This document shows positions 1 to 64,000 of a DNA stretch of 64,000 bases, one piece after another. Made by a program: the position numbers and the translations under genes. Location of the stretch: NCBI GenBank assembly GCA_963803575.1, contig CAWDMW010000002.1, positions 799,509 to 863,508 of the forward strand, given 5' to 3'. This DNA comes from an uncultured Alphaproteobacteria bacterium. GTDB lineage: Bacteria; Pseudomonadota; Alphaproteobacteria; Rickettsiales; UBA998. Numbering within the stretch: the first letter of the stretch is position 1; each line of letters begins with the position of its first letter. The notes beneath the pieces were generated by a model, which saw only the letters and a program-made list of their open reading frames with translations, was not told the origin of the DNA and made no database searches.

Positions 1-1
1 T

Positions 2-512
2 AAACTGGAAGGTGAGTTTGCAGAACTCCTGAAAACGGTACAGCCATCAAAAGGGCTGTTTAATGTGATGCAGGCGATGTTTAAAAAAGCATGGGGCATA
101 CAGCAGGATAAAGCTGATGCGCACGCCAAAACCTATGAGAAAGAGTTGGCAGAGGCAGAAAAAGAGATCAACACTCTCTTGGATCGCATTATGGATGCGT
201 CGAGCCCACGGGTGGTACAAGCCTATGAAAAGCGCATTGATGAGTTGGAAGACAAGAAGCTCATTCTTGCTGAAAAAGCCGCCACAAAAGCCGCATCACG
301 CTACAGCTTCGAGGAAATGTTTGAACTCTCCATGACCTTCCTCTCAAACCCACAGAAACTCTGGCATTCAAAGCGATTTGCGGTGCAAAGAATGGTGCTG
401 AAACTGGTCTTTTGCGGCAAGTTGCACCACCACAGAAATGAAGGCTATAGAACCCCCCAAACCACCAGCATTTATGCGGGGTTGAAGGGTTTTTTGGACG
501 AGAAAGTCAAGA
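2..512 (+). CDS. large serine recombinase family protein, C-terminal part (5' end outside the window; 3' end undefined)
   Basis: Frame 2 is open from the window edge. The translation (LEGEFAELLKTVQPSKGLFNVMQAMFKKAW...EINTLLDRIMDASSPRVVQAYEKRIDELEDKKLILAEK...HHRNEGYRTPQTT) looks like the coiled-coil C-terminal region of resolvase-type 'recombinase family' integrases. The frame then continues antisense through the tRNA-Leu gene (MVPPARLELARPKSTDFKSAASTIPPRG) with no stop codon. Confidence 0.6.
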
Positions 513-596
513 TGGTGCCCCCGGCCAGACTTGAACTGGCACGACCTAAGTCAACGGATTTTAAGTCCGCAGCGTCTACCATTCCGCCACGGGGGC
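513..596 (-). tRNA. tRNA-Leu (anticodon UAA)
   Basis: The reverse complement gcccccgtggcggaatggtagacgctgcggacttaaaatccgttgacttaggtcgtgccagttcaagtctggccgggggcacca folds by hand into a class II cloverleaf. It has a 7-bp acceptor stem, anticodon stem gcgga/tccgt with loop cttaaaa (TAA), a long variable arm, T arm gccag-ttcaagt-ctggc and an encoded CCA. Confidence 0.9.
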
Positions 597-844
597 AACA
601 GACGGGCATCATACGTATTTCTGGTTGTTTGACAAGTATTTTTATATACCACCCTTATAAGGGTATGGCATGGATACAAATAGTAATAGCCATGATTTTT
701 GTGACTATGGAACCTATGCCACAGATGACTCAGCAAATACTTACATTATGGCCCCGCAGAGTGCTTTTTTCATTGCAGTTTAGATTATTTCATGCGTATG
801 GTAGGAAACATACACGTAATTCAATATTATATAAGCATAAAGGA

Positions 845-1525
845 ATGGCAGTGAAAATAGCGACTACAATAATTGCACTAGGATGTCTTGCCGCGACCGC
901 AGCAAACGCAGCATATGAAGGAAATCAGTACAAACAGAATCGCTGGCCGCACTGGTACATTGGTGTACAAGGGTCTATCCCTTTTGTTGAAGAAACAGAC
1001 GTCAATGTGAATAGTTCCAACGCGGGTGATCTTGACTTTGATTCAGGCTATGGTGTGGGTGTGTCACTTGGATATACGCCACGCACACAGAATGCTATTT
1101 TGAACAATTCACGTTTTGAGCTGGAATATTATTATCGCCAAAATGAGCTGGATGAGTTTAATGCCGGTGGCGCGAGTACGCAGATTAGTGATGATATTGC
1201 GTCACAGACCTACATGATTAACTATTATTATGATTTCAAAACAGATTCCCGGATGACGCCTTATGTTGGTGCCGGTATCGGTGTGGCTGAAGTGGATCTA
1301 ACGATTCCGTCGCTTGCCGTTGATGATGAAGATAGCGTAATGGCTTACCAGTTGATGGCTGGTCTTGGCTGGCAACCGGAAGCATTGTTAAACACGGTGC
1401 TTCAGGTGGGTTATCGTTTTGTTGATACGACAGATAATCCTGAGTTCAGTGCGATTAACGGTCAGCGTCTGGATCATGAATATATGGTACATAGTATCGA
1501 AGCAGGTGCGCGTTTCCGTTTCTAA
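845..1525 (+). CDS. outer-membrane beta-barrel protein (OmpW/OMP_b-brl-like porin family)
   Basis: Internal ATG at 845 preceded by aagga. Signal peptide MAVKIATTIIALGCLAATAANA-AY. Alternating aromatic/Gly-rich beta-strand pattern with C-terminal ...GARFRF ending in Phe, as is typical of OMPs. Confidence 0.75.
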   Translation: MAVKIATTIIALGCLAATAANAAYEGNQYKQNRWPHWYIGVQGSIPFVEETDVNVNSSNAGDLDFDSGYGVGVSLGYTPRTQNAILNNSRFELEYYYRQNELDEFNAGGASTQISDDIASQTYMINYYYDFKTDSRMTPYVGAGIGVAEVDLTIPSLAVDDEDSVMAYQLMAGLGWQPEALLNTVLQVGYRFVDTTDNPEFSAINGQRLDHEYMVHSIEAGARFRF

Positions 1526-1541
1526 GGAACGGCAACATTCA

Positions 1542-1585
1542 AACACAAAGAAGCGTCCGCCCGGTTGCGGATGCTTCTTTGTGTT
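1542..1585 (+). terminator. stem-loop terminator candidate after the OMP gene
   Basis: aacacaaagaagcgtccgc / gcggatgcttctttgtgtt forms a 19-bp stem (one G-T) with loop ccggtt, 17 nt after the stop. The U-tract is weak (gagtt). Confidence 0.5.
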
Positions 1586-1595
1586 GAGTTAAAGC

Positions 1596-3188
1596 ATGGC
1601 AACACCTTATATTTATTTATATGATTCCACCTTGCGTGATGGTTCGCAAATGCGTGGAGTGGATTTTACGGTATCTGACAAGATTGCGATTGCGCGCGCT
1701 CTTGACATGCTTGGAGTGGATTTTGTTGAAGGGGGATGGCCCGGTGCCAATCCAAAAGATGACGCATTTTTTGATGCTCCTCCTGAATTATCTCACGCGC
1801 AGCTAACCGCCTTTGGCATGACGCGCCGGTCAGGATATTCGGCGGCAAATGATCCCACACTTAACAGCTTAGTTAATCAGCCTGTGCCACATTTATGTCT
1901 GGTCGGAAAAAGCTGGGACTTTCATATTGATACTGCGCTGAATATCTCTGTTGAAGAGAACGAAGCGCTGATCCATGATTCCATTGCTTATGCTACCCAG
2001 GAGGGTAAGCACGTTATGTTTGACGCGGAACATTTCTTTGATGGGTATAAGGCAAATCCCAATGTTGCTATGCAAATGATTCTGGCCGCTAAAAATGCCG
2101 GAGCCACCTGGGTGGTGTTGTGTGATACGAATGGTGGCAGTATGCCAGATGAGATTTACCGCATTGTGACAGAGGTGACGCAACATGTGGATGGCAGTAT
2201 GTTAGGTATTCATTGCCATAACGATACAGGGCAGGCAGTGGCCAATTCGCTGGCAGCAGTGCGCGCCGGAGTGCGGCAGGTGCAGGGAACGGTGAATGGG
2301 TTGGGCGAGCGATGTGGCAATGCTGATCTGCTTAGCGTCATTCCAACGCTGATGCTGAAAATGCAAATGGATACTGGTGTCTCCATGCAGCAACTCACCC
2401 GCCTGACTGACCTTTCGCGTATGGTGGATGATCGGTTAAGTCGTAGCCCTGATCCGCAAGCGCCTTACGTTGGTAGTGCGGCCTTCGCCCATAAAGGCGG
2501 GTTGCATGTGTCTGCTATGGCAAAAAATACGGCGTCCTATGAGCATATTGATCCGTCACTGGTGGGAAATACTCGCCAGATTTTGGTGTCTGACAAGGCA
2601 GGACGCGCGAATATTTTGTCACGGCTGCAAGATTGTGGTGTCACTATTCATGATGAGGCACGTGTGATGTCGCTGGTGCAAATGGTGAAAGACCGTGAAA
2701 CAGAAGGGTATGCTTACGAAGCAGCGGATGCCAGTTTTGAGTTGTTAGCACGGCGTCACTGCGAGGATGTACCGGATTATTTTGCGATGGAGAGTTTCCG
2801 CGTACTGGATGAGCGCCGCTGGAATGCGCTTAACCAGATTGTCACAATGTCAGAAGCGACCATCAAATTGCTAGTGAATCAGCAGCGTATCATGTGTGTC
2901 GGAGAAGGGAATGGCCCTGTCAATGCACTGGATAAAGCCCTGCGCAAAGCATTGTCGGGGCGGTATCCCGTACTCAACCATATGCGACTCACGGATTACA
3001 AGGTACGTATTTTGTCTTCGGAAAATGCCACCGCTGCCACTACACGCGTGTTAATTGAAAGTAGTGACCATTTAGGGCGTAGCTGGAATACAGTAGGGGT
3101 ATCAACCAATGTTATTGATGCGTCATACCATGCATTGCACGATGCCATTAGCTATATGTTGCTGAAATTTGGTGACGTTCCCGCATGA
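1596..3188 (+). CDS. cimA: citramalate synthase (LeuA/CimA family)
   Basis: N-terminus YLYDSTLRDGSQMRGVDFTVSDKIAIARALDMLGVDFVEGGWPGANPKDDAFF is the HMGL-like fold. The ~530-aa length and C-terminal LeuA-dimer-like region match CimA-type enzymes. Confidence 0.75.
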   Translation: MATPYIYLYDSTLRDGSQMRGVDFTVSDKIAIARALDMLGVDFVEGGWPGANPKDDAFFDAPPELSHAQLTAFGMTRRSGYSAANDPTLNSLVNQPVPHLCLVGKSWDFHIDTALNISVEENEALIHDSIAYATQEGKHVMFDAEHFFDGYKANPNVAMQMILAAKNAGATWVVLCDTNGGSMPDEIYRIVTEVTQHVDGSMLGIHCHNDTGQAVANSLAAVRAGVRQVQGTVNGLGERCGNADLLSVIPTLMLKMQMDTGVSMQQLTRLTDLSRMVDDRLSRSPDPQAPYVGSAAFAHKGGLHVSAMAKNTASYEHIDPSLVGNTRQILVSDKAGRANILSRLQDCGVTIHDEARVMSLVQMVKDRETEGYAYEAADASFELLARRHCEDVPDYFAMESFRVLDERRWNALNQIVTMSEATIKLLVNQQRIMCVGEGNGPVNALDKALRKALSGRYPVLNHMRLTDYKVRILSSENATAATTRVLIESSDHLGRSWNTVGVSTNVIDASYHALHDAISYMLLKFGDVPA

Positions 3189-5056
3189 AACAGCTTATCT
3201 TTAGCTTAAACGACGTTGATTATCGTATTGCTGGCAAGCCACTCTTTACAGGTCTGTCCATGCAGATTCATGACCGTGACCGCTTATGCTTGGTGGGTAA
3301 GAATGGTGCGGGAAAAACCACATTAATGCGGATGATTATTGGAGATATAGAACCTGATAGTGGTGATTGTTTTCTTCAGCCCGGAACGCAGGTAGGGTAC
3401 CTTGCACAGAAGGTGGGGTATGATGACAGCCAAACAGTACGCGAATTTGTGCTGGCTGGATTGCAGACAAAAGAAGAACTGGAGATGCAGAGCTATCTGG
3501 TGGATATTGTCATTGCCCCGCTGGATTTAGATCCTGATATGCTGATGGGTTCGTTGTCCGGTGGACAGGTGCGACGAGCCGCACTGGCGCAGGCGCTTAT
3601 CACAGAGCCAGCTATTTTGTTGCTGGATGAGCCAACAAACCATTTGGACATACAAGCTATCGAGTGGCTGGAAGGGTATCTGGCATCTTATAATGGTGCG
3701 TTGCTGTGCGTCAGTCATGACCGGAAGTTTCTGGCAAATATTTCTCAGCGTGTATTATGGCTGGATCGCGGGGCGATGCGTGTCTGCCCGCATGGGTATG
3801 GAAAATTTGAAGCCTGGATGGAAAAGCAGGTAGAGCATGAAGCTCGAGAATTGCAAAATCTGCAAAAGCAGGTGCAGGCAGAGCAGGGATGGACGCAAGG
3901 TGGGGTTTCCGGGCGGCGCAAACGTAATGTAAGGCGTTTGAGAGAATTGGACTCATTGCGTGATAAACTGCAAAAAGACAAAGCGGCGTATCGGCAGCGA
4001 TCACAGAAACTGGATATGGATCCTATCGCCAGAACCAATAGCTCGAAGATTGTAGCAGAGTTCCGGCATGTTTCTAAAGCATTTGAACGTGACTCGCAGC
4101 GCACGACCATTGTGAAGGATTTTTCGCACCTGATTCTGAAAGGGGACGCTATTGGGATTTTGGGTAAGAATGGTGCGGGCAAGTCCAGTGTCATTAAGTT
4201 ACTTACCGGTGCGCTGGAGCCTGACAAAGGAAGTATCTTTCGTAGCAAACAGTTGGATGTATCCTACTTCGATCAGCAACGCAGTATGTTGAACCCGAGT
4301 AAAACACTATGGGAAACATTATGTCCGGACGGCGGCGATCATGTGGCCATTGGGCATGGCGAGCAGCAGAAATTCATTCATGTATGTGGTTATCTGAAAC
4401 GATTTCTGTTTGACCCGTCTCAGGCACATGACAAGGTAGGGATTCTTTCTGGTGGCCAACAGAACCGGCTGTTGCTTGCAAAAGTGTTGGCTCAGCCAGG
4501 CAACCTGTTGATTCTGGACGAACCAACAAATGATCTGGATATGGATACGCTGGATATGTTGCAGGATATGCTGTCTGATTATAAAGGGACACTGATTCTG
4601 GTTAGCCATGATCGTGACTTTCTGGATCGCTGCGTAACGGAGATACTAGCGTTTGAAGGGCAGGGAGTCGTACATTCGGTAATGGGTGGTTACAGCGACT
4701 ATCTGCGCCAGATGGAGCATCAGAAAGCCGTATCACGTGGTAAGGTGACTGTGCAACCTGCTAAGCGTACATTAGCAGATGATGTGATAAAGAAATCGTC
4801 GGAATCAGATTCGCAGGCACCACTCACCTACGGTGAGCGGCTAGAGTTGAAAGAATTGCCAGATGTGATTGCTACGTTGCAAACAGAACTGGATGCGATT
4901 CAGGAATCGTTAGACGATACACATATATTTCAGCAGGATCCGGATGGGTTTTCTGCGTTATTGCAACGCTATGATCGTGTGAAAGCAGATATAAACGTAA
5001 AAGAAGAACGGTGGCTGTTGCTCGAAGAACGTGGCCTATGTGAAAATCAGGCCTAA
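3185..5056 (+). CDS. uup: ABC-F family ATPase (Uup-like)
   Basis: Two ABC cassettes: GKNGAGKTT...LSGGQVRRAALAQAL...LLLDEPTNHLD and GKNGAGKSS...LSGGQQNRLLLAKVL...LILDEPTNDLD. No TM segments and a coiled-coil C-terminal tail. ATGA overlap with the cimA stop. Confidence 0.8.
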   Translation: MKQLIFSLNDVDYRIAGKPLFTGLSMQIHDRDRLCLVGKNGAGKTTLMRMIIGDIEPDSGDCFLQPGTQVGYLAQKVGYDDSQTVREFVLAGLQTKEELEMQSYLVDIVIAPLDLDPDMLMGSLSGGQVRRAALAQALITEPAILLLDEPTNHLDIQAIEWLEGYLASYNGALLCVSHDRKFLANISQRVLWLDRGAMRVCPHGYGKFEAWMEKQVEHEARELQNLQKQVQAEQGWTQGGVSGRRKRNVRRLRELDSLRDKLQKDKAAYRQRSQKLDMDPIARTNSSKIVAEFRHVSKAFERDSQRTTIVKDFSHLILKGDAIGILGKNGAGKSSVIKLLTGALEPDKGSIFRSKQLDVSYFDQQRSMLNPSKTLWETLCPDGGDHVAIGHGEQQKFIHVCGYLKRFLFDPSQAHDKVGILSGGQQNRLLLAKVLAQPGNLLILDEPTNDLDMDTLDMLQDMLSDYKGTLILVSHDRDFLDRCVTEILAFEGQGVVHSVMGGYSDYLRQMEHQKAVSRGKVTVQPAKRTLADDVIKKSSESDSQAPLTYGERLELKELPDVIATLQTELDAIQESLDDTHIFQQDPDGFSALLQRYDRVKADINVKEERWLLLEERGLCENQA

Positions 5057-5062
5057 CATACC

Positions 5063-5497
5063 TTAAGCCGCTTTAATGCCAAGCAAGGTATCCATCCTGT
5101 GAATCAGTGTCTTAGATGAAGAAATATCCTTAACCACATAATCCGTTGCTCCGCACATCATTGCCTTTTTGCGTACCTGCTTGTCATCTGTGCCGCTATA
5201 GACAAGTATGGGGGTGAACGGAGATTCTGCATGAATGGCTGCTACCGTTGCGCTGCCACGAATATCCAGCAAATTCAGGTCAAGAATGATAATATCATAT
5301 TTTCGCATATCCAAAGCATCCAAAGCATCCACCATGCGTGGAACAACGGTTACATGAAAAGGATTGCGGTGACTGGTATGAATCAGTGTTTCCATCAGGA
5401 ATGCATCACTATGATTATCTTCAACCAGCAAAACTGCGGGAAATGACAGTGACAATGGTTTGTTTAGCTGAGTTGAGAGGTGTGTTACCGGAGACAT
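5063..5497 (-). CDS. single-domain response regulator (REC only), last gene of the kinase/receiver array
   Basis: VLLVEDNHSDAF...YDIIILDLNLLDIRG...ILVYSGT...DYVVKD carries the acidic pocket, phospho-Asp, Thr/Ser and Lys of a receiver. There is no output domain. Confidence 0.85.
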   Translation of the reverse strand: MSPVTHLSTQLNKPLSLSFPAVLLVEDNHSDAFLMETLIHTSHRNPFHVTVVPRMVDALDALDMRKYDIIILDLNLLDIRGSATVAAIHAESPFTPILVYSGTDDKQVRKKAMMCGATDYVVKDISSSKTLIHRMDTLLGIKAA

Positions 5498-5595
5498 GAA
5501 AGTAATAATGCAATAAAAAGCTATTTAATAGATGTCTAGCATATCCCTCATACATTGATATTGCTCTAAGGCTTTACTAAAGAACGGTAAATATT

Positions 5596-6552
5596 CTAGC
5601 CAACTTGGCTATTCGGTTCGTTGTCACAATCAGAGATAATATAGCTGCTACCAACTTTTGATTTTGCCCGATACATTGCCTGATCCGCATGTTGTACAAC
5701 CACATCCCGTTTCGCATATTCCTGTGCCGTACAAAAGCGAATACCAATACTGATACCAATAGAGAAGCTTTTACCGCTTACAGGGAAGGGTTGCTTAAAG
5801 AGTTCAGTGATTTTTTGTGCTGCCATCTCTGCATCGTAAAGTGATGCCATGTTTTCCAATAAGATAGCAAACTCATCGCCGCCAAAGCGTGCAGCCGTAT
5901 CATAAGGGCGGATGCAGTCTTTTAGGCGCTTTGCTACCAGTTTGAGCAAACTGTCTCCTGCTGCATGACCATAGCGATCATTGATTTGTTTAAAGCCATC
6001 CAGATCAATAAAGAATACGGCAATATTACCACCTTGTCGCTTCATTTTTGCCAGTGACATATCAAGCCGACTCTCAAACAGCATCCGGTTGGCCAGCCCT
6101 GTCAACATGTCGTAATTAGCACGTGTAATAAGTACTCCTTCAAACTGTTTTCTTAAGATAGCAAACTGAATGGCACGCGATATACGGTGGCCGTCCAGAT
6201 CATCTTTAAATAGGTAATCCTGTGCGCCTTGCTCAATGGCGGCCAGTGCAATACTTTCATCTTTATGAGCAGTTAGGAAAATGATAGGGGATTTGGGTGC
6301 CATATTTTGAAGGCTATTCAGTCCGGTAAAGCCAACTACGTCAGGCAAAGAGCGATCAAGCAGAATGACATCAAAGTCGGATTCTGCTTCAGCAATTGCT
6401 GTAATGGCTGCGGATAGATGAATGGCACGGGTAATGGTATGTGATTCTGGCATCACATCGTACAAAGCGCGCTGAATCAGAATCGCGTCGCCTTTGGAAT
6501 CCTCAACTAATAGGATGTTTAGTGGATCACTGGAGGATGTTATGCGTAGCAT
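5596..6552 (-). CDS. response regulator-diguanylate cyclase (REC-GGDEF)
   Basis: N-terminal receiver (ILLVEDSKGDA...VILLDRSLPD...FLTAH...YLFKD). C-terminal GGDEF domain with an intact GGDEF motif (ARFGGDEFAILL) and an RxxD I-site five residues upstream (RPYD-TAARF-GGDEF). Confidence 0.9.
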   Translation of the reverse strand: MLRITSSSDPLNILLVEDSKGDAILIQRALYDVMPESHTITRAIHLSAAITAIAEAESDFDVILLDRSLPDVVGFTGLNSLQNMAPKSPIIFLTAHKDESIALAAIEQGAQDYLFKDDLDGHRISRAIQFAILRKQFEGVLITRANYDMLTGLANRMLFESRLDMSLAKMKRQGGNIAVFFIDLDGFKQINDRYGHAAGDSLLKLVAKRLKDCIRPYDTAARFGGDEFAILLENMASLYDAEMAAQKITELFKQPFPVSGKSFSIGISIGIRFCTAQEYAKRDVVVQHADQAMYRAKSKVGSSYIISDCDNEPNSQVG

Positions 6553-7255
6553 AGGCTTGTTCTTTGGCTAAGGTGAAATAAAAAATGGTGCCTTGAATGG
6601 TTTCATCATCTTCAACAGGAACGCACCAGATGTTTCCATGATGTTGCTGAACGATCTTTTTTGCAAGGGCTAATCCCATACCAATTCCGGATTGTTCATG
6701 GTAGCTATGAAGCCGTTGAAAAAGCCCGAAAATAAAGTCTTGTACCTGTGGTTCAATGCCAACGCCATTATCCTTTACTGAGCATTCCCAGTAGGCATCA
6801 CGATCTTCTATGTCAATATGAATGCAGGGGGTACGTTCCGGGTGCCGATAAGATAACGCATTGGTAAATAAAATAGTGAATAACGACTTTAACAAAGGTG
6901 CGCTTGCGTAAAGCTGTGGCAAGGGTTGTGAATACGTGATGGTGGCCTCGCTTGTGGCCAGATGATGGATGCAATGCTCTATGACTGACTGAGTATCCAC
7001 GGTGTCATAATGGTGAGCAACCGTGTTCAGGCGCGAATATTCCAGCAATGACTGCATCATATGCTGTAGTTTCTGGCCGTTTTCTATAATCATATCAAGA
7101 TATAGCTGGCTTCTCTCACTAATATGTTGTGCCTCGTCCTGCTGTAGCAGCTTGGAAAACTCAACCATTGCACGTACAGGTGCGCTCAAGTCGTGAGAAA
7201 CGCTATAGGCATAGTCTTTAAACTCCTGTAAGACATATTGGGATGAGCCAGACAT
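6527..7255 (-). CDS. sensorless histidine kinase core (DHp + CA only), HK3
   Basis: I moved the start to the internal ATG at 7255, 2 nt after the upstream stop. The longer ORF-track start would overlap the upstream gene. H-box SVSHDLSAPVRAM lies about 20 aa from the N-terminus. N-box FTNALSYR, G1 DNGVGI and G2 GIGMGLA are present. No PAS/GAF/TM input domain. Confidence 0.85.
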   Translation of the reverse strand: MSGSSQYVLQEFKDYAYSVSHDLSAPVRAMVEFSKLLQQDEAQHISERSQLYLDMIIENGQKLQHMMQSLLEYSRLNTVAHHYDTVDTQSVIEHCIHHLATSEATITYSQPLPQLYASAPLLKSLFTILFTNALSYRHPERTPCIHIDIEDRDAYWECSVKDNGVGIEPQVQDFIFGLFQRLHSYHEQSGIGMGLALAKKIVQQHHGNIWCVPVEDDETIQGTIFYFTLAKEQAYATHNILQ

Positions 7256-7257
7256 CG

Positions 7258-7755
7258 TTAGAAAGCGTGTGAAGGTGAAAACATCTGTGAGATACTGTGA
7301 TCGGGAAGCAGCATATATTGTAGCCAAAATCCATGCATTTGTGTTGCCAGATTTTGATAATCTGACAGTGAAGCTGGCTTTACCACGCAGGCATTCGCGT
7401 ATAGATCATAACTTCGTTTGACATCTTGGGGAGTAGAAGAACCTGACAGAATAATGACGGGTATTGACTTTAGTGATAAGCTGTTTTTGATGGTAGCCAA
7501 CACATCATGGCCGTCAATGCCGGAGAGTTTAAGGTCAAGCAAGATCAGGTCAGGTGTTTCAAGTACATTATGTTCACCCTGTTTTCTCAACATTTCAATC
7601 GCGAGTTCTCCTGAATCCGCAACAGTGAAATGCACGTCAATCGCATTATCAGCAAACGCACGTTTCAGGAGTAATGCATCACTAGTATTATCCTCTACAA
7701 GCAGTATATGCAGGGGTTTTTTGGATGAGAGGGAATGATATAGTGCATCTGTCAT
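7258..7755 (-). CDS. single-domain response regulator (Rcp1-like REC), REC-c
   Basis: Internal ATG at 7755 forms an ATGA overlap with the stop of the upstream kinase. ILLVEDNTSDALLLKRAF...LILLDLKLSGIDG...VIILSGS...ANACVVKP. Confidence 0.85.
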   Translation of the reverse strand: MTDALYHSLSSKKPLHILLVEDNTSDALLLKRAFADNAIDVHFTVADSGELAIEMLRKQGEHNVLETPDLILLDLKLSGIDGHDVLATIKNSLSLKSIPVIILSGSSTPQDVKRSYDLYANACVVKPASLSDYQNLATQMHGFWLQYMLLPDHSISQMFSPSHAF

Positions 7756-8513
7756 ACTGTATTTTTGCCATGAGAAGGTTGAGGAAGTGTTAAATAGAAG
7801 CTGCTTCCCATACCAAAAGTGGACTTTACGCTTAAACTGCCACCATGGAGCTTCGCTATACGATAACATATGGCCAGCCCCATTCCTGTGCCGGATATAT
7901 GTTCCCAGCTATGTAAGCGTCTGAATGGTAAAAAAATATGATCGGCGAACTCTGGGTTGATGCCAATACCGTTATCGGTACAGTAAATACACCAATATGT
8001 TGACTCTGGGGAGCTAACTAATTCAGCACCTAACGTAATGTTGAGCGCACCTGAACTCGCCCTGTATAAGATTGCGTTGGAAAGTAAATGGTAAAAGACC
8101 AATTGTAATTGTTGTGGGTTGCTTTCTATCATTGGCAATGAATCGCAAGTAATGATTGTATCGTCCGGGTACGCTGGCAGATGTGATGAAGATAGAATCG
8201 AATCGACTATCATCTTTGTATCAATAAGTACCTTGTGGGAAGCATGGTTTTCCAGAAGCAGATATTGCAAATATTCGTCATTCATTTTACGAATACGTTT
8301 GCCGGCATCGTGAATAATGGCCAGATATTCCTGTCCTTCCTCGTTTAAAGCTTCACCATAATCCTGCTGCAATATGTCACTAAACGCCATAATCATACGG
8401 GTTGCTTCCTGCATATCGTGTGACACCAGATAGGTATAATGTTCTAACAACCCTTTTGTGTCACTGGCTATTGCAGGAATGGTTCCTGGAACGTTATCTT
8501 GAGAAAGATTCAT
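7752..8513 (-). CDS. sensorless histidine kinase core (DHp + CA only), HK2
   Basis: H-box LVSHDMQEATRMI lies about 30 aa from the N-terminus. N-box LLSNAILYR, G1 DNGIGI, F IFLPF and G2 GTGMGLA are present. No input domain and no TM segment. The start is 6 nt after the upstream REC stop. Confidence 0.85.
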   Translation of the reverse strand: MNLSQDNVPGTIPAIASDTKGLLEHYTYLVSHDMQEATRMIMAFSDILQQDYGEALNEEGQEYLAIIHDAGKRIRKMNDEYLQYLLLENHASHKVLIDTKMIVDSILSSSHLPAYPDDTIITCDSLPMIESNPQQLQLVFYHLLSNAILYRASSGALNITLGAELVSSPESTYWCIYCTDNGIGINPEFADHIFLPFRRLHSWEHISGTGMGLAICYRIAKLHGGSLSVKSTFGMGSSFYLTLPQPSHGKNTV

Positions 8514-8519
8514 GATGTA

Positions 8520-8999
8520 TCAGCCAGGCAATGGGTATGCATGATGATTAATACGTTGTGGATGTATCGTGAATGCGGTATTTATGGCGTGTTGAAGGTC
8601 TTTGGACATCAACCATTGCTTATTTAGGTAGCAATGCACACCGTAAGCAATAGCGCTTTCCTGAATAAGCTCGTCACACATGCCTGTCACAAAAATGATG
8701 GGTGGAAGTGAGGCGTAGGTTGCTTTCAAAGTGTCAAGCAGTTGAAAGCCATCCCCGTCTCCCATAATAAAATCCATGATGATACATTGAGGCATATCTT
8801 GTGCAAAAACGTCCAGTGACGCCGCTATCGTGTGTGCCTCAATACAGCGGTAGTGTGAACCATAGGCAATACGTATCCATGATTGATACAGCAATTGATC
8901 GCTATGACTATCTTCAATAATCAGAATAGTTTTTCCTGTGTCTGAATTAGTGTCAGAATATGGTGGGTTCAGATGTTCTTCGATAGTGAGATGCTGCAT
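8520..8999 (-). CDS. single-domain response regulator, REC-b
   Basis: ILIIEDSHSDQ...CIIMDFIMGDGDG...IIFVTGM...YLNKQ are the receiver signature residues. No output domain. Confidence 0.8.
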   Translation of the reverse strand: MQHLTIEEHLNPPYSDTNSDTGKTILIIEDSHSDQLLYQSWIRIAYGSHYRCIEAHTIAASLDVFAQDMPQCIIMDFIMGDGDGFQLLDTLKATYASLPPIIFVTGMCDELIQESAIAYGVHCYLNKQWLMSKDLQHAINTAFTIHPQRINHHAYPLPG

Positions 9000-9084
9000 A
9001 AAAATGTAACCATAAACTGTTATGATAGGATCTTAACATAGTATAGTTAATAATTAACCTTGTTAATGTTTATAATTAGTTAAG

Positions 9085-9516
9085 TTAATAGATCATGTGT
9101 GTTGTATCAGAATTTAACATGTGCTGAATCAGCACCTGCATATTAACGGAAGAGGTTAAGTCCTGTTTGAGCGTAAACCGCATGGCTCTGCTTTCTCGTA
9201 CCTGATGCATAAGTTGGGAGTCTGCTACGCTGGATACAATGACAATAGGTAGGGGTTGCCCGCTATCCTGATATCTGGGAAGCTGGCTTAACATATGTAC
9301 CAACTGTATTCCTGTACGACCCGGCATATTATAGTCTACAAACGCGCAGTCAACATGGTGTGCACTATAAATGCTTATTGCTTCGTTAGAACTTTGTGCT
9401 GTCATGCAGTGGTATTTCCATTCACACTGGATGTTTTCAATTTGATCCTGAAGTAAAAACAAGTCACCAGGGTTGTCATCTACTAACAAAATTGTTTTAG
9501 TATTGCTTCCTATCAT
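9085..9516 (-). CDS. single-domain response regulator, REC-a
   Basis: ILLVDDNPGDLFLL...CAFVDYNMPGRTG...IVIVSSV...FTLKQD. Receiver only. Confidence 0.8.
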   Translation of the reverse strand: MIGSNTKTILLVDDNPGDLFLLQDQIENIQCEWKYHCMTAQSSNEAISIYSAHHVDCAFVDYNMPGRTGIQLVHMLSQLPRYQDSGQPLPIVIVSSVADSQLMHQVRESRAMRFTLKQDLTSSVNMQVLIQHMLNSDTTHMIY

Positions 9517-9570
9517 AGTTGTTTCATTATATGATATAAGTTGTTTAGCAATAATTAATGGAGATGCTAA

Positions 9571-11094
9571 TTAAGTCGGAGTTTTGGACAGGTTTTTGGA
9601 AATTGTGAAGTGAAATGTACTTCCTGATCCTTCTTCGGATTCTATCCATATCGTTCCCTGATGACGCAGGGCAATTTTTTTGCAGATGGCTAGCCCGATG
9701 CCATTGCCTATATATTCCGCGCGCGTATGAAGCCGTTTAAACACTTCAAATAAGGTATCTTTTTGATCCGCTGGAATACCGATACCGTTATCAGCGACAG
9801 CAAAATGCCAGCAATCTAGTAGTTCTTTACACGATACGGTAACAGTAGGGCGACGATTCTCAGGCTGATATTTTAAACCATTGGTTATTAAGTTCATGAA
9901 TAACTGATACATCTGAGTTTTGTTGCAATGGAGGGTGGGAAGCTCTGCGGCAGATATATGTGCATCTTTCTTTTGAATGGATGTAATCAGATCATCCTGG
10001 ATTTGATTAATGACCTGATTAAGATCGGCTTTCTGGAATGTGCTGATATCGTGATCTACGCTACAATATTTTAAGATACTGGCGATGAGTTCCTGTCCTC
10101 GTGAAGCGCCAGATTTAAGAAAGTGAAAATATTTTGCGGCTTTCTCATCGTTTATCAGATGCGTCTCTAAATGCTTTTCCAGCATTTCGCTAAAGCTTGC
10201 AATCATACGAAGCGGCTCTTGCAAATCATGCGAGCAAATATAGGCAAAGCGCATCAGTTCTTCGTTTGAATGCTGCAAGCGGGAAATAAGTGTTTCACGC
10301 TGCGTGACATCCTGCGATACTCCTAGAATAAATGGTTTGCCGTTCACATCTTCAAAGCGTACTTTCTCAGTAAATAACGTGCGTTTGGAGCCGTTTGGCA
10401 TGGTCAGTGTTTCCGTGGTTTCTGAATAGCCCTCTTTAAAGGCTATGCGATCCATTGCCAGAAACTCATTTGCTTCTGCTGGGTTATAACGCTCCAGTGT
10501 AGTATAGCCAATCACACGGTCTTGCTGTTCCTCGGGGTAATTATTGATGAATGCCTGATTAGCCTGTACGATGGTGAAATCTTCTGCTTTAACAAAAATA
10601 GAGACAGGGTTATAGTCCATAATAAGCTGTAGAAAGGACTGTGATTTTATTAGCTCTTCTTTAGTGCGATTAAGTTCCTCATGCTGCTCTTTTTCGCGTA
10701 TCACAATGTCAGTAACATCTTGAAAAATACCAAAGAGTTGTAGTATTTTTCCGTGGTGATCCTGAAGACACTTCCCTTTGGAATTGACATAACGCATTTC
10801 TCCGCAGGGGCGAATAATGCGCAGGTTAGTAAAGGAAAATCCTTCCCCTGTTTCAATAGCTTTCTGTACGTTATGCTTGACCACGTCCTGATCGTCAGGG
10901 TGGTAGAAAGTGATAGCTGACTCTGTTTCAGGATAATAATTAAAGGCGTTTACGCCGTGGATCAGGTATATCTCTGGTGACCATTCCAAAGTGTTCTTGG
11001 CAAGATCAAGGCGCCAATATCCCATATGTGCCAACTGGCCGGCCATTTCCAGATATTGGCTTTTTTGACATAATTCGAGATATAGAGAATCCAT
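9571..11094 (-). CDS. cytoplasmic PAS-PAS histidine kinase, HK1
   Basis: Two PAS-like modules (GYWRLDLAKNTLEWSPEIYLIHG...GIFQDVTD and NPVSIFVKAEDFTIVQANQAF...GVSQDVTQRE). H-box ICSHDLQEPLRMI, N-box ITNGLKY, G1 DNGIGI and G2 GNGIGLA are present. No TM segments. Confidence 0.9.
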   Translation of the reverse strand: MDSLYLELCQKSQYLEMAGQLAHMGYWRLDLAKNTLEWSPEIYLIHGVNAFNYYPETESAITFYHPDDQDVVKHNVQKAIETGEGFSFTNLRIIRPCGEMRYVNSKGKCLQDHHGKILQLFGIFQDVTDIVIREKEQHEELNRTKEELIKSQSFLQLIMDYNPVSIFVKAEDFTIVQANQAFINNYPEEQQDRVIGYTTLERYNPAEANEFLAMDRIAFKEGYSETTETLTMPNGSKRTLFTEKVRFEDVNGKPFILGVSQDVTQRETLISRLQHSNEELMRFAYICSHDLQEPLRMIASFSEMLEKHLETHLINDEKAAKYFHFLKSGASRGQELIASILKYCSVDHDISTFQKADLNQVINQIQDDLITSIQKKDAHISAAELPTLHCNKTQMYQLFMNLITNGLKYQPENRRPTVTVSCKELLDCWHFAVADNGIGIPADQKDTLFEVFKRLHTRAEYIGNGIGLAICKKIALRHQGTIWIESEEGSGSTFHFTISKNLSKTPT

Positions 11095-11212
11095 GCGATA
11101 TAACCATTAATAGCAAACTACTATAATGATTAACCTAAATAGGGTAAAAGAATCAATAACCAATCACTTTAGCGTCTCTATTGCGTTATTGTTTTGACGG
11201 TGTCAATGTGTG

Positions 11213-11602
11213 CTAGCGCTGTAGTGATGTTTCCTGAGCTGACTCCTTAACAGTTTCAGTCCAGTTTCCTATGACGGGTTTTGCTTGCGTTGGCTGAGTC
11301 ATTGCTGCCAATTCTGGATATTGCTCGTTAAGCGTGGCTGAAGCCTGTTGAAGTTCATCACGACTTATTGCTCCGCCTGCACCTAAGCCCTGAAGCTGTT
11401 GCATGACTAAGTCGGCATGTTCGTGATCGAAGCTGGCTGCAACAATAGCATTGTTTCCAGCTATGATATCACTAGCATTATCAGGAATTGAAGAATTGCC
11501 CATAGAGAAGCTGACTTTACCGTCATCAAACGTGATGGTTGTTACCGTCTTTCCCTGTTCTTCCAAGGCATTGACTGTATCCAGTACTTGTGTTGAATCC
11601 AT
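11213..11602 (-). CDS. hypothetical protein (129 aa)
   Basis: ORF with a good SD (ttAGGAGtagatcata-ATG), on the same strand and immediately upstream of HK1. No motif recognised. Confidence 0.55.
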   Translation of the reverse strand: MDSTQVLDTVNALEEQGKTVTTITFDDGKVSFSMGNSSIPDNASDIIAGNNAIVAASFDHEHADLVMQQLQGLGAGGAISRDELQQASATLNEQYPELAAMTQPTQAKPVIGNWTETVKESAQETSLQR

Positions 11603-11621
11603 TATGATCTACTCCTAACGT

Positions 11622-11861
11622 CTATGCGCGTTTCAGTTGCTGTACGCTGGTGTCCATTGCCCAAAAGATGACTTCCGCAAATTTGGGTGAAAATAGCTTG
11701 TTTAGCACCATGCGACGGATAGAGTCCTGAAAAGCACGTTTACTATCAGGGTTCAATGCCATGTTAACGGTAATTGCCGACAAGCCACCATCAGCCACTG
11801 GATTAGTGCATAAAATAAGGTGATTGTCAAGAATTTGTATATAATCACGTGGATTAAACAT
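11622..11861 (-). CDS. hypothetical protein (79 aa)
   Basis: ORF with an SD-like cAGGAcagctct-ATG, 19 nt upstream of the next ORF on the same strand. No motif recognised. Confidence 0.5.
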   Translation of the reverse strand: MFNPRDYIQILDNHLILCTNPVADGGLSAITVNMALNPDSKRAFQDSIRRMVLNKLFSPKFAEVIFWAMDTSVQQLKRA

Positions 11862-12036
11862 AGAGCTGTCCTGAGTTCGTTAGGGTTTTAAGTGAACGCT
11901 GTGTTCGTATCTTAAGTTATACTGCACCAAGGTTACAGTTTTGTGACACGCATAGAGGAAAATAGACTGATGATGTCTGAAATCTCAAGCGATTCTATGA
12001 TTTACTTAAACAGACTTTCAAGGTAATAACAGCAGT

Positions 12037-13386
12037 ATGAGTAAGAAATTTATCCAGCCAGTGCGTGGAACCCATGATGTGTATGGGGAAGAAATGCGGC
12101 TATTTACCCATATTATACGCCAGATGCAGGATGTTGCAACGTTGTATGGATTCACTGAAATGCAGACTCCTGTATTCGAGTTTAGTGAGGTGTTCCATCG
12201 CTCTTTAGGGGATACATCAGATGTAGTGAGTAAGGAAACCTATACGTTCATGGATAGGGGGGGCGAAAGCATCACATTGCGTCCGGAATTCACCGCAGCT
12301 ATTGTACGGGCGTTTTTGAGTGGGGGATATACGCAGCAACTGCCATTCAAAGTCTCTTATAATGGTGCTGCTTTTCGCTATGAAAGACCACAGAAAGGCC
12401 GTTTGCGTCAGTTCCATCAGGTGGGGCTGGAATGTCTGGGTGCAACGGAACCCTGGCAGGATACCGAAATGATTGCATGTGCCGCACAGTTCCTGCGTCA
12501 GTTAAACCTGGAAGATGATGTAACGCTTGAGCTTAATACATTGGGTGATATGGAAAGCCGACATGCGTATCGTGAGGCATTAATCGCGTATTTTAGTACG
12601 CATAAAGATGCTTTGTCACAGGAAAGCCAGTTGCGTCTTGCAAAGAATCCGCTCCGTATTTTAGACTCTAAACAGCCCGAAGATAAAGAAGTGGTCGCAT
12701 CTGCTCCATTATTTGAGGCATTCATGACACCGCCGTCACGCTCATGGTTTGATGAGGTGTGCAAAGGACTGGATGTGTTGGGGGTAACCTATGCTATCTC
12801 TCCACGCTTAGTGCGTGGACTGGATTACTATACCCATACGGTGTTTGAATTTACGACAGACAAGTTAGGTTCGCAATCAACGGTGCTGGCAGGCGGGCGA
12901 TATAACGGATTGGTGCAGCAAATGGGCGGCGCAGACATCCCCGGCATGGGTTGGGCTGCTGGCATAGAGCGCTTAATGTTGCTTGCGCAGATGCAACCTG
13001 AAAGTAGAGACTCACAACAAATACAGGTCGTTATTGCACCAACAGATGCGTCTTACCACGCTCATGCATTAAAGCTTGCTGATGATTTGCGTAACGCTCA
13101 GGTGAGGGCAGAAATGATACCTCATCACAATATCAATAAGTCGCTTAAAAAAGCATTGAACATGCACGCATCCCATTTTATTGTAATGGGAGAAGATGAG
13201 TTGACTCATGATCGCTACTTAGTGAAGGATTTATCTTCACCCTATAACACAGAAGAACATTCTTCCAAGCGCAAAGAAAGCACCTATTCATATTCAGCTA
13301 TTATAGAGATGCTACGAGCGTTTGTACGTCAGGGTAGCGGTGATGTGGATACCAGAACATACGAATCAAAGGATAATGCGTCATGA
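12037..13386 (+). CDS. hisS: histidine--tRNA ligase
   Basis: Class II HisRS motifs: [42 protein letters not shown]. Its stop overlaps the prfA start (ATGA). Confidence 0.9.
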
Positions 13387-14465
13387 TGATACCAAAAGAA
13401 AAGCTGGATGCTATCCTAGAGCGTCATACACAACTGACCGAACAACTGGCTAATCCAGCAGCATTGGGGGACACATTTGGTGCGTTGTCGCGTGAATATT
13501 CTGAACTGAGCGAAGTGGTTGAAACCATCCTTAGTCTGCAAACAGCACAGGCTGAATTACGTGAAGCAGAAGATATGCTTGCCGATGATGCGAATGACGC
13601 AGAAATGCGGGCTATGTTTCAGGAGGAACAGCAACAGCTCAAGAAACTTATTCCCTCACTCGAAGCTGCACTGCAACGCGCACTGTTGCCGAAAGACAAG
13701 GATGATAACCGTAATGTGATTGTCGAGGTGCGCGCTGGTACTGGCGGGGATGAAGCCGGATTATTTGCGGCTGAACTTTATCGGATGTATCAGCGCTATG
13801 CGGAAGTGAAAGGCTGGACGTTTGAGGTGATGGACTATTCGGAAAATGGAGTGGGCGGCATTAAAGAAGCCAGCGGCACCATTTCAGGCCGGGGTGCATT
13901 TGGACGGTTAAAGTTCGAATCTGGCGTACACCGTGTGCAACGTGTGCCGGTGACGGAAACCAGCGGGCGCATCCACACGTCTGCAGCAACCATAGCCATT
14001 ATGCCGGAAGCAGAGGATGTTGATATTGATATACGTACCGAAGACATACGCATTGATACGATGCGTGCATCTGGTGCAGGTGGTCAGCATGTAAACACGA
14101 CTGACTCTGCTGTCCGTATTACGCATTTGCCCACAGGCATTATTGTGGTTGCGTCAGAAAAGTCTCAGCATCAGAACCGCCGTACAGCCATGCAGGTATT
14201 GCGCGCGCGCTTGTATGATGTGGAACGCCAGAAAGCCGATGATGAGCGATCAGCGGCGCGTAAAAGTCAGGTTGGGTCAGGAGATCGCTCGGAACGAATC
14301 CGTACCTATAATTTTCCGCAAGGGCGTGTCACGGATCACCGCATTAATTTAACACTCTATAAGATTGATGCCATGATGAATGGTGAAGCACTGGATGAAG
14401 TGATTGACGCCCTGACCGCCGCCGATGAAGCCGAACGGATGGCTGCAATGGCAGAAGATTCGTAA
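13383..14465 (+). CDS. prfA: peptide chain release factor 1
   Basis: [20 protein letters not shown] carries the GGQ motif. The RF1-type tripeptide region is [17 protein letters not shown]. Confidence 0.9.
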
Positions 14466-14475
14466 CGTCTCACAT

Positions 14476-15297
14476 ATGGCAACTGAATCATCTCTATCAC
14501 CAACGCTGGACGTTGATGCGCAGGACAAAAAGCTGCTGTTGCTACATGTGTTGCAGTTAAGCCCGGAAGCATACGCCCTTCAGGCACCGATACCGCTTTC
14601 ACCGCAACAGCAGGATCAGTATCATGAGCTGTTAGCACGCAGGCGACAAGGTGAACCAATCGCAAAAATCATTGGTGTAAAACATTTTTGGAAACATGCA
14701 TTTTATACAACTGCCAGTACACTAGATCCTCGTCCGGAAACAGAAGGCATTATTGAAGCAGCATTGATTCACGTTCCAGACACACATGCCCCGTTACACA
14801 TATTGGATTGTGGCACGGGGACAGGGTGTATCATTATCTCGCTGCTGGAAGAATATCCTAACGCTACGGGGGTAGCGCTAGATATTTCTTCTGAAGCAAT
14901 TAGGGTAGCGAAGCAGAATGCTCAGCAATTAAATCATCCAAAGCGCCTGCAATATGCGAATTTGGACTGGACAGATGCAGACTTTTCCCTGTATGACTTG
15001 GTGGTAAGTAATCCTCCTTACATTCCAACTCAGGATTTAGCATCATTGATGCCAGACGTGAAGGAATACGAGCCGCATTGTGTGCTTGATGGAGGATCAG
15101 ACGGGCTTTATGCCTATAGGCAACTCTTTCAAAAGGTATCATCAGCGTTGAAACGGAATGGTCTGTTCATTTGCGAAGTAGGCTATCACCAGTCAGGTGA
15201 TGTGGTGCAACTTGGGCTGATGCATGGTCTAAGCCATATCAATACATTGAGCGACGTTGCTGACATACCCCGTATTATCGTGTTTCAACAACCTTAA
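14476..15297 (+). CDS. prmC: release-factor glutamine N5-methyltransferase PrmC/HemK
   Basis: SAM-binding ILDCGTGTGCI and catalytic NPPY (VVSNPPYIP). I moved the start to the ATG at 14476 to avoid overlap with prfA. Confidence 0.85.
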   Translation: MATESSLSPTLDVDAQDKKLLLLHVLQLSPEAYALQAPIPLSPQQQDQYHELLARRRQGEPIAKIIGVKHFWKHAFYTTASTLDPRPETEGIIEAALIHVPDTHAPLHILDCGTGTGCIIISLLEEYPNATGVALDISSEAIRVAKQNAQQLNHPKRLQYANLDWTDADFSLYDLVVSNPPYIPTQDLASLMPDVKEYEPHCVLDGGSDGLYAYRQLFQKVSSALKRNGLFICEVGYHQSGDVVQLGLMHGLSHINTLSDVADIPRIIVFQQP

Positions 15298-15310
15298 CTT
15301 TCAATCATCT

Positions 15311-15997
15311 ATGAATAATCGTCGTCAATCGAACAATCGCAATAATAACCACAATAACAATAATAACCGTTATCGCCGTAACAATAACAATAATAACAAC
15401 CATAATAATCGTGGACGCAGTCCTATGGTGCATTTCGATCAGGATGACCATCATAGCGAAAATGTTAGCTCACAACAGCGCCGCCATGCATCAAATCAGC
15501 AAAATAAGTTTTTAGATTTAGCCAAAAATGCACGCCAGTCTGGTGAACGCGTGGAAGCAGAATATTATATGCAACATGTGGAGCATTACACCCGTATTTT
15601 AACACTTGCAGATGAACAGCAGCAACAGCGCGAAGAAGCCAAGAATAACAAGCAACGCGACCATCAGAAGCAATCATCTGACGACAATGCAGATGCATCT
15701 GAGGAGGTGGCAGAGCAGTCACCTAAAAGTACTGAAAATAAACATTCTTCCTCTGATGAAATTGCGTCCGATGATAATGCGCCGCCAAAGCGTCGTCGTA
15801 TGATACGCGCGCCATTAAAGAAACAGCCTGATGACACGCCATCTGATGATACAGATGCTAGCAATAGCGATGTTGGCGAAGTGGAAGATAAACCTAAACG
15901 CAGAAGAGGGCGGCCACCACTAAAGAAAGTTGAGGATCAACAAGATGATAGTGGTGCGCAGCTTCAACATTTATTGCCTGCATCAAAAGGGGAATAA
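15311..15997 (+). CDS. DUF4167-like protein with an Asn-rich N-terminus
   Basis: The core KFLDLAKNARQSGERVEAEYYMQHVEHYTRIL resembles the DUF4167 motif that commonly follows prmC in alphaproteobacteria. The C-terminal half is acidic and Lys/Arg-rich. The start is taken at the ATG at 15311. Confidence 0.65.
   Translation: MNNRRQSNNRNNNHNNNNNRYRRNNNNNNNHNNRGRSPMVHFDQDDHHSENVSSQQRRHASNQQNKFLDLAKNARQSGERVEAEYYMQHVEHYTRILTLADEQQQQREEAKNNKQRDHQKQSSDDNADASEEVAEQSPKSTENKHSSSDEIASDDNAPPKRRRMIRAPLKKQPDDTPSDDTDASNSDVGEVEDKPKRRRGRPPLKKVEDQQDDSGAQLQHLLPASKGE
15314..15410 (+). repeat. AAT/AAC (Asn) codon-rich low-complexity tract inside the DUF4167-like gene
   Basis: Encodes NNRRQSNNRNNNHNNNNNRYRRNNNNNNNHNN, read directly from the sequence. 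Confidence 0.9.
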
Positions 15998-16068
15998 ATT
16001 AGGGCGTGTTGATAGTCGCAGCCACGAGACGTGCTGTGGCTATCGTACATATAAGCATGACACAGTGA

Positions 16069-17163
16069 GTGCATAAAACCATGCAACGACTACCTGAATT
16101 ACTGAAAGATGTTGGCTTTATGGATGCCAGCTATATTTTACTGCTTACTGTGATTATAGCGATCATTACAACATTGGTCATGAAGCGTGTCCATGCTGTG
16201 CAGGAAAATTCGCTGGCTATGCGTGTGTTGAAGCGGATGATTAGACCAGTGCTTTGTCTTATTCTTGTGGCAGGTGCTTCCATCAGTTTAAGCGTCATTG
16301 ATGGAAAACATGCTATAGTTCAGACAATCATGGAAATTGTACAGCATGGCTTGATGATAACAGCTATTGCGCTGGTGATCTGGCTGGTGATTGCCATCTT
16401 AGCGGGTATTAAAAGGCATCTATTATTCAAGTACGATATGTCGAAAGAGGATAATTTGCACGCGCGTAAAGTGCATACGCAGATTAATGTCTTTTACCGC
16501 ATTATTGCATTTTTTGTGACCATTATAGGGCTGTCATTCATACTGATGACCTTTGATGGTGTCAGCAATATTGGCACAAGTTTGCTGGCTTCTGCTGGTG
16601 TAACCGGAATTATTCTGGGCTTCGCCGCGCAAAAAACCTTAGGTACCGTATTTGCTGGTATTCAGATAGCTATTACACAACCGATTCGTATTGAAGATGC
16701 TGTCGTGGTAGAAGGTGAATGGGGCTGGATTGAAGATATTACGTTCACTTACGTGGTGATACGTATATGGGATTTGCGACGGTTGGTTGTGCCAATCACG
16801 TATTTTATCGAACAGCCATTCCAAAACTGGACGCGTAATTCCGCAGAGATTATTGGCTCGGTAGAGCTGTATCTGGATTTCTCTGTGCCTTTGGAGGAAT
16901 TGCGTGCGGAATTTGAGCGTGTTGTGCGTGAGTCCTCTCTATGGAATCGCAAAGTGCAGGTATTGCAAGTGATGGATGTCACGGAGAAAACACAGAAAAT
17001 TCGGTGTTTGATGACAGCAAAAGACTCGCCAACCACCTGGGATTTACGATGTCTGGTACGTGAAAAGTTAATTATCTGGCTGCAAACACACTATCCGGAA
17101 AGTTTGCCACAACATCGTGTTATGTATGCAGATGAAGCTGGCAAAATTCCAGCATCCAGTTAA
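16069..17163 (+). CDS. mechanosensitive ion channel (MscS family) protein
   Basis: Several N-terminal TM helices followed by GFAAQKTLGTVFAGIQIAITQPIRIEDAVVVEGEWGWIEDIT, the MscS pore-helix/beta-domain signature. The start is either GTG 16069 or ATG 16081. Confidence 0.8.
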   Translation: MHKTMQRLPELLKDVGFMDASYILLLTVIIAIITTLVMKRVHAVQENSLAMRVLKRMIRPVLCLILVAGASISLSVIDGKHAIVQTIMEIVQHGLMITAIALVIWLVIAILAGIKRHLLFKYDMSKEDNLHARKVHTQINVFYRIIAFFVTIIGLSFILMTFDGVSNIGTSLLASAGVTGIILGFAAQKTLGTVFAGIQIAITQPIRIEDAVVVEGEWGWIEDITFTYVVIRIWDLRRLVVPITYFIEQPFQNWTRNSAEIIGSVELYLDFSVPLEELRAEFERVVRESSLWNRKVQVLQVMDVTEKTQKIRCLMTAKDSPTTWDLRCLVREKLIIWLQTHYPESLPQHRVMYADEAGKIPASS

Positions 17164-17173
17164 TCAGGACGCT

Positions 17174-17590
17174 TTATGCAGCAGGCGGCTTATCATTATC
17201 TGCCATAGACTTTAGCAAATCGTAGAATTTACGGCGTAATTTTTCGTCACTGATGCTGTAATAAGCACGGACTAGCTCAAGTGTTTCGCGGCTTGAAATA
17301 CGGTCATGTTCAAAGTTACTGTCGTCTTCTGCCATGCCGCGCGAATACTCGGACATTGCTTCAACAGGTTTCTCGTAATCATCGAAGAAATAAGCAACAG
17401 ATACATTAAGGATTTTGCTAAAATCATAAATCCGACTAGAACCCATCCGGTTAACGCCCTTTTCATACTTTTGAATTTGTTGAAAGCTTACGCCAATAGC
17501 TTTACCGACAGCTTCCTGACTCATGCCCAGCATGATACGACGTTCTCTCAAACGTTTTCCTACATATATATCAACAGGATGTAATGCCAT
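17174..17590 (-). CDS. XRE-family helix-turn-helix transcriptional regulator
   Basis: VGKRLRERRIMLGMSQEAVGKAIGVSFQQIQKYEKGVNRMGSSRIYDFSKIL is a Cro/C1-type HTH. Confidence 0.8.
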   Translation of the reverse strand: MALHPVDIYVGKRLRERRIMLGMSQEAVGKAIGVSFQQIQKYEKGVNRMGSSRIYDFSKILNVSVAYFFDDYEKPVEAMSEYSRGMAEDDSNFEHDRISSRETLELVRAYYSISDEKLRRKFYDLLKSMADNDKPPAA

Positions 17591-17874
17591 CCGCTTTTAT
17601 CTCCACATATACTTTTTATAAGACTTTAAAAACAACCTATGGTAGATGAAAAGGCAGTATTAACCTTTCAATGCACGTTATAGTTGCTTTCTTAAATAAG
17701 AATAACGTAAAACCCTTAGCATGTCACCTATTTTTTAATAAAATTGTCAAAATGGTAATAAGGTTTCAAAATGGTTACGCTAATAGTTTGAGTTTTGAAA
17801 CAACCATGAAGTCACTTCCTGCATGGCTTTGCTCGGTTTAAGGTCAATATCTCTATTTAGGAGATGAAAAGAGT

Positions 17875-18252
17875 ATGGATTTTGATAGTGAGTCTATGGA
17901 TGACATCATGCAATATGTGGATCAGCAATTGATTGCAGTAAGAGAGAATATTTACCGTTACGTTGTGGCACATAACCATCAGGAGAAACAGAATAGTCCT
18001 TATGTTAGCAGTGATGAATTTGATAGTGGTTTAGAACGTGGTATTGCATCAGTTGCATCACATGCTATTCGCACGGGCAGATTTGACGCAGAGCGTTTAG
18101 CTAATCCGGTGTTACGCAACGTTGGTCGTCAGGCTGGACAAGCTGTGTCAGATTATTTGTTCGATCAGACGTATCAGGGAATGCGTGGCAGCAGCAGCCA
18201 AATTGCTGCACAGCTTATGCAATCTTTGTCCTTAGCAAGCAGGATTCGTTGA
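17875..18252 (+). CDS. hypothetical protein (125 aa)
   Basis: ORF with an AGGAG SD 12 nt upstream. No recognisable motif. Confidence 0.5.
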   Translation: MDFDSESMDDIMQYVDQQLIAVRENIYRYVVAHNHQEKQNSPYVSSDEFDSGLERGIASVASHAIRTGRFDAERLANPVLRNVGRQAGQAVSDYLFDQTYQGMRGSSSQIAAQLMQSLSLASRIR

Positions 18253-18454
18253 CTATAGTTAAGACTGTCACACTTGTATTTCGGTGCATAACTGACTATA
18301 CTATGTGGATCGTGGGGATTTGTCATCGTTTGCCGCCACACTGCTAAGTGCAGTATTCAGGGACTAAGCGTATGCGTAACAGGTGAGTTGCGTGTGTTGT
18401 GTTGATGATAAATGCTTGCAAATTATAGTCATTTTATAGGACACATACCGCTAT

Positions 18455-19639
18455 ATGATTTACTCCCATTCAAGTCGCCATGATAGTTATATTTTTACCA
18501 GTGAATCCGTATCCGAGGGACACCCTGATAAAGTATGCGATCAAATTTCTGATGCGATACTGGACGCATTTATTCGCGAAAATCCTTATGCACGTGGTGC
18601 GATAGAGGTACTTGCTACAACCAATCATTTAACGATTGCGGGTGAGTATCGCGGAGTTAATATGAGTCGTAATGATATTAATGAGGTTGCACATCAGGTG
18701 GTGCGTGACATTGGCTATTATCAAAAAGGCTTTAGCTGGAACAACATGCAGGTCATTAATTTACTGCACGAACAGTCCGTTGATATTGCGCAAGGAGTTG
18801 ATGAAGCTCAGGATAAGCAGGAAGGTGCTGGGGATCAGGGAATTATGTTTGGCTTTGCCTGCGATGAAACCGATAATTACATGCCAGCCCCTATCTGCTA
18901 CGCCAATGCTATTTTAAAGCGCCTTTCTGTTGGACGTCACGCGGGTGACTATGATGCACTAAAGCCCGATGCTAAAAGTCAGGTGTCACTGGTTTATGAA
19001 GATGGTAAACCTGTACGTGTCGCTTCATTGGTTGTTTCAACGCAGCATAGCGAAGATGCGACTCAAGGCCATATTCGGTCTTTGGTGAAAGAGGCGATTA
19101 CCGATGTGATTCCATCAGACTGGATGTGTGATGATGAGAAAATCTATATTAATCCAACAGGCAAATTTGTGATTGGGGGGCCTGATGGAGATGCCGGGCT
19201 GACCGGGCGTAAAATTATTGTTGATACGTATGGGGGTGCTGCGCCACATGGGGGTGGAGCGTTTTCTGGTAAAGACCCAACTAAAGTTGACCGTTCAGCA
19301 GCATATATGGCGCGCTATCTGGCTAAAAATGTTGTAGCTGCCGGACTTGCCAAACGCTGCACCATTCAACTTTCTTACGCGATTGGTGTATCTTATCCGA
19401 TCTCTTTTTATGTCAATACAGAAAACACGGCCACCATTGAAGAGGTACGCATTGAAACTATGCTCAAAGAATTGGTTGATTTGTCCCCCAGTGGTATTCG
19501 CAAGCATTTACGATTAAATCAGCCTATCTATTTGCCAACAGCATCTTACGGCCATTTTGGTCGCACCCCACGTGAGGATGGATGCTTTTCATGGGAAGCA
19601 CTCGATTTAGTAGAGAAGTTAACAGCAGCCGCGCATTAG
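18455..19639 (+). CDS. metK: S-adenosylmethionine synthetase
   Basis: [37 protein letters not shown] and [19 protein letters not shown] are canonical MetK motifs. Confidence 0.95.
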
Positions 19640-19651
19640 TGTCAACACGCC

Positions 19652-20593
19652 CTAGTGACTTGACTTTATATCTGAGAGATTACCTGCCAGATTTGCCTGA
19701 TTACATGCATCAGCCAGATGCTTGATGTCCACAGATGTGTAGCGTTGCGTCGAAGACAGGCTGGCATGCCCCAGTAATGTTTGAATGTCGCGCAACCCCC
19801 CGCCGCGTTCCAGCAAGTGTGTTGCGTAGCTATGGCGAAGTGCATGAGGCGTCAGGTGTGCGGGGAGGTGGATTTGTGTGCGGATGGACTGAATGGAACG
19901 GGCAAGCATTGCTGGTTGCAGACGTTTACCTCGTTTTCCATAAAATAATACATCCCCTGATGTTTCATATGGGCAGGCATGATTGTACTTATCAATGGCA
20001 TCCAGCACTACGGGTAAGATGGGTACCTGCCGTGGTTTGTTGCCTTTTCCTACGATGCGGATAGTTTGTTCCAGGCGTGATATATCTCGTATGGTCAGTG
20101 ATAAAGCCTCGCTAATGCGTAATCCACATCCATAGAGCAGTAATGCACATGCTTTGTCACGCAGGCCAACCCAATGCTCTCTGGGCAAGCACTGCAATTC
20201 TTGCAGTAATTGATGAATATCGGTGACTGCCACCGAACGTGGTATAGGGGTATGTGATTTGGGCGGCCTAACGGACAGTACGGCACTCATATTCATCTCA
20301 TGCTGCGCTTCCAGATACCGAAAGAATTGCTTAATGGCAGAGAGTGAGCGCCTGACAGAACTCGGATGATAAGCCTTTCGGTGTTTTTCAGCCAACCACG
20401 CACGCACATCACGACGCTGACATATGCCAAGGTTTGTTAGATTAATATCACACCCCATATGCGTTTGCAGAAATGCCAGAAATTGCACGACATCATGACG
20501 GTAATTTGTGATGGTATGGGGGGAAGCGCGATTAAGGGTATGCAGTGAGGTTAGCCAGTGATTAAGTGCATCCTGCAACTCTGCATGTAGCAT
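19652..20593 (-). CDS. xerC: tyrosine recombinase XerC
   Basis: Phage-integrase fold with the catalytic residues (GLRISEAL, HALRHSYATHLL, LLGHASLSSTQRYTSV). It sits directly downstream of a DUF484 gene, as xerC typically does. Confidence 0.75.
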   Translation of the reverse strand: MLHAELQDALNHWLTSLHTLNRASPHTITNYRHDVVQFLAFLQTHMGCDINLTNLGICQRRDVRAWLAEKHRKAYHPSSVRRSLSAIKQFFRYLEAQHEMNMSAVLSVRPPKSHTPIPRSVAVTDIHQLLQELQCLPREHWVGLRDKACALLLYGCGLRISEALSLTIRDISRLEQTIRIVGKGNKPRQVPILPVVLDAIDKYNHACPYETSGDVLFYGKRGKRLQPAMLARSIQSIRTQIHLPAHLTPHALRHSYATHLLERGGGLRDIQTLLGHASLSSTQRYTSVDIKHLADACNQANLAGNLSDIKSSH

Positions 20594-21345
20594 TATAATA
20601 GACCAGCCTGTTCATCCAGACACTGATCTAGTCGCACCGCAACAATATCACTCAGGAACTGTAACAACCCTGTTCCCTGACCAGACTGAAAACGGGCTGA
20701 TTGTCGCGTGCCAAACGCAAGCACGGCGTAACGATCTGTTGAAGGAAGATGCAGGCGCATATAGGCAGCAGATACCGCCAAGTCACCACACTCATGAAAA
20801 AATATTTTCAGTGGCCATTGAATGTCTTGCGCACTATCTGCAACCAGACTAACTTTTTGGCTGTCCTGAAATAACTCACGAGACGCCCCTACGGGGATAA
20901 AGACCATACCAGAATAATGATTTTCCGGGTAATAGCTTTCATATAACCCACCCATATCGCTTTCCAAACCAAGCCTGATAACATCCACATTAAATGTCTG
21001 GACAAATTCCATGCATAAACATTCCAGCAATTGTTCCAATGTACGGGTTTTGACCAGTTGCAACACGGCTTGTTGCACTTGCGCCTGCATACGATAATTA
21101 TCGCGCGCCACTTCAACCACCTGACCATAGGTATGTTTCGCATCCTGCACACATTGCTGCAAATGCTGTATGGAATATTGCTGAAAGTCGATGACGGTTT
21201 TACCAGTGTGATGTGCAGGAGGGTTAAGCCATTCAATGGCATGGGGATGCTGTTGCAAGAAATCGGGATGCTGGCTAAGGTAATCTAATACTTCCTCAGC
21301 AGTAAGGTTGTGTTTATCCTGCATGGATGCCGTATGTTCTGTCAT
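20593..21345 (-). CDS. DUF484 family protein
   Basis: N-terminus AEEVLDYLSQHPDFLQQHPHAIEWL with a GAF-like C-terminal half. Conserved partnership with xerC. Confidence 0.7.
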   Translation of the reverse strand: MTEHTASMQDKHNLTAEEVLDYLSQHPDFLQQHPHAIEWLNPPAHHTGKTVIDFQQYSIQHLQQCVQDAKHTYGQVVEVARDNYRMQAQVQQAVLQLVKTRTLEQLLECLCMEFVQTFNVDVIRLGLESDMGGLYESYYPENHYSGMVFIPVGASRELFQDSQKVSLVADSAQDIQWPLKIFFHECGDLAVSAAYMRLHLPSTDRYAVLAFGTRQSARFQSGQGTGLLQFLSDIVAVRLDQCLDEQAGLL

Positions 21346-21855
21346 AGCATCTATGATGACGGATGCAGGGCATATGATGCAAGAAAAAAGCTATCGCAAA
21401 TGCCAATACGCCCTGATATTAGGTGACGTGAAGATACAAACAGGTATGTGTATGAGCATTGTGCAATATCGCTCGCAGGTAACGCGCATGAATATGTAAG
21501 CTACACACCGTTTTGTGCGTGATAGAGAGCAGGTCAAACCATTCATTCCCGTCCGGTGAACCTTGCAGACACATGCAGGCACCATCAAAAACGCCCCACC
21601 CATATATGCTGTGTAGGTAAGCATAATTATCTTCGATCGGGCTAATGCCATTATGAGTGGTTGCATGAAATAACTGCATGGATGCATGTTATGATGTAAT
21701 GGTAAAGGTTGGAAGTGACTAAGGCGTGTTAGCACTAACGACTATAGCGTGCTGCATTTCTGCGTTTCCGGTGCTCATGTACCTGAAAGCACACTCCGCT
21801 ATAGTTCTCGCAACCTGTTATTTTCGCTATGCTTTAGCGTTAGTGTCAACATGCT

Positions 21856-24800
21856 CTACGTTACTTTATGCCATAAAGCAGATAAAGCGGCCTGAATATC
21901 ATCCACCGCCATCAGCAGGCATGGAATGAGCAGTAAGATAATAGGTGTAGCGAATAAAATACCTGTGGCCAGTGACACGACCATGGGAATCAGGAATTGC
22001 GCCTGTATGCTGGTTTCCAGCAACATAGGCAGGAGTCCTAGACAGGTACTTAATGTTGTTAGCAAAATAGGGCGGAAGCGACGACGAATAGCGGCAATGG
22101 CGCTGTCATAGGTGTTATACCCTTCGCGCTTTTGCTGATTCAGATAATCCACCAGAACCACACTATCATTAATCACCACACCTGAAAGCGCAACAATACC
22201 AAACATGGAAATAAAGGTTAAATCATGCCCAAGCAGGAAATGGCCAAGAATCGCGCCAAATACACCAAACGGAATGGCAATCATGATGATGAAAGGCTGT
22301 ACATAACTGCGTAATTGTGAACCAAGCAAAACAAAAATAATCAGTAGAGCAATGAGCATATTGTTCATCAGGCTTTGTAAATCTTCTGATTGTTCCCGAC
22401 TTTCGCCTTCATAACGATAATCCAACCCGGGATAACGCGTCTGTAATTGTGGCAAGACATCGCTGTTTAATATCTCCATAACCCGATTAGGCGTGGTTAC
22501 GGCATAATCGACATCACCGTTGACGGAAATAACGCGACGACCATCAACAGACTCAATAACGGAATATCCTTGTTGTTCGCGAATGGTGGCAATTTGTGAC
22601 AAAGGAACCTCTGATCCATCAGCCAGACGGATACGGGCATTTTGCAAGGATTCCAGACTGTCACGCTCGGCTTCAGGGTAGCGTACATAGACAATCACTT
22701 CAAAGCGTCCACGTTGAAAGCGTTGTGCTTCCAGTCCAAAGAAAGCGCCACGCAATTGTTGACCAAGTTGCAGGGGTGTCAAGCCAACGGCAAGTCCTTG
22801 CGCATTTAGCTCAAAAACATATTCGGTTTTGCCCGGCTCGTAACTGTCAGACACTTCCTTCGTGCCTTCAATAGCGGCGAGTTGTTGCTTTAACCATTCA
22901 GACGCTTCATTCAATGTTTCATCATTGCGGTGGGTGAGTTCGATAGTTATGTCAGGATTGTCGCCAATTAGTGAACTTTGCAGTTCTAGTTTCTCGATAT
23001 TAGGCAGATCAATAATACGTTTGCGTATAGCTGATTCAATGTCAGCTGCGGATACCTGACGTTCGCCAGATGGAACCAGTTTAACGATGAGCTGGCCAAC
23101 ATTACTACTGGCGGTATAACTGTTATTGCCGGGGCCAGCAGCGCCACTACCCGAGGTTTGCCCGATAGTCAAAGCAATGCTTTCAAACACCTTCTGGTCA
23201 TATTGAGTGTGCATGGTGTCTTTGACTGCCATCGTACTGCTTTCAATCGCCAGTAATGTCTCTTCGGTCGTTGAGAAGGGAGTGCCTTGCGGCATAGTGA
23301 CGCTGATGGTGACGCGATCTCCTTCTATTTGCGGGAAGAAAATAAAGCGCATAATACCGGATTGCATCAGGCTGGCAATGATAATTCCAATAGCAACAAA
23401 TACGGCAATCGTCACATACCGCCAGATGATGCAGCGATGGGCAAAAGGCACCAACCAGTGGTCAGTGAAGTGCTGCAGTCCACCAGAGAAGCGATCACGG
23501 ATACGTGCGACAATGCCACGGCTCCATTCCCCGGGTGTGCTAAGGTGTGCGGGTAAAATAAAATATGCCTCAATTAATGAAACAAACAAGATGGCAATAA
23601 CCACCATTGGAATAACCTGAATAATCTGGCCAAGTGTTCCTGTGCTTAAAATAAGCGGCGCGAAAGCGGCCATCGTGGTTGCAACACCAATAGTGACGGG
23701 GGCAATAATTGCTTTGACGCCTCGCAGTGCCGCAAAACGATCATTCGGTGCGTGCTTTTGGGCATCGTAAATGCTCTCACCCGTGACAATACCGTCATCA
23801 ACCACAATCCCAAGCACCACAATCAAGGCAAACAACGAAATCATGTTCAGACTCAGCCCCATAAAGTAGATAATCATTAATCCACCCAGAAATGAGATAG
23901 GTATGGCAGCGCTTGTCCAGAAAGCCAGCTTAAGATCAAGAAATAATAATAATATCAGAAATACCAGCATAAACCCTAGCAAGGCATTTTGCATCATCAG
24001 GCTCATACGATCCGTCAGGCTGCGGGTTTCATCCCGACTGATGGTAATGTGCAATCCTTTGGGCAAGGTGACTTGCTCAAGATACGTTTTGACTTTGTTG
24101 GCAATGGTAAGCGTATCATCTGACTCGCTACGTTTTACATCAATAAAAGCAGCACGTTCCCCATTATACTGACTGATAAGATGTGTATCGGTGAAGCCAT
24201 CGATAACGGTACCAATATCGCCTATAGTTAAAACAGAACCATCAGGCAAGGTACGCAACATGATGCTGGAAAATTCTTCGCCCGTATAACGCTTTTCCTG
24301 CACACGTAGCAAAATATCTCCCTGACGCGATTCAACCGTGCCAGCAGGAATATCGGCAGAAAACTGACGAATACGTTGCTGTACATCGCTTAAGCCTAGC
24401 CCATATTTTTGCAAGGCTTCTTCAGATATTTCAATGGATATTTGATAGTCACGTATGCCACGAGTGGCGGTAAGTGCGACACCATTTAGCTGGCGTATTT
24501 CATCTTCAATGGTTTCTGTCCAGTGTTTAATGGTACGTTCATCTGCATCCCCATGAATAGCCAGTGTCAGTACGTTGGGTGTGACACGTACTTTGCGAAT
24601 TAAAGGACGCTCTGCATCTTCCGGTGGGAAGTCGGCTAAGCTATTGACGGCTGTTTCTACATCATTATAGACATCATCTGCGTTGGCAAAGTCTTCCACT
24701 TCCACACTGATGGTGCCGGAACCTTCTGATGCCGTGGACGAAATCCGGTCTACCCCCTCAATGCCTACCAGTGCTTCTTCCACACGGTTGGTGACAGAGT

Positions 24801-25014
24801 CATTAATCTCGTAAGGGGTGGAGCCGGGATAGGCCACACTTACCACAATCAGGCGTGGGTCAATGGTTGGGAATGTCTCTGTTCGAATCGATGAGAGTGT
24901 AACAATGCCACCAATAATAAACAGCAGCATGATAATGTTGGCAGCCACATGGTTTTGAGCAAACCACGCAATCATACCACGAGGGGGATCATCTTCTGGA
25001 GTATGCTTTGTCAT
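21856..25014 (-). CDS. RND efflux transporter permease (AcrB/HAE family)
   Basis: 1052 aa with a 12-TM/two-large-loop layout. N-terminus IAWFAQNHVAANIIMLLFIIGG is typical of AcrB-type pumps. Confidence 0.9.
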   Translation of the reverse strand: MTKHTPEDDPPRGMIAWFAQNHVAANIIMLLFIIGGIVTLSSIRTETFPTIDPRLIVVSVAYPGSTPYEINDSVTNRVEEALVGIEGVDRISSTASEGSGTISVEVEDFANADDVYNDVETAVNSLADFPPEDAERPLIRKVRVTPNVLTLAIHGDADERTIKHWTETIEDEIRQLNGVALTATRGIRDYQISIEISEEALQKYGLGLSDVQQRIRQFSADIPAGTVESRQGDILLRVQEKRYTGEEFSSIMLRTLPDGSVLTIGDIGTVIDGFTDTHLISQYNGERAAFIDVKRSESDDTLTIANKVKTYLEQVTLPKGLHITISRDETRSLTDRMSLMMQNALLGFMLVFLILLLFLDLKLAFWTSAAIPISFLGGLMIIYFMGLSLNMISLFALIVVLGIVVDDGIVTGESIYDAQKHAPNDRFAALRGVKAIIAPVTIGVATTMAAFAPLILSTGTLGQIIQVIPMVVIAILFVSLIEAYFILPAHLSTPGEWSRGIVARIRDRFSGGLQHFTDHWLVPFAHRCIIWRYVTIAVFVAIGIIIASLMQSGIMRFIFFPQIEGDRVTISVTMPQGTPFSTTEETLLAIESSTMAVKDTMHTQYDQKVFESIALTIGQTSGSGAAGPGNNSYTASSNVGQLIVKLVPSGERQVSAADIESAIRKRIIDLPNIEKLELQSSLIGDNPDITIELTHRNDETLNEASEWLKQQLAAIEGTKEVSDSYEPGKTEYVFELNAQGLAVGLTPLQLGQQLRGAFFGLEAQRFQRGRFEVIVYVRYPEAERDSLESLQNARIRLADGSEVPLSQIATIREQQGYSVIESVDGRRVISVNGDVDYAVTTPNRVMEILNSDVLPQLQTRYPGLDYRYEGESREQSEDLQSLMNNMLIALLIIFVLLGSQLRSYVQPFIIMIAIPFGVFGAILGHFLLGHDLTFISMFGIVALSGVVINDSVVLVDYLNQQKREGYNTYDSAIAAIRRRFRPILLTTLSTCLGLLPMLLETSIQAQFLIPMVVSLATGILFATPIILLLIPCLLMAVDDIQAALSALWHKVT

Positions 25015-26180
25015 GGCGTGCCTTTATCAGAGGTTTCCTGCAGTGCTTTAGGTGTTTCAGCGTTGTCCTTTTGCTTAACCTGCATTCCGGCAACCGCCCC
25101 ACTTAAGCGGCTGGTGACCACGTTAACAGTATCGCTGGCATTGGGCACAACGATATGACGGTCATCTGAATAGAGACTGGTGACATCCAGTTCATATAAC
25201 TCATGTTTGTTATTAATGCCCCATACGGTGCCATCCTTTTGTCGTGCGCTGGCAGGAATAAGCCATACGTTAGAGAGTGTTTCTCCTTTGACGAGTATGT
25301 GAGAAAATAGCCCGGGAAGGAGTGATTTAGGCATGTTTTTAAAGCCTAAGCGTACGGTCGCAAAGCGTGTTTGAGCATCCAGTAATGCCGCGCCACGTTT
25401 AATGTATCCTTCATGCGTAAATGTCTCGCCTAAGAATGTGGTGTCTATGGTAATGGCTGGGTTATCTGTCTGGAGTAGCCAGTCCAGTTGCTGGTCATTC
25501 AATGATGCCTGCACTTCCAGTGAGGCAAGTGCAAACACGGTGCCATAACTTTGGCCTGCTGTGACATATTGTCCGGCATCAACATTGCTTTCAACCACTT
25601 TGCCGTCAAAGGGAAAGCGGACATCCGTGCGTTTCAGGCTTAGCTCTGCTTTACCGAGATTCGCTTTAGCCGCGTCCAGTGCTGCTTGCGCCTCCGCAAG
25701 TTGGGGTGTACGAGCCACCAGTGCTGGTGCAGGTTTATCTGGATTAAGCTGACGCCATTCTGCCAGTGCTGCATCAGCTTCCGCTTGTTGCAGGTCTAAT
25801 GCGGTGCGTGCTTGCGCTACATCTGCCCTGCGCTGCTCGACATCATAGCGGTAGTCGCGATCATCAATACGAAACACGGTTTGATTTTTGTGAAAGGTAC
25901 CACCATCATGGAATTGTGGATGCACATAGGTAACCCGACCGCTTACCTGTGGCACCACATTCACATCGGCTTGTGCCTGTACGGTACCGGTTGTATCAAA
26001 TTGAACCCGATGATCTGATGGCTGTACTGTCTCCATAGATACATACACATCACGTATATCATTATTACGTGTGAGTTCTGTTTTGCCGAGCGCCTTCAGC
26101 GCATAAGACACACCAAGGGATCCGGCAATAAAGAGTATCACCAGGAAAAGTTGCAGGCGGCCTTTATATATATCGTTCAT
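25011..26180 (-). CDS. RND efflux periplasmic adaptor (MFP/HlyD family)
   Basis: N-terminal anchor, coiled-coil hairpin (AQARTALDLQQAEADAALAEW...AQAALDAAKANLGKAELSLKRT) and beta-barrel. 4-nt overlap with the pump gene. Confidence 0.85.
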   Translation of the reverse strand: MNDIYKGRLQLFLVILFIAGSLGVSYALKALGKTELTRNNDIRDVYVSMETVQPSDHRVQFDTTGTVQAQADVNVVPQVSGRVTYVHPQFHDGGTFHKNQTVFRIDDRDYRYDVEQRRADVAQARTALDLQQAEADAALAEWRQLNPDKPAPALVARTPQLAEAQAALDAAKANLGKAELSLKRTDVRFPFDGKVVESNVDAGQYVTAGQSYGTVFALASLEVQASLNDQQLDWLLQTDNPAITIDTTFLGETFTHEGYIKRGAALLDAQTRFATVRLGFKNMPKSLLPGLFSHILVKGETLSNVWLIPASARQKDGTVWGINNKHELYELDVTSLYSDDRHIVVPNASDTVNVVTSRLSGAVAGMQVKQKDNAETPKALQETSDKGTP

Positions 26181-26201
26181 ATAATGTCTGTCACGTAGAT
26201 G

Positions 26202-27674
26202 TTAGGTGCATGTTGGTTGTATGTCGGCATTCGTATCTTCAAACCAGTCTCCCCCCAATGCCAGATATAACGCGGTACGGTTATTCCAGAGTTGTTGTGA
26301 TGTGCGTAATAATTGCTGCTGCGCTGCGTAATGCAACCTCTGTGTTTCCAGCCTATCACGTAAATCACGAATCCCAATGCCGTAACGTTTGGTTGAAAAA
26401 GTATCTGTCTGTTCCAGATTTTGTGCAGAGAGCTTTAAACGATCAATCTCTTTACGAAGTAGTCCGTCATGATGCATGGCTGTTTCCACTTCTCGCAAAG
26501 CCTGCAAAATGACGTTGCTATAGCTTGCGGCCATTTCCTGTGCTTCTGCTTCACGTAAACGGATATTGGCACGCAACGCACCACCTTCAAACAAGCGTGT
26601 TGTCAGGCTGGAAATAAACGCACCAGCCAATTGTTGCGTGTCAATTAACGTTTCAACCGTGTTGCTGTTAAAGCCAATATTGCCGCTAAGGGTAAGACCC
26701 GGATACAGATCTGCAATAGCAACCCCGATATTTGCATTTGCTGCTTTCAGGCGCAATTCTGAAGCGCGTATATCAGGTCTGCGATCCAGCAAATGTGCAG
26801 GCATACAGGCGGGTATGGGTTCCGGTGGCGGCATGAGCGGGAGGGTGGTATGCATTGTTTTCGGGGTTCCCGGGGCTTTGCCAAGCAACACATCCATCTG
26901 ATAGTACTGTTCCTGAAGTGTACGTTTCTGGCTGAAATAATCCGCCTCAACAGAGGTGATGTTTTCTTCTGCCAGATACACATCACTTAACGTCACATTC
27001 TGCACACCCAGATCATAGCGGCGGCGTACGGTGTCATAAAGCAAACGTCGGTTTTTGACAGTGTCTTCTGCCAGTGCAACCAGACGGGATGTAGTGGAAA
27101 TCGCCACGCGTGTATCCAGCAGTTGCACAATCAGGCTTTGCATGAGCGCTTCCCGGTCATAAGCAGCAGATAATGACAATGCTTCAGCCGCTTCTTTTGC
27201 GCGTCGAATACGGCCGAACAAATCTAATTGCCAGGATACATTGGCCTGAGCGCTATAATTTGTAGCATAAATACGCTCTGGTGGCGCAAAGCCTCCCAAA
27301 ATGCCTCCTCCCTGCACGACAGGTGGAATCATGTTACGGGATGATCCTATATCTGCGCTAATGGCTGGATATAAAGTGCTTCCGCTAATGGTGGCTTGTG
27401 CCTGTGCTTGTGTAATACGCGCCGCAGCTTCCTGCAATGATGGGTTGCCCTGCATGAGCATATCGGTATATTTTGCCATTAGCGGGTCATTTAGTCTTTC
27501 CCACCAGTGATTCATGCTACCTGCTTCATCAGTGTCAGCGCTGTTAATGTAATGCTCATGGGCTGCAACGGCTGGTTGCTTGGGGCGCACGTAATCATCC
27601 CCTACCATACATGCAGGCAGTAGGAATAATAGGGTAATAGATATAACTATGTGGCAGCGCATCATATTCTTCAT
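26202..27674 (-). CDS. efflux outer-membrane factor lipoprotein (NodT/OprM family)
   Basis: Lipobox LLFLLPAC after the start at M16 (27674). Two TolC-like repeats. The C-terminus ALYLALGGDW is typical of NodT-family OMFs. Confidence 0.85.
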   Translation of the reverse strand: MKNMMRCHIVISITLLFLLPACMVGDDYVRPKQPAVAAHEHYINSADTDEAGSMNHWWERLNDPLMAKYTDMLMQGNPSLQEAAARITQAQAQATISGSTLYPAISADIGSSRNMIPPVVQGGGILGGFAPPERIYATNYSAQANVSWQLDLFGRIRRAKEAAEALSLSAAYDREALMQSLIVQLLDTRVAISTTSRLVALAEDTVKNRRLLYDTVRRRYDLGVQNVTLSDVYLAEENITSVEADYFSQKRTLQEQYYQMDVLLGKAPGTPKTMHTTLPLMPPPEPIPACMPAHLLDRRPDIRASELRLKAANANIGVAIADLYPGLTLSGNIGFNSNTVETLIDTQQLAGAFISSLTTRLFEGGALRANIRLREAEAQEMAASYSNVILQALREVETAMHHDGLLRKEIDRLKLSAQNLEQTDTFSTKRYGIGIRDLRDRLETQRLHYAAQQQLLRTSQQLWNNRTALYLALGGDWFEDTNADIQPTCT

Positions 27675-27761
27675 GTATAAAGCACAGAACGTATAATAGA
27701 TATGGAAGAAACATGACAATCTGTTACACCGCTCTAGCGCGATAATCTTTATGTTACTCCT

Positions 27762-28412
27762 ATGACACGTACCTTAACCAAACCTTCTATTGCTACAGTA
27801 TTTGCCCGCTTTGCCGCGCATGAACCAAGCCCCGTGACGGAGTTGCACGCGCCCAATGAGTTTTGTTTGCTCATTTCCATTGTGTTATCCGCGCAAGCAA
27901 CGGATGTATCCGTTAATAAAGCAACAGTTGCATTATACGCCGTGGCGGATGACCCGCATCGTATGCTTGCTTTGGGAGAGGAGGGGCTAAAAGGTTATAT
28001 TAAAACCATTGGGCTGTATAATAGTAAGGCAAAGAATGTCATCGCGTTATGCCATAAACTCTTAAACGAATATGACGGAATCATTCCTGAAACACGTGAT
28101 GCGTTGCAAACATTACCCGGTGTTGGACGAAAAACTGCCAATGTATGGCTTAATTGTGCGCGTAATCAACCGTTGATGGCTGTTGACACGCATGTCTTTC
28201 GCGTGGCTAACCGAACCGGATTGGTGCAGGCAAAAAACGTACGTGAATGCGAAGATCAGTTGATGGAGTGCATCCCGCCAGAGTATTTACTCCACGCACA
28301 TCACTGGCTGATATTGCATGGCAGATATACATGCAAAGCACGCACACCCTTATGCGGTAACTGCCTTATCGCGGATATATGCACCTACAGCGATAAACTA
28401 TTACCCGATTAA
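27762..28412 (+). CDS. nth: endonuclease III
   Basis: HhH-GPD motif LPGVGRKTANVWL, catalytic Lys/Asp region, and a C-terminal 4Fe-4S cluster loop C-x6-C-x2-C-x5-C (CKARTPLCGNCLIADIC). Confidence 0.9.
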   Translation: MTRTLTKPSIATVFARFAAHEPSPVTELHAPNEFCLLISIVLSAQATDVSVNKATVALYAVADDPHRMLALGEEGLKGYIKTIGLYNSKAKNVIALCHKLLNEYDGIIPETRDALQTLPGVGRKTANVWLNCARNQPLMAVDTHVFRVANRTGLVQAKNVRECEDQLMECIPPEYLLHAHHWLILHGRYTCKARTPLCGNCLIADICTYSDKLLPD

Positions 28413-28422
28413 TATATATCGG

Positions 28423-29082
28423 TTAGGCCGCTTTCCAACGGGTAAGCACATCATCCAGCACAATATCTGCGAAGGCGGGATAAACCATATCTGCCTGTGC
28501 CAGTACGGTGTCATCACCGATACCCACCGCAAACATCTTCGCTGATTTAATTGCCTGTACCCCTGCTGCAGCGTCCTCTACACCAATACACTGGTCGGAT
28601 GTTGTGTCAAACGCGTTGACCACGTCTAAAAACACGTCAGGTGCAGGTTTACTGTTAGGGATGGTGGCTGCATCAGCGACATAATCAAACATATGCGTGA
28701 GTTCCAGACTATCTAGCACCATCAGTGCGTTCTTGCTGGCGGATGCCAGTCCAATCTTATGCCCATTGTTTCTCAGTGTTTGCAGCAAATGATTCACTCC
28801 CGGCAGCGTATCTTTCGGACTCATATCTGCGATGGACGCGACATAATCTTCATTCTTCTGATGCATCAGGGCGGTGATGCGTTCTTCGCTATAGTGATTG
28901 TCATCTTTCGCTAGAATATATTCCAGTGATTCACGACGTCCCACGCCTTTAAGGGCTTCATTGTCGTCATGTGTGAAATCTATGTCCAGACTGGTAGCTA
29001 AACGCTTCCATGCCCGGTAATGATATTCTGCAGTGTCAGTAATGACACCATCAAGATCAAAGATAAATGCGGGGTTAGCCAT
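28423..29082 (-). CDS. pgmB: beta-phosphoglucomutase (HAD family)
   Basis: FIFDLDGVITDTAEYHYRAWKRLA is HAD motif I with the beta-PGM context. GLASASKN and GVEDAAAGVQA are also present. 8-nt overlap with the GH65 gene. Confidence 0.8.
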   Translation of the reverse strand: MANPAFIFDLDGVITDTAEYHYRAWKRLATSLDIDFTHDDNEALKGVGRRESLEYILAKDDNHYSEERITALMHQKNEDYVASIADMSPKDTLPGVNHLLQTLRNNGHKIGLASASKNALMVLDSLELTHMFDYVADAATIPNSKPAPDVFLDVVNAFDTTSDQCIGVEDAAAGVQAIKSAKMFAVGIGDDTVLAQADMVYPAFADIVLDDVLTRWKAA

Positions 29083-31435
29083 AACGTTGTTCTTCCTTTA
29101 TATGTGGCATGGTGTAGGGTTGCTCAGGCTTCAGAGTTAATGCATCCTGATGATGATACACGGTGATAGGGCTGTCATGTGTAAGTGTGTACACAGTATT
29201 GTCATGTGAGATGGTGATGCGTAGTACGGCACCACGGAATTGCAGGTTAAATGAGTAGCTTGTCCAGCCTTCAGGGCAATAAGGTTTAAAATGCAGGGTG
29301 TTATCGTAGCATTCCATGCCTGAAAATCCCATCACAATACTCATCCATGAGCCAGCCATACATGCAGTATGCAGGCCATATTGCGTATTATGATGCAAAT
29401 TATCAATATCCATACGGACATTATCTTTAAAGAAATTATATGCCTGATCGTATTGTCCGGCGCGAGCAGATTCGACGCTGTAAATACAGGTAGATAAGGT
29501 AGAGTCATGCGTGGTGATCGGGGTGTAATAATCCAGATTTGCCTTGCGCACGTCATCGTCAAATTCATAACCCAGCAATGCCATGGCTAGCACCACGTCC
29601 GCTTGCTTTAATACCTGATAACGGTAAATAATCAGTGGATGATAATGCAGCAATAGAGGGTATTTGTCTTTTGGCATTTCCTCAAAGTTCCAGCGCGGCT
29701 TGGCGAGGAAGCCATCATCCTGAGGGTGAATGCCATGCGCTTCATCATAGGGCAGATACATGTTTTCTGCTGCCTGTTGCCAGCGCTCTAATTCTGTTTC
29801 CTCGAGGTTGATCTGCTTGGCGATACGCGTTGCTTCATCCGGATGCTCTTCCTGCAATTCACGGTAGCACCGTACCGCAGTACGCAAATGCATCCGCGCC
29901 ATCGCATTGGTGTAGAAGTTATTATCAACCATGGCGGAGTATTCGTCAGGGCCCGTCACTTCGTTTAAGCAAAACTGATTATCCCGCATAGCGGAGAAAT
30001 GCCCAAGCTCCGACCAGAAACGTGCAGTTTCTAACAGCATTTCTATACCATAGCGGCACATGAAGTCCCAGTCTTTCGTCGCATTGAAATATTGTCGGAT
30101 TGCGTAAGCGATGGCTGCGTTAATATGGTATTGTGCAGTACCGGCAGGGAAATAGGCGGAGCATTCTTCACCGCTAATTGTGCGCCATGCATATAACGCA
30201 CCGCTGCTATGAGACATTTGTAACGCTCTCTCACGCGCTGCATCCAGAGTATTATATCGGTATTCCAGAAGTTTACGTGCTAGTTCAGGAGCCGTATAAA
30301 CAAAGAAAGGAACAATATAAATCTCGGTATCCCAAAAATAATGTCCGTCATAGCCCGGCCCGGACAATCCCTTGGCTGCGATAGCACGCTTTCCATCACG
30401 CCCGCTAGACTGGAAGATGTGAAACAGATTGAAACGTATGCCCTGCTGCAAGGCCGCGTCTCCTTCAATAGATACATCGCCGTACTTCCAAAATGCATCC
30501 AGTTGCTCTTTTTGCGTGGAAACCAGTTGGTTAATGCCGCGCTGCTCTGCCCGTTCTAACGTGCCATACATAAGCTTAGTGATACTGGCTTCGTCTTTGC
30601 GCTGTCCATGATGGTAGCTCACATATTTAGTGAGAGAGATAGAGTGACCATCTTGTAGCTCGTTACCAAAGGATGCAATAAATGTGGTAGATTCGTCACA
30701 GGAACGATTTTCGATGAACGTACCATTTTTGCAACTATGCGTACAGGAAGAGCCAACAATAAAGCCGCTTCCTTCTACCTCATGCAGCGTGTGCATGGCA
30801 TGTTTGTTCATTTCCCAATCTAATTGACGCAGACTTTCTGAGGTATCAATATGCCCGGCGCGCGGATCAAAGTCATCTTTCGCATGGTGGCGCAAATGCC
30901 CTGTACCAAGCAATGACTCCAGCATAATGGTTCCGTCAAATCCAATAGGCGTTACTTCATATTCTAATGCCATCAAATGCTGATCTGCAAGCGACACAAT
31001 ACGACGGCTTTTCACACGTAATTTGCGATTCGCATCAATTTGCCACAGCGTGTTACGTTCCAAAATACCTGTACGAAAATCCAGATGGCGTACATGTTCC
31101 AGTGCCGCAAAATGAGATGGAATAAAGAGCTGATCGTCAATGAAAATGCGGATGGCTTTAGCATCCGGCACCTGCACCATCTTATTATTATGCGTGGCAA
31201 AACCATGGGCAGATTCTTCATAGAAGATCGGCACACGCATATACACACCGTTCAAATAGGTGCCTTCCTGTGATGAAGGATTATCGGTCAGGGATTCTTC
31301 CAGTGTGCCACGGGTTCCCATATATCCATTGGCAAGACTGAACAGTGTTTCTGCCAGTGTGAGGGTATTTGAATTTAGTTCCGTTTCTTCTAGTTTCCAC
31401 GGATGGATATCAAACAGATGGGGTTGTGACATCAT
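29075..31435 (-). CDS. glycoside hydrolase family 65 disaccharide phosphorylase (maltose/kojibiose/trehalose type)
   Basis: 786 aa. N-terminus WKLEETELN...ETLFSLANGYMGTRG, (alpha/alpha)6 core with the GPDEY catalytic-acid region (NEVTGPDEYSAMVDNNFYTN). Paired with beta-PGM. Confidence 0.85.
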   Translation of the reverse strand: MMSQPHLFDIHPWKLEETELNSNTLTLAETLFSLANGYMGTRGTLEESLTDNPSSQEGTYLNGVYMRVPIFYEESAHGFATHNNKMVQVPDAKAIRIFIDDQLFIPSHFAALEHVRHLDFRTGILERNTLWQIDANRKLRVKSRRIVSLADQHLMALEYEVTPIGFDGTIMLESLLGTGHLRHHAKDDFDPRAGHIDTSESLRQLDWEMNKHAMHTLHEVEGSGFIVGSSCTHSCKNGTFIENRSCDESTTFIASFGNELQDGHSISLTKYVSYHHGQRKDEASITKLMYGTLERAEQRGINQLVSTQKEQLDAFWKYGDVSIEGDAALQQGIRFNLFHIFQSSGRDGKRAIAAKGLSGPGYDGHYFWDTEIYIVPFFVYTAPELARKLLEYRYNTLDAARERALQMSHSSGALYAWRTISGEECSAYFPAGTAQYHINAAIAYAIRQYFNATKDWDFMCRYGIEMLLETARFWSELGHFSAMRDNQFCLNEVTGPDEYSAMVDNNFYTNAMARMHLRTAVRCYRELQEEHPDEATRIAKQINLEETELERWQQAAENMYLPYDEAHGIHPQDDGFLAKPRWNFEEMPKDKYPLLLHYHPLIIYRYQVLKQADVVLAMALLGYEFDDDVRKANLDYYTPITTHDSTLSTCIYSVESARAGQYDQAYNFFKDNVRMDIDNLHHNTQYGLHTACMAGSWMSIVMGFSGMECYDNTLHFKPYCPEGWTSYSFNLQFRGAVLRITISHDNTVYTLTHDSPITVYHHQDALTLKPEQPYTMPHIKEEQRYG

Positions 31436-31508
31436 TGACTCATATTGTGTTATTTAAGTTTTAGAGAATCATACTTCTTGCATATCGTAAACCATATGTT
31501 AGGTATAA

Positions 31509-32792
31509 ATGCCAGAATTAATAACAGAAAAACTACATATGCGACATAAAAGCCTAAAAGTAGGCCTGCTTCTGGCGTTTACTTACTTCATCTTCGCTAT
31601 TTTACTCAATAGCGTAGGCACTGTCATCCTTCAGGTAATCAACAATTACGACGTCCTCAAAACGGATGCCAGTCAGTTGGAAGCCTTTAAGGATTTACCT
31701 ATAGCGATTATTTCATTTCTGGCAGCATCTGCGTTGCCGCGCTTCGGCCTCAGGCGAGCCATGATGGTAGGGATGGCGATTATTGCACTCACCTGCGCTG
31801 TAACCCCTCTATTTCCAGCCTTCTGGATGACAAAGCTGATGTTTCTTTGCACTGGTGTGGCTTTTGCACTGGTGAAAGTATCTGTTTATGCCAGCATTGG
31901 CCTGATGACGAATGGCAGCCGCGAACATGCGGGAATGCTCAATATTATCGAAGGGCTATACATGGTTGGGGTGCTTGCGGGCTACTGGCTGTTTAGTGCG
32001 TTTATTGATGCGGATGATCCGAAATCTACGGAGTGGCTGGTCGTGTACTGGTATATTGCCGGGTTGTGCGTGATAAATATTCTCTTATGGCTTGTCACAC
32101 CGATGGATGAATCTGAGTTAGAGGTTAGTGAAGGCAAGAGTCGTATGGAAGAGTTTATTGATATGGTGCAGTTGGTGAAATTGCCTTTAGTTTATGTGTT
32201 TGTTATTTCAGTGTTCTTATATGTACTCGTGGAACAAGGCGTGGGTACATGGCTGCCAACATTTAACAATAAGATTTTGCAACTGCCTCCTGATATGAGT
32301 GTACAGGCAACCAGCATTTTTGCTGCTTGTCTGGCTGTAGGACGTCTAAGCGCAGGCATGATAATGCAACATGTCAATTGGTATGTCGTACTTAATGCCT
32401 GTTTGCTAATTATGGTCGGGTTGATTCTCATCACGATGCCTATGACAGAAAATATTAGTCATGACACGGATGTTACATGGTTAAATGTGTCTCCTGCTGC
32501 TTATGTGTTTCCACTTATCGGACTGTTTATGGCACCTATCTATCCCGCCATCAATTCCGTTATCTTAAGCACACTGCCCAAAAGGCAACATGCAAGTATG
32601 ACGGGATTGATCGTTATTTTCTCAGCACTGGGAGGCACAACAGGTTCCATTCTCATTGGTATAGCGTTTGATGCGCTGGATGGCCAGACTGCGTTTTACC
32701 TCTCCATTATCCCTATTTCTGGCGTCATGATTGCGTTGTTTGCCCTTAGAAAACTGGTGAATAAGCGCCGTGCAGTAAAAATTGTGGATTAA
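31509..32792 (+). CDS. MFS transporter (probable sugar importer)
   Basis: 427 aa with about 12 predicted TM helices. Divergent from the GH65/pgmB operon. Confidence 0.7.
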   Translation: MPELITEKLHMRHKSLKVGLLLAFTYFIFAILLNSVGTVILQVINNYDVLKTDASQLEAFKDLPIAIISFLAASALPRFGLRRAMMVGMAIIALTCAVTPLFPAFWMTKLMFLCTGVAFALVKVSVYASIGLMTNGSREHAGMLNIIEGLYMVGVLAGYWLFSAFIDADDPKSTEWLVVYWYIAGLCVINILLWLVTPMDESELEVSEGKSRMEEFIDMVQLVKLPLVYVFVISVFLYVLVEQGVGTWLPTFNNKILQLPPDMSVQATSIFAACLAVGRLSAGMIMQHVNWYVVLNACLLIMVGLILITMPMTENISHDTDVTWLNVSPAAYVFPLIGLFMAPIYPAINSVILSTLPKRQHASMTGLIVIFSALGGTTGSILIGIAFDALDGQTAFYLSIIPISGVMIALFALRKLVNKRRAVKIVD

Positions 32793-32868
32793 GCATGAGA
32801 CATTTTATGCTTGCATTTACGTAATGTTGTTTCTAGCTTCACGCTGATATTTAGACACAGGTTACACA

Positions 32869-34362
32869 ATGTACATAGCAATAAGTTTATTTTTTATCAC
32901 CGTCATGGCAACACTGCCTGCTTTTGCTGGAGCCGACCCCGTGGCTGCGTTTGAGCATGGTTTTGGTATTGTGGTTAGCGGGCTAAAGGACTTCTTGTTT
33001 TACCCTGTATTGGGCTTTCCTGCACTGGTGTTATGGTTAATTGCCGGAGGTGTTTATTTCTCGCTTATCACCAGATTAGTAAATGTCCGGCTGCTCAAAC
33101 ATGCGTTGGATGTTACCCGAGGCAAATATACGCGACCGGAAGATCAAGGGGAGATTACGCATTTTCAGGCGATGGCAACCTCTATTTCCGGTACAGTCGG
33201 ACTGGGCAACATTGCGGGCGTGTCTGTAGCCGTGGCGATTGGAGGGCCGGGCGCTGTAGTGTGGATGATGATTGCCGGCATATTTGGTATGGCAACAAAA
33301 TTTGCTGAAGCAACGCTTGGGCATAAATTTCGTGTGATCGAAGCAGACGGTACAGTGAAAGCCGGAGCATTTATCTATCTCAAAGAAGGGCTTGCACAGC
33401 AACATAAGAAAAGTCTTGGATATGGGTTATCTGTGGTATTTGCCATTTTCTGCTTAGGTGGTGCATTTGGTGCAGGTAACATGTTTCAGTCCAACCAGAC
33501 AGTGGTGATTCTAACAGACACATTTACTTCCCTGAATGGGTATGGCGAATTAATTGCACTATTGCTTGCGGTGTTTGTAGGGGTGGTGCTGCTTGGGGGA
33601 ATCACTCGTATTGCATCCGTTGCAGAAATGATTGTACCGCTAATGGCAGTCATCTATATTGGGGCTTGTGTTGTGGTACTGGTGGTTCATGCCGGAATGC
33701 TTGGGCAAGCTGTTAGCACGATGTTTACGGAAGCATTCAGTGGCAATGCCCTAACGGGTGGTGTGCTTGGAGCCATTATTGTTGGGTTTCAGCGTTCTGC
33801 GTTTTCTAATGAAGCAGGGATTGGTTCTGCTTCTATTGTCCATCCCACAGCTAAAAACAATGAGCCAGTGCGCGCAGGATGTACCGCATTGCTGGAAACG
33901 TTTGTCGATACGATGGTGATATGTTTTCTGACCGGACTGGTTGTTACCGTCACCGGGGAATATCAGGATACCAGTAAAGAAGGGATTGCGCTTGCCAGTG
34001 CATCCTTTGCAACCGTGATTGACTGGTTTCCGATTGTCTTATCCGTATGTGTGTTTTTCTTCGCTTTTTCTACGATGATTACGTGGAGCTATTATGGCGG
34101 TCAGGCATGGACATTCCTGTTTAAAGGCAAGGGAATTCGACTATATCAGTTGCTCTTTTGCGTGATGGTGTTCTTTGGCGGTGCGTCTGACAAGCTTGGC
34201 ATGATTCTGGATTTCTCGGATTTGCTGCTGCTGTCTATGGCTATTCCTAACCTGATTGGGATGTACTTAATGTCTGGCATAGTCAGAGCTGAGGTATCTT
34301 CTTACGTAGCACGCATGAAAGCTGGCACCTTTCATGCGAATGATGATACCGTGGCGGCATAA
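32869..34362 (+). CDS. alanine/glycine:cation symporter (AGCS family)
   Basis: GEITHFQAMATSISGTVGLGNIAGVSVAVAIGGPGAVVWMMIAGIFGMATKFAEATLG is the AGCS signature region. Confidence 0.85.
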   Translation: MYIAISLFFITVMATLPAFAGADPVAAFEHGFGIVVSGLKDFLFYPVLGFPALVLWLIAGGVYFSLITRLVNVRLLKHALDVTRGKYTRPEDQGEITHFQAMATSISGTVGLGNIAGVSVAVAIGGPGAVVWMMIAGIFGMATKFAEATLGHKFRVIEADGTVKAGAFIYLKEGLAQQHKKSLGYGLSVVFAIFCLGGAFGAGNMFQSNQTVVILTDTFTSLNGYGELIALLLAVFVGVVLLGGITRIASVAEMIVPLMAVIYIGACVVVLVVHAGMLGQAVSTMFTEAFSGNALTGGVLGAIIVGFQRSAFSNEAGIGSASIVHPTAKNNEPVRAGCTALLETFVDTMVICFLTGLVVTVTGEYQDTSKEGIALASASFATVIDWFPIVLSVCVFFFAFSTMITWSYYGGQAWTFLFKGKGIRLYQLLFCVMVFFGGASDKLGMILDFSDLLLLSMAIPNLIGMYLMSGIVRAEVSSYVARMKAGTFHANDDTVAA

Positions 34363-34437
34363 GCAGTATTACCAAGTTCTCTAACAAAGAATGGTTTACA
34401 AATAAGCCAGCATTCTATATCACCATAGTCCTGATAT

Positions 34438-34514
34438 GCGCCCGTAGCTCAACTGGATAGAGCATCTGACTTCTAATCTGAAGGTTGCAGGTTCGAGTCC
34501 TGCCGGGCGCACCA
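34438..34514 (+). tRNA. tRNA-Arg (anticodon UCU)
   Basis: gcgcccgtagctcaactggatagagcatctgacttctaatctgaaggttgcaggttcgagtcctgccgggcgcacca folds by hand. Acceptor gcgcccg/cgggcgc, D arm gctc/gagc, anticodon loop cttctaa (TCT), T arm gcagg-ttcgagt-cctgc, encoded CCA. There is one T-T mismatch in the anticodon stem. Confidence 0.9.
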
Positions 34515-34907
34515 CTTTATTAGACGTGTATTAGGTGTTTAGTCCCGGATTGTGTTGTTCGTATTATATGTTGCAAACACTGCTAAGGCAGTGCTTCGCA
34601 GGTTTATCACCTTTCATTGCCGAAGCAAACGGCTAATGCCATGCCGTTACAAACCGCACCCACCCGTGGGGTGCTGTCACTATCAATGCTTCATCCCATA
34701 GATGTATGAAGCTGGCGATGCAAGGATGAACGTGTCAGGGGAGGAATGCTGCTTTGCAGAGCATACAGACAGTCATCAAGCGGGTAATAACGTGTGCTTA
34801 CCTAAAATATCAGGTAGCTAGGGTGTTGACACTAACATTAGAGCATAATTGTCAATACGTTTAATGCAATGGGTATGATGATTTGAGCAAACAGAGATTA
34901 ATTGAGG

Positions 34908-34959
34908 TTGCGCCTCATTTAACATATCTCTATAATGCCGCGTAAATGCAACGCATTAT
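34908..34959 (+). promoter_or_regulatory. candidate sigma70 promoter plus nested inverted repeats upstream of phaR
   Basis: TTGCGC-N17-TATAAT (34908-34936). It overlaps ATAATGC(34932-38)...GCATTAT(34953-59) and the inner AATGC-AAC-GCATT (34945-57). A possible autoregulatory operator. Confidence 0.35.
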
Positions 34960-34992
34960 CATTCTCAAGCTTTCCAACAGGAACTCCGACCC

Positions 34993-35490
34993 ATGACAGA
35001 TCATCCCACCGTCATTATTAAAAAATACTCTAACCGCCGACTGTATAATACGCAGACTAGCAGCTATATTACGCTGGATGATGTACGGCACATGGTACGC
35101 AAGGATATAGATTTTGAAGTGCGTGATGCCAAAACCAGCGAGGATTTAACCCGCCAGATACTCACACAGATTATCTTTGAGCAGGAACTTAATGGCACGC
35201 AGAGCATCTTGCCTGTGAATTTTCTCAAGCGTATGGTGGCGATGTATGACAATAATATGCGTGATGTCTTCCCGCATTATCTGGATGGCACCATGGAAAC
35301 GTTCCTCGCTAATCAGGAAAAAATCCGCGAGCAATTCACCTCGCTATGGGAGCCATATGCCTATAAGCCTGTAGAGCAACTGGAAGCGATGCAACGTAAG
35401 AATATGGAACTGGTACGCACCACGATGCAAATGTTTAATCCGTTCATGGCAGCAAAAAGCCGTGAGGATGATGGCGGAAGCGGCCACTAA
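34993..35490 (+). CDS. phaR: polyhydroxyalkanoate synthesis repressor PhaR
   Basis: IKKYSNRRLYNTQTSSYITLDDVRHMVRKDIDFEVRDAKTSEDLTRQILTQIIFEQE is the canonical PhaR N-terminal DNA-binding domain. Confidence 0.9.
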   Translation: MTDHPTVIIKKYSNRRLYNTQTSSYITLDDVRHMVRKDIDFEVRDAKTSEDLTRQILTQIIFEQELNGTQSILPVNFLKRMVAMYDNNMRDVFPHYLDGTMETFLANQEKIREQFTSLWEPYAYKPVEQLEAMQRKNMELVRTTMQMFNPFMAAKSREDDGGSGH

Positions 35491-35645
35491 AATTGATGCA
35501 AATATACAATATTAAAACGCAGTTTGCATTTTAGGCTATTAAATGTTAAAATAGTAACGTTACTTTAGTTATGCTTTACAAGCACCCATATATATTTGCT
35601 TTAAAGCATACCTCGATGTAGCAATTGTTCTTTACCGAGATTATT

Positions 35646-35903
35646 ATGTTTGGATGGTTTGGCGGTAGCTCTAGTTCTGATTCTGGCGAACTTGCGGATG
35701 ATTATGATGAAGATGCAACTAATCTTCAAAACAACACTGTTGGCCAAGGCGGCACCAGTGCTGAGTTAACGCAAGATGCGCTGACTGCTGGTGCTGAAGC
35801 ACGAGAAAGTTATGACGAAGCATATTTGAAAGCCTATGAAGAGACTGGAGACGTAGACGCGGCAACTAAAGCTGCTTCTGAGTCTGAATCCAGTTCTAAG
35901 TAG
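35646..35903 (+). CDS. small acidic, low-complexity hypothetical protein (85 aa)
   Basis: MFGWFGGSSSSDSGELADDYDEDA... followed by a strong terminator. No motif recognised. Confidence 0.45.
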   Translation: MFGWFGGSSSSDSGELADDYDEDATNLQNNTVGQGGTSAELTQDALTAGAEARESYDEAYLKAYEETGDVDAATKAASESESSSK

Positions 35904-35915
35904 GTTTCTCTCTAT

Positions 35916-35951
35916 CCCCATAAAAACTACTGGTTTTATGGGGATTTTTTT
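35916..35951 (+). terminator. rho-independent terminator
   Basis: 10-bp stem ccccataaaa / ttttatgggg with an 8-nt loop, followed by a T7 run (35945-35951). It overlaps the 3' end of the convergent trmB. Confidence 0.75.
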
Positions 35952-36628
35952 ATGCACTGTATAAACGTTACTGATGTATCTGCCTTCTGTTGATAGCGTG
36001 TTTCGCACCAGTCATTTGGAGGTGTTTGCCAGTCTGCTGGCTTAGTGGCTGTCCATTCAAAGTGCGGACTTAGAGTAATGTGTTCCAGCATCCATGCGGC
36101 GTAGTCTGCATGATCGGTTGCCAGCCATAAAGTAGCGTTGTCTTTCATAACGCCAGATAGCATAGTGAGGGTATGCTGGTTAATAATGCGGCGCTTATGA
36201 TGAGACGTTTTTGGCCATGGGTCGGGAAAGAGTATATCGCATCTATCTATGCTCGTGGGCGGTAGGTGGGGTATTAGCTCTCTGACATCTGCGGTATGCA
36301 GGCGGATATTCGATATATCATACGCATCTATATCAGCGAGGCACCGCGCGACCCCATTGCGAAATGGCTCGGCACCAATGCATAGCCAGTCAGGGTAGGT
36401 GCGAGCAATATGCACCAGATGCTCCCCAGCACCAAACCCTATCTCCAGATAGATTATTTTGCCAGCAATCAATGTTTCCAGCGTGTCATCCAGAGGAGCA
36501 GAGCATTGTGGCAGTAATGTATCCATCAGCTGTTGGTGGTATTGGCCAAGTTTACGCCCTTTTACCCGCCCGTAAGACCTGAGCGTTGTCTTATCCGTTT
36601 GTGCGTTTTGTGCTTTCTTTTTCTCCAT
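35936..36628 (-). CDS. trmB: tRNA (guanine46-N7)-methyltransferase
   Basis: LEIGFGAGEHLVHIARTYPDW...FPDPWPKTSHHKRR are TrmB motifs. I moved the start to M46 (36628) so it does not overlap the divergent fabG. Confidence 0.85.
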   Translation of the reverse strand: MEKKKAQNAQTDKTTLRSYGRVKGRKLGQYHQQLMDTLLPQCSAPLDDTLETLIAGKIIYLEIGFGAGEHLVHIARTYPDWLCIGAEPFRNGVARCLADIDAYDISNIRLHTADVRELIPHLPPTSIDRCDILFPDPWPKTSHHKRRIINQHTLTMLSGVMKDNATLWLATDHADYAAWMLEHITLSPHFEWTATKPADWQTPPNDWCETRYQQKADTSVTFIQCIKKSP

Positions 36629-36650
36629 ATGCCCGTTACATAAAGGAACT

Positions 36651-37388
36651 ATGATAAATTTAGAAGGAAAAACCGCGTTGGTGACTGGCGCGACTGGCGG
36701 AATTGGGCAGGCGATTGTTGCAACGTTACTGGCTGCTGGTGCAAAGGTTGCCATCTCTGGCACGCGTCAGGAAAAGTTGGAGGTGTTTGCTGCGTCACTG
36801 GATAAGCTTGTTACTGTGCTGCCATGCCGTCTGGATGATAGCGCTTCAGTTGCTGAACTTATCCCGTCAGCGGAGAGTCAGTTAGGGCAATTGGATATAC
36901 TGGTCAATAATGCAGGCATTACTCGTGATGGTTTAGCGATGCGTATGAAAGATGAGGATTGGCAAACCGTGCTGGATGTAAATCTAACGGCTTCGTTCAA
37001 ACTGTGCCGCGCGGCCATTAAGGGTATGATGAAACGTCGTTATGGCCGCATTATCAACATTACATCGGTCGTCGGGGTAATGGGAAACCCGGGACAGGCG
37101 AATTATTGTGCATCGAAAGCTGGCGTGATTGGTATGAGTAAATCACTGGCAGCAGAAGTGGCTGCGCGTGGTATTACGGTCAATTGCATTGCACCGGGTT
37201 TCATTAAAACACCAATGACAGATGCTCTCGATGAGAAGCAAACAGACCGTATCACCGCTAACATTCCCGCTGGCCGCTTTGGTTTGCCCGGCGACATTGC
37301 TGCCAGTACAGCCTTCCTGGCAAGTGATAGCGCAGCTTACATAACAGGGCAGACATTGCATGTGAATGGCGGCTTATTGATGGTGTAA
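36651..37388 (+). CDS. fabG: 3-oxoacyl-[ACP] reductase
   Basis: SDR motifs TGATGGIG, NNAG and YCASKAG. 245 aa. Confidence 0.85.
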   Translation: MINLEGKTALVTGATGGIGQAIVATLLAAGAKVAISGTRQEKLEVFAASLDKLVTVLPCRLDDSASVAELIPSAESQLGQLDILVNNAGITRDGLAMRMKDEDWQTVLDVNLTASFKLCRAAIKGMMKRRYGRIINITSVVGVMGNPGQANYCASKAGVIGMSKSLAAEVAARGITVNCIAPGFIKTPMTDALDEKQTDRITANIPAGRFGLPGDIAASTAFLASDSAAYITGQTLHVNGGLLMV

Positions 37389-38015
37389 ATGCAGCAACTT
37401 CAGCAATTGCGCTGTGCCAGTCCGCTGCGTATCGGGTTGCTGGGTGGCTCATTTAATCCGGCGCATCATGGGCATAGACATATTTCACATTATGCGATGA
37501 GGTGTGCAAAGCTGGACTATGTTATCTGGCTTGTCAGCCCCGCCAACCCGCATAAAGACCCAGCCACACTTGCACCGTTCCATAAGCGCCTAAATTATGC
37601 GCTTTACATCACGCAGCAGGATAAGCGTATTATTGTTAGTGATATAGAGCAACAAGCGCAATTGCACTATACTGCCCATACGTTACGCTACATACGCGCA
37701 CATTATGGTCATCATCATTTTAGCTGGTTGATGGGGTCTGACAATCTGGTTTCGTTTCATCGTTGGCAAAAAGCCAATCATATGATGTATACCATGCCTG
37801 TCATTATATTGGATCGCGCACCATGTACGCATACAGCGTTGCGGTCACGTATGGCGTTGCGTTACAGCCAGTATCGTGATGCGTCTGGCGCCCAAAGCCT
37901 TCCATGCTGGAGATTGTTATTTATTCCGCGTCACGGGGAAAGTGCAACGAATCTGAGAAAAACATTTGGTGAAAAGGCATTTTTGTGCGACAATAAGGAT
38001 AAGGCAACGACATAG
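37389..38015 (+). CDS. nadD: nicotinate-nucleotide adenylyltransferase
   Basis: GLLGGSFNPAHHGH (the HxGH nucleotidyltransferase motif), in the nadD-rsfS gene order. Confidence 0.8.
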   Translation: MQQLQQLRCASPLRIGLLGGSFNPAHHGHRHISHYAMRCAKLDYVIWLVSPANPHKDPATLAPFHKRLNYALYITQQDKRIIVSDIEQQAQLHYTAHTLRYIRAHYGHHHFSWLMGSDNLVSFHRWQKANHMMYTMPVIILDRAPCTHTALRSRMALRYSQYRDASGAQSLPCWRLLFIPRHGESATNLRKTFGEKAFLCDNKDKATT

Positions 38016-38406
38016 AGGAGAATGCCCTATCACTACCTCACTCTGGAATGGTGATGTACACACATTAAAAGATGTGATCGTAGCATCATTGGATGATGAT
38101 AAAGCAACCGATATTGCCGTTGTAGATCTTCAGGGGAAAGCCAGCCTGGCAGATATGATGATTGTTGCTGACGGGCGCTCAACCCGGCACGTTGGCTCGA
38201 TGGCAGAGAAACTTTCAAAAACGCTGAAAGCATTTGGTGCGGATTACGTGCAGATGGAAGGGCTTGAAGCCTGTGACTGGGCATTAATTGACGCAGGAGA
38301 TATTGTGGTTCATTTGTTTAAGCCCGGTATACGTGAGTTGTATAATTTAGAGAAAATGTGGACGATTGCCCTACCAGCATCTATGTCGGATCACGCGACT
38401 GTCTAA
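37966..38406 (+). CDS. rsfS: ribosome silencing factor RsfS (start uncertain)
   Basis: LKDVIVASLDDDKATDIAVVDLQGKASLADMMIVADGRSTRHV...DWALIDAGDIVVHLF...LYNLEKMW aligns with RsfS/iojap. The annotated ATG overlaps nadD by 50 nt, so the true start may be further downstream. Confidence 0.75.
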   Translation: MVKRHFCATIRIRQRHRGECPITTSLWNGDVHTLKDVIVASLDDDKATDIAVVDLQGKASLADMMIVADGRSTRHVGSMAEKLSKTLKAFGADYVQMEGLEACDWALIDAGDIVVHLFKPGIRELYNLEKMWTIALPASMSDHATV

Positions 38407-38439
38407 AATTACTAAGTTATCTTTATAGGGCATGTTCCA

Positions 38440-38757
38440 TTAATATGGTGCAAAGCAATCATTTCCTCCAAGTGCCAGAACCATATCTGCGGCACCAAAA
38501 ATAAGCACGACATCCAGACTGCCAAACAAAAACATTCCCCATGTAATCTTATTCATCAGTGCAGCGATACCAATGATGAAAATAGATAATGCGGCAAGCC
38601 CAACCCCAACGGTTCCATTAGTAAACCATTCTGTAACTGTGCAAAGCGTACTGCCAATAGGAGCGCTATAAGCCATAGTTGGAAATAGCATTGCCAATAG
38701 TAGTAATGTTATGAATAATGTATGATCGAAGTGTCGGATATTTTTCATATGGATCAT
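38440..38757 (-). CDS. TrbC/VirB2-like type IV secretion pilin candidate
   Basis: Signal peptide (LFITLLLLAMLFPTMAYS-AP) followed by LCTVTEWFTNGTVGVGLAALSIFIIGIAALMNKITWGMFLFGSLDVVLIFGAADMVLALGG. This matches the layout of Agrobacterium VirB2 recalled from memory (...ICTFILGPFGQSLAVLGIVAIGISWMFGRASLGLVAGVVGGIVIMFGASFLGKTLTGG). The start is 38757 or 38748. Confidence 0.55.
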   Translation of the reverse strand: MIHMKNIRHFDHTLFITLLLLAMLFPTMAYSAPIGSTLCTVTEWFTNGTVGVGLAALSIFIIGIAALMNKITWGMFLFGSLDVVLIFGAADMVLALGGNDCFAPY

Positions 38758-38851
38758 ATTAAATATATAAGCATCCACTATATCACAGTAGCTGATCGTA
38801 GAAAAGACTTTGATTGTATTTATGTAGTATTTCACGGTACAACATAGAACC

Positions 38852-39316
38852 ATGCATATACATATTTTTGCCTTTGGCAAATGGAAACAAGCTCCTGAAC
38901 AAGCGTTATTTACCCACTACGTTAAACGGTGTCGCTGGAAAGTGGAACTCAGTGAACTTAGCAGCCAAACGCAATCATCTGTTGCTATGCAGCAAGAGTA
39001 TGATACAGCAATGCTGCTGCAAAAAGCCAAGCACTGGTCAGCGGAATCCTGTATTGCATTAGATGAAACAGGTGAGCATATGAGTAGTCATCAATGCGCA
39101 TCAATGTTTGGGCAATGGCAGGATAGCGGGGTGCGCCGTAGTGCCATACTGATTGGTGGTGATACTGGCCTAAACAAGCAGCAATTAATTGCGTGTGATA
39201 AGGTGCTGTCTTTTGGGCGTATGACATGGCCACATTTATTGGTGCGGGCATTGTTGGCAGAGCAGCTTTACCGTATGCAGACCATTTTAGATGGCCACCC
39301 ATACCACCGCGCGTAA
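38852..39316 (+). CDS. rlmH: 23S rRNA (pseudouridine1915-N3)-methyltransferase
   Basis: SPOUT family. MHIHIFAFGKWK...LIGGDTGL...LSFGRMTWPHLLVRALLAEQLYR matches RlmH. Confidence 0.85.
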   Translation: MHIHIFAFGKWKQAPEQALFTHYVKRCRWKVELSELSSQTQSSVAMQQEYDTAMLLQKAKHWSAESCIALDETGEHMSSHQCASMFGQWQDSGVRRSAILIGGDTGLNKQQLIACDKVLSFGRMTWPHLLVRALLAEQLYRMQTILDGHPYHRA

Positions 39317-39362
39317 AAAAAGATGCCCTCAAACCTATAGGGCTTGAGAGCATGTAAAATGT

Positions 39363-39902
39363 TTATTGGAAATCTTCAATGCCAATACAAAATCGCCGAA
39401 GTCTTATGCTATACCAGTACTGACTATCGTCACCTGGTATACATATAGAATGATGAATTTTTCCTTTTTCAACAATACGAGTCGTTTCAACCGCAATGCC
39501 GTAATATTGCAAAACTTTAACATGCTTATGGTGCAATTTTGGTTGGAGGATTTTTCCGTTATCCCACAACCACATCATCAAGCGTTTTGCTTCATCATGT
39601 ACTTTTTCGCCACCAGATATTAACATGTGACGATCCACCAGCCGCTCTGTATAAAGCCACCATTCTGCTCGATCGTCACAGCTTGTTGCCGAAACAATGT
39701 ACTTTATCTTGTCCAGCCCCATTTCTCTGGAATGAGATATCATTTCTGGAATACATAGAACAGGACGGAAACCAATCAAAGAATTATTAGTAGAAATTTC
39801 CTCTAGTAACTCTTCAGTGTTTTCTTCAACAGTTTGTTGTTGGTTTTTGGTCTTCAAGAGAGAACCAATGACCTTTAGAGTCAAGTTTAGAGTATTTTTC
39901 AC
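39363..39902 (-). CDS. hypothetical protein (179 aa, GTG start, AT-rich)
   Basis: Long ORF with no overlapping alternative. No motif recognised. Visibly AT-richer than the flanking genes. Confidence 0.45.
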   Translation of the reverse strand: MKNTLNLTLKVIGSLLKTKNQQQTVEENTEELLEEISTNNSLIGFRPVLCIPEMISHSREMGLDKIKYIVSATSCDDRAEWWLYTERLVDRHMLISGGEKVHDEAKRLMMWLWDNGKILQPKLHHKHVKVLQYYGIAVETTRIVEKGKIHHSICIPGDDSQYWYSIRLRRFCIGIEDFQ

Positions 39903-39946
39903 AATGTGAATAAGTAAACGTCTCCATTATCTTACGCGAGTTTCGT

Positions 39947-40447
39947 TTAATCTCCTAATATATTCTTATCTTCATCAGGCGTTTTACCCATATGCATCTC
40001 CCAGAAGCGTTGCATTGTGAGGTAGGTAAACGTTACTGACCAGCCAATAAGCAGCAGCCCATTCAGCACCTCCACGCCACTAATCATCCGCAATGCTCCG
40101 GTAGGGTATACATCGCCAAAGCCCAGTGATGAATAGGTTGAAGCAGAAAAATAGATGTAGGTTAGAAAATCATGTTGATTTTCACCTGATAAGGTAGGAA
40201 AGTCCGTATATTCCGCCAGTAACCAATATAGTATGCCATATGCCCATACAGTGATGGTGTGTGCAATAAACTGACTAATGACGACAACATTAATCAACCA
40301 GCGTGGCCTCGCACGTACCCGTTCAATAATAACGCATACCAGACGTAAATATTCGTAATGAATGGTTGTTGTCAGGCAAATCATGAATGCGGAAAGCCCA
40401 ACTGACCACCAGAAATGCATATCCTGAAACCATACATTATCTATCAC
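39947..40447 (-). CDS. small ion-channel protein (two-TM K+-channel-like pore, Ion_trans_2-like)
   Basis: TM helices followed by a pore-helix/filter-like YFSASTYSSLGFGDVYP and an inner helix ISGVEVLNGLLLIGWSVTF. The GTG start lies 1 nt after the polA stop. Confidence 0.65.
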   Translation of the reverse strand: MIDNVWFQDMHFWWSVGLSAFMICLTTTIHYEYLRLVCVIIERVRARPRWLINVVVISQFIAHTITVWAYGILYWLLAEYTDFPTLSGENQHDFLTYIYFSASTYSSLGFGDVYPTGALRMISGVEVLNGLLLIGWSVTFTYLTMQRFWEMHMGKTPDEDKNILGD

Positions 40448-40448
40448 G

Positions 40449-43211
40449 CTAATGTGCCTCGCCCCAATGTGCGCCTATACCAGTATCTACCACTAACGGT
40501 ACATTCAGTGATGCGGCTTTTTCCATAGTGCGTTGTATGTCAGGAATCAGATGCTCTTCCCCTTGCGCTATTTCAAAGACTAATTCATCATGCACCTGCA
40601 AAAGCATACGTGATGTAGTCTGTCGCTCACACAGCAATGCATGAACGGCAATCATGGCACGCTTAATAATATCTGCGGCACTTCCCTGCAAAGGAGCATT
40701 AATGGCGGCGCGTTCTGCAAAGGTGCGCTTATTCGGGTTACGCTCATGAATCATGGGGGTATGGCATCTGCGTCCCCATAAGGTGCTAACATATCCCTGA
40801 TCGCGCGCTTGCTGTTTCATGTCTTCCATATATCGGCGTATACCCGGATATTGCTCAAAGTACAAAGATATGTACTCAGCAGCCGTGGTGCGATCAATGC
40901 CTAATCGCACGGCCAGCCCATGAGCACTGATGCCGTAAATAATACCAAAATTGATGGTTTTGGCTTTGCGTCGCAGGTCCACATCCACGTCGTCCACATC
41001 CACATTAAACATTTGCGATGCTGTGGCTGCATGAATATCGCGACCATGTTTGAAAGCATCTTTTAATGGGGCAATGTCAGCCACATGTGCCAACAGACGT
41101 AGCTCAATCTGTGAATAATCAGCAGCCATCAGCGTGAAGCCTTCTTGTGCAATGAATGCTTCGCGAATCAGACGGCCTTGCGTGGTACGGATAGGGATGT
41201 TTTGCAGGTTAGGATCAGAGGAACTTAAGCGGCCAGTGGTGGTGGCCAGTGAGTAACTTGTATGGACACGTCCCGTTTTAGGGTGGATTTGCTTCACTAG
41301 TGCATCTGTGTAAGTGCTTTTAAGTTTAGCCAGTTGACGCCATTGCAGTACTTTATCTGGCAAAACGTGGCCATCTGCTGCCAAATCTTCCAGTGTTTGC
41401 GCATCTGTAACGTAAGCACCGCTGCGGCTGGATTTCTTCCCCTTAGCCAGTGCCAACCGATCAAACAGAATGTCGCCTAATTGCTTGGGCGAGCCAATAT
41501 TGAACGTTTCCCCCGCTAGCACGTAAATTTCCTGTTCAAGCGTCTGCATCTCTGTAGCAAAGCGGTTGGAAAGCTTGCGGAGTTTGTCCTGGTCAATTTT
41601 CACCCCGTGACGTTCCATCTCAACAATCACCGGAATTAACGGGCGTTCCATGCGTTCATAGACACTCACCAGTCCGGCCTGTTGAACGCGTGGCAAAAGG
41701 TGTTGGTACAGACGCAGGGTAATATCTGCATCCTCAGCAGCGTAATCTCGTGCAGCTTCCAGTGGCACATAATCAAACGTGATTTGTGACTTGCCGCTAC
41801 CCACCACCTCTTTAAAGGCTACAGGGGTGATACCCAGATGCCGCTGTGCTAATTCATCCATGTTATGCGCATGTGCGCCAGCACCCAGCACGTATGAAAG
41901 TAGCATTGTGTCAGCAACAGATGTGACAGATACGCCATAGGAGCGCATCACCTGCATATCGTACTTTATGTTATGGCCAATTTTTAACATGCTGGCATCT
42001 TCCAGCATAGGTGTCAGTAATGCTAAGGCGTCATCAAAAGGGATTTGTCCTTCTGCCAGCCGAACGCCATCATCGAATAAGGTGTCATTCCCTGCTATTT
42101 TATGAGCAAGAGGTACATACCATGCCGTTCCAGCGTGAATACATAAAGACAACCCCACCAATTCAGCCTGCGTGGCATCAAGTGAAGTGGTTTCCACATC
42201 AAACGCTACCGTGCCATAGCGGTAAATCTCGGTAATAATTTGCTCTAGTGTCTGTGTGTCCTGTACCAGCCTGTAGTCTGTTTCTATCGGATCATACGTT
42301 TTCTCCTCTGGCGAAGTAGGGGCTTGAGGAGCGATGCCTGATACTTTGCTGAGTCTGCGAACGATGGAGGTGAATCCCTGCAATTGGCAAAATGCCTGCA
42401 AGGTTTGTGTATCGGTTGGCTGCACCTGATACGAGGCAATGTCAGGCAGATCAGTGCAATCAGTACGCAAGGTGGCCAGCTCGCGTGAGAGAAGGGCTTG
42501 CGCTTTATGCGTTTCCAGCATTTCACGCCGTTTCTTTTGAGTGATGCTGGCGGTAGATTCCAGCAGGTGATCCAGTGAGCCATATTCCTGTATCAGCAAG
42601 GCGGCAGTTTTGGCACCAATACCCGGCACGCCTGGAATATTATCGCTACTATCTCCCATGAGTGCCTGCACATCAATCACTTTGTCCGGCGCAACGCCAA
42701 ACTTTTTCATCACATCATCAGTGTTCAGATACTGGTTTTTCATCGGATCATACAGCGTGACACCCTGATTCATCAACTGCATCAGGTCTTTATCGGATGA
42801 TACGACCAATGCCTGCATGTCACGCGCTTTTGCCTGCACGGCGTAGGTAGCAATAATGTCATCTGCTTCCATACCATCCTGTTCAATAATAGCAAACCCC
42901 ATGGCAGTGGCTGCTTCACGCACCAGAGGGAATTGCGGCACTAAATCCTCAGGGGCAGGGGGACGGTTGGCTTTATAGTCGGCATGAAGTGCGTGGCGAA
43001 ATGTTTTACCCTTAGCATCAAACACCACCACCGCATGGGTACAGGGCAGAGACTCACGTAGCTTCATGAGCATAGTGGTAAAGCCATACACGGCACCTGT
43101 AGGCGTGCCATCTGGACGGGTAAAAGAAGGCAGCTTGTGAAAGGCGCGGAAAATGAACCCTGATCCGTCAATCAGCATTAAGGTGTCAGATGTGGAAGGC
43201 GATACAGTCAT
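40449..43211 (-). CDS. polA: DNA polymerase I
   Basis: 5'-nuclease domain (LMLIDGSGFIFRAFH), 3'-5' exonuclease domain (VAFDVETTSLD), and polymerase motifs (DYSQIELRLLAH, RRKAKTINFGIIYG, QVHDELVFE). The start is at M29 (43211). Confidence 0.95.
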   Translation of the reverse strand: MTVSPSTSDTLMLIDGSGFIFRAFHKLPSFTRPDGTPTGAVYGFTTMLMKLRESLPCTHAVVVFDAKGKTFRHALHADYKANRPPAPEDLVPQFPLVREAATAMGFAIIEQDGMEADDIIATYAVQAKARDMQALVVSSDKDLMQLMNQGVTLYDPMKNQYLNTDDVMKKFGVAPDKVIDVQALMGDSSDNIPGVPGIGAKTAALLIQEYGSLDHLLESTASITQKKRREMLETHKAQALLSRELATLRTDCTDLPDIASYQVQPTDTQTLQAFCQLQGFTSIVRRLSKVSGIAPQAPTSPEEKTYDPIETDYRLVQDTQTLEQIITEIYRYGTVAFDVETTSLDATQAELVGLSLCIHAGTAWYVPLAHKIAGNDTLFDDGVRLAEGQIPFDDALALLTPMLEDASMLKIGHNIKYDMQVMRSYGVSVTSVADTMLLSYVLGAGAHAHNMDELAQRHLGITPVAFKEVVGSGKSQITFDYVPLEAARDYAAEDADITLRLYQHLLPRVQQAGLVSVYERMERPLIPVIVEMERHGVKIDQDKLRKLSNRFATEMQTLEQEIYVLAGETFNIGSPKQLGDILFDRLALAKGKKSSRSGAYVTDAQTLEDLAADGHVLPDKVLQWRQLAKLKSTYTDALVKQIHPKTGRVHTSYSLATTTGRLSSSDPNLQNIPIRTTQGRLIREAFIAQEGFTLMAADYSQIELRLLAHVADIAPLKDAFKHGRDIHAATASQMFNVDVDDVDVDLRRKAKTINFGIIYGISAHGLAVRLGIDRTTAAEYISLYFEQYPGIRRYMEDMKQQARDQGYVSTLWGRRCHTPMIHERNPNKRTFAERAAINAPLQGSAADIIKRAMIAVHALLCERQTTSRMLLQVHDELVFEIAQGEEHLIPDIQRTMEKAASLNVPLVVDTGIGAHWGEAH

Positions 43212-43299
43212 GGGATCGAAATAAAACAGAATTGCAATCAATGTGCAATCACCGTATAGTTTCCGACCTATAGATAACGATGAAAGGAATGCCAATTTT

Positions 43300-43968
43300 A
43301 TGACAAACGCTATGCAAGGTACTGCTGTTTCTCCTGCTTCCGGCCAACCGCCTAAACAGGTTGTCTTGTTGCTACATGGTGTAGGAGCAGATGCGAATGA
43401 TTTAATTGGATTGGCGCCGGCATTTCAGGACATATTGCCAGATGCCGTGTTTGTCTCGCCTAATGCGCCGTTCCCATGTGATATGGCACCCATGGGCAGG
43501 CAATGGTTTAGTCTGCAAACGCGCGAACCGTCTGCCATGTTGGAGGGTATTCATGATGCACGACCATTACTGAACGCCTATATTGATGAAACATTAGAGC
43601 AACATGGTTGTCTGATAAGTGATCTGATTGTGCTGGGCTTTTCACAAGGTACGATGATGGCGTTGCATACGCTGCCATATCGCGCGCAAGCCTGCGCGGC
43701 TATCCTTGGGTTTTCTGGCGCGATGATTGACAGCACGGCTCAGGCTAAGCATGTCACTTGCAAGCCACCAGTGTGCTTAATTCACGGGAATGCCGATGAA
43801 GTCGTGCCATTTGCGGCAATGGATGATGCGCGTCAATCGTTAAGTGCTGCCGGACTAACTGTTGAAACCTCGGCGCAACACGGGTTGGGGCATGGCATTA
43901 ATTCGGAAGGCATAGAGGTAGCGAAAGGGTTTCTCCGCCGTACCTATCTGGCTAGAGGCGCTGCTTAA
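43300..43968 (+). CDS. phospholipase/carboxylesterase family alpha/beta hydrolase
   Basis: VVLLLHGVGADANDL, nucleophile elbow GFSQGTMMAL, and the C-terminal HGNADEVVP...HG pattern of Abhydrolase_2. Confidence 0.75.
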   Translation: MTNAMQGTAVSPASGQPPKQVVLLLHGVGADANDLIGLAPAFQDILPDAVFVSPNAPFPCDMAPMGRQWFSLQTREPSAMLEGIHDARPLLNAYIDETLEQHGCLISDLIVLGFSQGTMMALHTLPYRAQACAAILGFSGAMIDSTAQAKHVTCKPPVCLIHGNADEVVPFAAMDDARQSLSAAGLTVETSAQHGLGHGINSEGIEVAKGFLRRTYLARGAA

Positions 43969-43974
43969 AATGAC

Positions 43975-44895
43975 ATGTCTGCGATAGACATATTATTGGA
44001 TGACTTCATTAATGCGCTTTATGCAGAGCGTAACATATCGTCTCATACGGCGGCTGCGTACCGCCGTGATGTGAGCGCATTCTTAAACGAGCTTGCGCGC
44101 AATCACGTTGCCGTGTCAGATTACTCTGCTCAGCAGGTGGAAGACTGGATAGCACATAAAACGAATGAGGGTTATGCACCAGCCAGTATTTCACGCGCAC
44201 TGAGCAGCATCAAACAATTCTCACTGTTTTTACTGGAAGAGGGGTTGCGTGAAGATAGCCCTACAGAGCCTATCAAGCTGCGCCATCGTCATCAGTCATT
44301 GCCGCACACTATCTCTAAAGAGACGATTCACCAGTTAATAGATCATATTCTGCATAATGATGCACCCCATGCAGTGCGCCTCTATACGATTCTGTACGTA
44401 CTTTATACGACAGGTTTACGCATTTCTGAATTGTTGCAATTACGCTATGACGACATAAGCATCACCTCACACGAAGAAAACCGTATCATGTGCTTGCGTG
44501 TGAAAGGCAAAGGAAGCAAAGAGCGTTTAGTGCCTCTACATACGTTAACGCAAGGTGTGCTGTCACGTTACCTAAAATTGCGTGACAGCTTCATCATAGG
44601 AAGTAAAATGTCCCCATGGTTGTTTCCTTCTTATGCTAAGCAAGGACATATCACACGTCAGGCGGTGTCCAAAGCCTTAAAGCAGCAGGCAATAGAGGCA
44701 GGGTTAGACCCTGTCGGTATCCATGCGCACGCGCTTAGACATTCATTTGCCAGCCATATGTTGGCGCAAGGCATAGATTTACGTACCATTCAAACGTTGC
44801 TTGGCCATGCCAGCATTACCAGTACCGAAATCTATACCCATGTAACGTCCGGGCATTTGCAGGAGCTGGTGGCAAGCAAGCACCCGCTGGCTTAA
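43975..44895 (+). CDS. xerD: tyrosine recombinase XerD
   Basis: [22 protein letters not shown], and [16 protein letters not shown]...HPLA at the C-terminus, which resembles XerD. Confidence 0.8.
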
Positions 44896-45392
44896 TCGGT
44901 ATGTCCAAATAATGATAGATATTCTCCGTATCCTTCTGATTCCAGCTCTGCCAACGGTATGAAGCGCAGTGCTGCAGAGTTAATGCAGTAGCGCGCTCCA
45001 CCTGCTTTTGCGGGGCCATCATTAAAGACATGCCCAAGATGGGAGTTGCCATTGCTGGATCGCACTTCTGTACGACTCATACCGTGACTTGCATCGGTTT
45101 TAGACACAATATTGCCACCATCAATAGGCTTAGTGAAGCTTGGCCACCCTGTGCCGGAATCGAATTTATCCAGCGATGAAAATAAAGCTTCGCCACTTTG
45201 GACATCGACGTAAATACCTGCTTCCTTATGATCCCAATAATCATTGTCAAAGGCTGGTTCAGTCCCATCATGCTGGACAACATATTTCTGCATTTTAGTT
45301 AGGGGTTGGGAAGACATGACAGGTTCCTTTGCTTGTAGGTTCGTGGTCAGTAAAGACAGGGTGATGGCGGCTATTGCGTGACGTGGGTTCAT
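44892..45392 (-). CDS. msrB: peptide-methionine (R)-S-oxide reductase MsrB, secreted form
   Basis: Signal peptide, then [11 protein letters not shown]...[11 protein letters not shown]...[10 protein letters not shown]...RYCINS. Confidence 0.9.
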
Positions 45393-45442
45393 ACTTACTA
45401 TATGGGATTAGTAAGGCAGATTCGCAACCGCATGATGCAAGC

Positions 45443-45475
45443 AAAAAAAAGCAACCCTACAAGATGTAGGGTTGC
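45443..45475 (-). terminator. rho-independent terminator of the 113-aa gene
   Basis: On the minus strand: gcaaccctaca-tctt-gtagggttgc followed by T8. Confidence 0.75.
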
Positions 45476-45491
45476 AAGGGCTCAGCTAATA

Positions 45492-45833
45492 CTACTTGTT
45501 AATTTTTTTAACAGTTAGTATTAGGCTGAATTTCTTGTTTCCAAGATCGTATGTTGAATATTCAACAACTTCCCAGCCTATAGAGGCTAAGAAATAACCG
45601 ATTTTGATAACAGCACCCTGTTCATCACGCTCGTTTAGAGCATGAATTTTGACGATTGCGTTTGTGTCGCGTTCGCCAATGATAAACTTTCCTTTGAGCT
45701 TCGCTACAACATCCTGTTGGGTGCAGTTGCTGCACTCAACATAAATGGAAGCAATCTTTGCATTTACTTCAGTCATAAGAATAACTGTTGCAAATGCAAA
45801 AGCCGTCAATCCAGCTAACAAACGATTTTTCAT
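45492..45833 (-). CDS. small secreted hypothetical protein (113 aa)
   Basis: Signal peptide MKNRLLAGLTAFAFATVILMTEVNA. It has its own terminator and is AT-rich. No motif recognised. Confidence 0.5.
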   Translation of the reverse strand: MKNRLLAGLTAFAFATVILMTEVNAKIASIYVECSNCTQQDVVAKLKGKFIIGERDTNAIVKIHALNERDEQGAVIKIGYFLASIGWEVVEYSTYDLGNKKFSLILTVKKINK

Positions 45834-45983
45834 GTTTTTCGAAATAATGTACTACGTTGTCATAATGCCAACATAGCATGATTGGTAACCGTATGCTTTA
45901 AGCATAGGGGAATAAGGATAACCAACTATGTTGGGAATTGACTCTTTAATAATACCACATAATTAATGAAAATTCAATAAAAG

Positions 45984-46895
45984 TTACGTGCGCAAATAAT
46001 CCAGGATTGTTAAGTTAATGATCTTAGCGGTGGTGCTAAACGCTGCTTGCAATTGCGTTTCATAATTTGCCAGCTCTGTAGAGACGGAAGCAATATCGGC
46101 TTGTTTTAACTCAGCGGTGAAATTTTCCAGCTGTGTTAGGCTCGCTTCATGCGCGTCCTGATGGTTCAGCATGGTGGTGGCATTCAATGACAAAGTATGT
46201 TGCAGGGTAATCATCTTGTTAGAGGAAGCAATCAGTAAATCCATGGTGCCGTCTCTCGTATCATCGTCACCTGGTGTGTTAATCAGCATATCCATGGCGC
46301 GCAAGGCTTCCTCAAATGCAGCTTCATCGGCATTGACTCCATAAGTAATCGTGTAGCCATTATCTGCTTTCACGGATTTGCGCACATTGTCACCCTGATA
46401 ATAATCCGTGTCTGCCGGATCGCCCAGCGTGAAGGGGGTATCATAATCCGCATCCGTAATGTCTACCGGTGGTGTGGTCGTGTCAGTACCTGAGAAAAGA
46501 TAGCGACCCTGATATTGCGTGTTTAATGCAGCAATCATATCATCATAGACCGCTTGTGCAGAGGCTACCAGCTCGGCATCTGTGAGCTGTTCATTACTGA
46601 TTGCACCACTAATGTTGGCCATCAGCAGATCAAGCTTTTCAATCATATGGCTGACTGTATCGTAATATACCTGCGTTTCTTCCTGTGACACGCGCAGATT
46701 ATCAATGTAGGACTGGGTACGGGTGACATCGCTTTCCAGCTTGATAATCATCTGGCTATCATCGGCAATGCCGCCCCAATTCACGGATTTCAGGCCGGTA
46801 CTGATCTGTTCATTACGTTTATTAATTTCCACCTGCAAACGCATATTTTGCTGAATCATGCTGGTGTTATGTTGGTATGTGGCTACGCGCATCAT
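45984..46895 (-). CDS. flgL: flagellar hook-associated protein 3
   Basis: Flagellin-like N-terminus MRVATYQHNTSMIQQNMRLQVEINKRNEQISTGLK and a conserved C-terminal helix. It follows flgK. Confidence 0.75.
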   Translation of the reverse strand: MMRVATYQHNTSMIQQNMRLQVEINKRNEQISTGLKSVNWGGIADDSQMIIKLESDVTRTQSYIDNLRVSQEETQVYYDTVSHMIEKLDLLMANISGAISNEQLTDAELVASAQAVYDDMIAALNTQYQGRYLFSGTDTTTPPVDITDADYDTPFTLGDPADTDYYQGDNVRKSVKADNGYTITYGVNADEAAFEEALRAMDMLINTPGDDDTRDGTMDLLIASSNKMITLQHTLSLNATTMLNHQDAHEASLTQLENFTAELKQADIASVSTELANYETQLQAAFSTTAKIINLTILDYLRT

Positions 46896-46917
46896 GAGGG
46901 GTTATCTCCTTATATCG

Positions 46918-48663
46918 TTAATTCACTGCATTAAGTAAACGGTCAAACATTTCCTGTATGACACTTATCACCGTGGCAGAAGCGGCATAGGCGTCCTGAA
47001 TAACGGTAATGCGTGTCAGTTCTTCATCTACATTGATGCCAGTGAAGTTCAGTAGCGCTTCTTTCGCGGTTTCATATTCAAGCACTGCATTCTGGGCATC
47101 ATTTGCCGCATCTTCCACTTTCTCCGCACCACTGGCAATAACAGTGCTGATATAGCCCTGAAACGTGTCGGTTTGCGCGCTTAACTCACCGGCTGCATCA
47201 AAGGTTTGTTGTGCTTCAAAAGCTTGCAGCATGGCAAGTGAACCGCTGGAATCACCGGCTTTTACCCCTTTATCTCCTACAGCTAAAGCGGCATCATCAT
47301 TTAAGCGGCCTGTAGTCATATATTGCGGAGTATCAAGCAGATCGTCACGGACACGTATATTTTCGGCATTGGTGCTGCGTGGATCAAACAAGTTATTCAA
47401 TCCGAAATAATCAGAAACGCCTTGTCCGCTACCAGCAGTATCTACCGCTCCCACATCACGCAGCGCAATGCCGTTTCCTGCTGTTGCCTGCATGGTTAAA
47501 GCACCGTTCCCGTCAATCGCTGCACTAATGTTTGCCATCCCGTTAATAGCTGTCACCAGATCAGTGACGGTATTGATAGTGGTCATGTCAATGTCCACAA
47601 ACTCAACCACATCACCGGACGTGTCTGTCGCTGCCACGCGGAATGTGCCTGTACTCCCCGCTAGTGATGACGCACCAGTGAAACCTTGTGTGCCGCTTAG
47701 CGAAGGAGGGGCTGTGACAGAAGCACCGCTATTATGTGCGGTATTTAATGCCGTCATCAGTTCGGTAGCAAACTCATTGAGTTTCTCCTGCTCTTGCACA
47801 AATTCTGTATCACGCAAATCAAGCAAAGCGCCTAATTCTCCGTTACGAATACCACGGGTAATGTCTTCCCCTTCAACTGATATGCCGCTTAATGCACCCG
47901 GGTAGCTCTCGTCACCGGTAATGAATGATGATGAAGTAAACTCAAGTGTTTTTGGTTTACTCCCAAGCAATAACTCTCCTGTATAGCTATAAATCTGGAT
48001 ACGATCCTGACTGGTGGTATGATACTGAATATCCATCAACCCAGCCAGTTCTTCCAGCGCAATCATCCGTTCATCTTCCAGATCAGCAGATTCTATCTGG
48101 CGGCCTTCTGCATTGAGGATTTCTTCATTCAGGCTATCAATTTCTTCAAGTAGGTCATTAATTTCTCTGACGGTTTTGCCTATCTCCTGATCTGCCCGCT
48201 CGCGCAGCGCCTGTATCTCATCAGACTGACGATTCAGTTGAAAAGCTAAATCATCGGCAGCTTGTGATACATTAACACTGGCAGAGCCATTTTCAGGCGT
48301 TTGCACTAATGTCTCTACCGATACAACCAGACTATCAAGCGATGCAGTCAGACTGCTTTGCCCGCCTGTTGTTCCCATACTCTGGTCATAACTCTTCATG
48401 AACGTATCAGCGACCGTGAAAAACCCTTCCGTACTTTTTTCCTGTATGACAGTTTCGCTTAGGAAAATATTGGTTTCGCGAACAATATCATCGCGGTAAG
48501 CAACAGACGTGCCATTGACCGAAAGATATGCGGTTTCCTGATAGGATTTACGCGTATAGCCTTCGCGGTCAGCATTCGCGACATTTGCAGATGCAACGGC
48601 AATCTGGTTTTGAGATTTTCTCAGACCATAATTGGCCGAGAGTAAAGCACCGGTGAGTGACAT
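46918..48663 (-). CDS. flgK: flagellar hook-associated protein 1
   Basis: N-terminus MSLTGALLSANYGLRKSQNQIAVASANVANADREGYTRK and C-terminus VDEELTRITVIQDAYAASATVISVIQEMFDRLLN. Confidence 0.85.
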   Translation of the reverse strand: MSLTGALLSANYGLRKSQNQIAVASANVANADREGYTRKSYQETAYLSVNGTSVAYRDDIVRETNIFLSETVIQEKSTEGFFTVADTFMKSYDQSMGTTGGQSSLTASLDSLVVSVETLVQTPENGSASVNVSQAADDLAFQLNRQSDEIQALRERADQEIGKTVREINDLLEEIDSLNEEILNAEGRQIESADLEDERMIALEELAGLMDIQYHTTSQDRIQIYSYTGELLLGSKPKTLEFTSSSFITGDESYPGALSGISVEGEDITRGIRNGELGALLDLRDTEFVQEQEKLNEFATELMTALNTAHNSGASVTAPPSLSGTQGFTGASSLAGSTGTFRVAATDTSGDVVEFVDIDMTTINTVTDLVTAINGMANISAAIDGNGALTMQATAGNGIALRDVGAVDTAGSGQGVSDYFGLNNLFDPRSTNAENIRVRDDLLDTPQYMTTGRLNDDAALAVGDKGVKAGDSSGSLAMLQAFEAQQTFDAAGELSAQTDTFQGYISTVIASGAEKVEDAANDAQNAVLEYETAKEALLNFTGINVDEELTRITVIQDAYAASATVISVIQEMFDRLLNAVN

Positions 48664-48690
48664 AATAAACTACCTGTTTGTTGTGAGATG

Positions 48691-49032
48691 TCAGGATGCG
48701 GACGTAAGCACAGGCGGCGTAAACAAGCTGCCGGAACGTGCATAGGCGGTAATGGCTTTGCCGCCTTGTTCAATCTGATCCACTTTATGACGCTGCTGCA
48801 CCAGTGCCGGACGCATACGGGCAATATACTCTCCCAACGCTTCCTGAATCTGGTGAAGCTTATTGCGTGCTTCCATGCGATCCGCAGGTGGCATATAGGC
48901 CATTTCTATTGTCATGGCATCCTTGCTTGGCATGTCTGCAATAATTTCCGGCACTTGTTGTTGCCAGTCCGGAACCGCAAAGACGGATTCCAGAAAATGC
49001 TGTAGGGAAATAGGGGGTGTTGTCATGGTCAT
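48691..49032 (-). CDS. hypothetical protein embedded in the flagellar hook operon (113 aa)
   Basis: ORF packed between flgE (19-nt gap) and flgK (27-nt gap). No motif recognised. The context suggests a flagellar chaperone or regulator. Confidence 0.5.
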   Translation of the reverse strand: MTMTTPPISLQHFLESVFAVPDWQQQVPEIIADMPSKDAMTIEMAYMPPADRMEARNKLHQIQEALGEYIARMRPALVQQRHKVDQIEQGGKAITAYARSGSLFTPPVLTSAS

Positions 49033-49051
49033 GTCCTAAATATAAGTAAAA

Positions 49052-50734
49052 TTACCGTACTGCCTGAATCAGTGTTTCAAACATTTCGTCCGTAGTGGAA
49101 AGCACTTGTGAGGCAGCAGAGTATGCTTGTTGTGCAACAATCATTTTGTTAAATTCATCTGCCGTGTCTGTTGTGGAAAGCTCCAGTGAGTTTGGCGCAA
49201 TAGATCCGGCTGATCCGTCACCAGGACGCCTGAGGTTCAGGTTTCCGGCAAGCTGATTTTCATCATAGACTGTACCATTAACATGCGTAAGTCCGCCTGG
49301 GTTTGGGAATGTTGCCACCGGAATCTGGTAAATCGTCTGACGCAGGCCATTATCAAAGATGGCGGTAATCAGGCCGCTTTCATCAATTTCATACCCTGCC
49401 AGTTCACCAAAGCGCACCCCGTCCTGATCTACCAGTGATATTTCAATGTTAGGCACGGAAGAATTGGACGAGAATTGTGTGAGTCCGTTTGTCTGGTCAA
49501 TGGTTCCCAGATCAAGCGAGATTGCGGTTTCTGTCCCTGTTAGGAAGTCGTTTGCACCCGTAGATGCAGGCAGTCCGGTGATTTTCAACTGAATGCCGTT
49601 AGGGTCATGAATGGCGTTACCGTCACCATCTGCGTAAGAGAGTGTACCGTTTCCATTAAAGACCAGATCAATCGCACTATCGCCATCACCTGTATCAATC
49701 ACTCCGGTTGATAATTTGTTAGGGTCTCCGGTTAGATATAAATCAGATAGAGTGGCTGTCCAGTCATTGGCTGTGCTGATAGTTTTTGTCCAGACTACAT
49801 CAAAGGAATGGCTGACACCCAATGAATCAAACACTTCAACCGTTGTGGTGTAAGGGTAATTAATAGGTAATTCAGGAGCGGTTGATGTGAACGTTGCGCT
49901 TGCAGGCAGACCACCACCAAACTGTGTTTGGTCGTCAAAGGCAATATCAACGCTGGTTGTGCCCTGCTCGGTAGAGATAATAATCTCGTTAGTAACGGCA
50001 TTGTAGCTTGCGGTGACACCAGCAACCCCATCAATAGCGGTGACTAAAGCCGCTTCATCCGCTATGGTCGTTAAGTCAATCACAGATGGCGGGTTTGCAT
50101 CTACCGTAATGGTGATGTTACCCGAACCCGCATCATAGTTAGTCGCTGCGTTAGCATCTGATAAGGTGAAGCGTCCGGGGGTGTCCTCTACTTGTAAATC
50201 AGCAGGCAGATTGGCGTTTACTTCAATAGAGGTCGTGGCGCTGGCTGTTCCGGTAACCTGCTGAACATTCACCGCTTCCACACTGTTTAAGTCATTACTA
50301 TTGGTTGCAAGAACATTTCCACTTTCATCGGTACGCTGCCCATACAGATAAAACCCTTCATTATTGATAAGGAAACCATCTGCATCAACATCGAAATCAC
50401 CATTACGAGAATAATTATGCTCGTTAGGCTGGTTGTTTGTTCTGTCACTGACCACCAGAAAGCCGTTACCGTTAATCGCAACTTCTGTGGTGCCGCCAGT
50501 ATTTTCAATCAGGCCTTGCTGGGCAACATTCTGATAGGTGTTGCTGATAACGGATCCTGACGTGAAACTAGATACAGTACCAAAGGTGTTGGTAACTAAC
50601 GCTTCAAAGTGAACATCACGTCCTTTGTAAGCGGTTGTGCTGGAGTTGGCGATATTCTCTGATATGGCGGAAAGCTGAACACTTTGGGCTTTCAGGCCAG
50701 CAACAGAGGCGTAAAGGGAACTGGTTAAACTCAT
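49052..50734 (-). CDS. flgE: flagellar hook protein
   Basis: N-terminus MSLTSSLYASVAGLKAQSVQLSAISENIANSSTTAYK and C-terminus FNKMIVAQQAYSAASQVLSTTDEMFETLIQAVR. Confidence 0.9.
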   Translation of the reverse strand: MSLTSSLYASVAGLKAQSVQLSAISENIANSSTTAYKGRDVHFEALVTNTFGTVSSFTSGSVISNTYQNVAQQGLIENTGGTTEVAINGNGFLVVSDRTNNQPNEHNYSRNGDFDVDADGFLINNEGFYLYGQRTDESGNVLATNSNDLNSVEAVNVQQVTGTASATTSIEVNANLPADLQVEDTPGRFTLSDANAATNYDAGSGNITITVDANPPSVIDLTTIADEAALVTAIDGVAGVTASYNAVTNEIIISTEQGTTSVDIAFDDQTQFGGGLPASATFTSTAPELPINYPYTTTVEVFDSLGVSHSFDVVWTKTISTANDWTATLSDLYLTGDPNKLSTGVIDTGDGDSAIDLVFNGNGTLSYADGDGNAIHDPNGIQLKITGLPASTGANDFLTGTETAISLDLGTIDQTNGLTQFSSNSSVPNIEISLVDQDGVRFGELAGYEIDESGLITAIFDNGLRQTIYQIPVATFPNPGGLTHVNGTVYDENQLAGNLNLRRPGDGSAGSIAPNSLELSTTDTADEFNKMIVAQQAYSAASQVLSTTDEMFETLIQAVR

Positions 50735-50755
50735 GGGGGGTATCTCCTGCGTAAA

Positions 50756-51574
50756 TTATAAGATAAAATTGCTTAAGGTTTCGATAATGCCTGAAGAATC
50801 ATCAGACTCACTATCTTCTGTGTTAGCCGCGTTGTTGTTGGCAGCGGCGGCCTGCTGAGCATTCTCAGATAAAGGTTTGGTTGTGTAGGTTGGTTGCAAA
50901 ACGCTCAGAATATAAGCATCGCCAAATTTCAGGCTGCCTGCCTGCATTAATGGATTTTCGCTATCTTTCCCGCTTGTGTCCACTTTATCAACGATCACCC
51001 AAGCACTTAGCGCAGAATCCACCGTGTCACCTTTGCCGGTTTTTGCGGTCATTTCCAGTGTCAGTACATCACCTTCCGCAACCGTTTCAGTAAAGTCATC
51101 TTTCTTTAAAATAAAGCGGTGATTCCCTTCATCCATTGAACCGGACTGGCGGTATACGACGGCACCACTGCTGTCTTTAACTGCAATATCCAAATCACCG
51201 GCATTGGCTGCTAAGCTAATGTTCCATACAGCCGTACCACTTTGCAGCACACCTGTTGGCGCATCAATCTGGATTTCTTTATCCAGATAACTCAAAGCAC
51301 GCTGGCGGTTCTCTGAGGCTTCAATATTATTTTGTATCACGGTGTTATCATTTAAAATCATGACCTGCTCCAAAGTGGAATATTGTACAAGCTGGCTGGT
51401 ATATTCTTCTGTATCTACCGGGTCCAAAGGATCCTGATTTTGCAATTGCGTTAAAAGCAGGTTCAGAAATACCTCCATATCTTCATTGGTACGGCTTTGC
51501 TGCACTTCAGCGGATGTTTCTAATTGTGCGATACCCGGCGAGGAAGCGGCACTATTTTCCAGTATAGTTGTCAT
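50756..51574 (-). CDS. flgD: flagellar hook assembly/capping protein
   Basis: FLNLLLTQLQNQDPLDPVDTEEYTSQLVQYSTLEQ is the FlgD N-terminal signature. AGGAG SD 11 nt upstream. Confidence 0.85.
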   Translation of the reverse strand: MTTILENSAASSPGIAQLETSAEVQQSRTNEDMEVFLNLLLTQLQNQDPLDPVDTEEYTSQLVQYSTLEQVMILNDNTVIQNNIEASENRQRALSYLDKEIQIDAPTGVLQSGTAVWNISLAANAGDLDIAVKDSSGAVVYRQSGSMDEGNHRFILKKDDFTETVAEGDVLTLEMTAKTGKGDTVDSALSAWVIVDKVDTSGKDSENPLMQAGSLKFGDAYILSVLQPTYTTKPLSENAQQAAAANNNAANTEDSESDDSSGIIETLSNFIL

Positions 51575-51627
51575 GATAAAAGAACTCCTGTTAAAAACGT
51601 TCTAAAATGAATTACTGCCCTACCCTA

Positions 51628-51643
51628 TGCAAACAATGTTCCA
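51628..51643 (-). promoter_or_regulatory. sigma54 (-24/-12) promoter candidate for flgD-flgE-orf-flgK-flgL
   Basis: The minus strand reads TGGAAC-ATTGT-TTGCA against consensus TGGCAC-N5-TTGCA, with exact GG-N10-GC spacing. The -12 GC is about 55 nt upstream of the flgD ATG. Confidence 0.5.
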
Positions 51644-51748
51644 ATTTGCTTAACATGCCGCATTTTTTTATGACTTTGAGCATATTGCTGATGAAATGTA
51701 TGTTAGAAATATTTGCATTGCATCCGCACATTGGCTATGACAGAGGGC

Positions 51749-52666
51749 ATGAGTACACAGCCCTTGCCACCTTCTGCGTCAAAGCTTCCGTTTGCTTTTC
51801 AGGATATTATCTTCACGCTACAACATTATTGGGCGCGTCATGGATGTGTGATCTTGCAGCCGTATGATATAGAAGTCGGGGCAGGGACGTTTCATCCGGC
51901 TACTACCTTGCGTGCATTGGGCGAAGCACCATGGAATGCAGCGTACGTACAGCCCTCACGACGTCCGGCAGATGGGCGATATGGTGAAAATCCGAACCGT
52001 TTGCAACATTATTACCAGTTTCAGGTCGTGCTGAAACCTTCACCGGACAATATTCAGGAGCTTTATCTTGGCAGTCTGGCGGCACTAGGCATTGATGCAT
52101 TGGTGCATGATATACGATTTGTAGAAGATGACTGGGAAAGCCCCACTCTTGGTGCATGGGGGCTTGGCTGGGAAGTCTGGTGCAATGGTATGGAAGTCAC
52201 GCAATTCACCTATTTTCAGCAGGTGGGCGGATTTGAATGCCGTCCTGTGACAGGGGAGTTGACGTATGGTTTAGAGCGGCTGGCAATGTATATTCAGGGC
52301 GTGGATAACGTGTATGATCTGGTATGGAACCAACCGATGGAAGGAAAGCCTGTCTGTTATTATCGTGACGTGTTCCACCGCAATGAAGTGGAGGCTTCCA
52401 CCTATAATCTGGAAACCGCTAACACTGATATGCTGTTTCGTCACTTTGCGGATGCAGAAACGGAATGCATGGCAACGCTTGAGCATGGCTTGGCACTGCC
52501 CGCCTATGATTATTGCCTGAAAGCCTCCCACTTATTTAACCTGCTTGACGCGCGTGGAGTGATTGGAGTGACAGAACGTGCCGCATACATAGGCAGAGTG
52601 CGTGGCATGGCCAAAGGGTGTTGCGCTGCGTATATTGAACAGTCAAAAGAAACAAAACAAGAGTAG
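51749..52666 (+). CDS. glyQ: glycine--tRNA ligase alpha subunit (start uncertain, 51713-51749)
   Basis: [42 protein letters not shown]... is canonical GlyQ. Confidence 0.9.
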
Positions 52667-52671
52667 AAAAT

Positions 52672-53028
52672 ATGTTATTGACATTACTCAAATGTAAACT
52701 GCACCGCGCAGTGGTTACAGACAGCCATCTGGATTATGAAGGGTCGATTGGTATTGATAAGGCATTAATGGACGCGGCAGGATTATTGTCGCATGAACGC
52801 GTGGATGTGTTGAACATTAATAACGGCCAGCGATTCAGCACGTATGTAATTGAAGCTGCTTCGGGTAGCCACGATATTGTAATTAACGGTGCCGCAGCCC
52901 GACTGGTGCAGCAAGGGGATCGCGTTATTATTTGTGCGTTTGCTCAGATGGAAGCGGATACAGCAGCAACGTATGAACCGACATTAGTGTTATTAGACGA
53001 CCATAACCATATTAAGGCGACACACTAA
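52672..53028 (+). CDS. panD: aspartate 1-decarboxylase
   Basis: [25 protein letters not shown] (self-processing Gly-Ser site)...[10 protein letters not shown]...INGAAARL aligns closely with E. coli PanD as recalled. Confidence 0.9.
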
Positions 53029-53029
53029 C

Positions 53030-55093
53030 ATGGCAGACTTGTTGCTGGAGCTACATAGTGAAGAAATTCCTGCCCGTATGCAGGAAGCGGCGTTGACGCA
53101 ACTGCAAAGCCGCATCACTACTATGCTGGATGAAATACGGCTTAGTTACGGTACGGTGCAAGGCTACGTTACACCTCGTCGTCTTGCTGTGTGGGTGCAG
53201 GATGTGCCACAATTCCAGCCGGATCAAACCATAGAGCGTAAAGGGCCTAAAGTTTCTGCCCCTGACAAAGCGATTGAAGGATTCTGTAAATCTGTAGGAG
53301 TTGTTTCACGTGATGCGCTGGAAGTAAGACGTATGGGCAAAGATGATGTGTATATGGCAGTGATGCATCAATCAGGTAAAGCAAGCAAAGACGTTCTGCA
53401 GCAAAGCATTGCATCGTTGATGGCGGATTTTCACTGGCCAAAATCCATGCGCTGGGGAAATTATGACGGTGCATGGGTGCGTCCACTCCGAAGCATTCTT
53501 TGCTTGCTGGATGATAGCGTCATACCCGTTGCATGGGGACATATCACAGCGGGCAATATTACTTACGGTCACCGATTTATGGCACCTGATAAAATTGAAA
53601 TAAACCATCCATCAGACTATGAAGCAAAATTGAAAGAAGCTTACGTAATTGCAGATGCGAGCAAGCGTCAGGCAATGATTGCAGGTCAGCTGGAAGAGAT
53701 AGGTAAAACCCATAATATGGGTGTCAAACAGGATATTGGATTGTTTAAGGAAGTGACCGGATTAGTGGAGTACCCTGTAGCGTTGTTTGGTTCCTTTGAT
53801 GCAGAGTATATGCAGCTGCCACAGGAAGTGTTGGTACTGGAAATGCGCCATCACCAGAAATATTTTGCGGTACTAGACAGCCAAGGGCAGGTTGCACCGC
53901 ATTTTGTGACGGTGTCTAATATTCAGGCGCAGGACGGTGGACGTCATATCGTTGAGGGTAATGAACGAGTGTTGCGGGCAAGGCTGGATGATGGTTTGTT
54001 CTTCTGGGCGCAAGATAGGAAAACTTCTCTGGATGTCTGGGCAAATGCTTTGGAAGGCATGGTGTTCCACCATGCGCTTGGCACGATGAAAGACAAGGTA
54101 GAACGAATCAAGACGTTAGCCGCTTACTTAGCAGTGTTTGTGCCTCATGCAACCATTACGCATGTCTCGCGTGCAGCTGAATTGGCAAAGGCTGATCTGA
54201 CCACCGGTATGGTGGGAGAGTTTCCAGAACTGCAAGGGACTATGGGACGGTATTATGCGTTGGCTGCTGGGGAAGATGAGGCAGTAGCGGATGCCATACG
54301 GGATCATTATAAGCCTGTAGGTCAATCAGATGACTTGCCCGCCTCTGGTGTAGGTACCGCAGTTGCGCTGGCGGATAAGCTGGATACATTGGCTGGATTA
54401 TTTGCAGCAGGTGAACTGCCTACAGGTTCCAAAGACCCGTTTGCCCTGCGGCGTGCGGCGTTAGGTGTGATTCGTATGATACGAACACATGACTTGCGTA
54501 TTCCTCTATCACTTGGTCTTGGTGCGGCATTGGCACCGTTCAAGCAGGCATTTGATACGGAGGCGGCTTACGCATTACTGCATCAGTTCATGATGGATCG
54601 TCTGACCGTGATGTTGCGTGAAGAAGGTATGGCGCACGATGTGGTTGCAGCGGTATGTGCTGTGCATAGCAATGATATCACCGATACGGTGCGTGTGGTG
54701 AATGTACTGGCTGATTTTTTAAACATGCCGCGAGGTGCGGCGCTGGTTGCAGGCTACAAACGTGCATCAAATATTGTGCGAAAGGAAGAGAGCAAAGAGG
54801 GGCGTATCTTTACAGGTGATTACGTGGTTTCACTGATTGAACAGCCGGAAGAAAAAGCACTGGCTGCGGAGTTGGTGCGTGTGTCTGGGTGCATGACAAA
54901 AGACAGAAAAAATGAATCCTACGAAGAGGCGTTTGTGCATCTTGCTGAATTATCGACACCTTTGGATGCATTCTTCGATCAAGTGATGGTAAATAGCGAC
55001 AATGCCGAAGTGCGTGTCAATCGCCTGAACATGTTGGCGGCCATGCGTGCCATAGTGGATGGCATGGCAGACTTATCGCATATTGAAGGCTAA
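53030..55093 (+). CDS. glyS: glycine--tRNA ligase beta subunit
   Basis: MADLLLELHSEEIPARMQ..., YVTPRRLAV and HQKYF are GlyS signatures. 687 aa. Confidence 0.9.
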   Translation: MADLLLELHSEEIPARMQEAALTQLQSRITTMLDEIRLSYGTVQGYVTPRRLAVWVQDVPQFQPDQTIERKGPKVSAPDKAIEGFCKSVGVVSRDALEVRRMGKDDVYMAVMHQSGKASKDVLQQSIASLMADFHWPKSMRWGNYDGAWVRPLRSILCLLDDSVIPVAWGHITAGNITYGHRFMAPDKIEINHPSDYEAKLKEAYVIADASKRQAMIAGQLEEIGKTHNMGVKQDIGLFKEVTGLVEYPVALFGSFDAEYMQLPQEVLVLEMRHHQKYFAVLDSQGQVAPHFVTVSNIQAQDGGRHIVEGNERVLRARLDDGLFFWAQDRKTSLDVWANALEGMVFHHALGTMKDKVERIKTLAAYLAVFVPHATITHVSRAAELAKADLTTGMVGEFPELQGTMGRYYALAAGEDEAVADAIRDHYKPVGQSDDLPASGVGTAVALADKLDTLAGLFAAGELPTGSKDPFALRRAALGVIRMIRTHDLRIPLSLGLGAALAPFKQAFDTEAAYALLHQFMMDRLTVMLREEGMAHDVVAAVCAVHSNDITDTVRVVNVLADFLNMPRGAALVAGYKRASNIVRKEESKEGRIFTGDYVVSLIEQPEEKALAAELVRVSGCMTKDRKNESYEEAFVHLAELSTPLDAFFDQVMVNSDNAEVRVNRLNMLAAMRAIVDGMADLSHIEG

Positions 55094-55094
55094 C

Positions 55095-55158
55095 TATAGT
55101 GATTTTTATTTTTATTTACGCATTTTATGCGTTTTTGAAAATAAAAATAAGCACTATA
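55095..55158 (+). terminator. nested palindrome / terminator candidate after glyS
   Basis: The inner hairpin acgcat-ttt-atgcgt (55118-55132) is followed by tttt. Imperfect AT-rich outer arms run from tatagtgattttta... to ...aaaataagcactata. Confidence 0.5.
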
Positions 55159-55170
55159 ATCTTTTAACAT

Positions 55171-55232
55171 ATAGCATTTTTTTCATTTTTCATAGATCAG
55201 CAACGCTGATCTATGAGAAGTGAAAATGCTAT
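55171..55232. repeat. long imperfect inverted repeat
   Basis: Perfect 11-bp core catagatcagc-aac-gctgatctatg (55191-55215). It is extended by atagcatttt.../...aaaatgctat outer arms. Confidence 0.6.
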
Positions 55233-55236
55233 ACAC

Positions 55237-55281
55237 AAAAAAATCCCTCAATCTTCGTTCCCAGGACGAGGATTAAGGGAT
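55237..55281 (-). terminator. rho-independent terminator of the coiled-coil gene
   Basis: On the minus strand: atcccttaatcctcgt-cctggga-acgaagattgagggat. The 16-bp stem has one G-U and one mismatch and is followed by a T6-7 run. It starts 5 nt after the stop. Confidence 0.65.
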
Positions 55282-55285
55282 ATGC

Positions 55286-56344
55286 TTATGCTGAAACAGA
55301 AGAAAGAATTAATTTCTTCGTTCTCAATCGATTCAACTCTTTAGAGAGTTGAATCGACTGAGTTCTTAAAGCATTTACCAATTCGAGGTTGTCATAAACA
55401 ATCTCGGTTGGACGCGCTTCAAGTTCTTTAACTCGCTTCTCAAGAACCGCTCGTTGGTTCTGACAATTTCCAAGAGCGTTATTGTAACGCTCTTGCATCG
55501 ATTTAAGCTGATTGTTCTCTTTTTGAAGTGCAAAAATATTTTGCACAGATGATTCCAACTCTTCAAACAGAGAGTTTCGTTCGCTAGACAAAGATTCACG
55601 TTCGTTTTGAAGTGAAAACGCAAATCTTTTTAGTTCATTAATTTTTTCTAAATCAGCAAAATGCTGATCCCCGAAGTCTTTGCAAAGCTTAACCAACTCA
55701 TTGTTCTTTTGCTTAGCTTGTCTGTGCTGTTGTGAAATTTTATGAAAAAGTTTCGCTCCAGAAAGTTTGAACTCCTTTTCAGAGAGTTTTTGATTCTCTG
55801 CTTTTAAATCAGCAGAAGTTTCTTTCTCTTTGGTTAGCTCTTGTTGAAGCTTTTCAGCCTCACCAGAAGCATTTTCAAAAAAGCCACGGAACTTTTCAGT
55901 CATTTTGCAGAAAAAATCTTTGTCTTTTTCAAGTGAAATAATTTGCTTTTTAAGCCTATTATTTTCACTCTCGATTTCAGTAACTTTTTCATTCTTTTGC
56001 ATGTGACTTTGGGAAATATTCTTCTCCCAAGACAGTTCTTCATTAATATTAGAAATGTTTATAATCAAGAGGTCATTCTCTTGATTTCTTTCCTCCAACT
56101 GCATTTCTAACTCAATAACTTGCTCTGCAAGTTTTAGGTTGGATTGATAAGCACTTTTTATTGCTCCCAATCTATCCGCTAATTCGCTGGAAGATTGAGC
56201 AAGAATTGAAAAAAAGTTTTTCTTCTGTCTTTCAACCAGAGGCGTTCTGCGATAAGCAGAACGAAGTCTATTGACGTTGTAAACGTCATATCCGCAAACT
56301 ATGAGACAAACGGCGAAAACAATTCCACAAATGGTAGTAATCAT
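55286..56344 (-). CDS. membrane-anchored coiled-coil protein (352 aa), unknown function
   Basis: N-terminal TM helix MITTICGIVFAVCLIVCGY followed by about 320 aa of heptad-like E/K/Q/L/N-rich sequence. The gene is visibly AT-richer than its flanks. Confidence 0.6.
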   Translation of the reverse strand: MITTICGIVFAVCLIVCGYDVYNVNRLRSAYRRTPLVERQKKNFFSILAQSSSELADRLGAIKSAYQSNLKLAEQVIELEMQLEERNQENDLLIINISNINEELSWEKNISQSHMQKNEKVTEIESENNRLKKQIISLEKDKDFFCKMTEKFRGFFENASGEAEKLQQELTKEKETSADLKAENQKLSEKEFKLSGAKLFHKISQQHRQAKQKNNELVKLCKDFGDQHFADLEKINELKRFAFSLQNERESLSSERNSLFEELESSVQNIFALQKENNQLKSMQERYNNALGNCQNQRAVLEKRVKELEARPTEIVYDNLELVNALRTQSIQLSKELNRLRTKKLILSSVSA

Positions 56345-56516
56345 GATGTTAGGGTGCCATTATGGCATAAATGAACGAGGGGTCGATGATACAAGTATCA
56401 TCATCAAAATTTCAGTCTTTACTTTACACCAGCTTTTCAATACTTGCAATCACAAAGTAACAGCTTGCCATTCACATGCAGTGACACATAAGTAATAATC
56501 CTTGTAAAAGTGCAGA

Positions 56517-57560
56517 CTATGACTGTGTGAAAGCAAAGATGTGGGGTGGCTCAAACGTGATGTGCATGATGTCGCCTATGGCCGGGCGCGTGCCGTAAAT
56601 ATGGTGCAGGCGCATGAGTTGCCCTTCTGGCAGATGGCCACTAACCAGCCATCCGGCACCTGTATGAGCAACCGCCGATACACATAGCGGTGCACCTGTC
56701 TCATTGGCACGAGTGGTGCGGATACCTTCCGGTCGGGTCACGATATGCAGTGCTTGTGCGTTTGGCACATGATGTAATGCAGATACAGGCAATTCTCCCA
56801 ATGGCGTAGCAATCATGCCACCTTTGTGGTGGCCTTCCAACACATTAATATGCCCAAAGAACTTTGCCGCTTCTATGTCAGCGGGCTGATTATGCAACGC
56901 GTCAGGGCTTCCGGTTTGGTGGATGCGTCCATGTTGCCCGAGCAACACCATCGTGTCAGCCATCATCAGGGCTTCTTCCGGGTCGTGCGTGACCATAATG
57001 ATGGGGATGTTTGCCTGGGCAAGGGTATGGAGAATATCTTCACGTATGTTACGCCGCATTGCATGATCCAGATTCGCAAAGGGTTCGTCCAGTAACATCA
57101 TCGTTGGTGAAGGTGCCAGACTACGCGCCAGCGCCACCCGTTGATGTTGCCCGCCTGAGAGTTGATGCGGATAACGTTTGGCATAATTAGATAACCCAAT
57201 TAATTCCAGCATGGTTTGTGTAATAGTGTGTTGTTGATCCTTTGGCAAATGGCGAAGGCCAAACCTGATGTTACGCTCAACATTGAGGTGAGGAAACAGG
57301 GCAGGATGCTGAAATACCAGCCCTATGTTGCGCTGACTTGCAGGAATATGCTGCGTTTCACTTGCTAACGTAGTGTTGTTATAAGCTATATCACCTGATT
57401 GTACTGTCTCCAGACCAGCAATGAGTCGCAATAGCGTGGATTTGCCGCACCCGGATGCTCCTACCAAACAGGTGAGTTTCCCTGCTGAAACATCCAGCGA
57501 CACATCTCGCAATACAGGCGTGTTTCCATAAGCATGAGACAGGTTGCGTATGCTTAACAT
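56517..57560 (-). CDS. fbpC: iron(III)/polyamine-type ABC importer ATPase (FbpC-like)
   Basis: Walker A GASGCGKST, signature LSGGQHQRVALARSL, Walker B MMLLDEPFANLD, and a C-terminal TOBE-like domain. The start is at M28 (57560). Confidence 0.8.
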   Translation of the reverse strand: MLSIRNLSHAYGNTPVLRDVSLDVSAGKLTCLVGASGCGKSTLLRLIAGLETVQSGDIAYNNTTLASETQHIPASQRNIGLVFQHPALFPHLNVERNIRFGLRHLPKDQQHTITQTMLELIGLSNYAKRYPHQLSGGQHQRVALARSLAPSPTMMLLDEPFANLDHAMRRNIREDILHTLAQANIPIIMVTHDPEEALMMADTMVLLGQHGRIHQTGSPDALHNQPADIEAAKFFGHINVLEGHHKGGMIATPLGELPVSALHHVPNAQALHIVTRPEGIRTTRANETGAPLCVSAVAHTGAGWLVSGHLPEGQLMRLHHIYGTRPAIGDIMHITFEPPHIFAFTQS

Positions 57561-59177
57561 GCTATCGTCTCCCCCGGTCTGGCATGGCTTAAGCGATGAT
57601 TCAGGTAAAGCACGGGCAAAATGCTCAGCGCAACCAGCCATAATGCGACTGGCGCAGCATGGGGTAACATATCATCCTTTGCCAATTCGTAAGCACGAAT
57701 GGCTAATGTGTTGACGTTGAAAGGGCGAAGTATCAACGTTGCAGGTAATTCTTTGAGCGTGTCAATAAAGACGAGCAACAATGCACTCACCGTGCTGGCC
57801 GTTAACATAGGCAGATGTACCCGCCAGACGGTTTGACGCGGCGAAGCACCGAGCAACGTTGCTGCTTCATCCAGTTGCGGAGTGATACGCGACAACCCTG
57901 CCTGCATGGTTTGAAAAGCAATGGTCAGGAATCGTAAGCTACATCCCCAAATCACACCAGCCATCGTACCAGTCAACAGGAACGGCACATAACGTTCCAG
58001 ATAAATAAAGATAAGCATGACCCCAATCGCAATCACAATCCCCGGCAACGCATACCCGCTGGTGCAAAGCGTAATGCTCAGGCGAAGTAAGGAAGATGGT
58101 GAGTGACGCATCAGATATGCACAGATGCTGCCCACTACCAGTGTAGTGATGGCGGTAAGTCCGGCAATGATAAAAGAGTAGCTGACAGCCTGTAGTGTGG
58201 TATCTGTCCATAATTGCGGCATGTGTGAAAGCGCCCATTGCAGCAACCTGATGCAGGGGATGATAAACCCACATAAAACAGGCACTAAGCATCCTGCCAG
58301 CATCAGCAATTGGGTGAGTGTACCAGTATGCCAACGTGTAAGCGGGTGATAAAGGGCGGTGTTGTTATGGTAATGTGCCTGCTGGCGATTGCATTTTTCC
58401 AGCCAGATCGCCGCCGCAATAATGATTAGCAACAGGGAAGCCATACGTGCGGCAGCAATAGGGTCATACATATGCGCCCATGCACGATACATGCCTGTGG
58501 TAAGTACGGGGACACCAAACAGAGACGCAACCCCAAAATCTGCCAGACTTTCCATCATCACTAAAGCACTACCTGCCATGATGGCAGGGCGTGCAAGCGG
58601 TATGGCCAGATGTGTGAATAATTGTCGCCGTGTTAGTCCAAGCATCGTAGCGGACTCAATGGTTTGGTGCGACAGCATCACGAAGGCTCCCCGTGCCAGC
58701 AGGTAGATATAGGGGTATAATGTGCAGGATAAGATGAAAATCACGCCACCCGTTGAGCGAATAGCCGGAAAGCCATACTCGCCGTAGGTGAGGCCAGACA
58801 TCTCACGCCACCATGTTTGTACGCTTCCTGCTTCCTCCAGCAAATAACCATACAGCATGGCTGCAATATAAGAGGGCATAGCTAGGGGTAAAATCATACT
58901 CCACGCGATCCATTTGCGCGCGGGAAAATGGTAAAACGCTGACCCACCATGCAGGTAACACACCCAGCACCATGCTGCATAATACGGTGCCGACAGTCAC
59001 ACTTATGCTACCTACGGTGTAGTCGGCCAGTAGACCATGTTGCGCTATGTAGGGTATATAGTCTGTGCCTGACACAAACCATGAAGGAAAAGGCAGTAAG
59101 ACAGGCAATGCCACTACTATAAACAGCAGTGAAGTAGCTAGTTGCCAGCGTGAAAAAGATGCGACTTGTAATGCCAT
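57554..59177 (-). pseudogene. fbpB: iron(III) ABC transporter permease (FbpB-like) interrupted by a frameshift near 58,940
   Basis: Two overlapping ORFs (58803-59177 and 57554-58963) together make one double-BPD permease. The N-terminal frame reads ...VLGVLPAWWVS and the other frame continues AFYHFPARKWIAWSMILPLAMPSYIAA, which is the expected continuous sequence. The shift maps to ...gtcagcgtttta... (about 58938-58943). Confidence 0.55.
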
Positions 59178-59195
59178 GACGGCTTTGGCGTTACG

Positions 59196-60236
59196 TTACT
59201 TCCAGCCAACCTTATCCATAATAGCAATCGCTTCGCGCTGTTTGGCTCCGATAAGGGCAAGGGGAGTCATATCTGGTTTAAATGTATCCCACGCTTTCAA
59301 TGTATCATTCAGTGGTACTTCTGGGTTAGCTGGATATTCAAAATTATGCTCCATCAGCATGGTTTGCGCTTTGGGAGCTGAAAGATATTCAAGCAGTTGT
59401 CGTGCTTCCTCAGGATGCTTGGCATGAGTCGTTACCCCGCCACCGCGAATATTAACGTGGGTTCCTATGCCGCTCTGGTTTGGAAAGATCATGCGGATGG
59501 TATCACGCACTTTTGCGTCACGCACTGTGTTATCTCCTGCAATCATCATCCCGTAATAATAGGTGTTGGCAACAGCTACATGCCCAACACCGGCAGCCAG
59601 CGCACGTATCTGGTCGCGATCACCGCCTTGTGGGTTGCGCGCCATGTTTTCCACCACACCCTGTGCCCATGCTGTAGCCTGTTCTTTACCAAAGTGATAA
59701 ATCATATAAGCCAGCAAAGACTGATTATAGACGTTATCTGAGGATCGTATCAGTACCCCATCCTGCCAGGCTTTTGCTGATAAGTCACGGTAGTCTAGTG
59801 TCGTAACATCACTATCATTGCGGACAAACATCACGCGTGCGCGCTGCGTCAACCCGTACCATGTCCCTGTATCAGAGCGCAGGTATGCAGGGATATGGGT
59901 GTTTAGTACGTCAGATGATACAGGAGCGAGCAATCCTTTTTGATCTGCTTGGTAAATGTTACCAATGTCCACGGTTAGCAGCACATCAGCGCGCGTACGT
60001 TCCCCTTCGCGCTCCAGCCGTGTGACTAACGCTGCTGCGTCACCGGTAATTAAATTGACATCTATACCCGTATCTTTAGTGAACGCATCCAGCACCGGAC
60101 GAATCAGATGTTCTTTTTGCGCAGAGTAAAGATTGACTTCTTTGGCTATGGCCATGTGTGCATTTAGCGACATCACCATAAAGGCGAAAAGCATCATTAA
60201 AACGAAGCGCGTGCGAAGTGAAAAACGTGGCAACAT
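59196..60236 (-). CDS. fbpA: iron(III) ABC transporter periplasmic binding protein (FbpA/AfuA-like)
   Basis: Signal peptide (start at M14, 60236), then KEVNLYSAQKEHLIRPVLDAFTKDTGIDVNLITGD...ADVLLTVD, as is typical of Fe3+-binding SBPs. Confidence 0.75.
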   Translation of the reverse strand: MLPRFSLRTRFVLMMLFAFMVMSLNAHMAIAKEVNLYSAQKEHLIRPVLDAFTKDTGIDVNLITGDAAALVTRLEREGERTRADVLLTVDIGNIYQADQKGLLAPVSSDVLNTHIPAYLRSDTGTWYGLTQRARVMFVRNDSDVTTLDYRDLSAKAWQDGVLIRSSDNVYNQSLLAYMIYHFGKEQATAWAQGVVENMARNPQGGDRDQIRALAAGVGHVAVANTYYYGMMIAGDNTVRDAKVRDTIRMIFPNQSGIGTHVNIRGGGVTTHAKHPEEARQLLEYLSAPKAQTMLMEHNFEYPANPEVPLNDTLKAWDTFKPDMTPLALIGAKQREAIAIMDKVGWK

Positions 60237-60306
60237 AAAGCGTATCCAGCAGTAAAATAACATGAGCTGGCACAATAATCACAATCCCTTATTGATGCAA
60301 CTGTTT

Positions 60307-60321
60307 ATGAGAATCGTTTGC
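60307..60321. promoter_or_regulatory. weak Fur-box-like element upstream of fbpA
   Basis: tATGAgAATCgTTtgC matches AATGATAATCATTATC at 11 of 16 positions, about 70 nt upstream of the fbpA start. Confidence 0.3.
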
Positions 60322-60360
60322 AGATGTTTGCAGTAGGTATGGGGTTGTTAAGTTAAGTGG

Positions 60361-61659
60361 TTATTCGAACATGCGAGGAGCAGTGGTCAGTTCTTGCATT
60401 GTTGTAGCTTGTATCTCTAACACTGACAGACCGCGGCTGATTTTACCATTTTCATGCAGTTTGAAAATCCCGTTTGCCGCACCTTCATATCCGCTTGCAC
60501 GCGTAAGTGTTTCTGGCGAGAAATTGTCGCCTATTGCCAATGTTGCTGCCAGTGCCACAGCATCGTAAGCAAGCGAAGCAATGCGTGGTGGAGTATAGTC
60601 ATTTGCCGCAGTAAAGCGTGACACAAAACCATTATACGGTACACGTGAGGTGCTGGCAAACCACGCGCCACGCAGTGCGTCTATTTCCATCAGTGCTGGA
60701 TCATCCCATAGCCCGGTACCTAAATATTTAACATTATCCCTGCCCAGGCGGAAAGCATCTAATCGTGTGACCATCTGATTTAGGCGCTCTCCCGTTTCAG
60801 CAATAAAGATCGCATCTATAGGGATGGGTTCGTTACGTGGCGTGGCTTCCGTTAAACGTTGTGCATAAATGCCAATATCTTCTGCTTCAATAGGGTAGGG
60901 AATTACACCCGCTAATTCCAGACCATGTAGCTTGGCATAATCACGCAGGGATTCCTCAACAATATCACCATAAGGATTGGACGGAATGAAGGCAGCAATA
61001 CGGCTGTAACCCTGACGATTAGCATAATCTACAACATGCTGCACTTGCTCATGTGGCATAAAGCCAAACAGGTAAACGCCTTTCGCAGCGACTTTGGCAT
61101 TGTTAGAAAAACTGATAACAGGAATGTTACGTTTGCGAGCAACTGGCGTGATCGCTTTCACAGAATGGCTAAAGAGGGGGCCTAATATCAAAGATGCTCC
61201 GTCATCCGCTGCTTCCTTTGCCATTTTCGCCGCACGTTTGGCTTCACCCCGTGTGTCTTTTGGCAATAAGGTGATGCGTGATTGACCCGCTTGCAGAGGG
61301 GTAGCCGCATATTTATCGAACAACCCAAGCATCGCTGCATCCAGCATTGCCTGACCTAAAGCTGAGGATTTCCCACTTAAGGGTAGCAGTAAAGCAATTT
61401 TGGTTTCTGGATGATTGCCTTGAGATGAAGCCACTGGCGCCTCTTGAACGGCAGAACGTGCAGGCTTCGCGCGTGAGCCAACAGGTGCTACACTGTAGGG
61501 ATGTGGCTGCACCTTGGGTGTATAAGGTGATGACTCGGGTGGTGGTGTGGTGACGCAGCCGGCAAGTAATAAGCTTAACATCATACATAGATAAATGCCT
61601 AGCCCGCGAACATGCGAACATGTGTTAAGATGGGCAGGCAATTTGACTTGTATCGTCAT
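60361..61659 (-). CDS. LpoA/LppC-like periplasmic-binding-fold lipoprotein (penicillin-binding protein activator family)
   Basis: Lipobox LLLAGC and a type-I periplasmic-binding-fold body. It is divergent from rsmI-yraN, the same neighbourhood as E. coli lpoA. The start may be M26 (61584). Confidence 0.6.
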   Translation of the reverse strand: MTIQVKLPAHLNTCSHVRGLGIYLCMMLSLLLAGCVTTPPPESSPYTPKVQPHPYSVAPVGSRAKPARSAVQEAPVASSQGNHPETKIALLLPLSGKSSALGQAMLDAAMLGLFDKYAATPLQAGQSRITLLPKDTRGEAKRAAKMAKEAADDGASLILGPLFSHSVKAITPVARKRNIPVISFSNNAKVAAKGVYLFGFMPHEQVQHVVDYANRQGYSRIAAFIPSNPYGDIVEESLRDYAKLHGLELAGVIPYPIEAEDIGIYAQRLTEATPRNEPIPIDAIFIAETGERLNQMVTRLDAFRLGRDNVKYLGTGLWDDPALMEIDALRGAWFASTSRVPYNGFVSRFTAANDYTPPRIASLAYDAVALAATLAIGDNFSPETLTRASGYEGAANGIFKLHENGKISRGLSVLEIQATTMQELTTAPRMFE

Positions 61660-61727
61660 GGCAATTCTCTATGCTTGAGGGCGAAAGTGAGAAGATACCT
61701 TAGCAAATACAGGGCAAAAGTAAATGA

Positions 61728-62579
61728 ATGTCTGATAGAAACGCGATGAATAGCGAAAAAGGTACGTTGTATGTGGTAGCTACGCCTATCGGCAATCTGG
61801 CAGACATTACGTTGCGCGCGCTTCAAACATTGCAGCAGGTGCAGCATATTGCCTGCGAAGATACACGCGTCACGCGCATTCTTTGTCAGCATCATCAGAT
61901 AGACACGCCCCTCACAGCGTACCATGAGCATAACGCTGACGCTGCCCTGCCGCGCATTACGGGGTGGTTGCAGCAAGGAGAATCTGTTGCGTTAGTGTCC
62001 GATGCTGGCACGCCGCTAATCTCTGACCCGGGGTATCGGTTGATTCAGGCATTGCAGTTAGAAAGCATAAGGGTGGTACCTATTCCTGGTGTGTCCAGCG
62101 TTACTTGTGCAGCCAGTGCAGCTGGGCTACCCACAGACCAGTTGCATTTCTCAGGGTTTTTGCCAACCAAAGCGCAAGCGCGTCTGACAAAACTGGAAGC
62201 ACTGAGTATGATAGATGCAACCCTCATTATGTTTGAATCGGCGAATCGCTTACCCGCAAGTCTTGGCGATATGGTGGCAGTGCTGGGTAACCGACAGGCC
62301 GTGATTGCACGCGAAATGACCAAATATTATGAAGAATTCCACCGTGGCACGCTTCAGGAGCTGGTTGAGCATTATGAGCAACATCCTCAGGTAAAAGGAG
62401 AAGTGGTGGTACTGTGCGCACCACCTGAAAAGGAGGTAGTACCAGTGCGGCATTATCAACCATTACTGGAAGCTTTACTGCCGCATCACTCGGTGAAACA
62501 CGCCGCTGCACTCATTGCAAACGCATCAGGATTGCCACGTAATGCTTTATATCAGTTAGCGCTAAGTTTGAAATCATGA
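61728..62579 (+). CDS. rsmI: 16S rRNA (cytidine1402-2'-O)-methyltransferase
   Basis: GTLYVVATPIGNLADITLRALQTLQQVQHIACEDTR...VSDAGTPLISDPG are tetrapyrrole-methylase-fold RsmI motifs. Confidence 0.9.
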   Translation: MSDRNAMNSEKGTLYVVATPIGNLADITLRALQTLQQVQHIACEDTRVTRILCQHHQIDTPLTAYHEHNADAALPRITGWLQQGESVALVSDAGTPLISDPGYRLIQALQLESIRVVPIPGVSSVTCAASAAGLPTDQLHFSGFLPTKAQARLTKLEALSMIDATLIMFESANRLPASLGDMVAVLGNRQAVIAREMTKYYEEFHRGTLQELVEHYEQHPQVKGEVVVLCAPPEKEVVPVRHYQPLLEALLPHHSVKHAAALIANASGLPRNALYQLALSLKS

Positions 62580-62947
62580 AAGTAGCCCGCTCAACGTATG
62601 ACACAGGCGTGAAAGCCGAAGCCGCAGCGGCTACGTTTCTGACAGGGCAGGGGATGGAGTTGTTAGAGCAACGCTGCCGCACGCCTTACGGGGAAATTGA
62701 TTTGGTTATGCGTGATGGTCAGGCGCTGGTATTTGTCGAAGTCAAAGCACGCACCACACAGGAAGAAGCCTTGCTTTCGATCCGCCCCCGCCAGCAACAA
62801 CGCATTATGGAAGCGGCATTGCATTATGTTTCCACGCTGGGTGATATGCAGCAGGATATGCGTTTTGATGTTATCGCTATCAGCCGTGACGGCCAGATAC
62901 AGCATCTCGCCCATGCGTGGGATGGTTCCTGTCTATCGTGCGGTTAG
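62576..62947 (+). CDS. yraN: YraN family (UPF0102) endonuclease-like protein
   Basis: GEIDLVMRDGQALVFVEVKAR...FDVIAI is the PD-(D/E)xK-like YraN pattern. 4-nt overlap with rsmI. Confidence 0.8.
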   Translation: MKVARSTYDTGVKAEAAAATFLTGQGMELLEQRCRTPYGEIDLVMRDGQALVFVEVKARTTQEEALLSIRPRQQQRIMEAALHYVSTLGDMQQDMRFDVIAISRDGQIQHLAHAWDGSCLSCG

Positions 62948-63058
62948 GCTGCTTTACGGGAACACGGGGTGTTATTTCTGTTTGTGCCTATGTTCACCAA
63001 GAGGCATGATAAATTAATAGACGTCTCACCAAAGGCATCTTTTTTGCCTTATAGTTTG

Positions 63059-63718
63059 CTATTCCGCGCTTTCCAGCTTTTGTTCGTACCATGTTTCACC
63101 AATGGCAATTTTTTCGCGGCCATTATGTTCTCGCCATGCGTTAGTGTCGCGTAAGGAATATATGCAGCCGCAATATTGTTGTGCGTAAAAGGATTCTTCC
63201 TTTGCCAAATCATACATTCTGGCACCACCTCCTTGCTTGCGCCAGTTATACGTCCAGTAGGTGATGTCATCGTAAGGTGCTGCTGCCCTCACGCCGCAAT
63301 CATTAATTTGTTCCATATTCTTCCAGCGCGAAATACCCAGAGAACTGGTAAACACACGAAAACCATGTTCATGGGCATAAAGTGCGGTGCGCATAAAGCG
63401 CATGTCAAAGCACATAGTGCAACGCACACCGCGTTCTGGTTCCTGCTCCATTCCCTTGGCACGCGAAAACCAGTCCTGTACGTCATAATCTGCATCCACA
63501 AACGGAATGCCTAACTTTTCAGCGTAACGCACATTTTCGTCTTTGCGTAACTTATATTCTTTCAGCGGGTGAATGTTTGGATTGTAAAAGAAAATCGTGA
63601 GATCGAGCCCGCTATCATGCATCCGCTCAATCAATGGCCCTGAACAGGGCGCACAGCAGGAGTGCAGCAAGATGGATGTTTCATCATCGGGTACGGAAAA
63701 ATCTGTATGTGTTTTCAT
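63059..63718 (-). CDS. queH: epoxyqueuosine reductase QueH (DUF208)
   Basis: [17 protein letters not shown]...FFYNPNIHP...CTMCFDMR...QQYCGC is the Cys pattern of QueH. Confidence 0.8.
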
Positions 63719-63767
63719 GCTGGTTTATATAGCACTTTAGCGCACAAAAAACATCTGATTTGTCAGG

Positions 63768-64000
63768 TTACATCAACACAATACTTGCCAGTCCAAGGAA
63801 TGCCAAAAAGCCAAATATATCTGTTAGCATGGTCAGAAACACCCCTGATGCAATGGCAGGATCAATCCCGATACGTTGCAACAGAAAGGGCAGGCCTGCA
63901 CCGGACAAACCCGCAATAATCATCGTCATCACGGTTGCCGCAGCAAAGACTCCGGCAATGTGTGGATCCTGATAGATGAGCAAGATTCCCAGTCCTGTAA
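63768..64000 (-). CDS. mgtE: magnesium transporter MgtE, C-terminal part (5' end outside the window)
   Basis: GLPFLLQRIGIDPAIASGVFLTMLTDIFGFLAFLGLASIVLM is the MgtE C-terminal TM domain. The ORF is still open at the window edge. Confidence 0.8.
   Translation of the reverse strand, partial: TGLGILLIYQDPHIAGVFAAATVMTMIIAGLSGAGLPFLLQRIGIDPAIASGVFLTMLTDIFGFLAFLGLASIVLM

Follow-up and report, generated by a model that had tools for sequence, protein, structure and literature searches.

The eight genes at positions 5063–11094 of the window (the whole 64-kb stretch of DNA that was analysed) are, by sequence comparison, a derived, lengthened form of a conserved operon, and the best reading of their order, held tentatively and at slightly less than even probability, is that a signal would pass in series from kinase to receiver to next kinase to cyclase. 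ORF calls on the window give eight intact minus-strand genes in the order PAS-PAS-HK (HK1), REC_A, REC_B, HK2 core, REC_C, HK3 core, REC-GGDEF and REC_E (Table 1), which match those of the initial annotation exactly in number, strand and length; the domain layout claimed there is borne out by Pfam. Successive junctions measure +54, +85, +6, -4, +2, -26 and +98 nt (range -26 to +98), the -4 junction of HK2 and REC_C being an ATGA overlap and the -26 junction an overlap of the REC-GGDEF start with the HK3 end, and the short starts adopted for REC_C (7755) and HK3 (7255) agree with the N-termini of their orthologues. Because the genes are real and intact, with tight or overlapping junctions, the eight are taken to be one operon-like unit. 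The hairpin at the 3' end of REC_E is the only minus-strand terminator-like site within or adjoining the array, the total of such sites in the region not being above shuffled expectation, and a promoter scan of the array region gave matches at chance level. Beyond the eight, the window contains no other REC, HK or GGDEF ORF. The array also has the lowest G+C of the window.

Table 1. Features of the array in gene order, with positions in the window.
Feature	Length (aa)	Positions	Strand	Basis
HK1, soluble PAS_3-PAS_4-HisKA-HATPase_c kinase, His289	507	9571..11094	-	Pfam, motif check
REC_A, stand-alone receiver	143	9085..9516	-	Pfam Response_reg 2.9e-15
REC_B, stand-alone receiver	159	8520..8999	-	Pfam
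HK2, sensorless HisKA-HATPase_c core, His32	253	7752..8513	-	Pfam, motifs, junctions
REC_C, Rcp1/RcpA-type stand-alone receiver	165	7258..7755	-	Solved-structure matches
HK3, sensorless kinase core, His21	242	6527..7255	-	Family search, motifs, separate clade
REC-GGDEF diguanylate cyclase	318	5596..6552	-	Pfam GGDEF 3.7e-47, REC 2.1e-16
REC_E, stand-alone receiver, last gene of the array	144	5063..5497	-	Pfam 4.5e-19
Terminator-like hairpin and T-rich tail		5050..5069	-	REC_E 3' end; consensus match only

None of the eight proteins lacks a catalytic or phospho-acceptor residue: HK1, HK2 and HK3 all have intact H, N, G1, F and G2 boxes by motif check, and alignment with CheY locates equivalents of D12/D13, D57, T87 and K109 in all five receivers, the pocket of REC_A included. 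Pfam finds five Response_reg domains in the array (E 1e-13 to 1e-19); for HisKA, HK1 and HK2 score slightly under its cut-off, the H-box nonetheless being plain in the sequence. The absence of a phytochrome and of a TM sensor, asserted earlier, is confirmed, since Pfam detects no GAF/PHY domain (nor any DNA-binding or Hpt domain) in the eight proteins, which also contain no transmembrane segment and no hydrophobic 19-mer above 1.5 on the Kyte-Doolittle scale. The only sensor domains of the array are thus the two PAS domains of HK1 (PAS_3 at 36–123 and PAS_4 at 163–267, ahead of HisKA and HATPase_c), and HK2 and HK3 consist of HisKA and HATPase_c only.

The three kinases fall into two classes. 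HK1 carries the sensor-type H-box SHDLQEPLRM, groups with the sensor-type clade of the kinase tree and has orthologues at four loci (L085, L088, L094 and L095; 36–41% identity over about 395–505 aa). HK2 is a divergent, long-branched member of that clade, 38–41% identical to the sensor kinases of related operons and to a Legionella lytica kinase; the otherwise conserved Pro of its H-box is gone (QEA, not QEP), and a search upstream found no PAS remnant 5' of the gene. HK3 belongs to a family of about 80 clusters (37–50% identity), all of them short (about 232–252 aa), that forms a clade separate from the sensor-type kinases, with the H-box SHDL(S/G)APVRAMVEFS, a near-invariant DHp helix 1 throughout and, in homologues 41–47% identical to HK3, invariant H, N, G1 and G2 residues as well as N, G1, F and G2 boxes. 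Given this uniform length and invariance and the mere ~20 residues that precede its His, HK3 is read as a kinase without cis input. In DHp helix 1 the sensor/HK2 class has M at H+8 and N/S/A at H+11 where the HK3 class has A and E, two positions that we take to determine specificity in EnvZ and HK853. Bacteriophytochrome kinase modules are among the solved structures that HK2 and HK3 match best (E about 1e-21), in keeping with the phytochrome-type H-box flavour noted in the initial annotation, and its Rcp1-like receiver is REC_C, encoded between HK2 and HK3, which matches 1k68 RcpA (E 2.9e-25) and 1i3c Rcp1 (E 3.7e-24) and carries the C-terminal FW extension of the Rcp1/RcpA family. REC_C orthologues (40–46% identity) lie directly upstream of every HK3-type kinase examined: in 6/6 contexts the Rcp1-like receiver gene is immediately 5' of the HK3-type gene, overlapping it or separated by 4–30 nt, so that in every case this dedicated sensorless family directly follows an Rcp1-type receiver gene.

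From REC_B to REC_E, six of the eight genes line up in order with a conserved operon that many other contigs carry (HTH_3-REC / sensor HK / Rcp1-like REC / ~240-aa sensorless HK / REC-GGDEF / REC (/ REC)), with best per-gene identities of 38–62%. The order REC / HK / REC / HK core / REC-GGDEF / REC accordingly recurs outside the array, as the initial annotation had proposed to check. At the collinear loci (L086/L087, L088/L089/L093 and L090) identities are 48–50% for the receiver half of HTH-REC, 38–41% for the sensor HK, 41–46% for the REC, 45–50% for the short HK, 60–62% for REC-GGDEF and 48% for the next REC, the last being the REC_E orthologues of L086 and L090, in the same place after REC-GGDEF; variants occur at L095, L085, L082 and L100. 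This core operon is widespread and apparently uncharacterised. A lineage-specific tandem duplication was rejected as the origin of the array, its paralogues being mutually only 23–37% identical and its order recurring on other contigs at 38–62% identity per gene.

Compared with these operons, the array has a first receiver without HTH, an HK2 without PAS, and HK1 and REC_A added upstream. REC_B aligns with residues about 73–204 of the HTH_3-REC proteins of L086, L088, L090, L093 and L095 (38–50% identity) and is taken to be the orthologue of their receiver half, the HTH having been lost; a search upstream found no HTH remnant 5' of REC_B, and among solved structures REC_B is closest to the N-terminal receiver of a dual-sensor HK (6oap). 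The statement that there is no DNA-binding output thus holds for the array, but as a derived state. For REC_A no orthologue was found across the fetched loci (best match 31%), and its best solved-structure match is the RcsC receiver. These losses, about 70 N-terminal residues from REC_B and the PAS from HK2, together with the long branch and missing H-box Pro of HK2, the low G+C noted above and a source contig of only 1.76 Mb, would also be expected of a partly decayed operon in a small genome, in which HK2 and REC_B are functionless remnants of a sensor kinase and a transcription factor and only HK1 to REC_C or HK3 to REC-GGDEF still works. We regard such decay as very unlikely: neither ORF is broken, starts and stops are proper, the catalytic and phospho-acceptor residues are still in place, and the ATGA overlap of HK2 with REC_C and the 6-nt gap between REC_B and HK2 are preserved. 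A Rhizomicrobium MAG, moreover, has the order REC / sensorless HK2-like core / REC_C-like / HK3-like core, and a sensorless kinase at the HK2 position is therefore not unique to the source genome.

In the serial reading HK1, the only PAS-bearing protein, would autophosphorylate and pass phosphate to REC_A and/or REC_B; phospho-REC_B would set the autokinase/phosphatase balance of the sensorless HK2, which would pass phosphate to the Rcp1-like REC_C; phospho-REC_C would set the activity of the sensorless HK3; and HK3 would phosphorylate both the receiver of REC-GGDEF, which would turn on c-di-GMP synthesis, and REC_E, a further output or phosphate sink. We infer every phosphotransfer arrow, the sign of each step from receiver to kinase (activation or inhibition) and the choice of allosteric gating over phosphate relay at these steps. 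The idea, first proposed in the initial annotation, that a receiver acts on the sensorless kinase that follows it is supported indirectly by the constant Rcp1-like receiver upstream of HK3-type genes, by the precedents discussed below and by fusions: a receiver is fused to the kinase (REC-HK) in 43 of the 120 best HK2 homologues (receiver-first order checked in 5), one of which, P0003, joins a REC_B-like receiver to an HK2-like core and has REC_B as its best receiver match, and two scans each show a sensor HK / REC / REC-HK pattern at 15 or more of 80 loci. A search for an Rcp1-type receiver fused to an HK3-type core found none. Simpler operons with an orthologous cyclase exist, a plain sensor HK / REC-GGDEF in Legionella lytica and sensor HK / REC / REC-GGDEF at L094, so that the receiver and short kinase look to have been inserted, as a module, into a simple pathway; 31/119 REC-GGDEF orthologue clusters share longest-contig size with an HK3-family cluster, which suggests that they lie on the same contig as an HK3-family kinase. 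Several observations, the lack of an Rcp1-type receiver fused to an HK3-type core among them, count against a series. REC_B-type proteins are, in close relatives, HTH transcription factors encoded 5' of the sensor kinase, so that REC_B could be a remnant of that output, or a sink, instead of the HK2 input; and in Legionella the immediate neighbour of the REC-GGDEF orthologue is a kinase of the HK2/sensor rather than the HK3 class, so that a sensor-class kinase may still serve the cyclase directly.

The same simple versions are compatible with three ordinary two-component pairs, parallel or branched, that merely share one operon and in which no receiver controls a kinase, an unlikely arrangement in our estimation. 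HK1 would then pair with REC_A/REC_B, HK2 with REC_C and HK3 with REC-GGDEF/REC_E, surplus receivers would be phosphate sinks, and the sensorless kinases would be constitutive or run by a factor encoded elsewhere (a metabolite, c-di-GMP feedback or a partner protein). Each array kinase does have a receiver gene just downstream, as in the Cph1-Rcp1 paradigm, where the receiver so encoded is the substrate of the kinase. BphP1 signalling is likewise branched, with AgR as a side branch (PMC3899027). Ordinary pairs would leave unexplained, however, both an input-less kinase family that always directly follows an Rcp1-type receiver and a sensor kinase, often in overlapping frames, and the dominance of fused REC-HK forms in the wider kinase family; and were two constitutive kinases driving the cyclase, the PAS sensor would be irrelevant to output.

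Somewhat unlikely, in our judgment, is that phosphate itself passes His-Asp-His-Asp-His-Asp, from HK1~P by way of REC_A/REC_B, HK2 His32, REC_C and HK3 His21 to REC-GGDEF and REC_E, with HK2 and HK3 being histidine phosphotransferases, like Spo0B, ChpT and PhyK/LovK, and not ATP-driven kinases. The array has the gene order expected of a His-Asp-His-Asp relay (kinase / stand-alone receiver / kinase-like protein / output regulator), neither HK2 nor HK3 has a sensor, only a short stub ahead of the His, and a DHp helix 1 that hardly varies across the HK3 family is what a surface docking two conserved receivers should show. The dedicated phosphotransferases Spo0B and ChpT, however, have lost the N, G1, F and G2 boxes, which are invariant among the HK3 homologues and intact in HK2. 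In Caulobacter the single-domain receiver MrrA~P gives phosphate to PhyK and LovK, which hand it on, and G1/G2-box mutants of PhyK still work, so that a conserved CA domain does not exclude a relay role, nor are conserved ATP-binding motifs proof of autokinase function (PMC5964349). MrrA-type receivers, on the other hand, have a FATGUY motif and PhyK/LovK are HisKA2/HWE proteins, whereas REC_C is Rcp1-type and HK3 a classical HisKA kinase; and ExsG transfers no phosphate between its own receiver and its own His (PMC3899027). The MAPK-like amplification proposed earlier is not supported: a stoichiometric phosphorelay through the kinase histidines, as with PhyK, fits equally well, and the phospho-receiver of ExsG inhibits its kinase, with no activation (PMC3899027).

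The initial annotation knew of no characterised system with this layout, yet the kind of system has experimental precedents in ExsG, CheS3 and MrrA-PhyK. In Rhizobium NT-26 / Agrobacterium (BphP1-AgR-ExsG-ExsF), the receiver of ExsG is phosphorylated by BphP1 and controls the kinase part of ExsG, which in turn phosphorylates ExsF (PMC3899027). In a manner like that proposed for the array, a phytochrome-type kinase there phosphorylates both an Rcp1-like receiver (AgR) and a receiver controlling a second, sensorless kinase, which phosphorylates a further stand-alone receiver, in a branched kinase-receiver-kinase-receiver chain within one cluster; unlike the array, with its separate receiver and kinase genes, classical HisKA cores, three tiers and two PAS domains as input, that system has a fused receiver, an HWE-type hexameric kinase, two tiers, a bilin photoreceptor as input and no cyclase output. 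In Rhodospirillum centenum, CheA3 phosphorylates the receiver of CheS3, and CheY3 is phosphorylated only by CheS3~P (PMC3868531). A kinase thus addresses the receiver of a second kinase that alone serves the final single-domain receiver, as in the serial reading, but the system is Che-type, with a CheA kinase, a fused REC-HK and cyst formation rather than c-di-GMP as output, and has no sequence or operon relationship to the array. MrrA-PhyK/LovK of Caulobacter crescentus likewise places a free receiver in trans between upstream kinases and downstream kinase-fold proteins that, like HK2 and HK3, keep the conserved CA domain, but it donates phosphate rather than gating (PMC5964349), its genes are dispersed, and it feeds into the PhyR-NepR-SigT partner switch as output. 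Cph1-Rcp1 and CphA-RcpA share with the array a SHDLQEPL-like H-box, the receiver family and the order of kinase then receiver gene, but are single pairs and have the GAF/PHY photosensory module that is absent here. We know of no downstream kinase for either. Stand-alone receivers also act in trans where DivK affects DivJ/PleC/DivL allosterically and in the Spo0F to Spo0B relay step of Spo0F-Spo0B-Spo0A (DivL and Spo0B being catalytically degenerate), and RedCDEF is a four-component kinase/receiver set; these are unrelated to the array in sequence and layout, and none, to our knowledge, has three kinases and five receivers in one cyclase-ending operon.

The REC-GGDEF protein (orthologues 52–63% identical) has one receiver, GGDEF at residue 224 and an RxxD I-site (RPYD) upstream of it. 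Position 15, in helix 1, is K/R in 26/31 HK3-linked orthologues and 0/7 Legionella ones. Like the DHp helix-1 differences between the two kinase classes, this contrast counts in favour of the serial reading, but it is confounded by phylogeny, and L094, which is without an HK3-type gene, shows the 'HK3-linked' signature all the same. Residues 13–306 align full-length to the Rec-GGDEF structures 6zxb/6zxc/6zxm, which we take to be those of Leptospira DgcR, and the NCBIfam DgcR model matches at 9e-43, under its cut-off (146 vs 500 bits). Like DgcR, and PleD and WspR, the protein has a receiver followed by a GGDEF domain in which active site and RxxD I-site are intact, but its similarity to the structures is only about 1e-30, PleD has two receivers, and the upstream kinase chain is unlike theirs. 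DgcR is activated by receiver phosphorylation and dimer rearrangement, and by analogy the same would be expected of the array cyclase. The link to flagellar genes drawn in the initial annotation is pure speculation; FlgK and FlgE lie ~36 kb from the array.

The eight minus-strand open reading frames between 5063 and 11094 have exactly the lengths given in the initial annotation, and Pfam annotation of all eight proteins reproduces the claimed layout of histidine kinases (HK) and receivers (REC). Response_reg is matched in the five receivers with E-values of 1e-13 to 1e-19, and the GGDEF domain of the cyclase with 3.7e-47 (Pfam). PAS domains are confined to HK1, a single sensor module for three kinase cores as had been proposed; HK2 has 31 residues ahead of its His, the PAS domains being carried instead by the extra upstream kinase HK1. 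A hydrophobicity scan found no membrane-spanning segment in any of the eight proteins, and the 64-kb window holds no REC, HK or GGDEF ORF beyond these eight.

Features of the array, of the rest of the window and of related loci on other contigs (L numbers)
Feature	Position	Strand	Length	Domains or description
HK1	9571-11094	-	507 aa	PAS_3, PAS_4, HisKA, HATPase_c (Pfam)
REC_A	9085-9516	-	143 aa	Response_reg (Pfam)
REC_B	8520-8999	-	159 aa	Response_reg (Pfam)
HK2	7752-8513	-	253 aa	HisKA and HATPase_c only (Pfam)
REC_C	7258-7755	-	165 aa	Response_reg (Pfam)
HK3	6527-7255	-	242 aa	HisKA and HATPase_c only (Pfam)
REC-GGDEF	5596-6552	-	318 aa	Response_reg and GGDEF (Pfam)
REC_E	5063-5497	-	144 aa	Response_reg (Pfam)
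ORF upstream of HK1	11213-11602	-	129 aa	
XRE/HTH_3-like protein	17174-17590	-	138 aa	stand-alone
RND efflux operon	21856-27719	-		outer-membrane factor, adaptor, permease
FlgK	46918-48663	-		flagellar hook-associated protein
FlgE	49052-50734	-		hook protein
ORF	65-1525	+	486 aa	
ORF	16069-17163	+	364 aa	
ORF	45984-46895	-	303 aa	
ORF	55286-56344	-	352 aa	
L086, operon	830-5196			orthologous operon
L095, operon	1459-5401			orthologous operon
L095, second kinase	18165-18902	-	245 aa	sensorless kinase
L088	5217-5963		248 aa	DUF5020 protein
L093	4390-5136		248 aa	DUF5020 protein
L081	1583-3380			CHASE8-HAMP-PAS_3 protein, separate kinase core, receiver

In gene order from HK1 to REC_E the junctions are +54, +85, +6, -4 (ATGA), +2, -26 and +98 nt, and a terminator-like hairpin lies 3' of the last gene; co-transcription of the array is plausible. 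A promoter scan returned 19 sites against 19.5 expected, which is chance level and speaks neither for internal promoters nor against them. No obvious Shine-Dalgarno sequence is present in the 25 nt upstream of any of the eight starts, several of which hinge on overlap with or close abutment to the preceding gene. A 129-aa ORF precedes HK1 by 118 nt on the same strand and could either open the transcription unit or be spurious; neither Pfam nor NCBIfam matches it, the fetched loci contain no homologue, and it was left out of the system. The array is also the 6-kb G+C minimum of the window (42.2% vs 46.5% elsewhere, ~2.4 SD below the mean), which could reflect horizontal origin.

Operon context was examined for three clusters of the HK3 family, and each sits in a same-strand operon of the same order, headed by an HTH_3-REC gene (206 aa), followed by a sensor HK (PAS-HK of 376-387 aa or MASE1-CHASE-PAS-HK of 1195 aa), a REC (158 aa), a short HK (235-249 aa), a REC-GGDEF (316-329 aa) and two further RECs (152-154 aa, then 168-169 aa); the reading frames of the sensor kinase, receiver and short kinase overlap or nearly abut. 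REC_B, HK2, REC_C, HK3, REC-GGDEF and REC_E are each most similar to the same-position gene of L086 and L090 (38-62% identity), and reciprocal best matches per gene are collinear with this operon; L088 is collinear for positions 1-5 and its sixth gene is absent. Identity is 48-50% between REC_B and the receiver half of HTH_3-REC, 38-41% between HK2 and the sensor HK (which matches HK1 as well), 41-46% between REC_C and the REC in its position, 45-50% between HK3 and the short kinases of L086, L088 and L090, 60-62% between the REC-GGDEF proteins, and 48% between REC_E and the REC that follows the cyclase. HK3 (H-box SHDLSAPVRAMVEFS) falls within the ~232-252 aa of the short kinases, fits the H-box SHDL(S/G)AP, and is encoded right after an Rcp1-like receiver and right before REC-GGDEF; each of the six HK3-type contexts that were examined has the gene for an Rcp1-like receiver immediately ahead of the kinase gene.

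Variants of the order recur elsewhere. L095 reads REC / membrane-PAS-PAS-HK (36% to HK1 over 505 aa) / REC_C-like / short HK / REC-GGDEF; L085 reads HK1 orthologue (41% over 494 aa) / REC_C-like / short HK; and a Rhizomicrobium MAG reads REC / sensorless HK2-like core / REC_C-like / HK3-like core / REC-HK. Relatives found in a metagenome scan, at 29-36% among the matches listed, include L100 (HK / REC / short HK / REC-GGDEF) and many sensor HK / REC / REC-HK loci. Since 31 of the 119 clusters of REC-GGDEF orthologues equal an HK3-family cluster in the length of their longest contig, the two genes seem often to be co-located, as was confirmed directly for two length-matched pairs; L088 and L093 have the same adjacency. 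Named sources of REC-GGDEF orthologues, which are thus common to both groups, are MAGs labelled 'Rickettsiales bacterium' (including the nearest relative of the array protein) or 'Alphaproteobacteria bacterium' and several Legionella species. In L086 and L095 the orthologous operon adjoins phage-type integrase and HTH_17 genes, with Prim-Pol/VapE genes also among the neighbours in L086, and these surroundings suggest that the operon travels on mobile islands. In one lineage (L088 and L093) the gene of a DUF5020 protein is inserted in the operon, separating HTH_3-REC from the MASE1-CHASE-PAS kinase. L038, from a Phycisphaerales MAG, had a near-identical layout in a crude HMM scan and was rejected upon Pfam annotation, which shows a mosaic of REC-GerE, a putative membrane (dCache-like) kinase, REC-Hpt, REC-HD and REC-GGDEF-Hpt. 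A limited literature search found no paper on the HTH_3-REC-headed operon and nothing useful on lpg0230, 8F71 or Rcp1 targets; the HmrABCX system is unrelated.

The layout of the array is a derived state of this two-kinase operon. REC_B has no N-terminal HTH_3 and aligns only to residues ~73-204 of the HTH_3-REC proteins, no HTH remnant being found in the 85-nt gap upstream or nearby; HK2, in the sensor-kinase position, has no PAS or MASE1-CHASE-PAS sensor domain; and the last receiver of the related operon is absent. Added upstream are a complete PAS-PAS kinase, HK1, and REC_A, which has no orthologue in any fetched locus. A stand-alone 138-aa XRE/HTH_3-like protein is encoded ~6 kb from the array; its similarity to the HTH of HTH_3-REC is weak (E 0.003) and it is probably an unrelated regulator. 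That HK2 and REC_B are remnants of a partly decayed system is a reading we consider quite improbable. A motif check found the H, N, G1, F and G2 boxes intact in HK1, HK2 and HK3, and in alignment with CheY the acidic pair, phospho-acceptor Asp, Thr/Ser and Lys are retained in all five receivers. Recent tandem duplication is ruled out as the origin of the array by mutual identities of 29-33% among the kinase cores and 23-37% among the receivers; the initial annotation had named an origin by tandem duplication only as fatal to its proposal of a three-tier kinase cascade, and the divergence of these paralogues (23-37%) and the recurrence of the order on other contigs speak against it.

A neighbour-joining tree of the kinase cores has two clades. 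One unites HK1 and HK2 (the latter on a long branch) with sensor kinases of other genomes; the other, which includes HK3, contains short kinases only. Helix 1 of DHp reads HDMQEPIRM..(N/S)F in the sensor type and HDLSAPVRAM.EF in the short-kinase type, and the classes diverge at H+8 and H+11, which we take to be specificity positions from work on EnvZ and HK853. The HK3 family comprises ~80 clusters at 37-50% identity, every one of 232-252 aa and consisting of the kinase core alone; DHp helix 1 is near-invariant, and across 13 aligned members the H, N, G1 and G2 residues do not vary at all. Sensorless kinase cores may be common in such small genomes: the genome that carries the L095 operon encodes a second, unrelated one beside a REC-HK-REC hybrid. 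L081 encodes a CHASE8-HAMP-PAS_3 protein that lacks a kinase domain and, after a gap of 35 nt, a separate kinase core of 233 aa and then a receiver. Such a layout points either to a natural split of a sensor kinase or to an assembly frameshift.

The phytochrome flavour noted earlier is borne out at the sequence level, solved-structure matches of HK2 and HK3 including bacteriophytochrome kinase modules (E ~1e-21) and those of REC_C including RcpA and Rcp1 (E ~1e-25); HK2/HK3 and REC_C belong to the same kinase-core and stand-alone receiver families as the Cph1-Rcp1 pair. However, the kinase of that pair senses through a bilin-binding PAS-GAF-PHY region, whereas HK1 has PAS_3 and PAS_4 and GAF/PHY are absent from all eight proteins (Pfam); a phytochrome system is therefore ruled out as the identity of the array, as had also been claimed. 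The top solved-structure match of REC_B is the N-terminal receiver of a dual-sensor kinase. Among the best 120 homologues of HK2, 43 are ~400-aa REC-HK proteins (domain order confirmed in 5), among them P0003, in which a REC_B-like receiver is fused to an HK2-like core, and two independent scans, each an arbitrary sample of loci, both show the pattern sensor HK / stand-alone REC / REC-HK in at least 15 of 80 loci. No fusion of an Rcp1-type receiver to an HK3-type core was found among the homologues, the one fused homologue, P0220, having a generic receiver.

Partner assignments within the array were drawn from gene order, homology and precedent. Signal would pass from HK1 to REC_A/REC_B, from these to HK2, from HK2 to REC_C, from REC_C to HK3, and lastly from HK3 to both REC-GGDEF and REC_E; the output would be c-di-GMP. 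With only ~20 residues ahead of its His, HK3 cannot sense in cis, and the sole conserved candidate for the input of HK3-type kinases is the receiver always encoded just upstream. Because of this short stub, the upstream receiver, the REC-HK fusions and the ExsG and CheS3 precedents, serial flow with receivers gating kinases is tentatively favoured, at slightly below an even chance. Independent or branched pairs, in which receivers would act as sinks, are unlikely. It is possible, though doubtful, that the HK3-type proteins of ~240 aa are a distinct and widespread class of receiver-gated HK, without a sensor of their own and with a co-encoded Rcp1-type REC, acting in trans, as their only input.

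Control of one kinase by another through a receiver is of a kind already known. BphP1 phosphorylates AgR and the receiver of ExsG, whose autokinase is inhibited by the phospho-receiver and which in turn phosphorylates ExsF (PMC3899027); the CheS3 receiver is phosphorylated by CheA3, and CheY3 is phosphorylated only by CheS3~P (PMC3868531). An effect of receiver phosphorylation by an upstream kinase on autokinase activity has been shown only for ExsG and CheS3, where the receiver is fused N-terminally to the kinase, whereas in REC_B/HK2 and REC_C/HK3 receiver and kinase have ORFs of their own, which differ in frame (+6 and +2 nt); the ExsG core is moreover of the HWE type, whereas HK2 and HK3 have matches to Pfam HisKA as well as to classical HisKA kinases (HK853, bacteriophytochrome kinase modules). 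What is new, as far as the limited literature search goes, is the split form, in which an Rcp1-type receiver stands free beside a bare kinase core; the conserved operon ending in a Rec-GGDEF cyclase; and, in the genome of the array, the three-kinase version. The earlier remark that a characterised system with this exact layout was not known would apply to the split, three-kinase form and not to kinase-receiver-kinase control as such.

The receiver-to-kinase step could be allosteric gating, of either sign, or a phosphate relay through the kinase His. The order kinase, receiver, kinase-fold His protein and final regulator in HK2 / REC_C / HK3 / REC-GGDEF is that expected of a relay; the likeness to Spo0B/ChpT/PhyK-type systems, with a receiver between a kinase and a kinase-fold His protein, is one of gene order alone. 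Spo0B and ChpT lack intact ATP-binding residues in the CA domain. Those of HK2 and HK3 are intact, and their invariance in the HK3 family would favour gating over relay, only slightly: PhyK keeps its CA-domain ATP-binding residues yet does not need them, and MrrA~P feeds PhyK/LovK despite their conserved CA domains (PMC5964349). A relay in the style of MrrA~P to PhyK/LovK is given a minor, though appreciable, chance.

The array REC-GGDEF has all the hallmarks of a Rec-GGDEF cyclase, namely a phosphorylatable receiver (ED...D...T...K), a GG(D/E)EF active site (GGDEF at residue 224) and, upstream of the latter, an RxxD I-site (RPYD), and is a predicted c-di-GMP-synthesising diguanylate cyclase. 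In Legionella lytica its orthologue (58%) directly follows a membrane PAS-PAS-PAS kinase of the sensor class, and in L094 a GAF-PAS-HK and a REC_C-like receiver precede the orthologue, the short kinase being absent. Given these simpler arrangements, the receiver and short kinase look as if they had been inserted, as one module, into a pathway leading from a sensor kinase to its cyclase. Position 15 of helix 1 in REC-GGDEF is Lys/Arg in 26 of 31 HK3-linked orthologues vs none of 7 from Legionella, and position 22 is E/K/Q vs S; this contrast, confounded by phylogeny and with L094 as an exception, would fit a cyclase that was re-wired to kinases of the HK3 class in place of those of the sensor class. 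No co-variation signal was seen between DHp helix 1 of the HK3 family and helix 1 of REC-GGDEF in 31 contig-matched pairs, because both helices are almost invariant.

Two-component signalling is usually taught as one kinase, one regulator and stoichiometric phosphotransfer. To our knowledge, chains in which kinase controls kinase have been studied in few cases, in nearly all of which receiver and second kinase form one fused protein, and no targets of Rcp1-type phytochrome response regulators have been described. The array and its relatives offer a genetically separable chain of sensor kinase, free receiver, bare kinase core and cyclase; the receiver-to-kinase step is therefore testable with purified single-domain proteins, and in the three-kinase form gating and relay can be told apart directly at two successive steps. 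The array likewise yields a concrete, testable hypothesis on what Rcp1-type stand-alone receivers act upon. If receivers do gate these kinases, the operons would be ATP-consuming kinase cascades, of two tiers in most genomes and three in the array, whose second sensorless kinase would derive from a sensor kinase through loss of the PAS domain, and Rcp1-type response regulators would gain a defined target class. As the operon recurs in Legionella relatives and in small-genome Rickettsiales- or Alphaproteobacteria-labelled MAGs, it may control c-di-GMP-dependent lifestyle switches of host-associated bacteria.

Nothing in the analysis backs the MAPK-like amplification put forward in the initial annotation, nor its link to flagellar genes, FlgK and FlgE being encoded ~36 kb away. 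From the presence of these two proteins the organism is probably flagellated. Four ORFs of the window gave no match, those of 486 and 364 aa with NCBIfam (E 1e-10) and those of 303 and 352 aa with Pfam (E 1e-8); judged by eye, the 364-aa product looks like a multi-pass membrane protein. The window also holds a complete, ordinary-looking RND efflux operon.

Follow-up and report, generated by a model that had tools for sequence, protein, structure and literature searches.

Two similarly spaced receiver-kinase gene pairs of apparently different origin in a widespread two-component cassette with a REC-GGDEF regulator

The window, i.e. the whole 64,000-nucleotide stretch of DNA analyzed here, carries an eight-gene two-component cluster on one strand, in the order HK1 (a kinase with PAS domains), REC-a, REC-b, HK2, REC-c, HK3, REC-GGDEF and REC-d (Table 1). 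Judged by their sequence relationships, REC-c and HK3 form a conserved module of a receiver and a bare kinase, whereas REC-b and HK2 are probably not a split REC-kinase at all. Six of the genes, from REC-b to REC-d, match one-to-one a gene cassette present in many other bacteria. The preliminary description had proposed that, in both pairs, the preceding receiver is the detached input domain of the kinase. This proposal found support for REC-c/HK3, for which both a natural fusion and a conserved split pair were found, but not for REC-b/HK2, in which REC-b groups with HTH_3-REC proteins.

Table 1. Genes and gene junctions of the two-component cluster.
Feature	Position in window	Strand	Description	Basis
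HK1	9571..11094	-	PAS-PAS-HisKA-HATPase sensor kinase, 507 aa, first cluster gene	Pfam PAS_3, PAS_4, HisKA, HATPase_c
REC-a	9085..9516	-	Stand-alone receiver, 143 aa, 54 nt after HK1	Pfam Response_reg
REC-b	8520..8999	-	Stand-alone receiver, 159 aa	Pfam Response_reg only; catalytic residues intact
REC-b/HK2 junction	8514..8522	-	TGA + 6 nt, genes in same frame	Read from sequence
HK2	7752..8513	-	Sensor-less HisKA-HATPase kinase, 253 aa, His32 (VSHDM)	Pfam HisKA and HATPase_c only
HK2 stop/REC-c start overlap	7752..7755	-	ATGA	Read from sequence
REC-c	7258..7755	-	Rcp1-type single-domain receiver, 165 aa, C-terminal FWL..LP arm	Pfam Response_reg only; structure matches
REC-c/HK3 junction	7253..7260	-	TAA-cg-ATG	Read from sequence
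HK3	6527..7255	-	Sensor-less HisKA-HATPase kinase core, 242 aa, His21 (VSHDL)	Pfam HisKA and HATPase_c only
REC-GGDEF	5596..6552	-	Response regulator, 318 aa	Pfam Response_reg and GGDEF
REC-d	5063..5497	-	Trailing stand-alone receiver, 144 aa	Pfam

The gaps across the eight genes are, in order, 54, 85, 6, -4, 2, -26 and 98 nt; five consecutive genes are tightly joined, the last of these junctions being a 26-nt overlap between the 3' end of HK3 and REC-GGDEF. As described previously, HK2 starts 6 nt past the REC-b stop (TGA 8522-8520, tacatc, ATG 8513-8511), HK2 ends and REC-c begins within a shared ATGA (7755-7752), and HK3 starts 2 nt past the REC-c stop (TAA 7260-7258, cg, ATG 7255-7253). 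A point absent from that description is that REC-b and HK2 share one reading frame (TGA plus two codons); REC-c and HK3 lie in different frames separated by TAA. Exact sequences in a public protein collection match the boundaries of REC-c, HK3, HK2 and REC-b at the lengths given in Table 1. Clustering at 90% identity leaves every protein of the window as a singleton. The same locus did not turn up in close relatives when genome representatives were scanned with HisS, and the exact HK2 product had no entry in a gene-position index. The counts of promoter-like and terminator-like sites in the window do not exceed those in shuffled sequences and give weak hints of two transcription units; one promoter-like site lies at HK1 (11148-11120) and one terminator-like site at REC-d (5069-5050). 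An Rfam scan of the window detected two tRNAs only, and no c-di-GMP riboswitch.

On the basis of spacing, translation of each kinase may be coupled to that of the receiver in front of it. As an argument for partnership, coupling is nevertheless weak. A spacing of ≤6 nt occurs in 14 of the 37 other same-strand junctions of the window, and for both HK2 and HK3 the junction with the downstream receiver is as tight as that with the upstream receiver; therefore, coupling does not identify partners. SD-like motifs precede none of the eight cluster genes, compared to 19 of 51 other genes in the window, and because all eight lack them, their absence does not set the REC-to-kinase junctions apart.

The earlier statement that neither HK2 nor HK3 has room for a sensor domain was borne out. 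The phospho-accepting His32 of HK2 and His21 of HK3 lie too close to the N-terminus, no PAS domain was detected in HK2 by Pfam, and neighboring genes close the upstream frames of both kinases, leaving no upstream start that would add a sensor (the stop-to-stop ORF of HK2 begins right after the REC-b stop). The kinase cores of HK1, HK2 and HK3 are all phytochrome-type, and Pfam detected no GAF or PHY domain in any of the three.

The cassette has the order HTH_3-REC, sensor kinase, Rcp1-type single-domain receiver, sensor-less kinase core, REC-GGDEF and REC, and its hosts include many Alphaproteobacteria (Rickettsiales MAGs among them), Gammaproteobacteria, Bdellovibrionales and others. A literature search for a description of this six-gene cassette found none. 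For each of the six proteins, the best match lies at the same position in eight related loci (L002, L004, L006, L011, L013, L014, L016 and L018). REC-GGDEF is 50-54% identical to the REC-GGDEF proteins of the cassette over its full length (55-69% in the receiver region) and is likely the output of the cluster, and REC-d shares 46-49% identity with the first of the receivers that trail the cassette. The -4 overlap between sensor kinase and receiver is also found in L002 and L004. The window cluster departs from the cassette in that REC-b, at the place of the first cassette gene, lacks the HTH and HK2, at the place of the first cassette kinase, lacks a sensor domain; the sensor kinases of related cassettes carry PAS, CHASE-PAS or MASE1-CHASE-PAS. 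For REC-a, whose phospho-acceptor pocket (acidic pocket, Asp, Ser and Lys) is complete, no close orthologue was found in related cassettes. Alignment revealed that all five receivers of the cluster keep the acidic pair, Asp, Thr/Ser and Lys.

Several lines of evidence link REC-c to HK3. The best PDB matches of REC-c are RcpA, Rcp1, 6XVU, 8AVV, 5BRJ and 5IC5, among them bacteriophytochrome response regulators, and the alignments run through the C-terminal arm, to GFWLQYMLLP. REC-c thus has the single receiver of ~140-170 aa and the C-terminal FW..LP extension of Rcp1/BRR-type regulators, and it lies beside no PAS-GAF-PHY phytochrome kinase. Its orthologues (41-46% identity) are receivers located directly before sensor-less kinase cores. 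Conversely, roughly 85 of the best 120 matches of HK3 are stand-alone cores (about 218-260 aa). Among 40 non-redundant sensor-less cores from other genomes, a stand-alone receiver ends ≤200 nt before the His codon in 33 (median 97 nt), seven lack such a receiver, and REC-GGDEF follows 18. In L012, too, a bare core has no receiver in front. The orthologous junctions in eight distinct loci, with starts as given by the gene caller, are +4, -23, +3, -4, +9, +7, +2 and +3 nt. HK3 also retains every invariant residue of its family, including N132, D162, G164, G166, G192 and G194.

Moreover, the search for fused orthologues proposed earlier as a check gave a hit for this pair, namely P0347, a single REC-HisKA-HATPase protein of 399 aa; for REC-b/HK2 it pointed away from a fusion, REC-b being closest to HTH_3-REC receivers. 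P0347 aligns with residues 10-154 of REC-c without gaps (42% identity) and, from its residue 167, with HK3 from Met1 (36% identity). Its locus is itself a cassette, in which P0347 directly precedes REC-GGDEF and has HTH_3-REC and PAS kinase neighbors. The AlphaFold2 model of P0347 (pTM 0.64) is confident for the REC and kinase domains and gives pLDDT <50 for linker 161-172, so that the tether between receiver and kinase is predicted to be disordered. Because the model was computed from a single chain with an unpaired alignment, it is usable for order or disorder of the linker and uninformative on domain packing and the receiver-kinase interface. In six loci (L011, L014, L052, L061, L066 and L083), a stand-alone receiver is kept although the following kinase already bears a fused one; hence it would be too simple to regard the stand-alone receiver as a detached domain.

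REC-b and HK2 have a different set of relatives. The top matches of REC-b are all C-terminal receivers of HTH_3-REC proteins of ~206-228 aa (38-50% identity, E 1e-27 to 1e-44), compared to just 28-32% identity with receivers of fused REC-kinases. In tblastn searches, the matches begin at linker residue ~73 of the HTH_3-REC proteins; 22 residues precede the receiver in REC-b, and no HTH remnant was found near it. An HTH_3 ORF at 17174-17590, considered as the lost HTH, shows weak similarity (E 0.002), lies 8 kb away and was treated as unrelated. The nearest homologue of HK2 is 40% identical, and its homologues bear PAS, GAF or an N-terminal REC; those closest to it have an N-terminal PAS, REC-PAS, CHASE-PAS or REC, and the best matches within related loci are REC-PAS-HK proteins and the PAS-HK of L002. 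Fusions make up 43 of the 119 HK2 matches, all with N-terminal REC. In single-chain AlphaFold2 models of HK2-like fusions, receiver alpha-5 continues as one helix into the DHp domain; HK2 has no such helix. Since the relatives of REC-b are HTH_3-REC proteins and those of HK2 bear further N-terminal domains, the two genes are probably ancestral regulator-kinase neighbors that have both lost their N-terminal domains: REC-b is orthologous to HTH_3-REC in its receiver half and lacks the HTH, and HK2 is the cassette sensor kinase without its sensor. A recent fission of a REC-(PAS)-HK protein, as found in L011, L012 and L014, was rejected, REC-b being closest to HTH_3-REC receivers instead. TGA read-through or an alternative code between the two genes was also rejected, as TGA ends 8 of 59 genes in the window, including hisS, and REC-b is unrelated to the receivers of fusions.

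It might be argued that REC-b and HK2 are truncated remnants whose regulated function is slight or lost, and that signaling is left to the REC-c/HK3/REC-GGDEF part or to HK1 alone. The genome is small (1.76 Mb contig), the N-terminal domains of all relatives are missing from both proteins, and a word-based search of 5.8 billion proteins with REC-b returned only REC-b itself. In addition, four of the 32 conserved columns differ in HK2, one of them being the H-box Pro (98% conserved), which is replaced by A37; loss of this proline may impair the kinase. We nevertheless consider such decay very unlikely: both ORFs are intact, REC-b keeps all residues of the phospho-acceptor pocket, HK2 keeps its His and ATP-binding residues, and its number of deviations falls within the 95th percentile of the family.

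We propose that HK2, encoded in front of REC-c, would phosphorylate it as Cph1 does Rcp1, that REC-c would dock in trans on HK3 and control its autokinase activity, and that HK3 would phosphorylate REC-GGDEF, and perhaps REC-d, thereby setting c-di-GMP synthesis. The sensor-less HK2 may be constitutive or may now be driven via HK1, REC-a and REC-b; by descent, REC-b would be a phospho-acceptor neighbor of HK2 rather than its detached input domain. Control of a kinase core by a phosphorylated receiver is known for ExsG (PMC3899027) and for PakF and LvrB (PMC5863495). As a whole, the scheme from HK2 through REC-c and HK3 to REC-GGDEF is about as likely to be right as wrong.

Two other ways of connecting these proteins deserve consideration. 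One is a His-Asp-His-Asp phosphorelay, in which the DHp His of HK3 (and of HK2) accepts the phosphoryl group of the preceding receiver and hands it on to the following one, as a phosphotransferase like RedE or PhyT. The T-R-T-R gene order is the class for which relays were proposed (PMC3018481), transfer from RedD to RedE (PMC2755868) and the Pak-SdrG-PhyT-PhyR relay (PMC5898713) have been demonstrated, and HK2 and HK3 are both sensor-less. However, the N box Asn, DxGxG and GxGxGL are invariant across 39 members of the HK3 family and kept in HK2, which argues for selection on autokinase activity, whereas RedE lacks autophosphorylation (PMC2755868). A relay is unlikely on this evidence, although the two modes could coexist and are not mutually exclusive.

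The other is that these are conventional pairs, in which the kinase has the preceding receiver as its substrate, or the bare kinase is mainly a phosphatase or sink that resets the receiver. Overlapping or near-abutting genes in the RR-HK order are common, and REC-b descends from an HTH_3-REC regulator located beside the sensor kinase in the ancestral cassette. RedE, moreover, acts as a phosphatase on RedF (PMC2755868). On the other hand, the receiver fused N-terminally within the cassette in P0347 matches the architecture of regulatory receivers (ExsG, PakF and LvrB), and no dedicated kinase would remain for REC-GGDEF, which makes conventional pairing quite improbable.

Within one operon, pairs with the same spacing thus seem to have different histories, one being an old split module (REC-c/HK3) and the other two decapitated genes (REC-b/HK2); therefore, spacing alone is unfit for assigning signaling partners. 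Few downstream targets are known for single-domain regulators of the Rcp1/bacteriophytochrome type, and the pairing of REC-c-type receivers with bare cores, with occasional fusion and REC-GGDEF usually behind, offers a concrete candidate c-di-GMP pathway. It is doubtful, though conceivable, that Rcp1-type receivers are dedicated trans input modules for bare cores, with PAS-HK1, HK2, REC-c, HK3 and the diguanylate cyclase acting in this order as a three-tier kinase cascade with MAPK-like tiers; if true, the cassette would show in general where Rcp1/BRR-type regulators send their signal.

Neither multi-tier T-R-T-R loci nor fused REC-kinases are new; ExsG, PakF, LvrB and RedCDEF have been described. 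In the hybrid response regulators ExsG (Rhizobium/Agrobacterium), PakF (Sphingomonas melonis, phosphorylated by KipF), LvrB (Leptospira) and CheS3 (Rhodospirillum centenum), a receiver replaces the sensor; its phosphorylation by an upstream kinase is followed by signaling from the core to another receiver (PMC3899027, PMC5863495, PMC3868531). Similarly, fused relatives exist for HK2 and, as P0347, for REC-c plus HK3, and the intact phospho-acceptor pocket, the His and the N, G1 and G2 boxes are present in the cluster receivers and in HK2 and HK3. Unlike in those proteins, receiver and kinase are separate genes here rather than one polypeptide, TGA parting REC-b from HK2 and TAA parting REC-c from HK3, and the HWE/HisKA_2 cores of ExsG and PakF differ from the phytochrome-type HisKA cores of the cluster. 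With alternating kinases and receivers on one strand and gaps <200 bp, the cluster is a T-R-T-R focus; a survey of 262 such foci found every fusion geometry, the fully split T-R-T-R being the commonest with 71 (PMC3018481). As in RedCDEF (Myxococcus xanthus) and Pak-SdrG-PhyT-PhyR (S. melonis), a kinase and a receiver are followed by a second, sensor-less kinase-like protein and a receiver, but in the window cluster there are three tiers of kinases, and the output is a diguanylate cyclase. RedE and PhyT are phosphotransferases/phosphatases without autokinase activity, whereas HK2 and HK3 keep all ATP-binding motifs.

The cluster also resembles Cph1-Rcp1, Agrobacterium BphP1-AgR-ExsG and Ramlibacter RtBphP1-RtBRR-RtBHK in the Rcp1-type REC-c with its arm and in the phytochrome-type cores of HK1-3. 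The Ramlibacter operon is likewise ordered kinase, single-domain receiver and further kinase (PMC6848086). The PAS-GAF-PHY photosensory module of the phytochrome operons is absent here, and their downstream kinase has its own receiver whereas HK3 is bare. Paul et al. reportedly described in 2008 (cited in PMC3410866) that the Caulobacter single-domain receiver DivK acts allosterically in trans on DivJ, PleC and DivL. The role proposed here for REC-c is of the same kind, i.e. a single-domain receiver acting in trans on kinases; however, DivJ, PleC and DivL have their own sensory or localization domains, are not coupled beside divK and belong to families unrelated to those of the cluster. Compared to these systems, the cluster encodes an ordinary kind of multi-step signaling pathway, and what is new is an undescribed, widespread cassette that ends in a c-di-GMP-making enzyme.

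Eight consecutive two-component genes occupy window 5063-11094 on the minus strand, and identical protein boundaries were found as exact sequences in a public protein collection.

Two-component gene cluster of the window, in order of transcription
Gene	Position	Strand	Product
HK1	11094-9571	-	PAS-PAS-HisKA-HATPase
REC-a	9516-9085	-	stand-alone receiver
REC-b	8999-8520	-	stand-alone receiver
HK2	8513-7752	-	sensor-less kinase, phospho-His at residue 32
REC-c	7755-7258	-	Rcp1-type stand-alone receiver
HK3	7255-6527	-	sensor-less kinase core, phospho-His at residue 21
REC-GGDEF	6552-5596	-	response regulator
REC-d	5497-5063	-	stand-alone receiver

The preliminary description proposed that the receiver before each sensor-less kinase is its detached input domain, made with it by translational coupling. 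Its description of the junctions was confirmed: 6 nt separate the REC-b stop from the HK2 ATG, an ATGA is common to the HK2 stop and the REC-c start, and REC-c is joined to HK3 by TAA-cg-ATG. The early phospho-His indeed leaves neither HK2 nor HK3 room for a sensor, and neighbouring genes close the frames 5' of both, so that an upstream start adding a sensor domain is unsupported. Because HK3 also overlaps REC-GGDEF by 26 nt (6527-6552), the genes from REC-b to REC-GGDEF are packed into a single tight block; the equivalent junction has a 66-77 nt spacer in three related loci (L002, L004 and L006, gene-caller coordinates), whereas L007 has 18 nt and L088, where the kinase is fused, has 3 nt. 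As a pointer to receiver-kinase partners, however, the coupling does not discriminate, since each kinase is joined to its downstream receiver as tightly as to its upstream one and junctions of 6 nt or less are nothing unusual, accounting for 14 of the window's 37 other same-strand gene pairs. An SD-like 4-mer was found within 20 nt upstream of none of the eight cluster genes and is present in 19 of 51 other window genes. On the cluster strand, the interval from hisS to HK1 contains two small ORFs (11213-11602, 129 aa; 11622-11861, 79 aa), neither with a Pfam match.

Roughly 85 of the best 120 matches of HK3 are stand-alone cores of about 218-260 aa with HisKA and HATPase_c only (about 36-50% identity), and only one of the 120 contains a receiver. 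The closest solved relatives of HK3 are bacteriophytochrome kinase modules. The neighbourhoods of three HK3-like cores repeat one order: HTH_3-REC, sensor kinase (PAS, CHASE-PAS or MASE1-CHASE-PAS), REC of ~158-160 aa, bare core and REC-GGDEF; two of these neighbourhoods, L002 and L006, continue with two extra REC genes. Scanning species-representative genomes with the HK3-family alignment yielded 80 loci from Rickettsiales and other alphaproteobacterial MAGs (to whose genes the window's cassette genes are closest), Gammaproteobacteria, Asticcacaulis, Colwellia relatives, Phaeobacter, Bdellovibrionales and others. According to our domain map of these loci, the 40 non-redundant sensor-less cores include 33 with a stand-alone receiver gene that ends within 200 nt before the His codon (distances of 49-176 nt, with a median of 97), and REC-GGDEF comes after the core in 18 of the 40. 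Where the gene caller had set the kinase start, the receiver-to-core junctions of eight distinct loci measure +4, -23, +3, -4, +9, +7, +2 and +3 nt. One alphaproteobacterial MAG locus (L012 495-2728) departs from the receiver-plus-core arrangement, a REC-PAS-HK being followed directly by a bare core. On one metagenomic contig (L002 1-3200), a tyrosine-integrase-like gene (weak Pfam match), an HTH_17 gene and one resembling Prim-Pol/VapE are found about 2.5 kb from the cassette, neighbours which hint that it can travel on a mobile element. A limited full-text literature search found no published account of this cassette.

The best matches of REC-c are exactly the receivers preceding bare cores (41-46% identity), and the solved structures nearest to it are those of RcpA, Rcp1 and bacteriophytochrome response regulators, with alignments covering the C-terminal FWL..LP arm. 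A full phmmer search with REC-c detected P0347, a 399-aa REC-HisKA-HATPase protein whose residues 8-152 align gaplessly with REC-c 10-154 (42% identity) and whose residues 167-394 match HK3 from Met1 (36% identity), with the HK3-family signature APxRxMVEFSxLLQ kept. Its gene (L088 6001-7200) belongs to a rearranged copy of the cassette: HTH_3-REC and a REC flank it on one side, and downstream it is followed after 3 nt by REC-GGDEF and then by a PAS kinase; the search for a Rosetta-stone fusion of REC-c and HK3 was thus positive. AlphaFold2 predicts both the kinase and the arm-bearing receiver of P0347 with confidence but not the linker, where pLDDT is 43-61 for residues ~150-175 and falls below 50 at 161-172; the receiver-kinase interface is not reliable from this single-chain model (unpaired alignment, pTM 0.64). 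The predicted disordered tether would fit a docking receiver, which could therefore also act in trans when separately encoded.

For REC-b and HK2, fission of a fused gene was first suggested by their common frame and by fused kinases syntenic to HK2. Only a TGA and two codons lie between them (8511-8522, minus strand), and read-through would give a 415-residue REC-kinase; TGA is an ordinary stop codon in this window. The syntenic kinases are PAS-HK (L002), REC-HK (P0003 of L001) and REC-PAS-HK (L011, L012, L014). HK2 itself has no homologue above 40% identity, and its matches carry PAS or GAF, a receiver (43 of 119, all N-terminal) or nothing. Fission was rejected on two grounds. First, all best matches of REC-b are the receiver halves of the ~206-228 aa HTH_3-REC proteins heading the cassette (38-50% identity, E 1e-27 to 1e-44), as against only 28-32% identity to receivers of fused REC-kinases. 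Second, HK2-like fusions connect receiver and kinase through one unbroken helix, which spans residues 113-203 in the model of P0003 (pLDDT 86-96) and whose coiled-coil columns are also visible in the alignment of such fusions; HK2 lacks this whole segment. By tblastn, the REC-b match begins in the HTH-REC linker at residue ~73; no HTH remnant was found upstream of REC-b. These comparisons place REC-b, HK2, REC-c, HK3, REC-GGDEF and REC-d in one-to-one correspondence with the cassette's six genes, namely HTH_3-REC, sensor kinase, REC, core, REC-GGDEF and REC. N-terminal domains have been lost from REC-b and HK2 in this lineage, and REC-b is by descent the regulator encoded next to HK2 and not an input domain detached from it. 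The split REC-HK reading therefore holds in spirit for REC-c/HK3, given P0347 and the conserved pair, and fails for REC-b/HK2, given the HTH_3-REC descent.

The HTH half of one HTH_3-REC protein from the cassettes weakly resembles (E 0.002) a 138-aa HTH_3 protein of the window (17174-17590, minus strand); encoded 8 kb from REC-b, the latter is probably unrelated and a regulator of XRE type. The fused REC-kinases show two structural classes: one continuous helix from receiver alpha-5 through the phospho-His (P0003, L001 767-1993), and a receiver with arm helix and disordered tether (P0347).

The best-supported arrangement is a tiered pathway, HK2 to REC-c to HK3 to REC-GGDEF. HK2, in the sensor-kinase position, would phosphorylate REC-c, a step suggested by the gene order recurring across cassettes and the same 4-nt overlap in L002 and L004; REC-c would control HK3, which in turn would phosphorylate REC-GGDEF. 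Phospho-acceptor pockets are complete in all five receivers. HK2 retains the phospho-His and all ATP-binding residues, and deviates at 4 of 32 columns of at least 85% conservation (A37, L81Y, R86L, F241L), a count within the family's 95th percentile. A37 (8403-8405) replaces the H-box proline found in 98% of 237 homologues (SHDMQEATR versus SHDxxxPxR). Now that its sensor is lost, HK2 may be constitutively active or may receive its signal through HK1, REC-a or REC-b. HK3-family cores show no variation at the N, G1 and G2 residues, and this conservation of ATP-binding residues favours a real autokinase. By analogy, REC-c might regulate HK3 allosterically, as in ExsG, PakF and LvrB, or serve as phosphodonor to the DHp histidine, as RedD does to RedE and SdrG to PhyT. 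Regarding the receiver as simply a detached domain calls for caution, because a stand-alone receiver persists in L011, L014, L052, L061, L066 and L083 although the next kinase has a fused one, and because no receiver stands in front of the bare core of L012.

Nine proteins of the window were tested, HisS, PrfA and the product of ORF 1596-3188 (530 aa) among them, and in a set of 15 billion proteins each is a singleton at 90% identity; one 1,764,673-bp contig encodes them all. A comparison of HisS with 185,579 species-representative genomes found no close relative. This lineage is isolated, and its genome is small.

The cluster offers a testable lead on targets of Rcp1-type receiver signalling. 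A survey of two-component loci counted 262 TRTR foci, among which all fusion geometries occur and fully split T-R-T-R is the commonest; its authors suggested relays (PMC3018481). ExsG, PakF/KipF, LvrB and CheS3 are characterised fused REC-kinases that connect a kinase upstream with a receiver downstream, and in bacteriophytochrome operons of Ramlibacter another kinase gene comes after that of a single-domain regulator. The present cluster belongs with these known multi-tier two-component pathways having a receiver-driven, sensor-less kinase.
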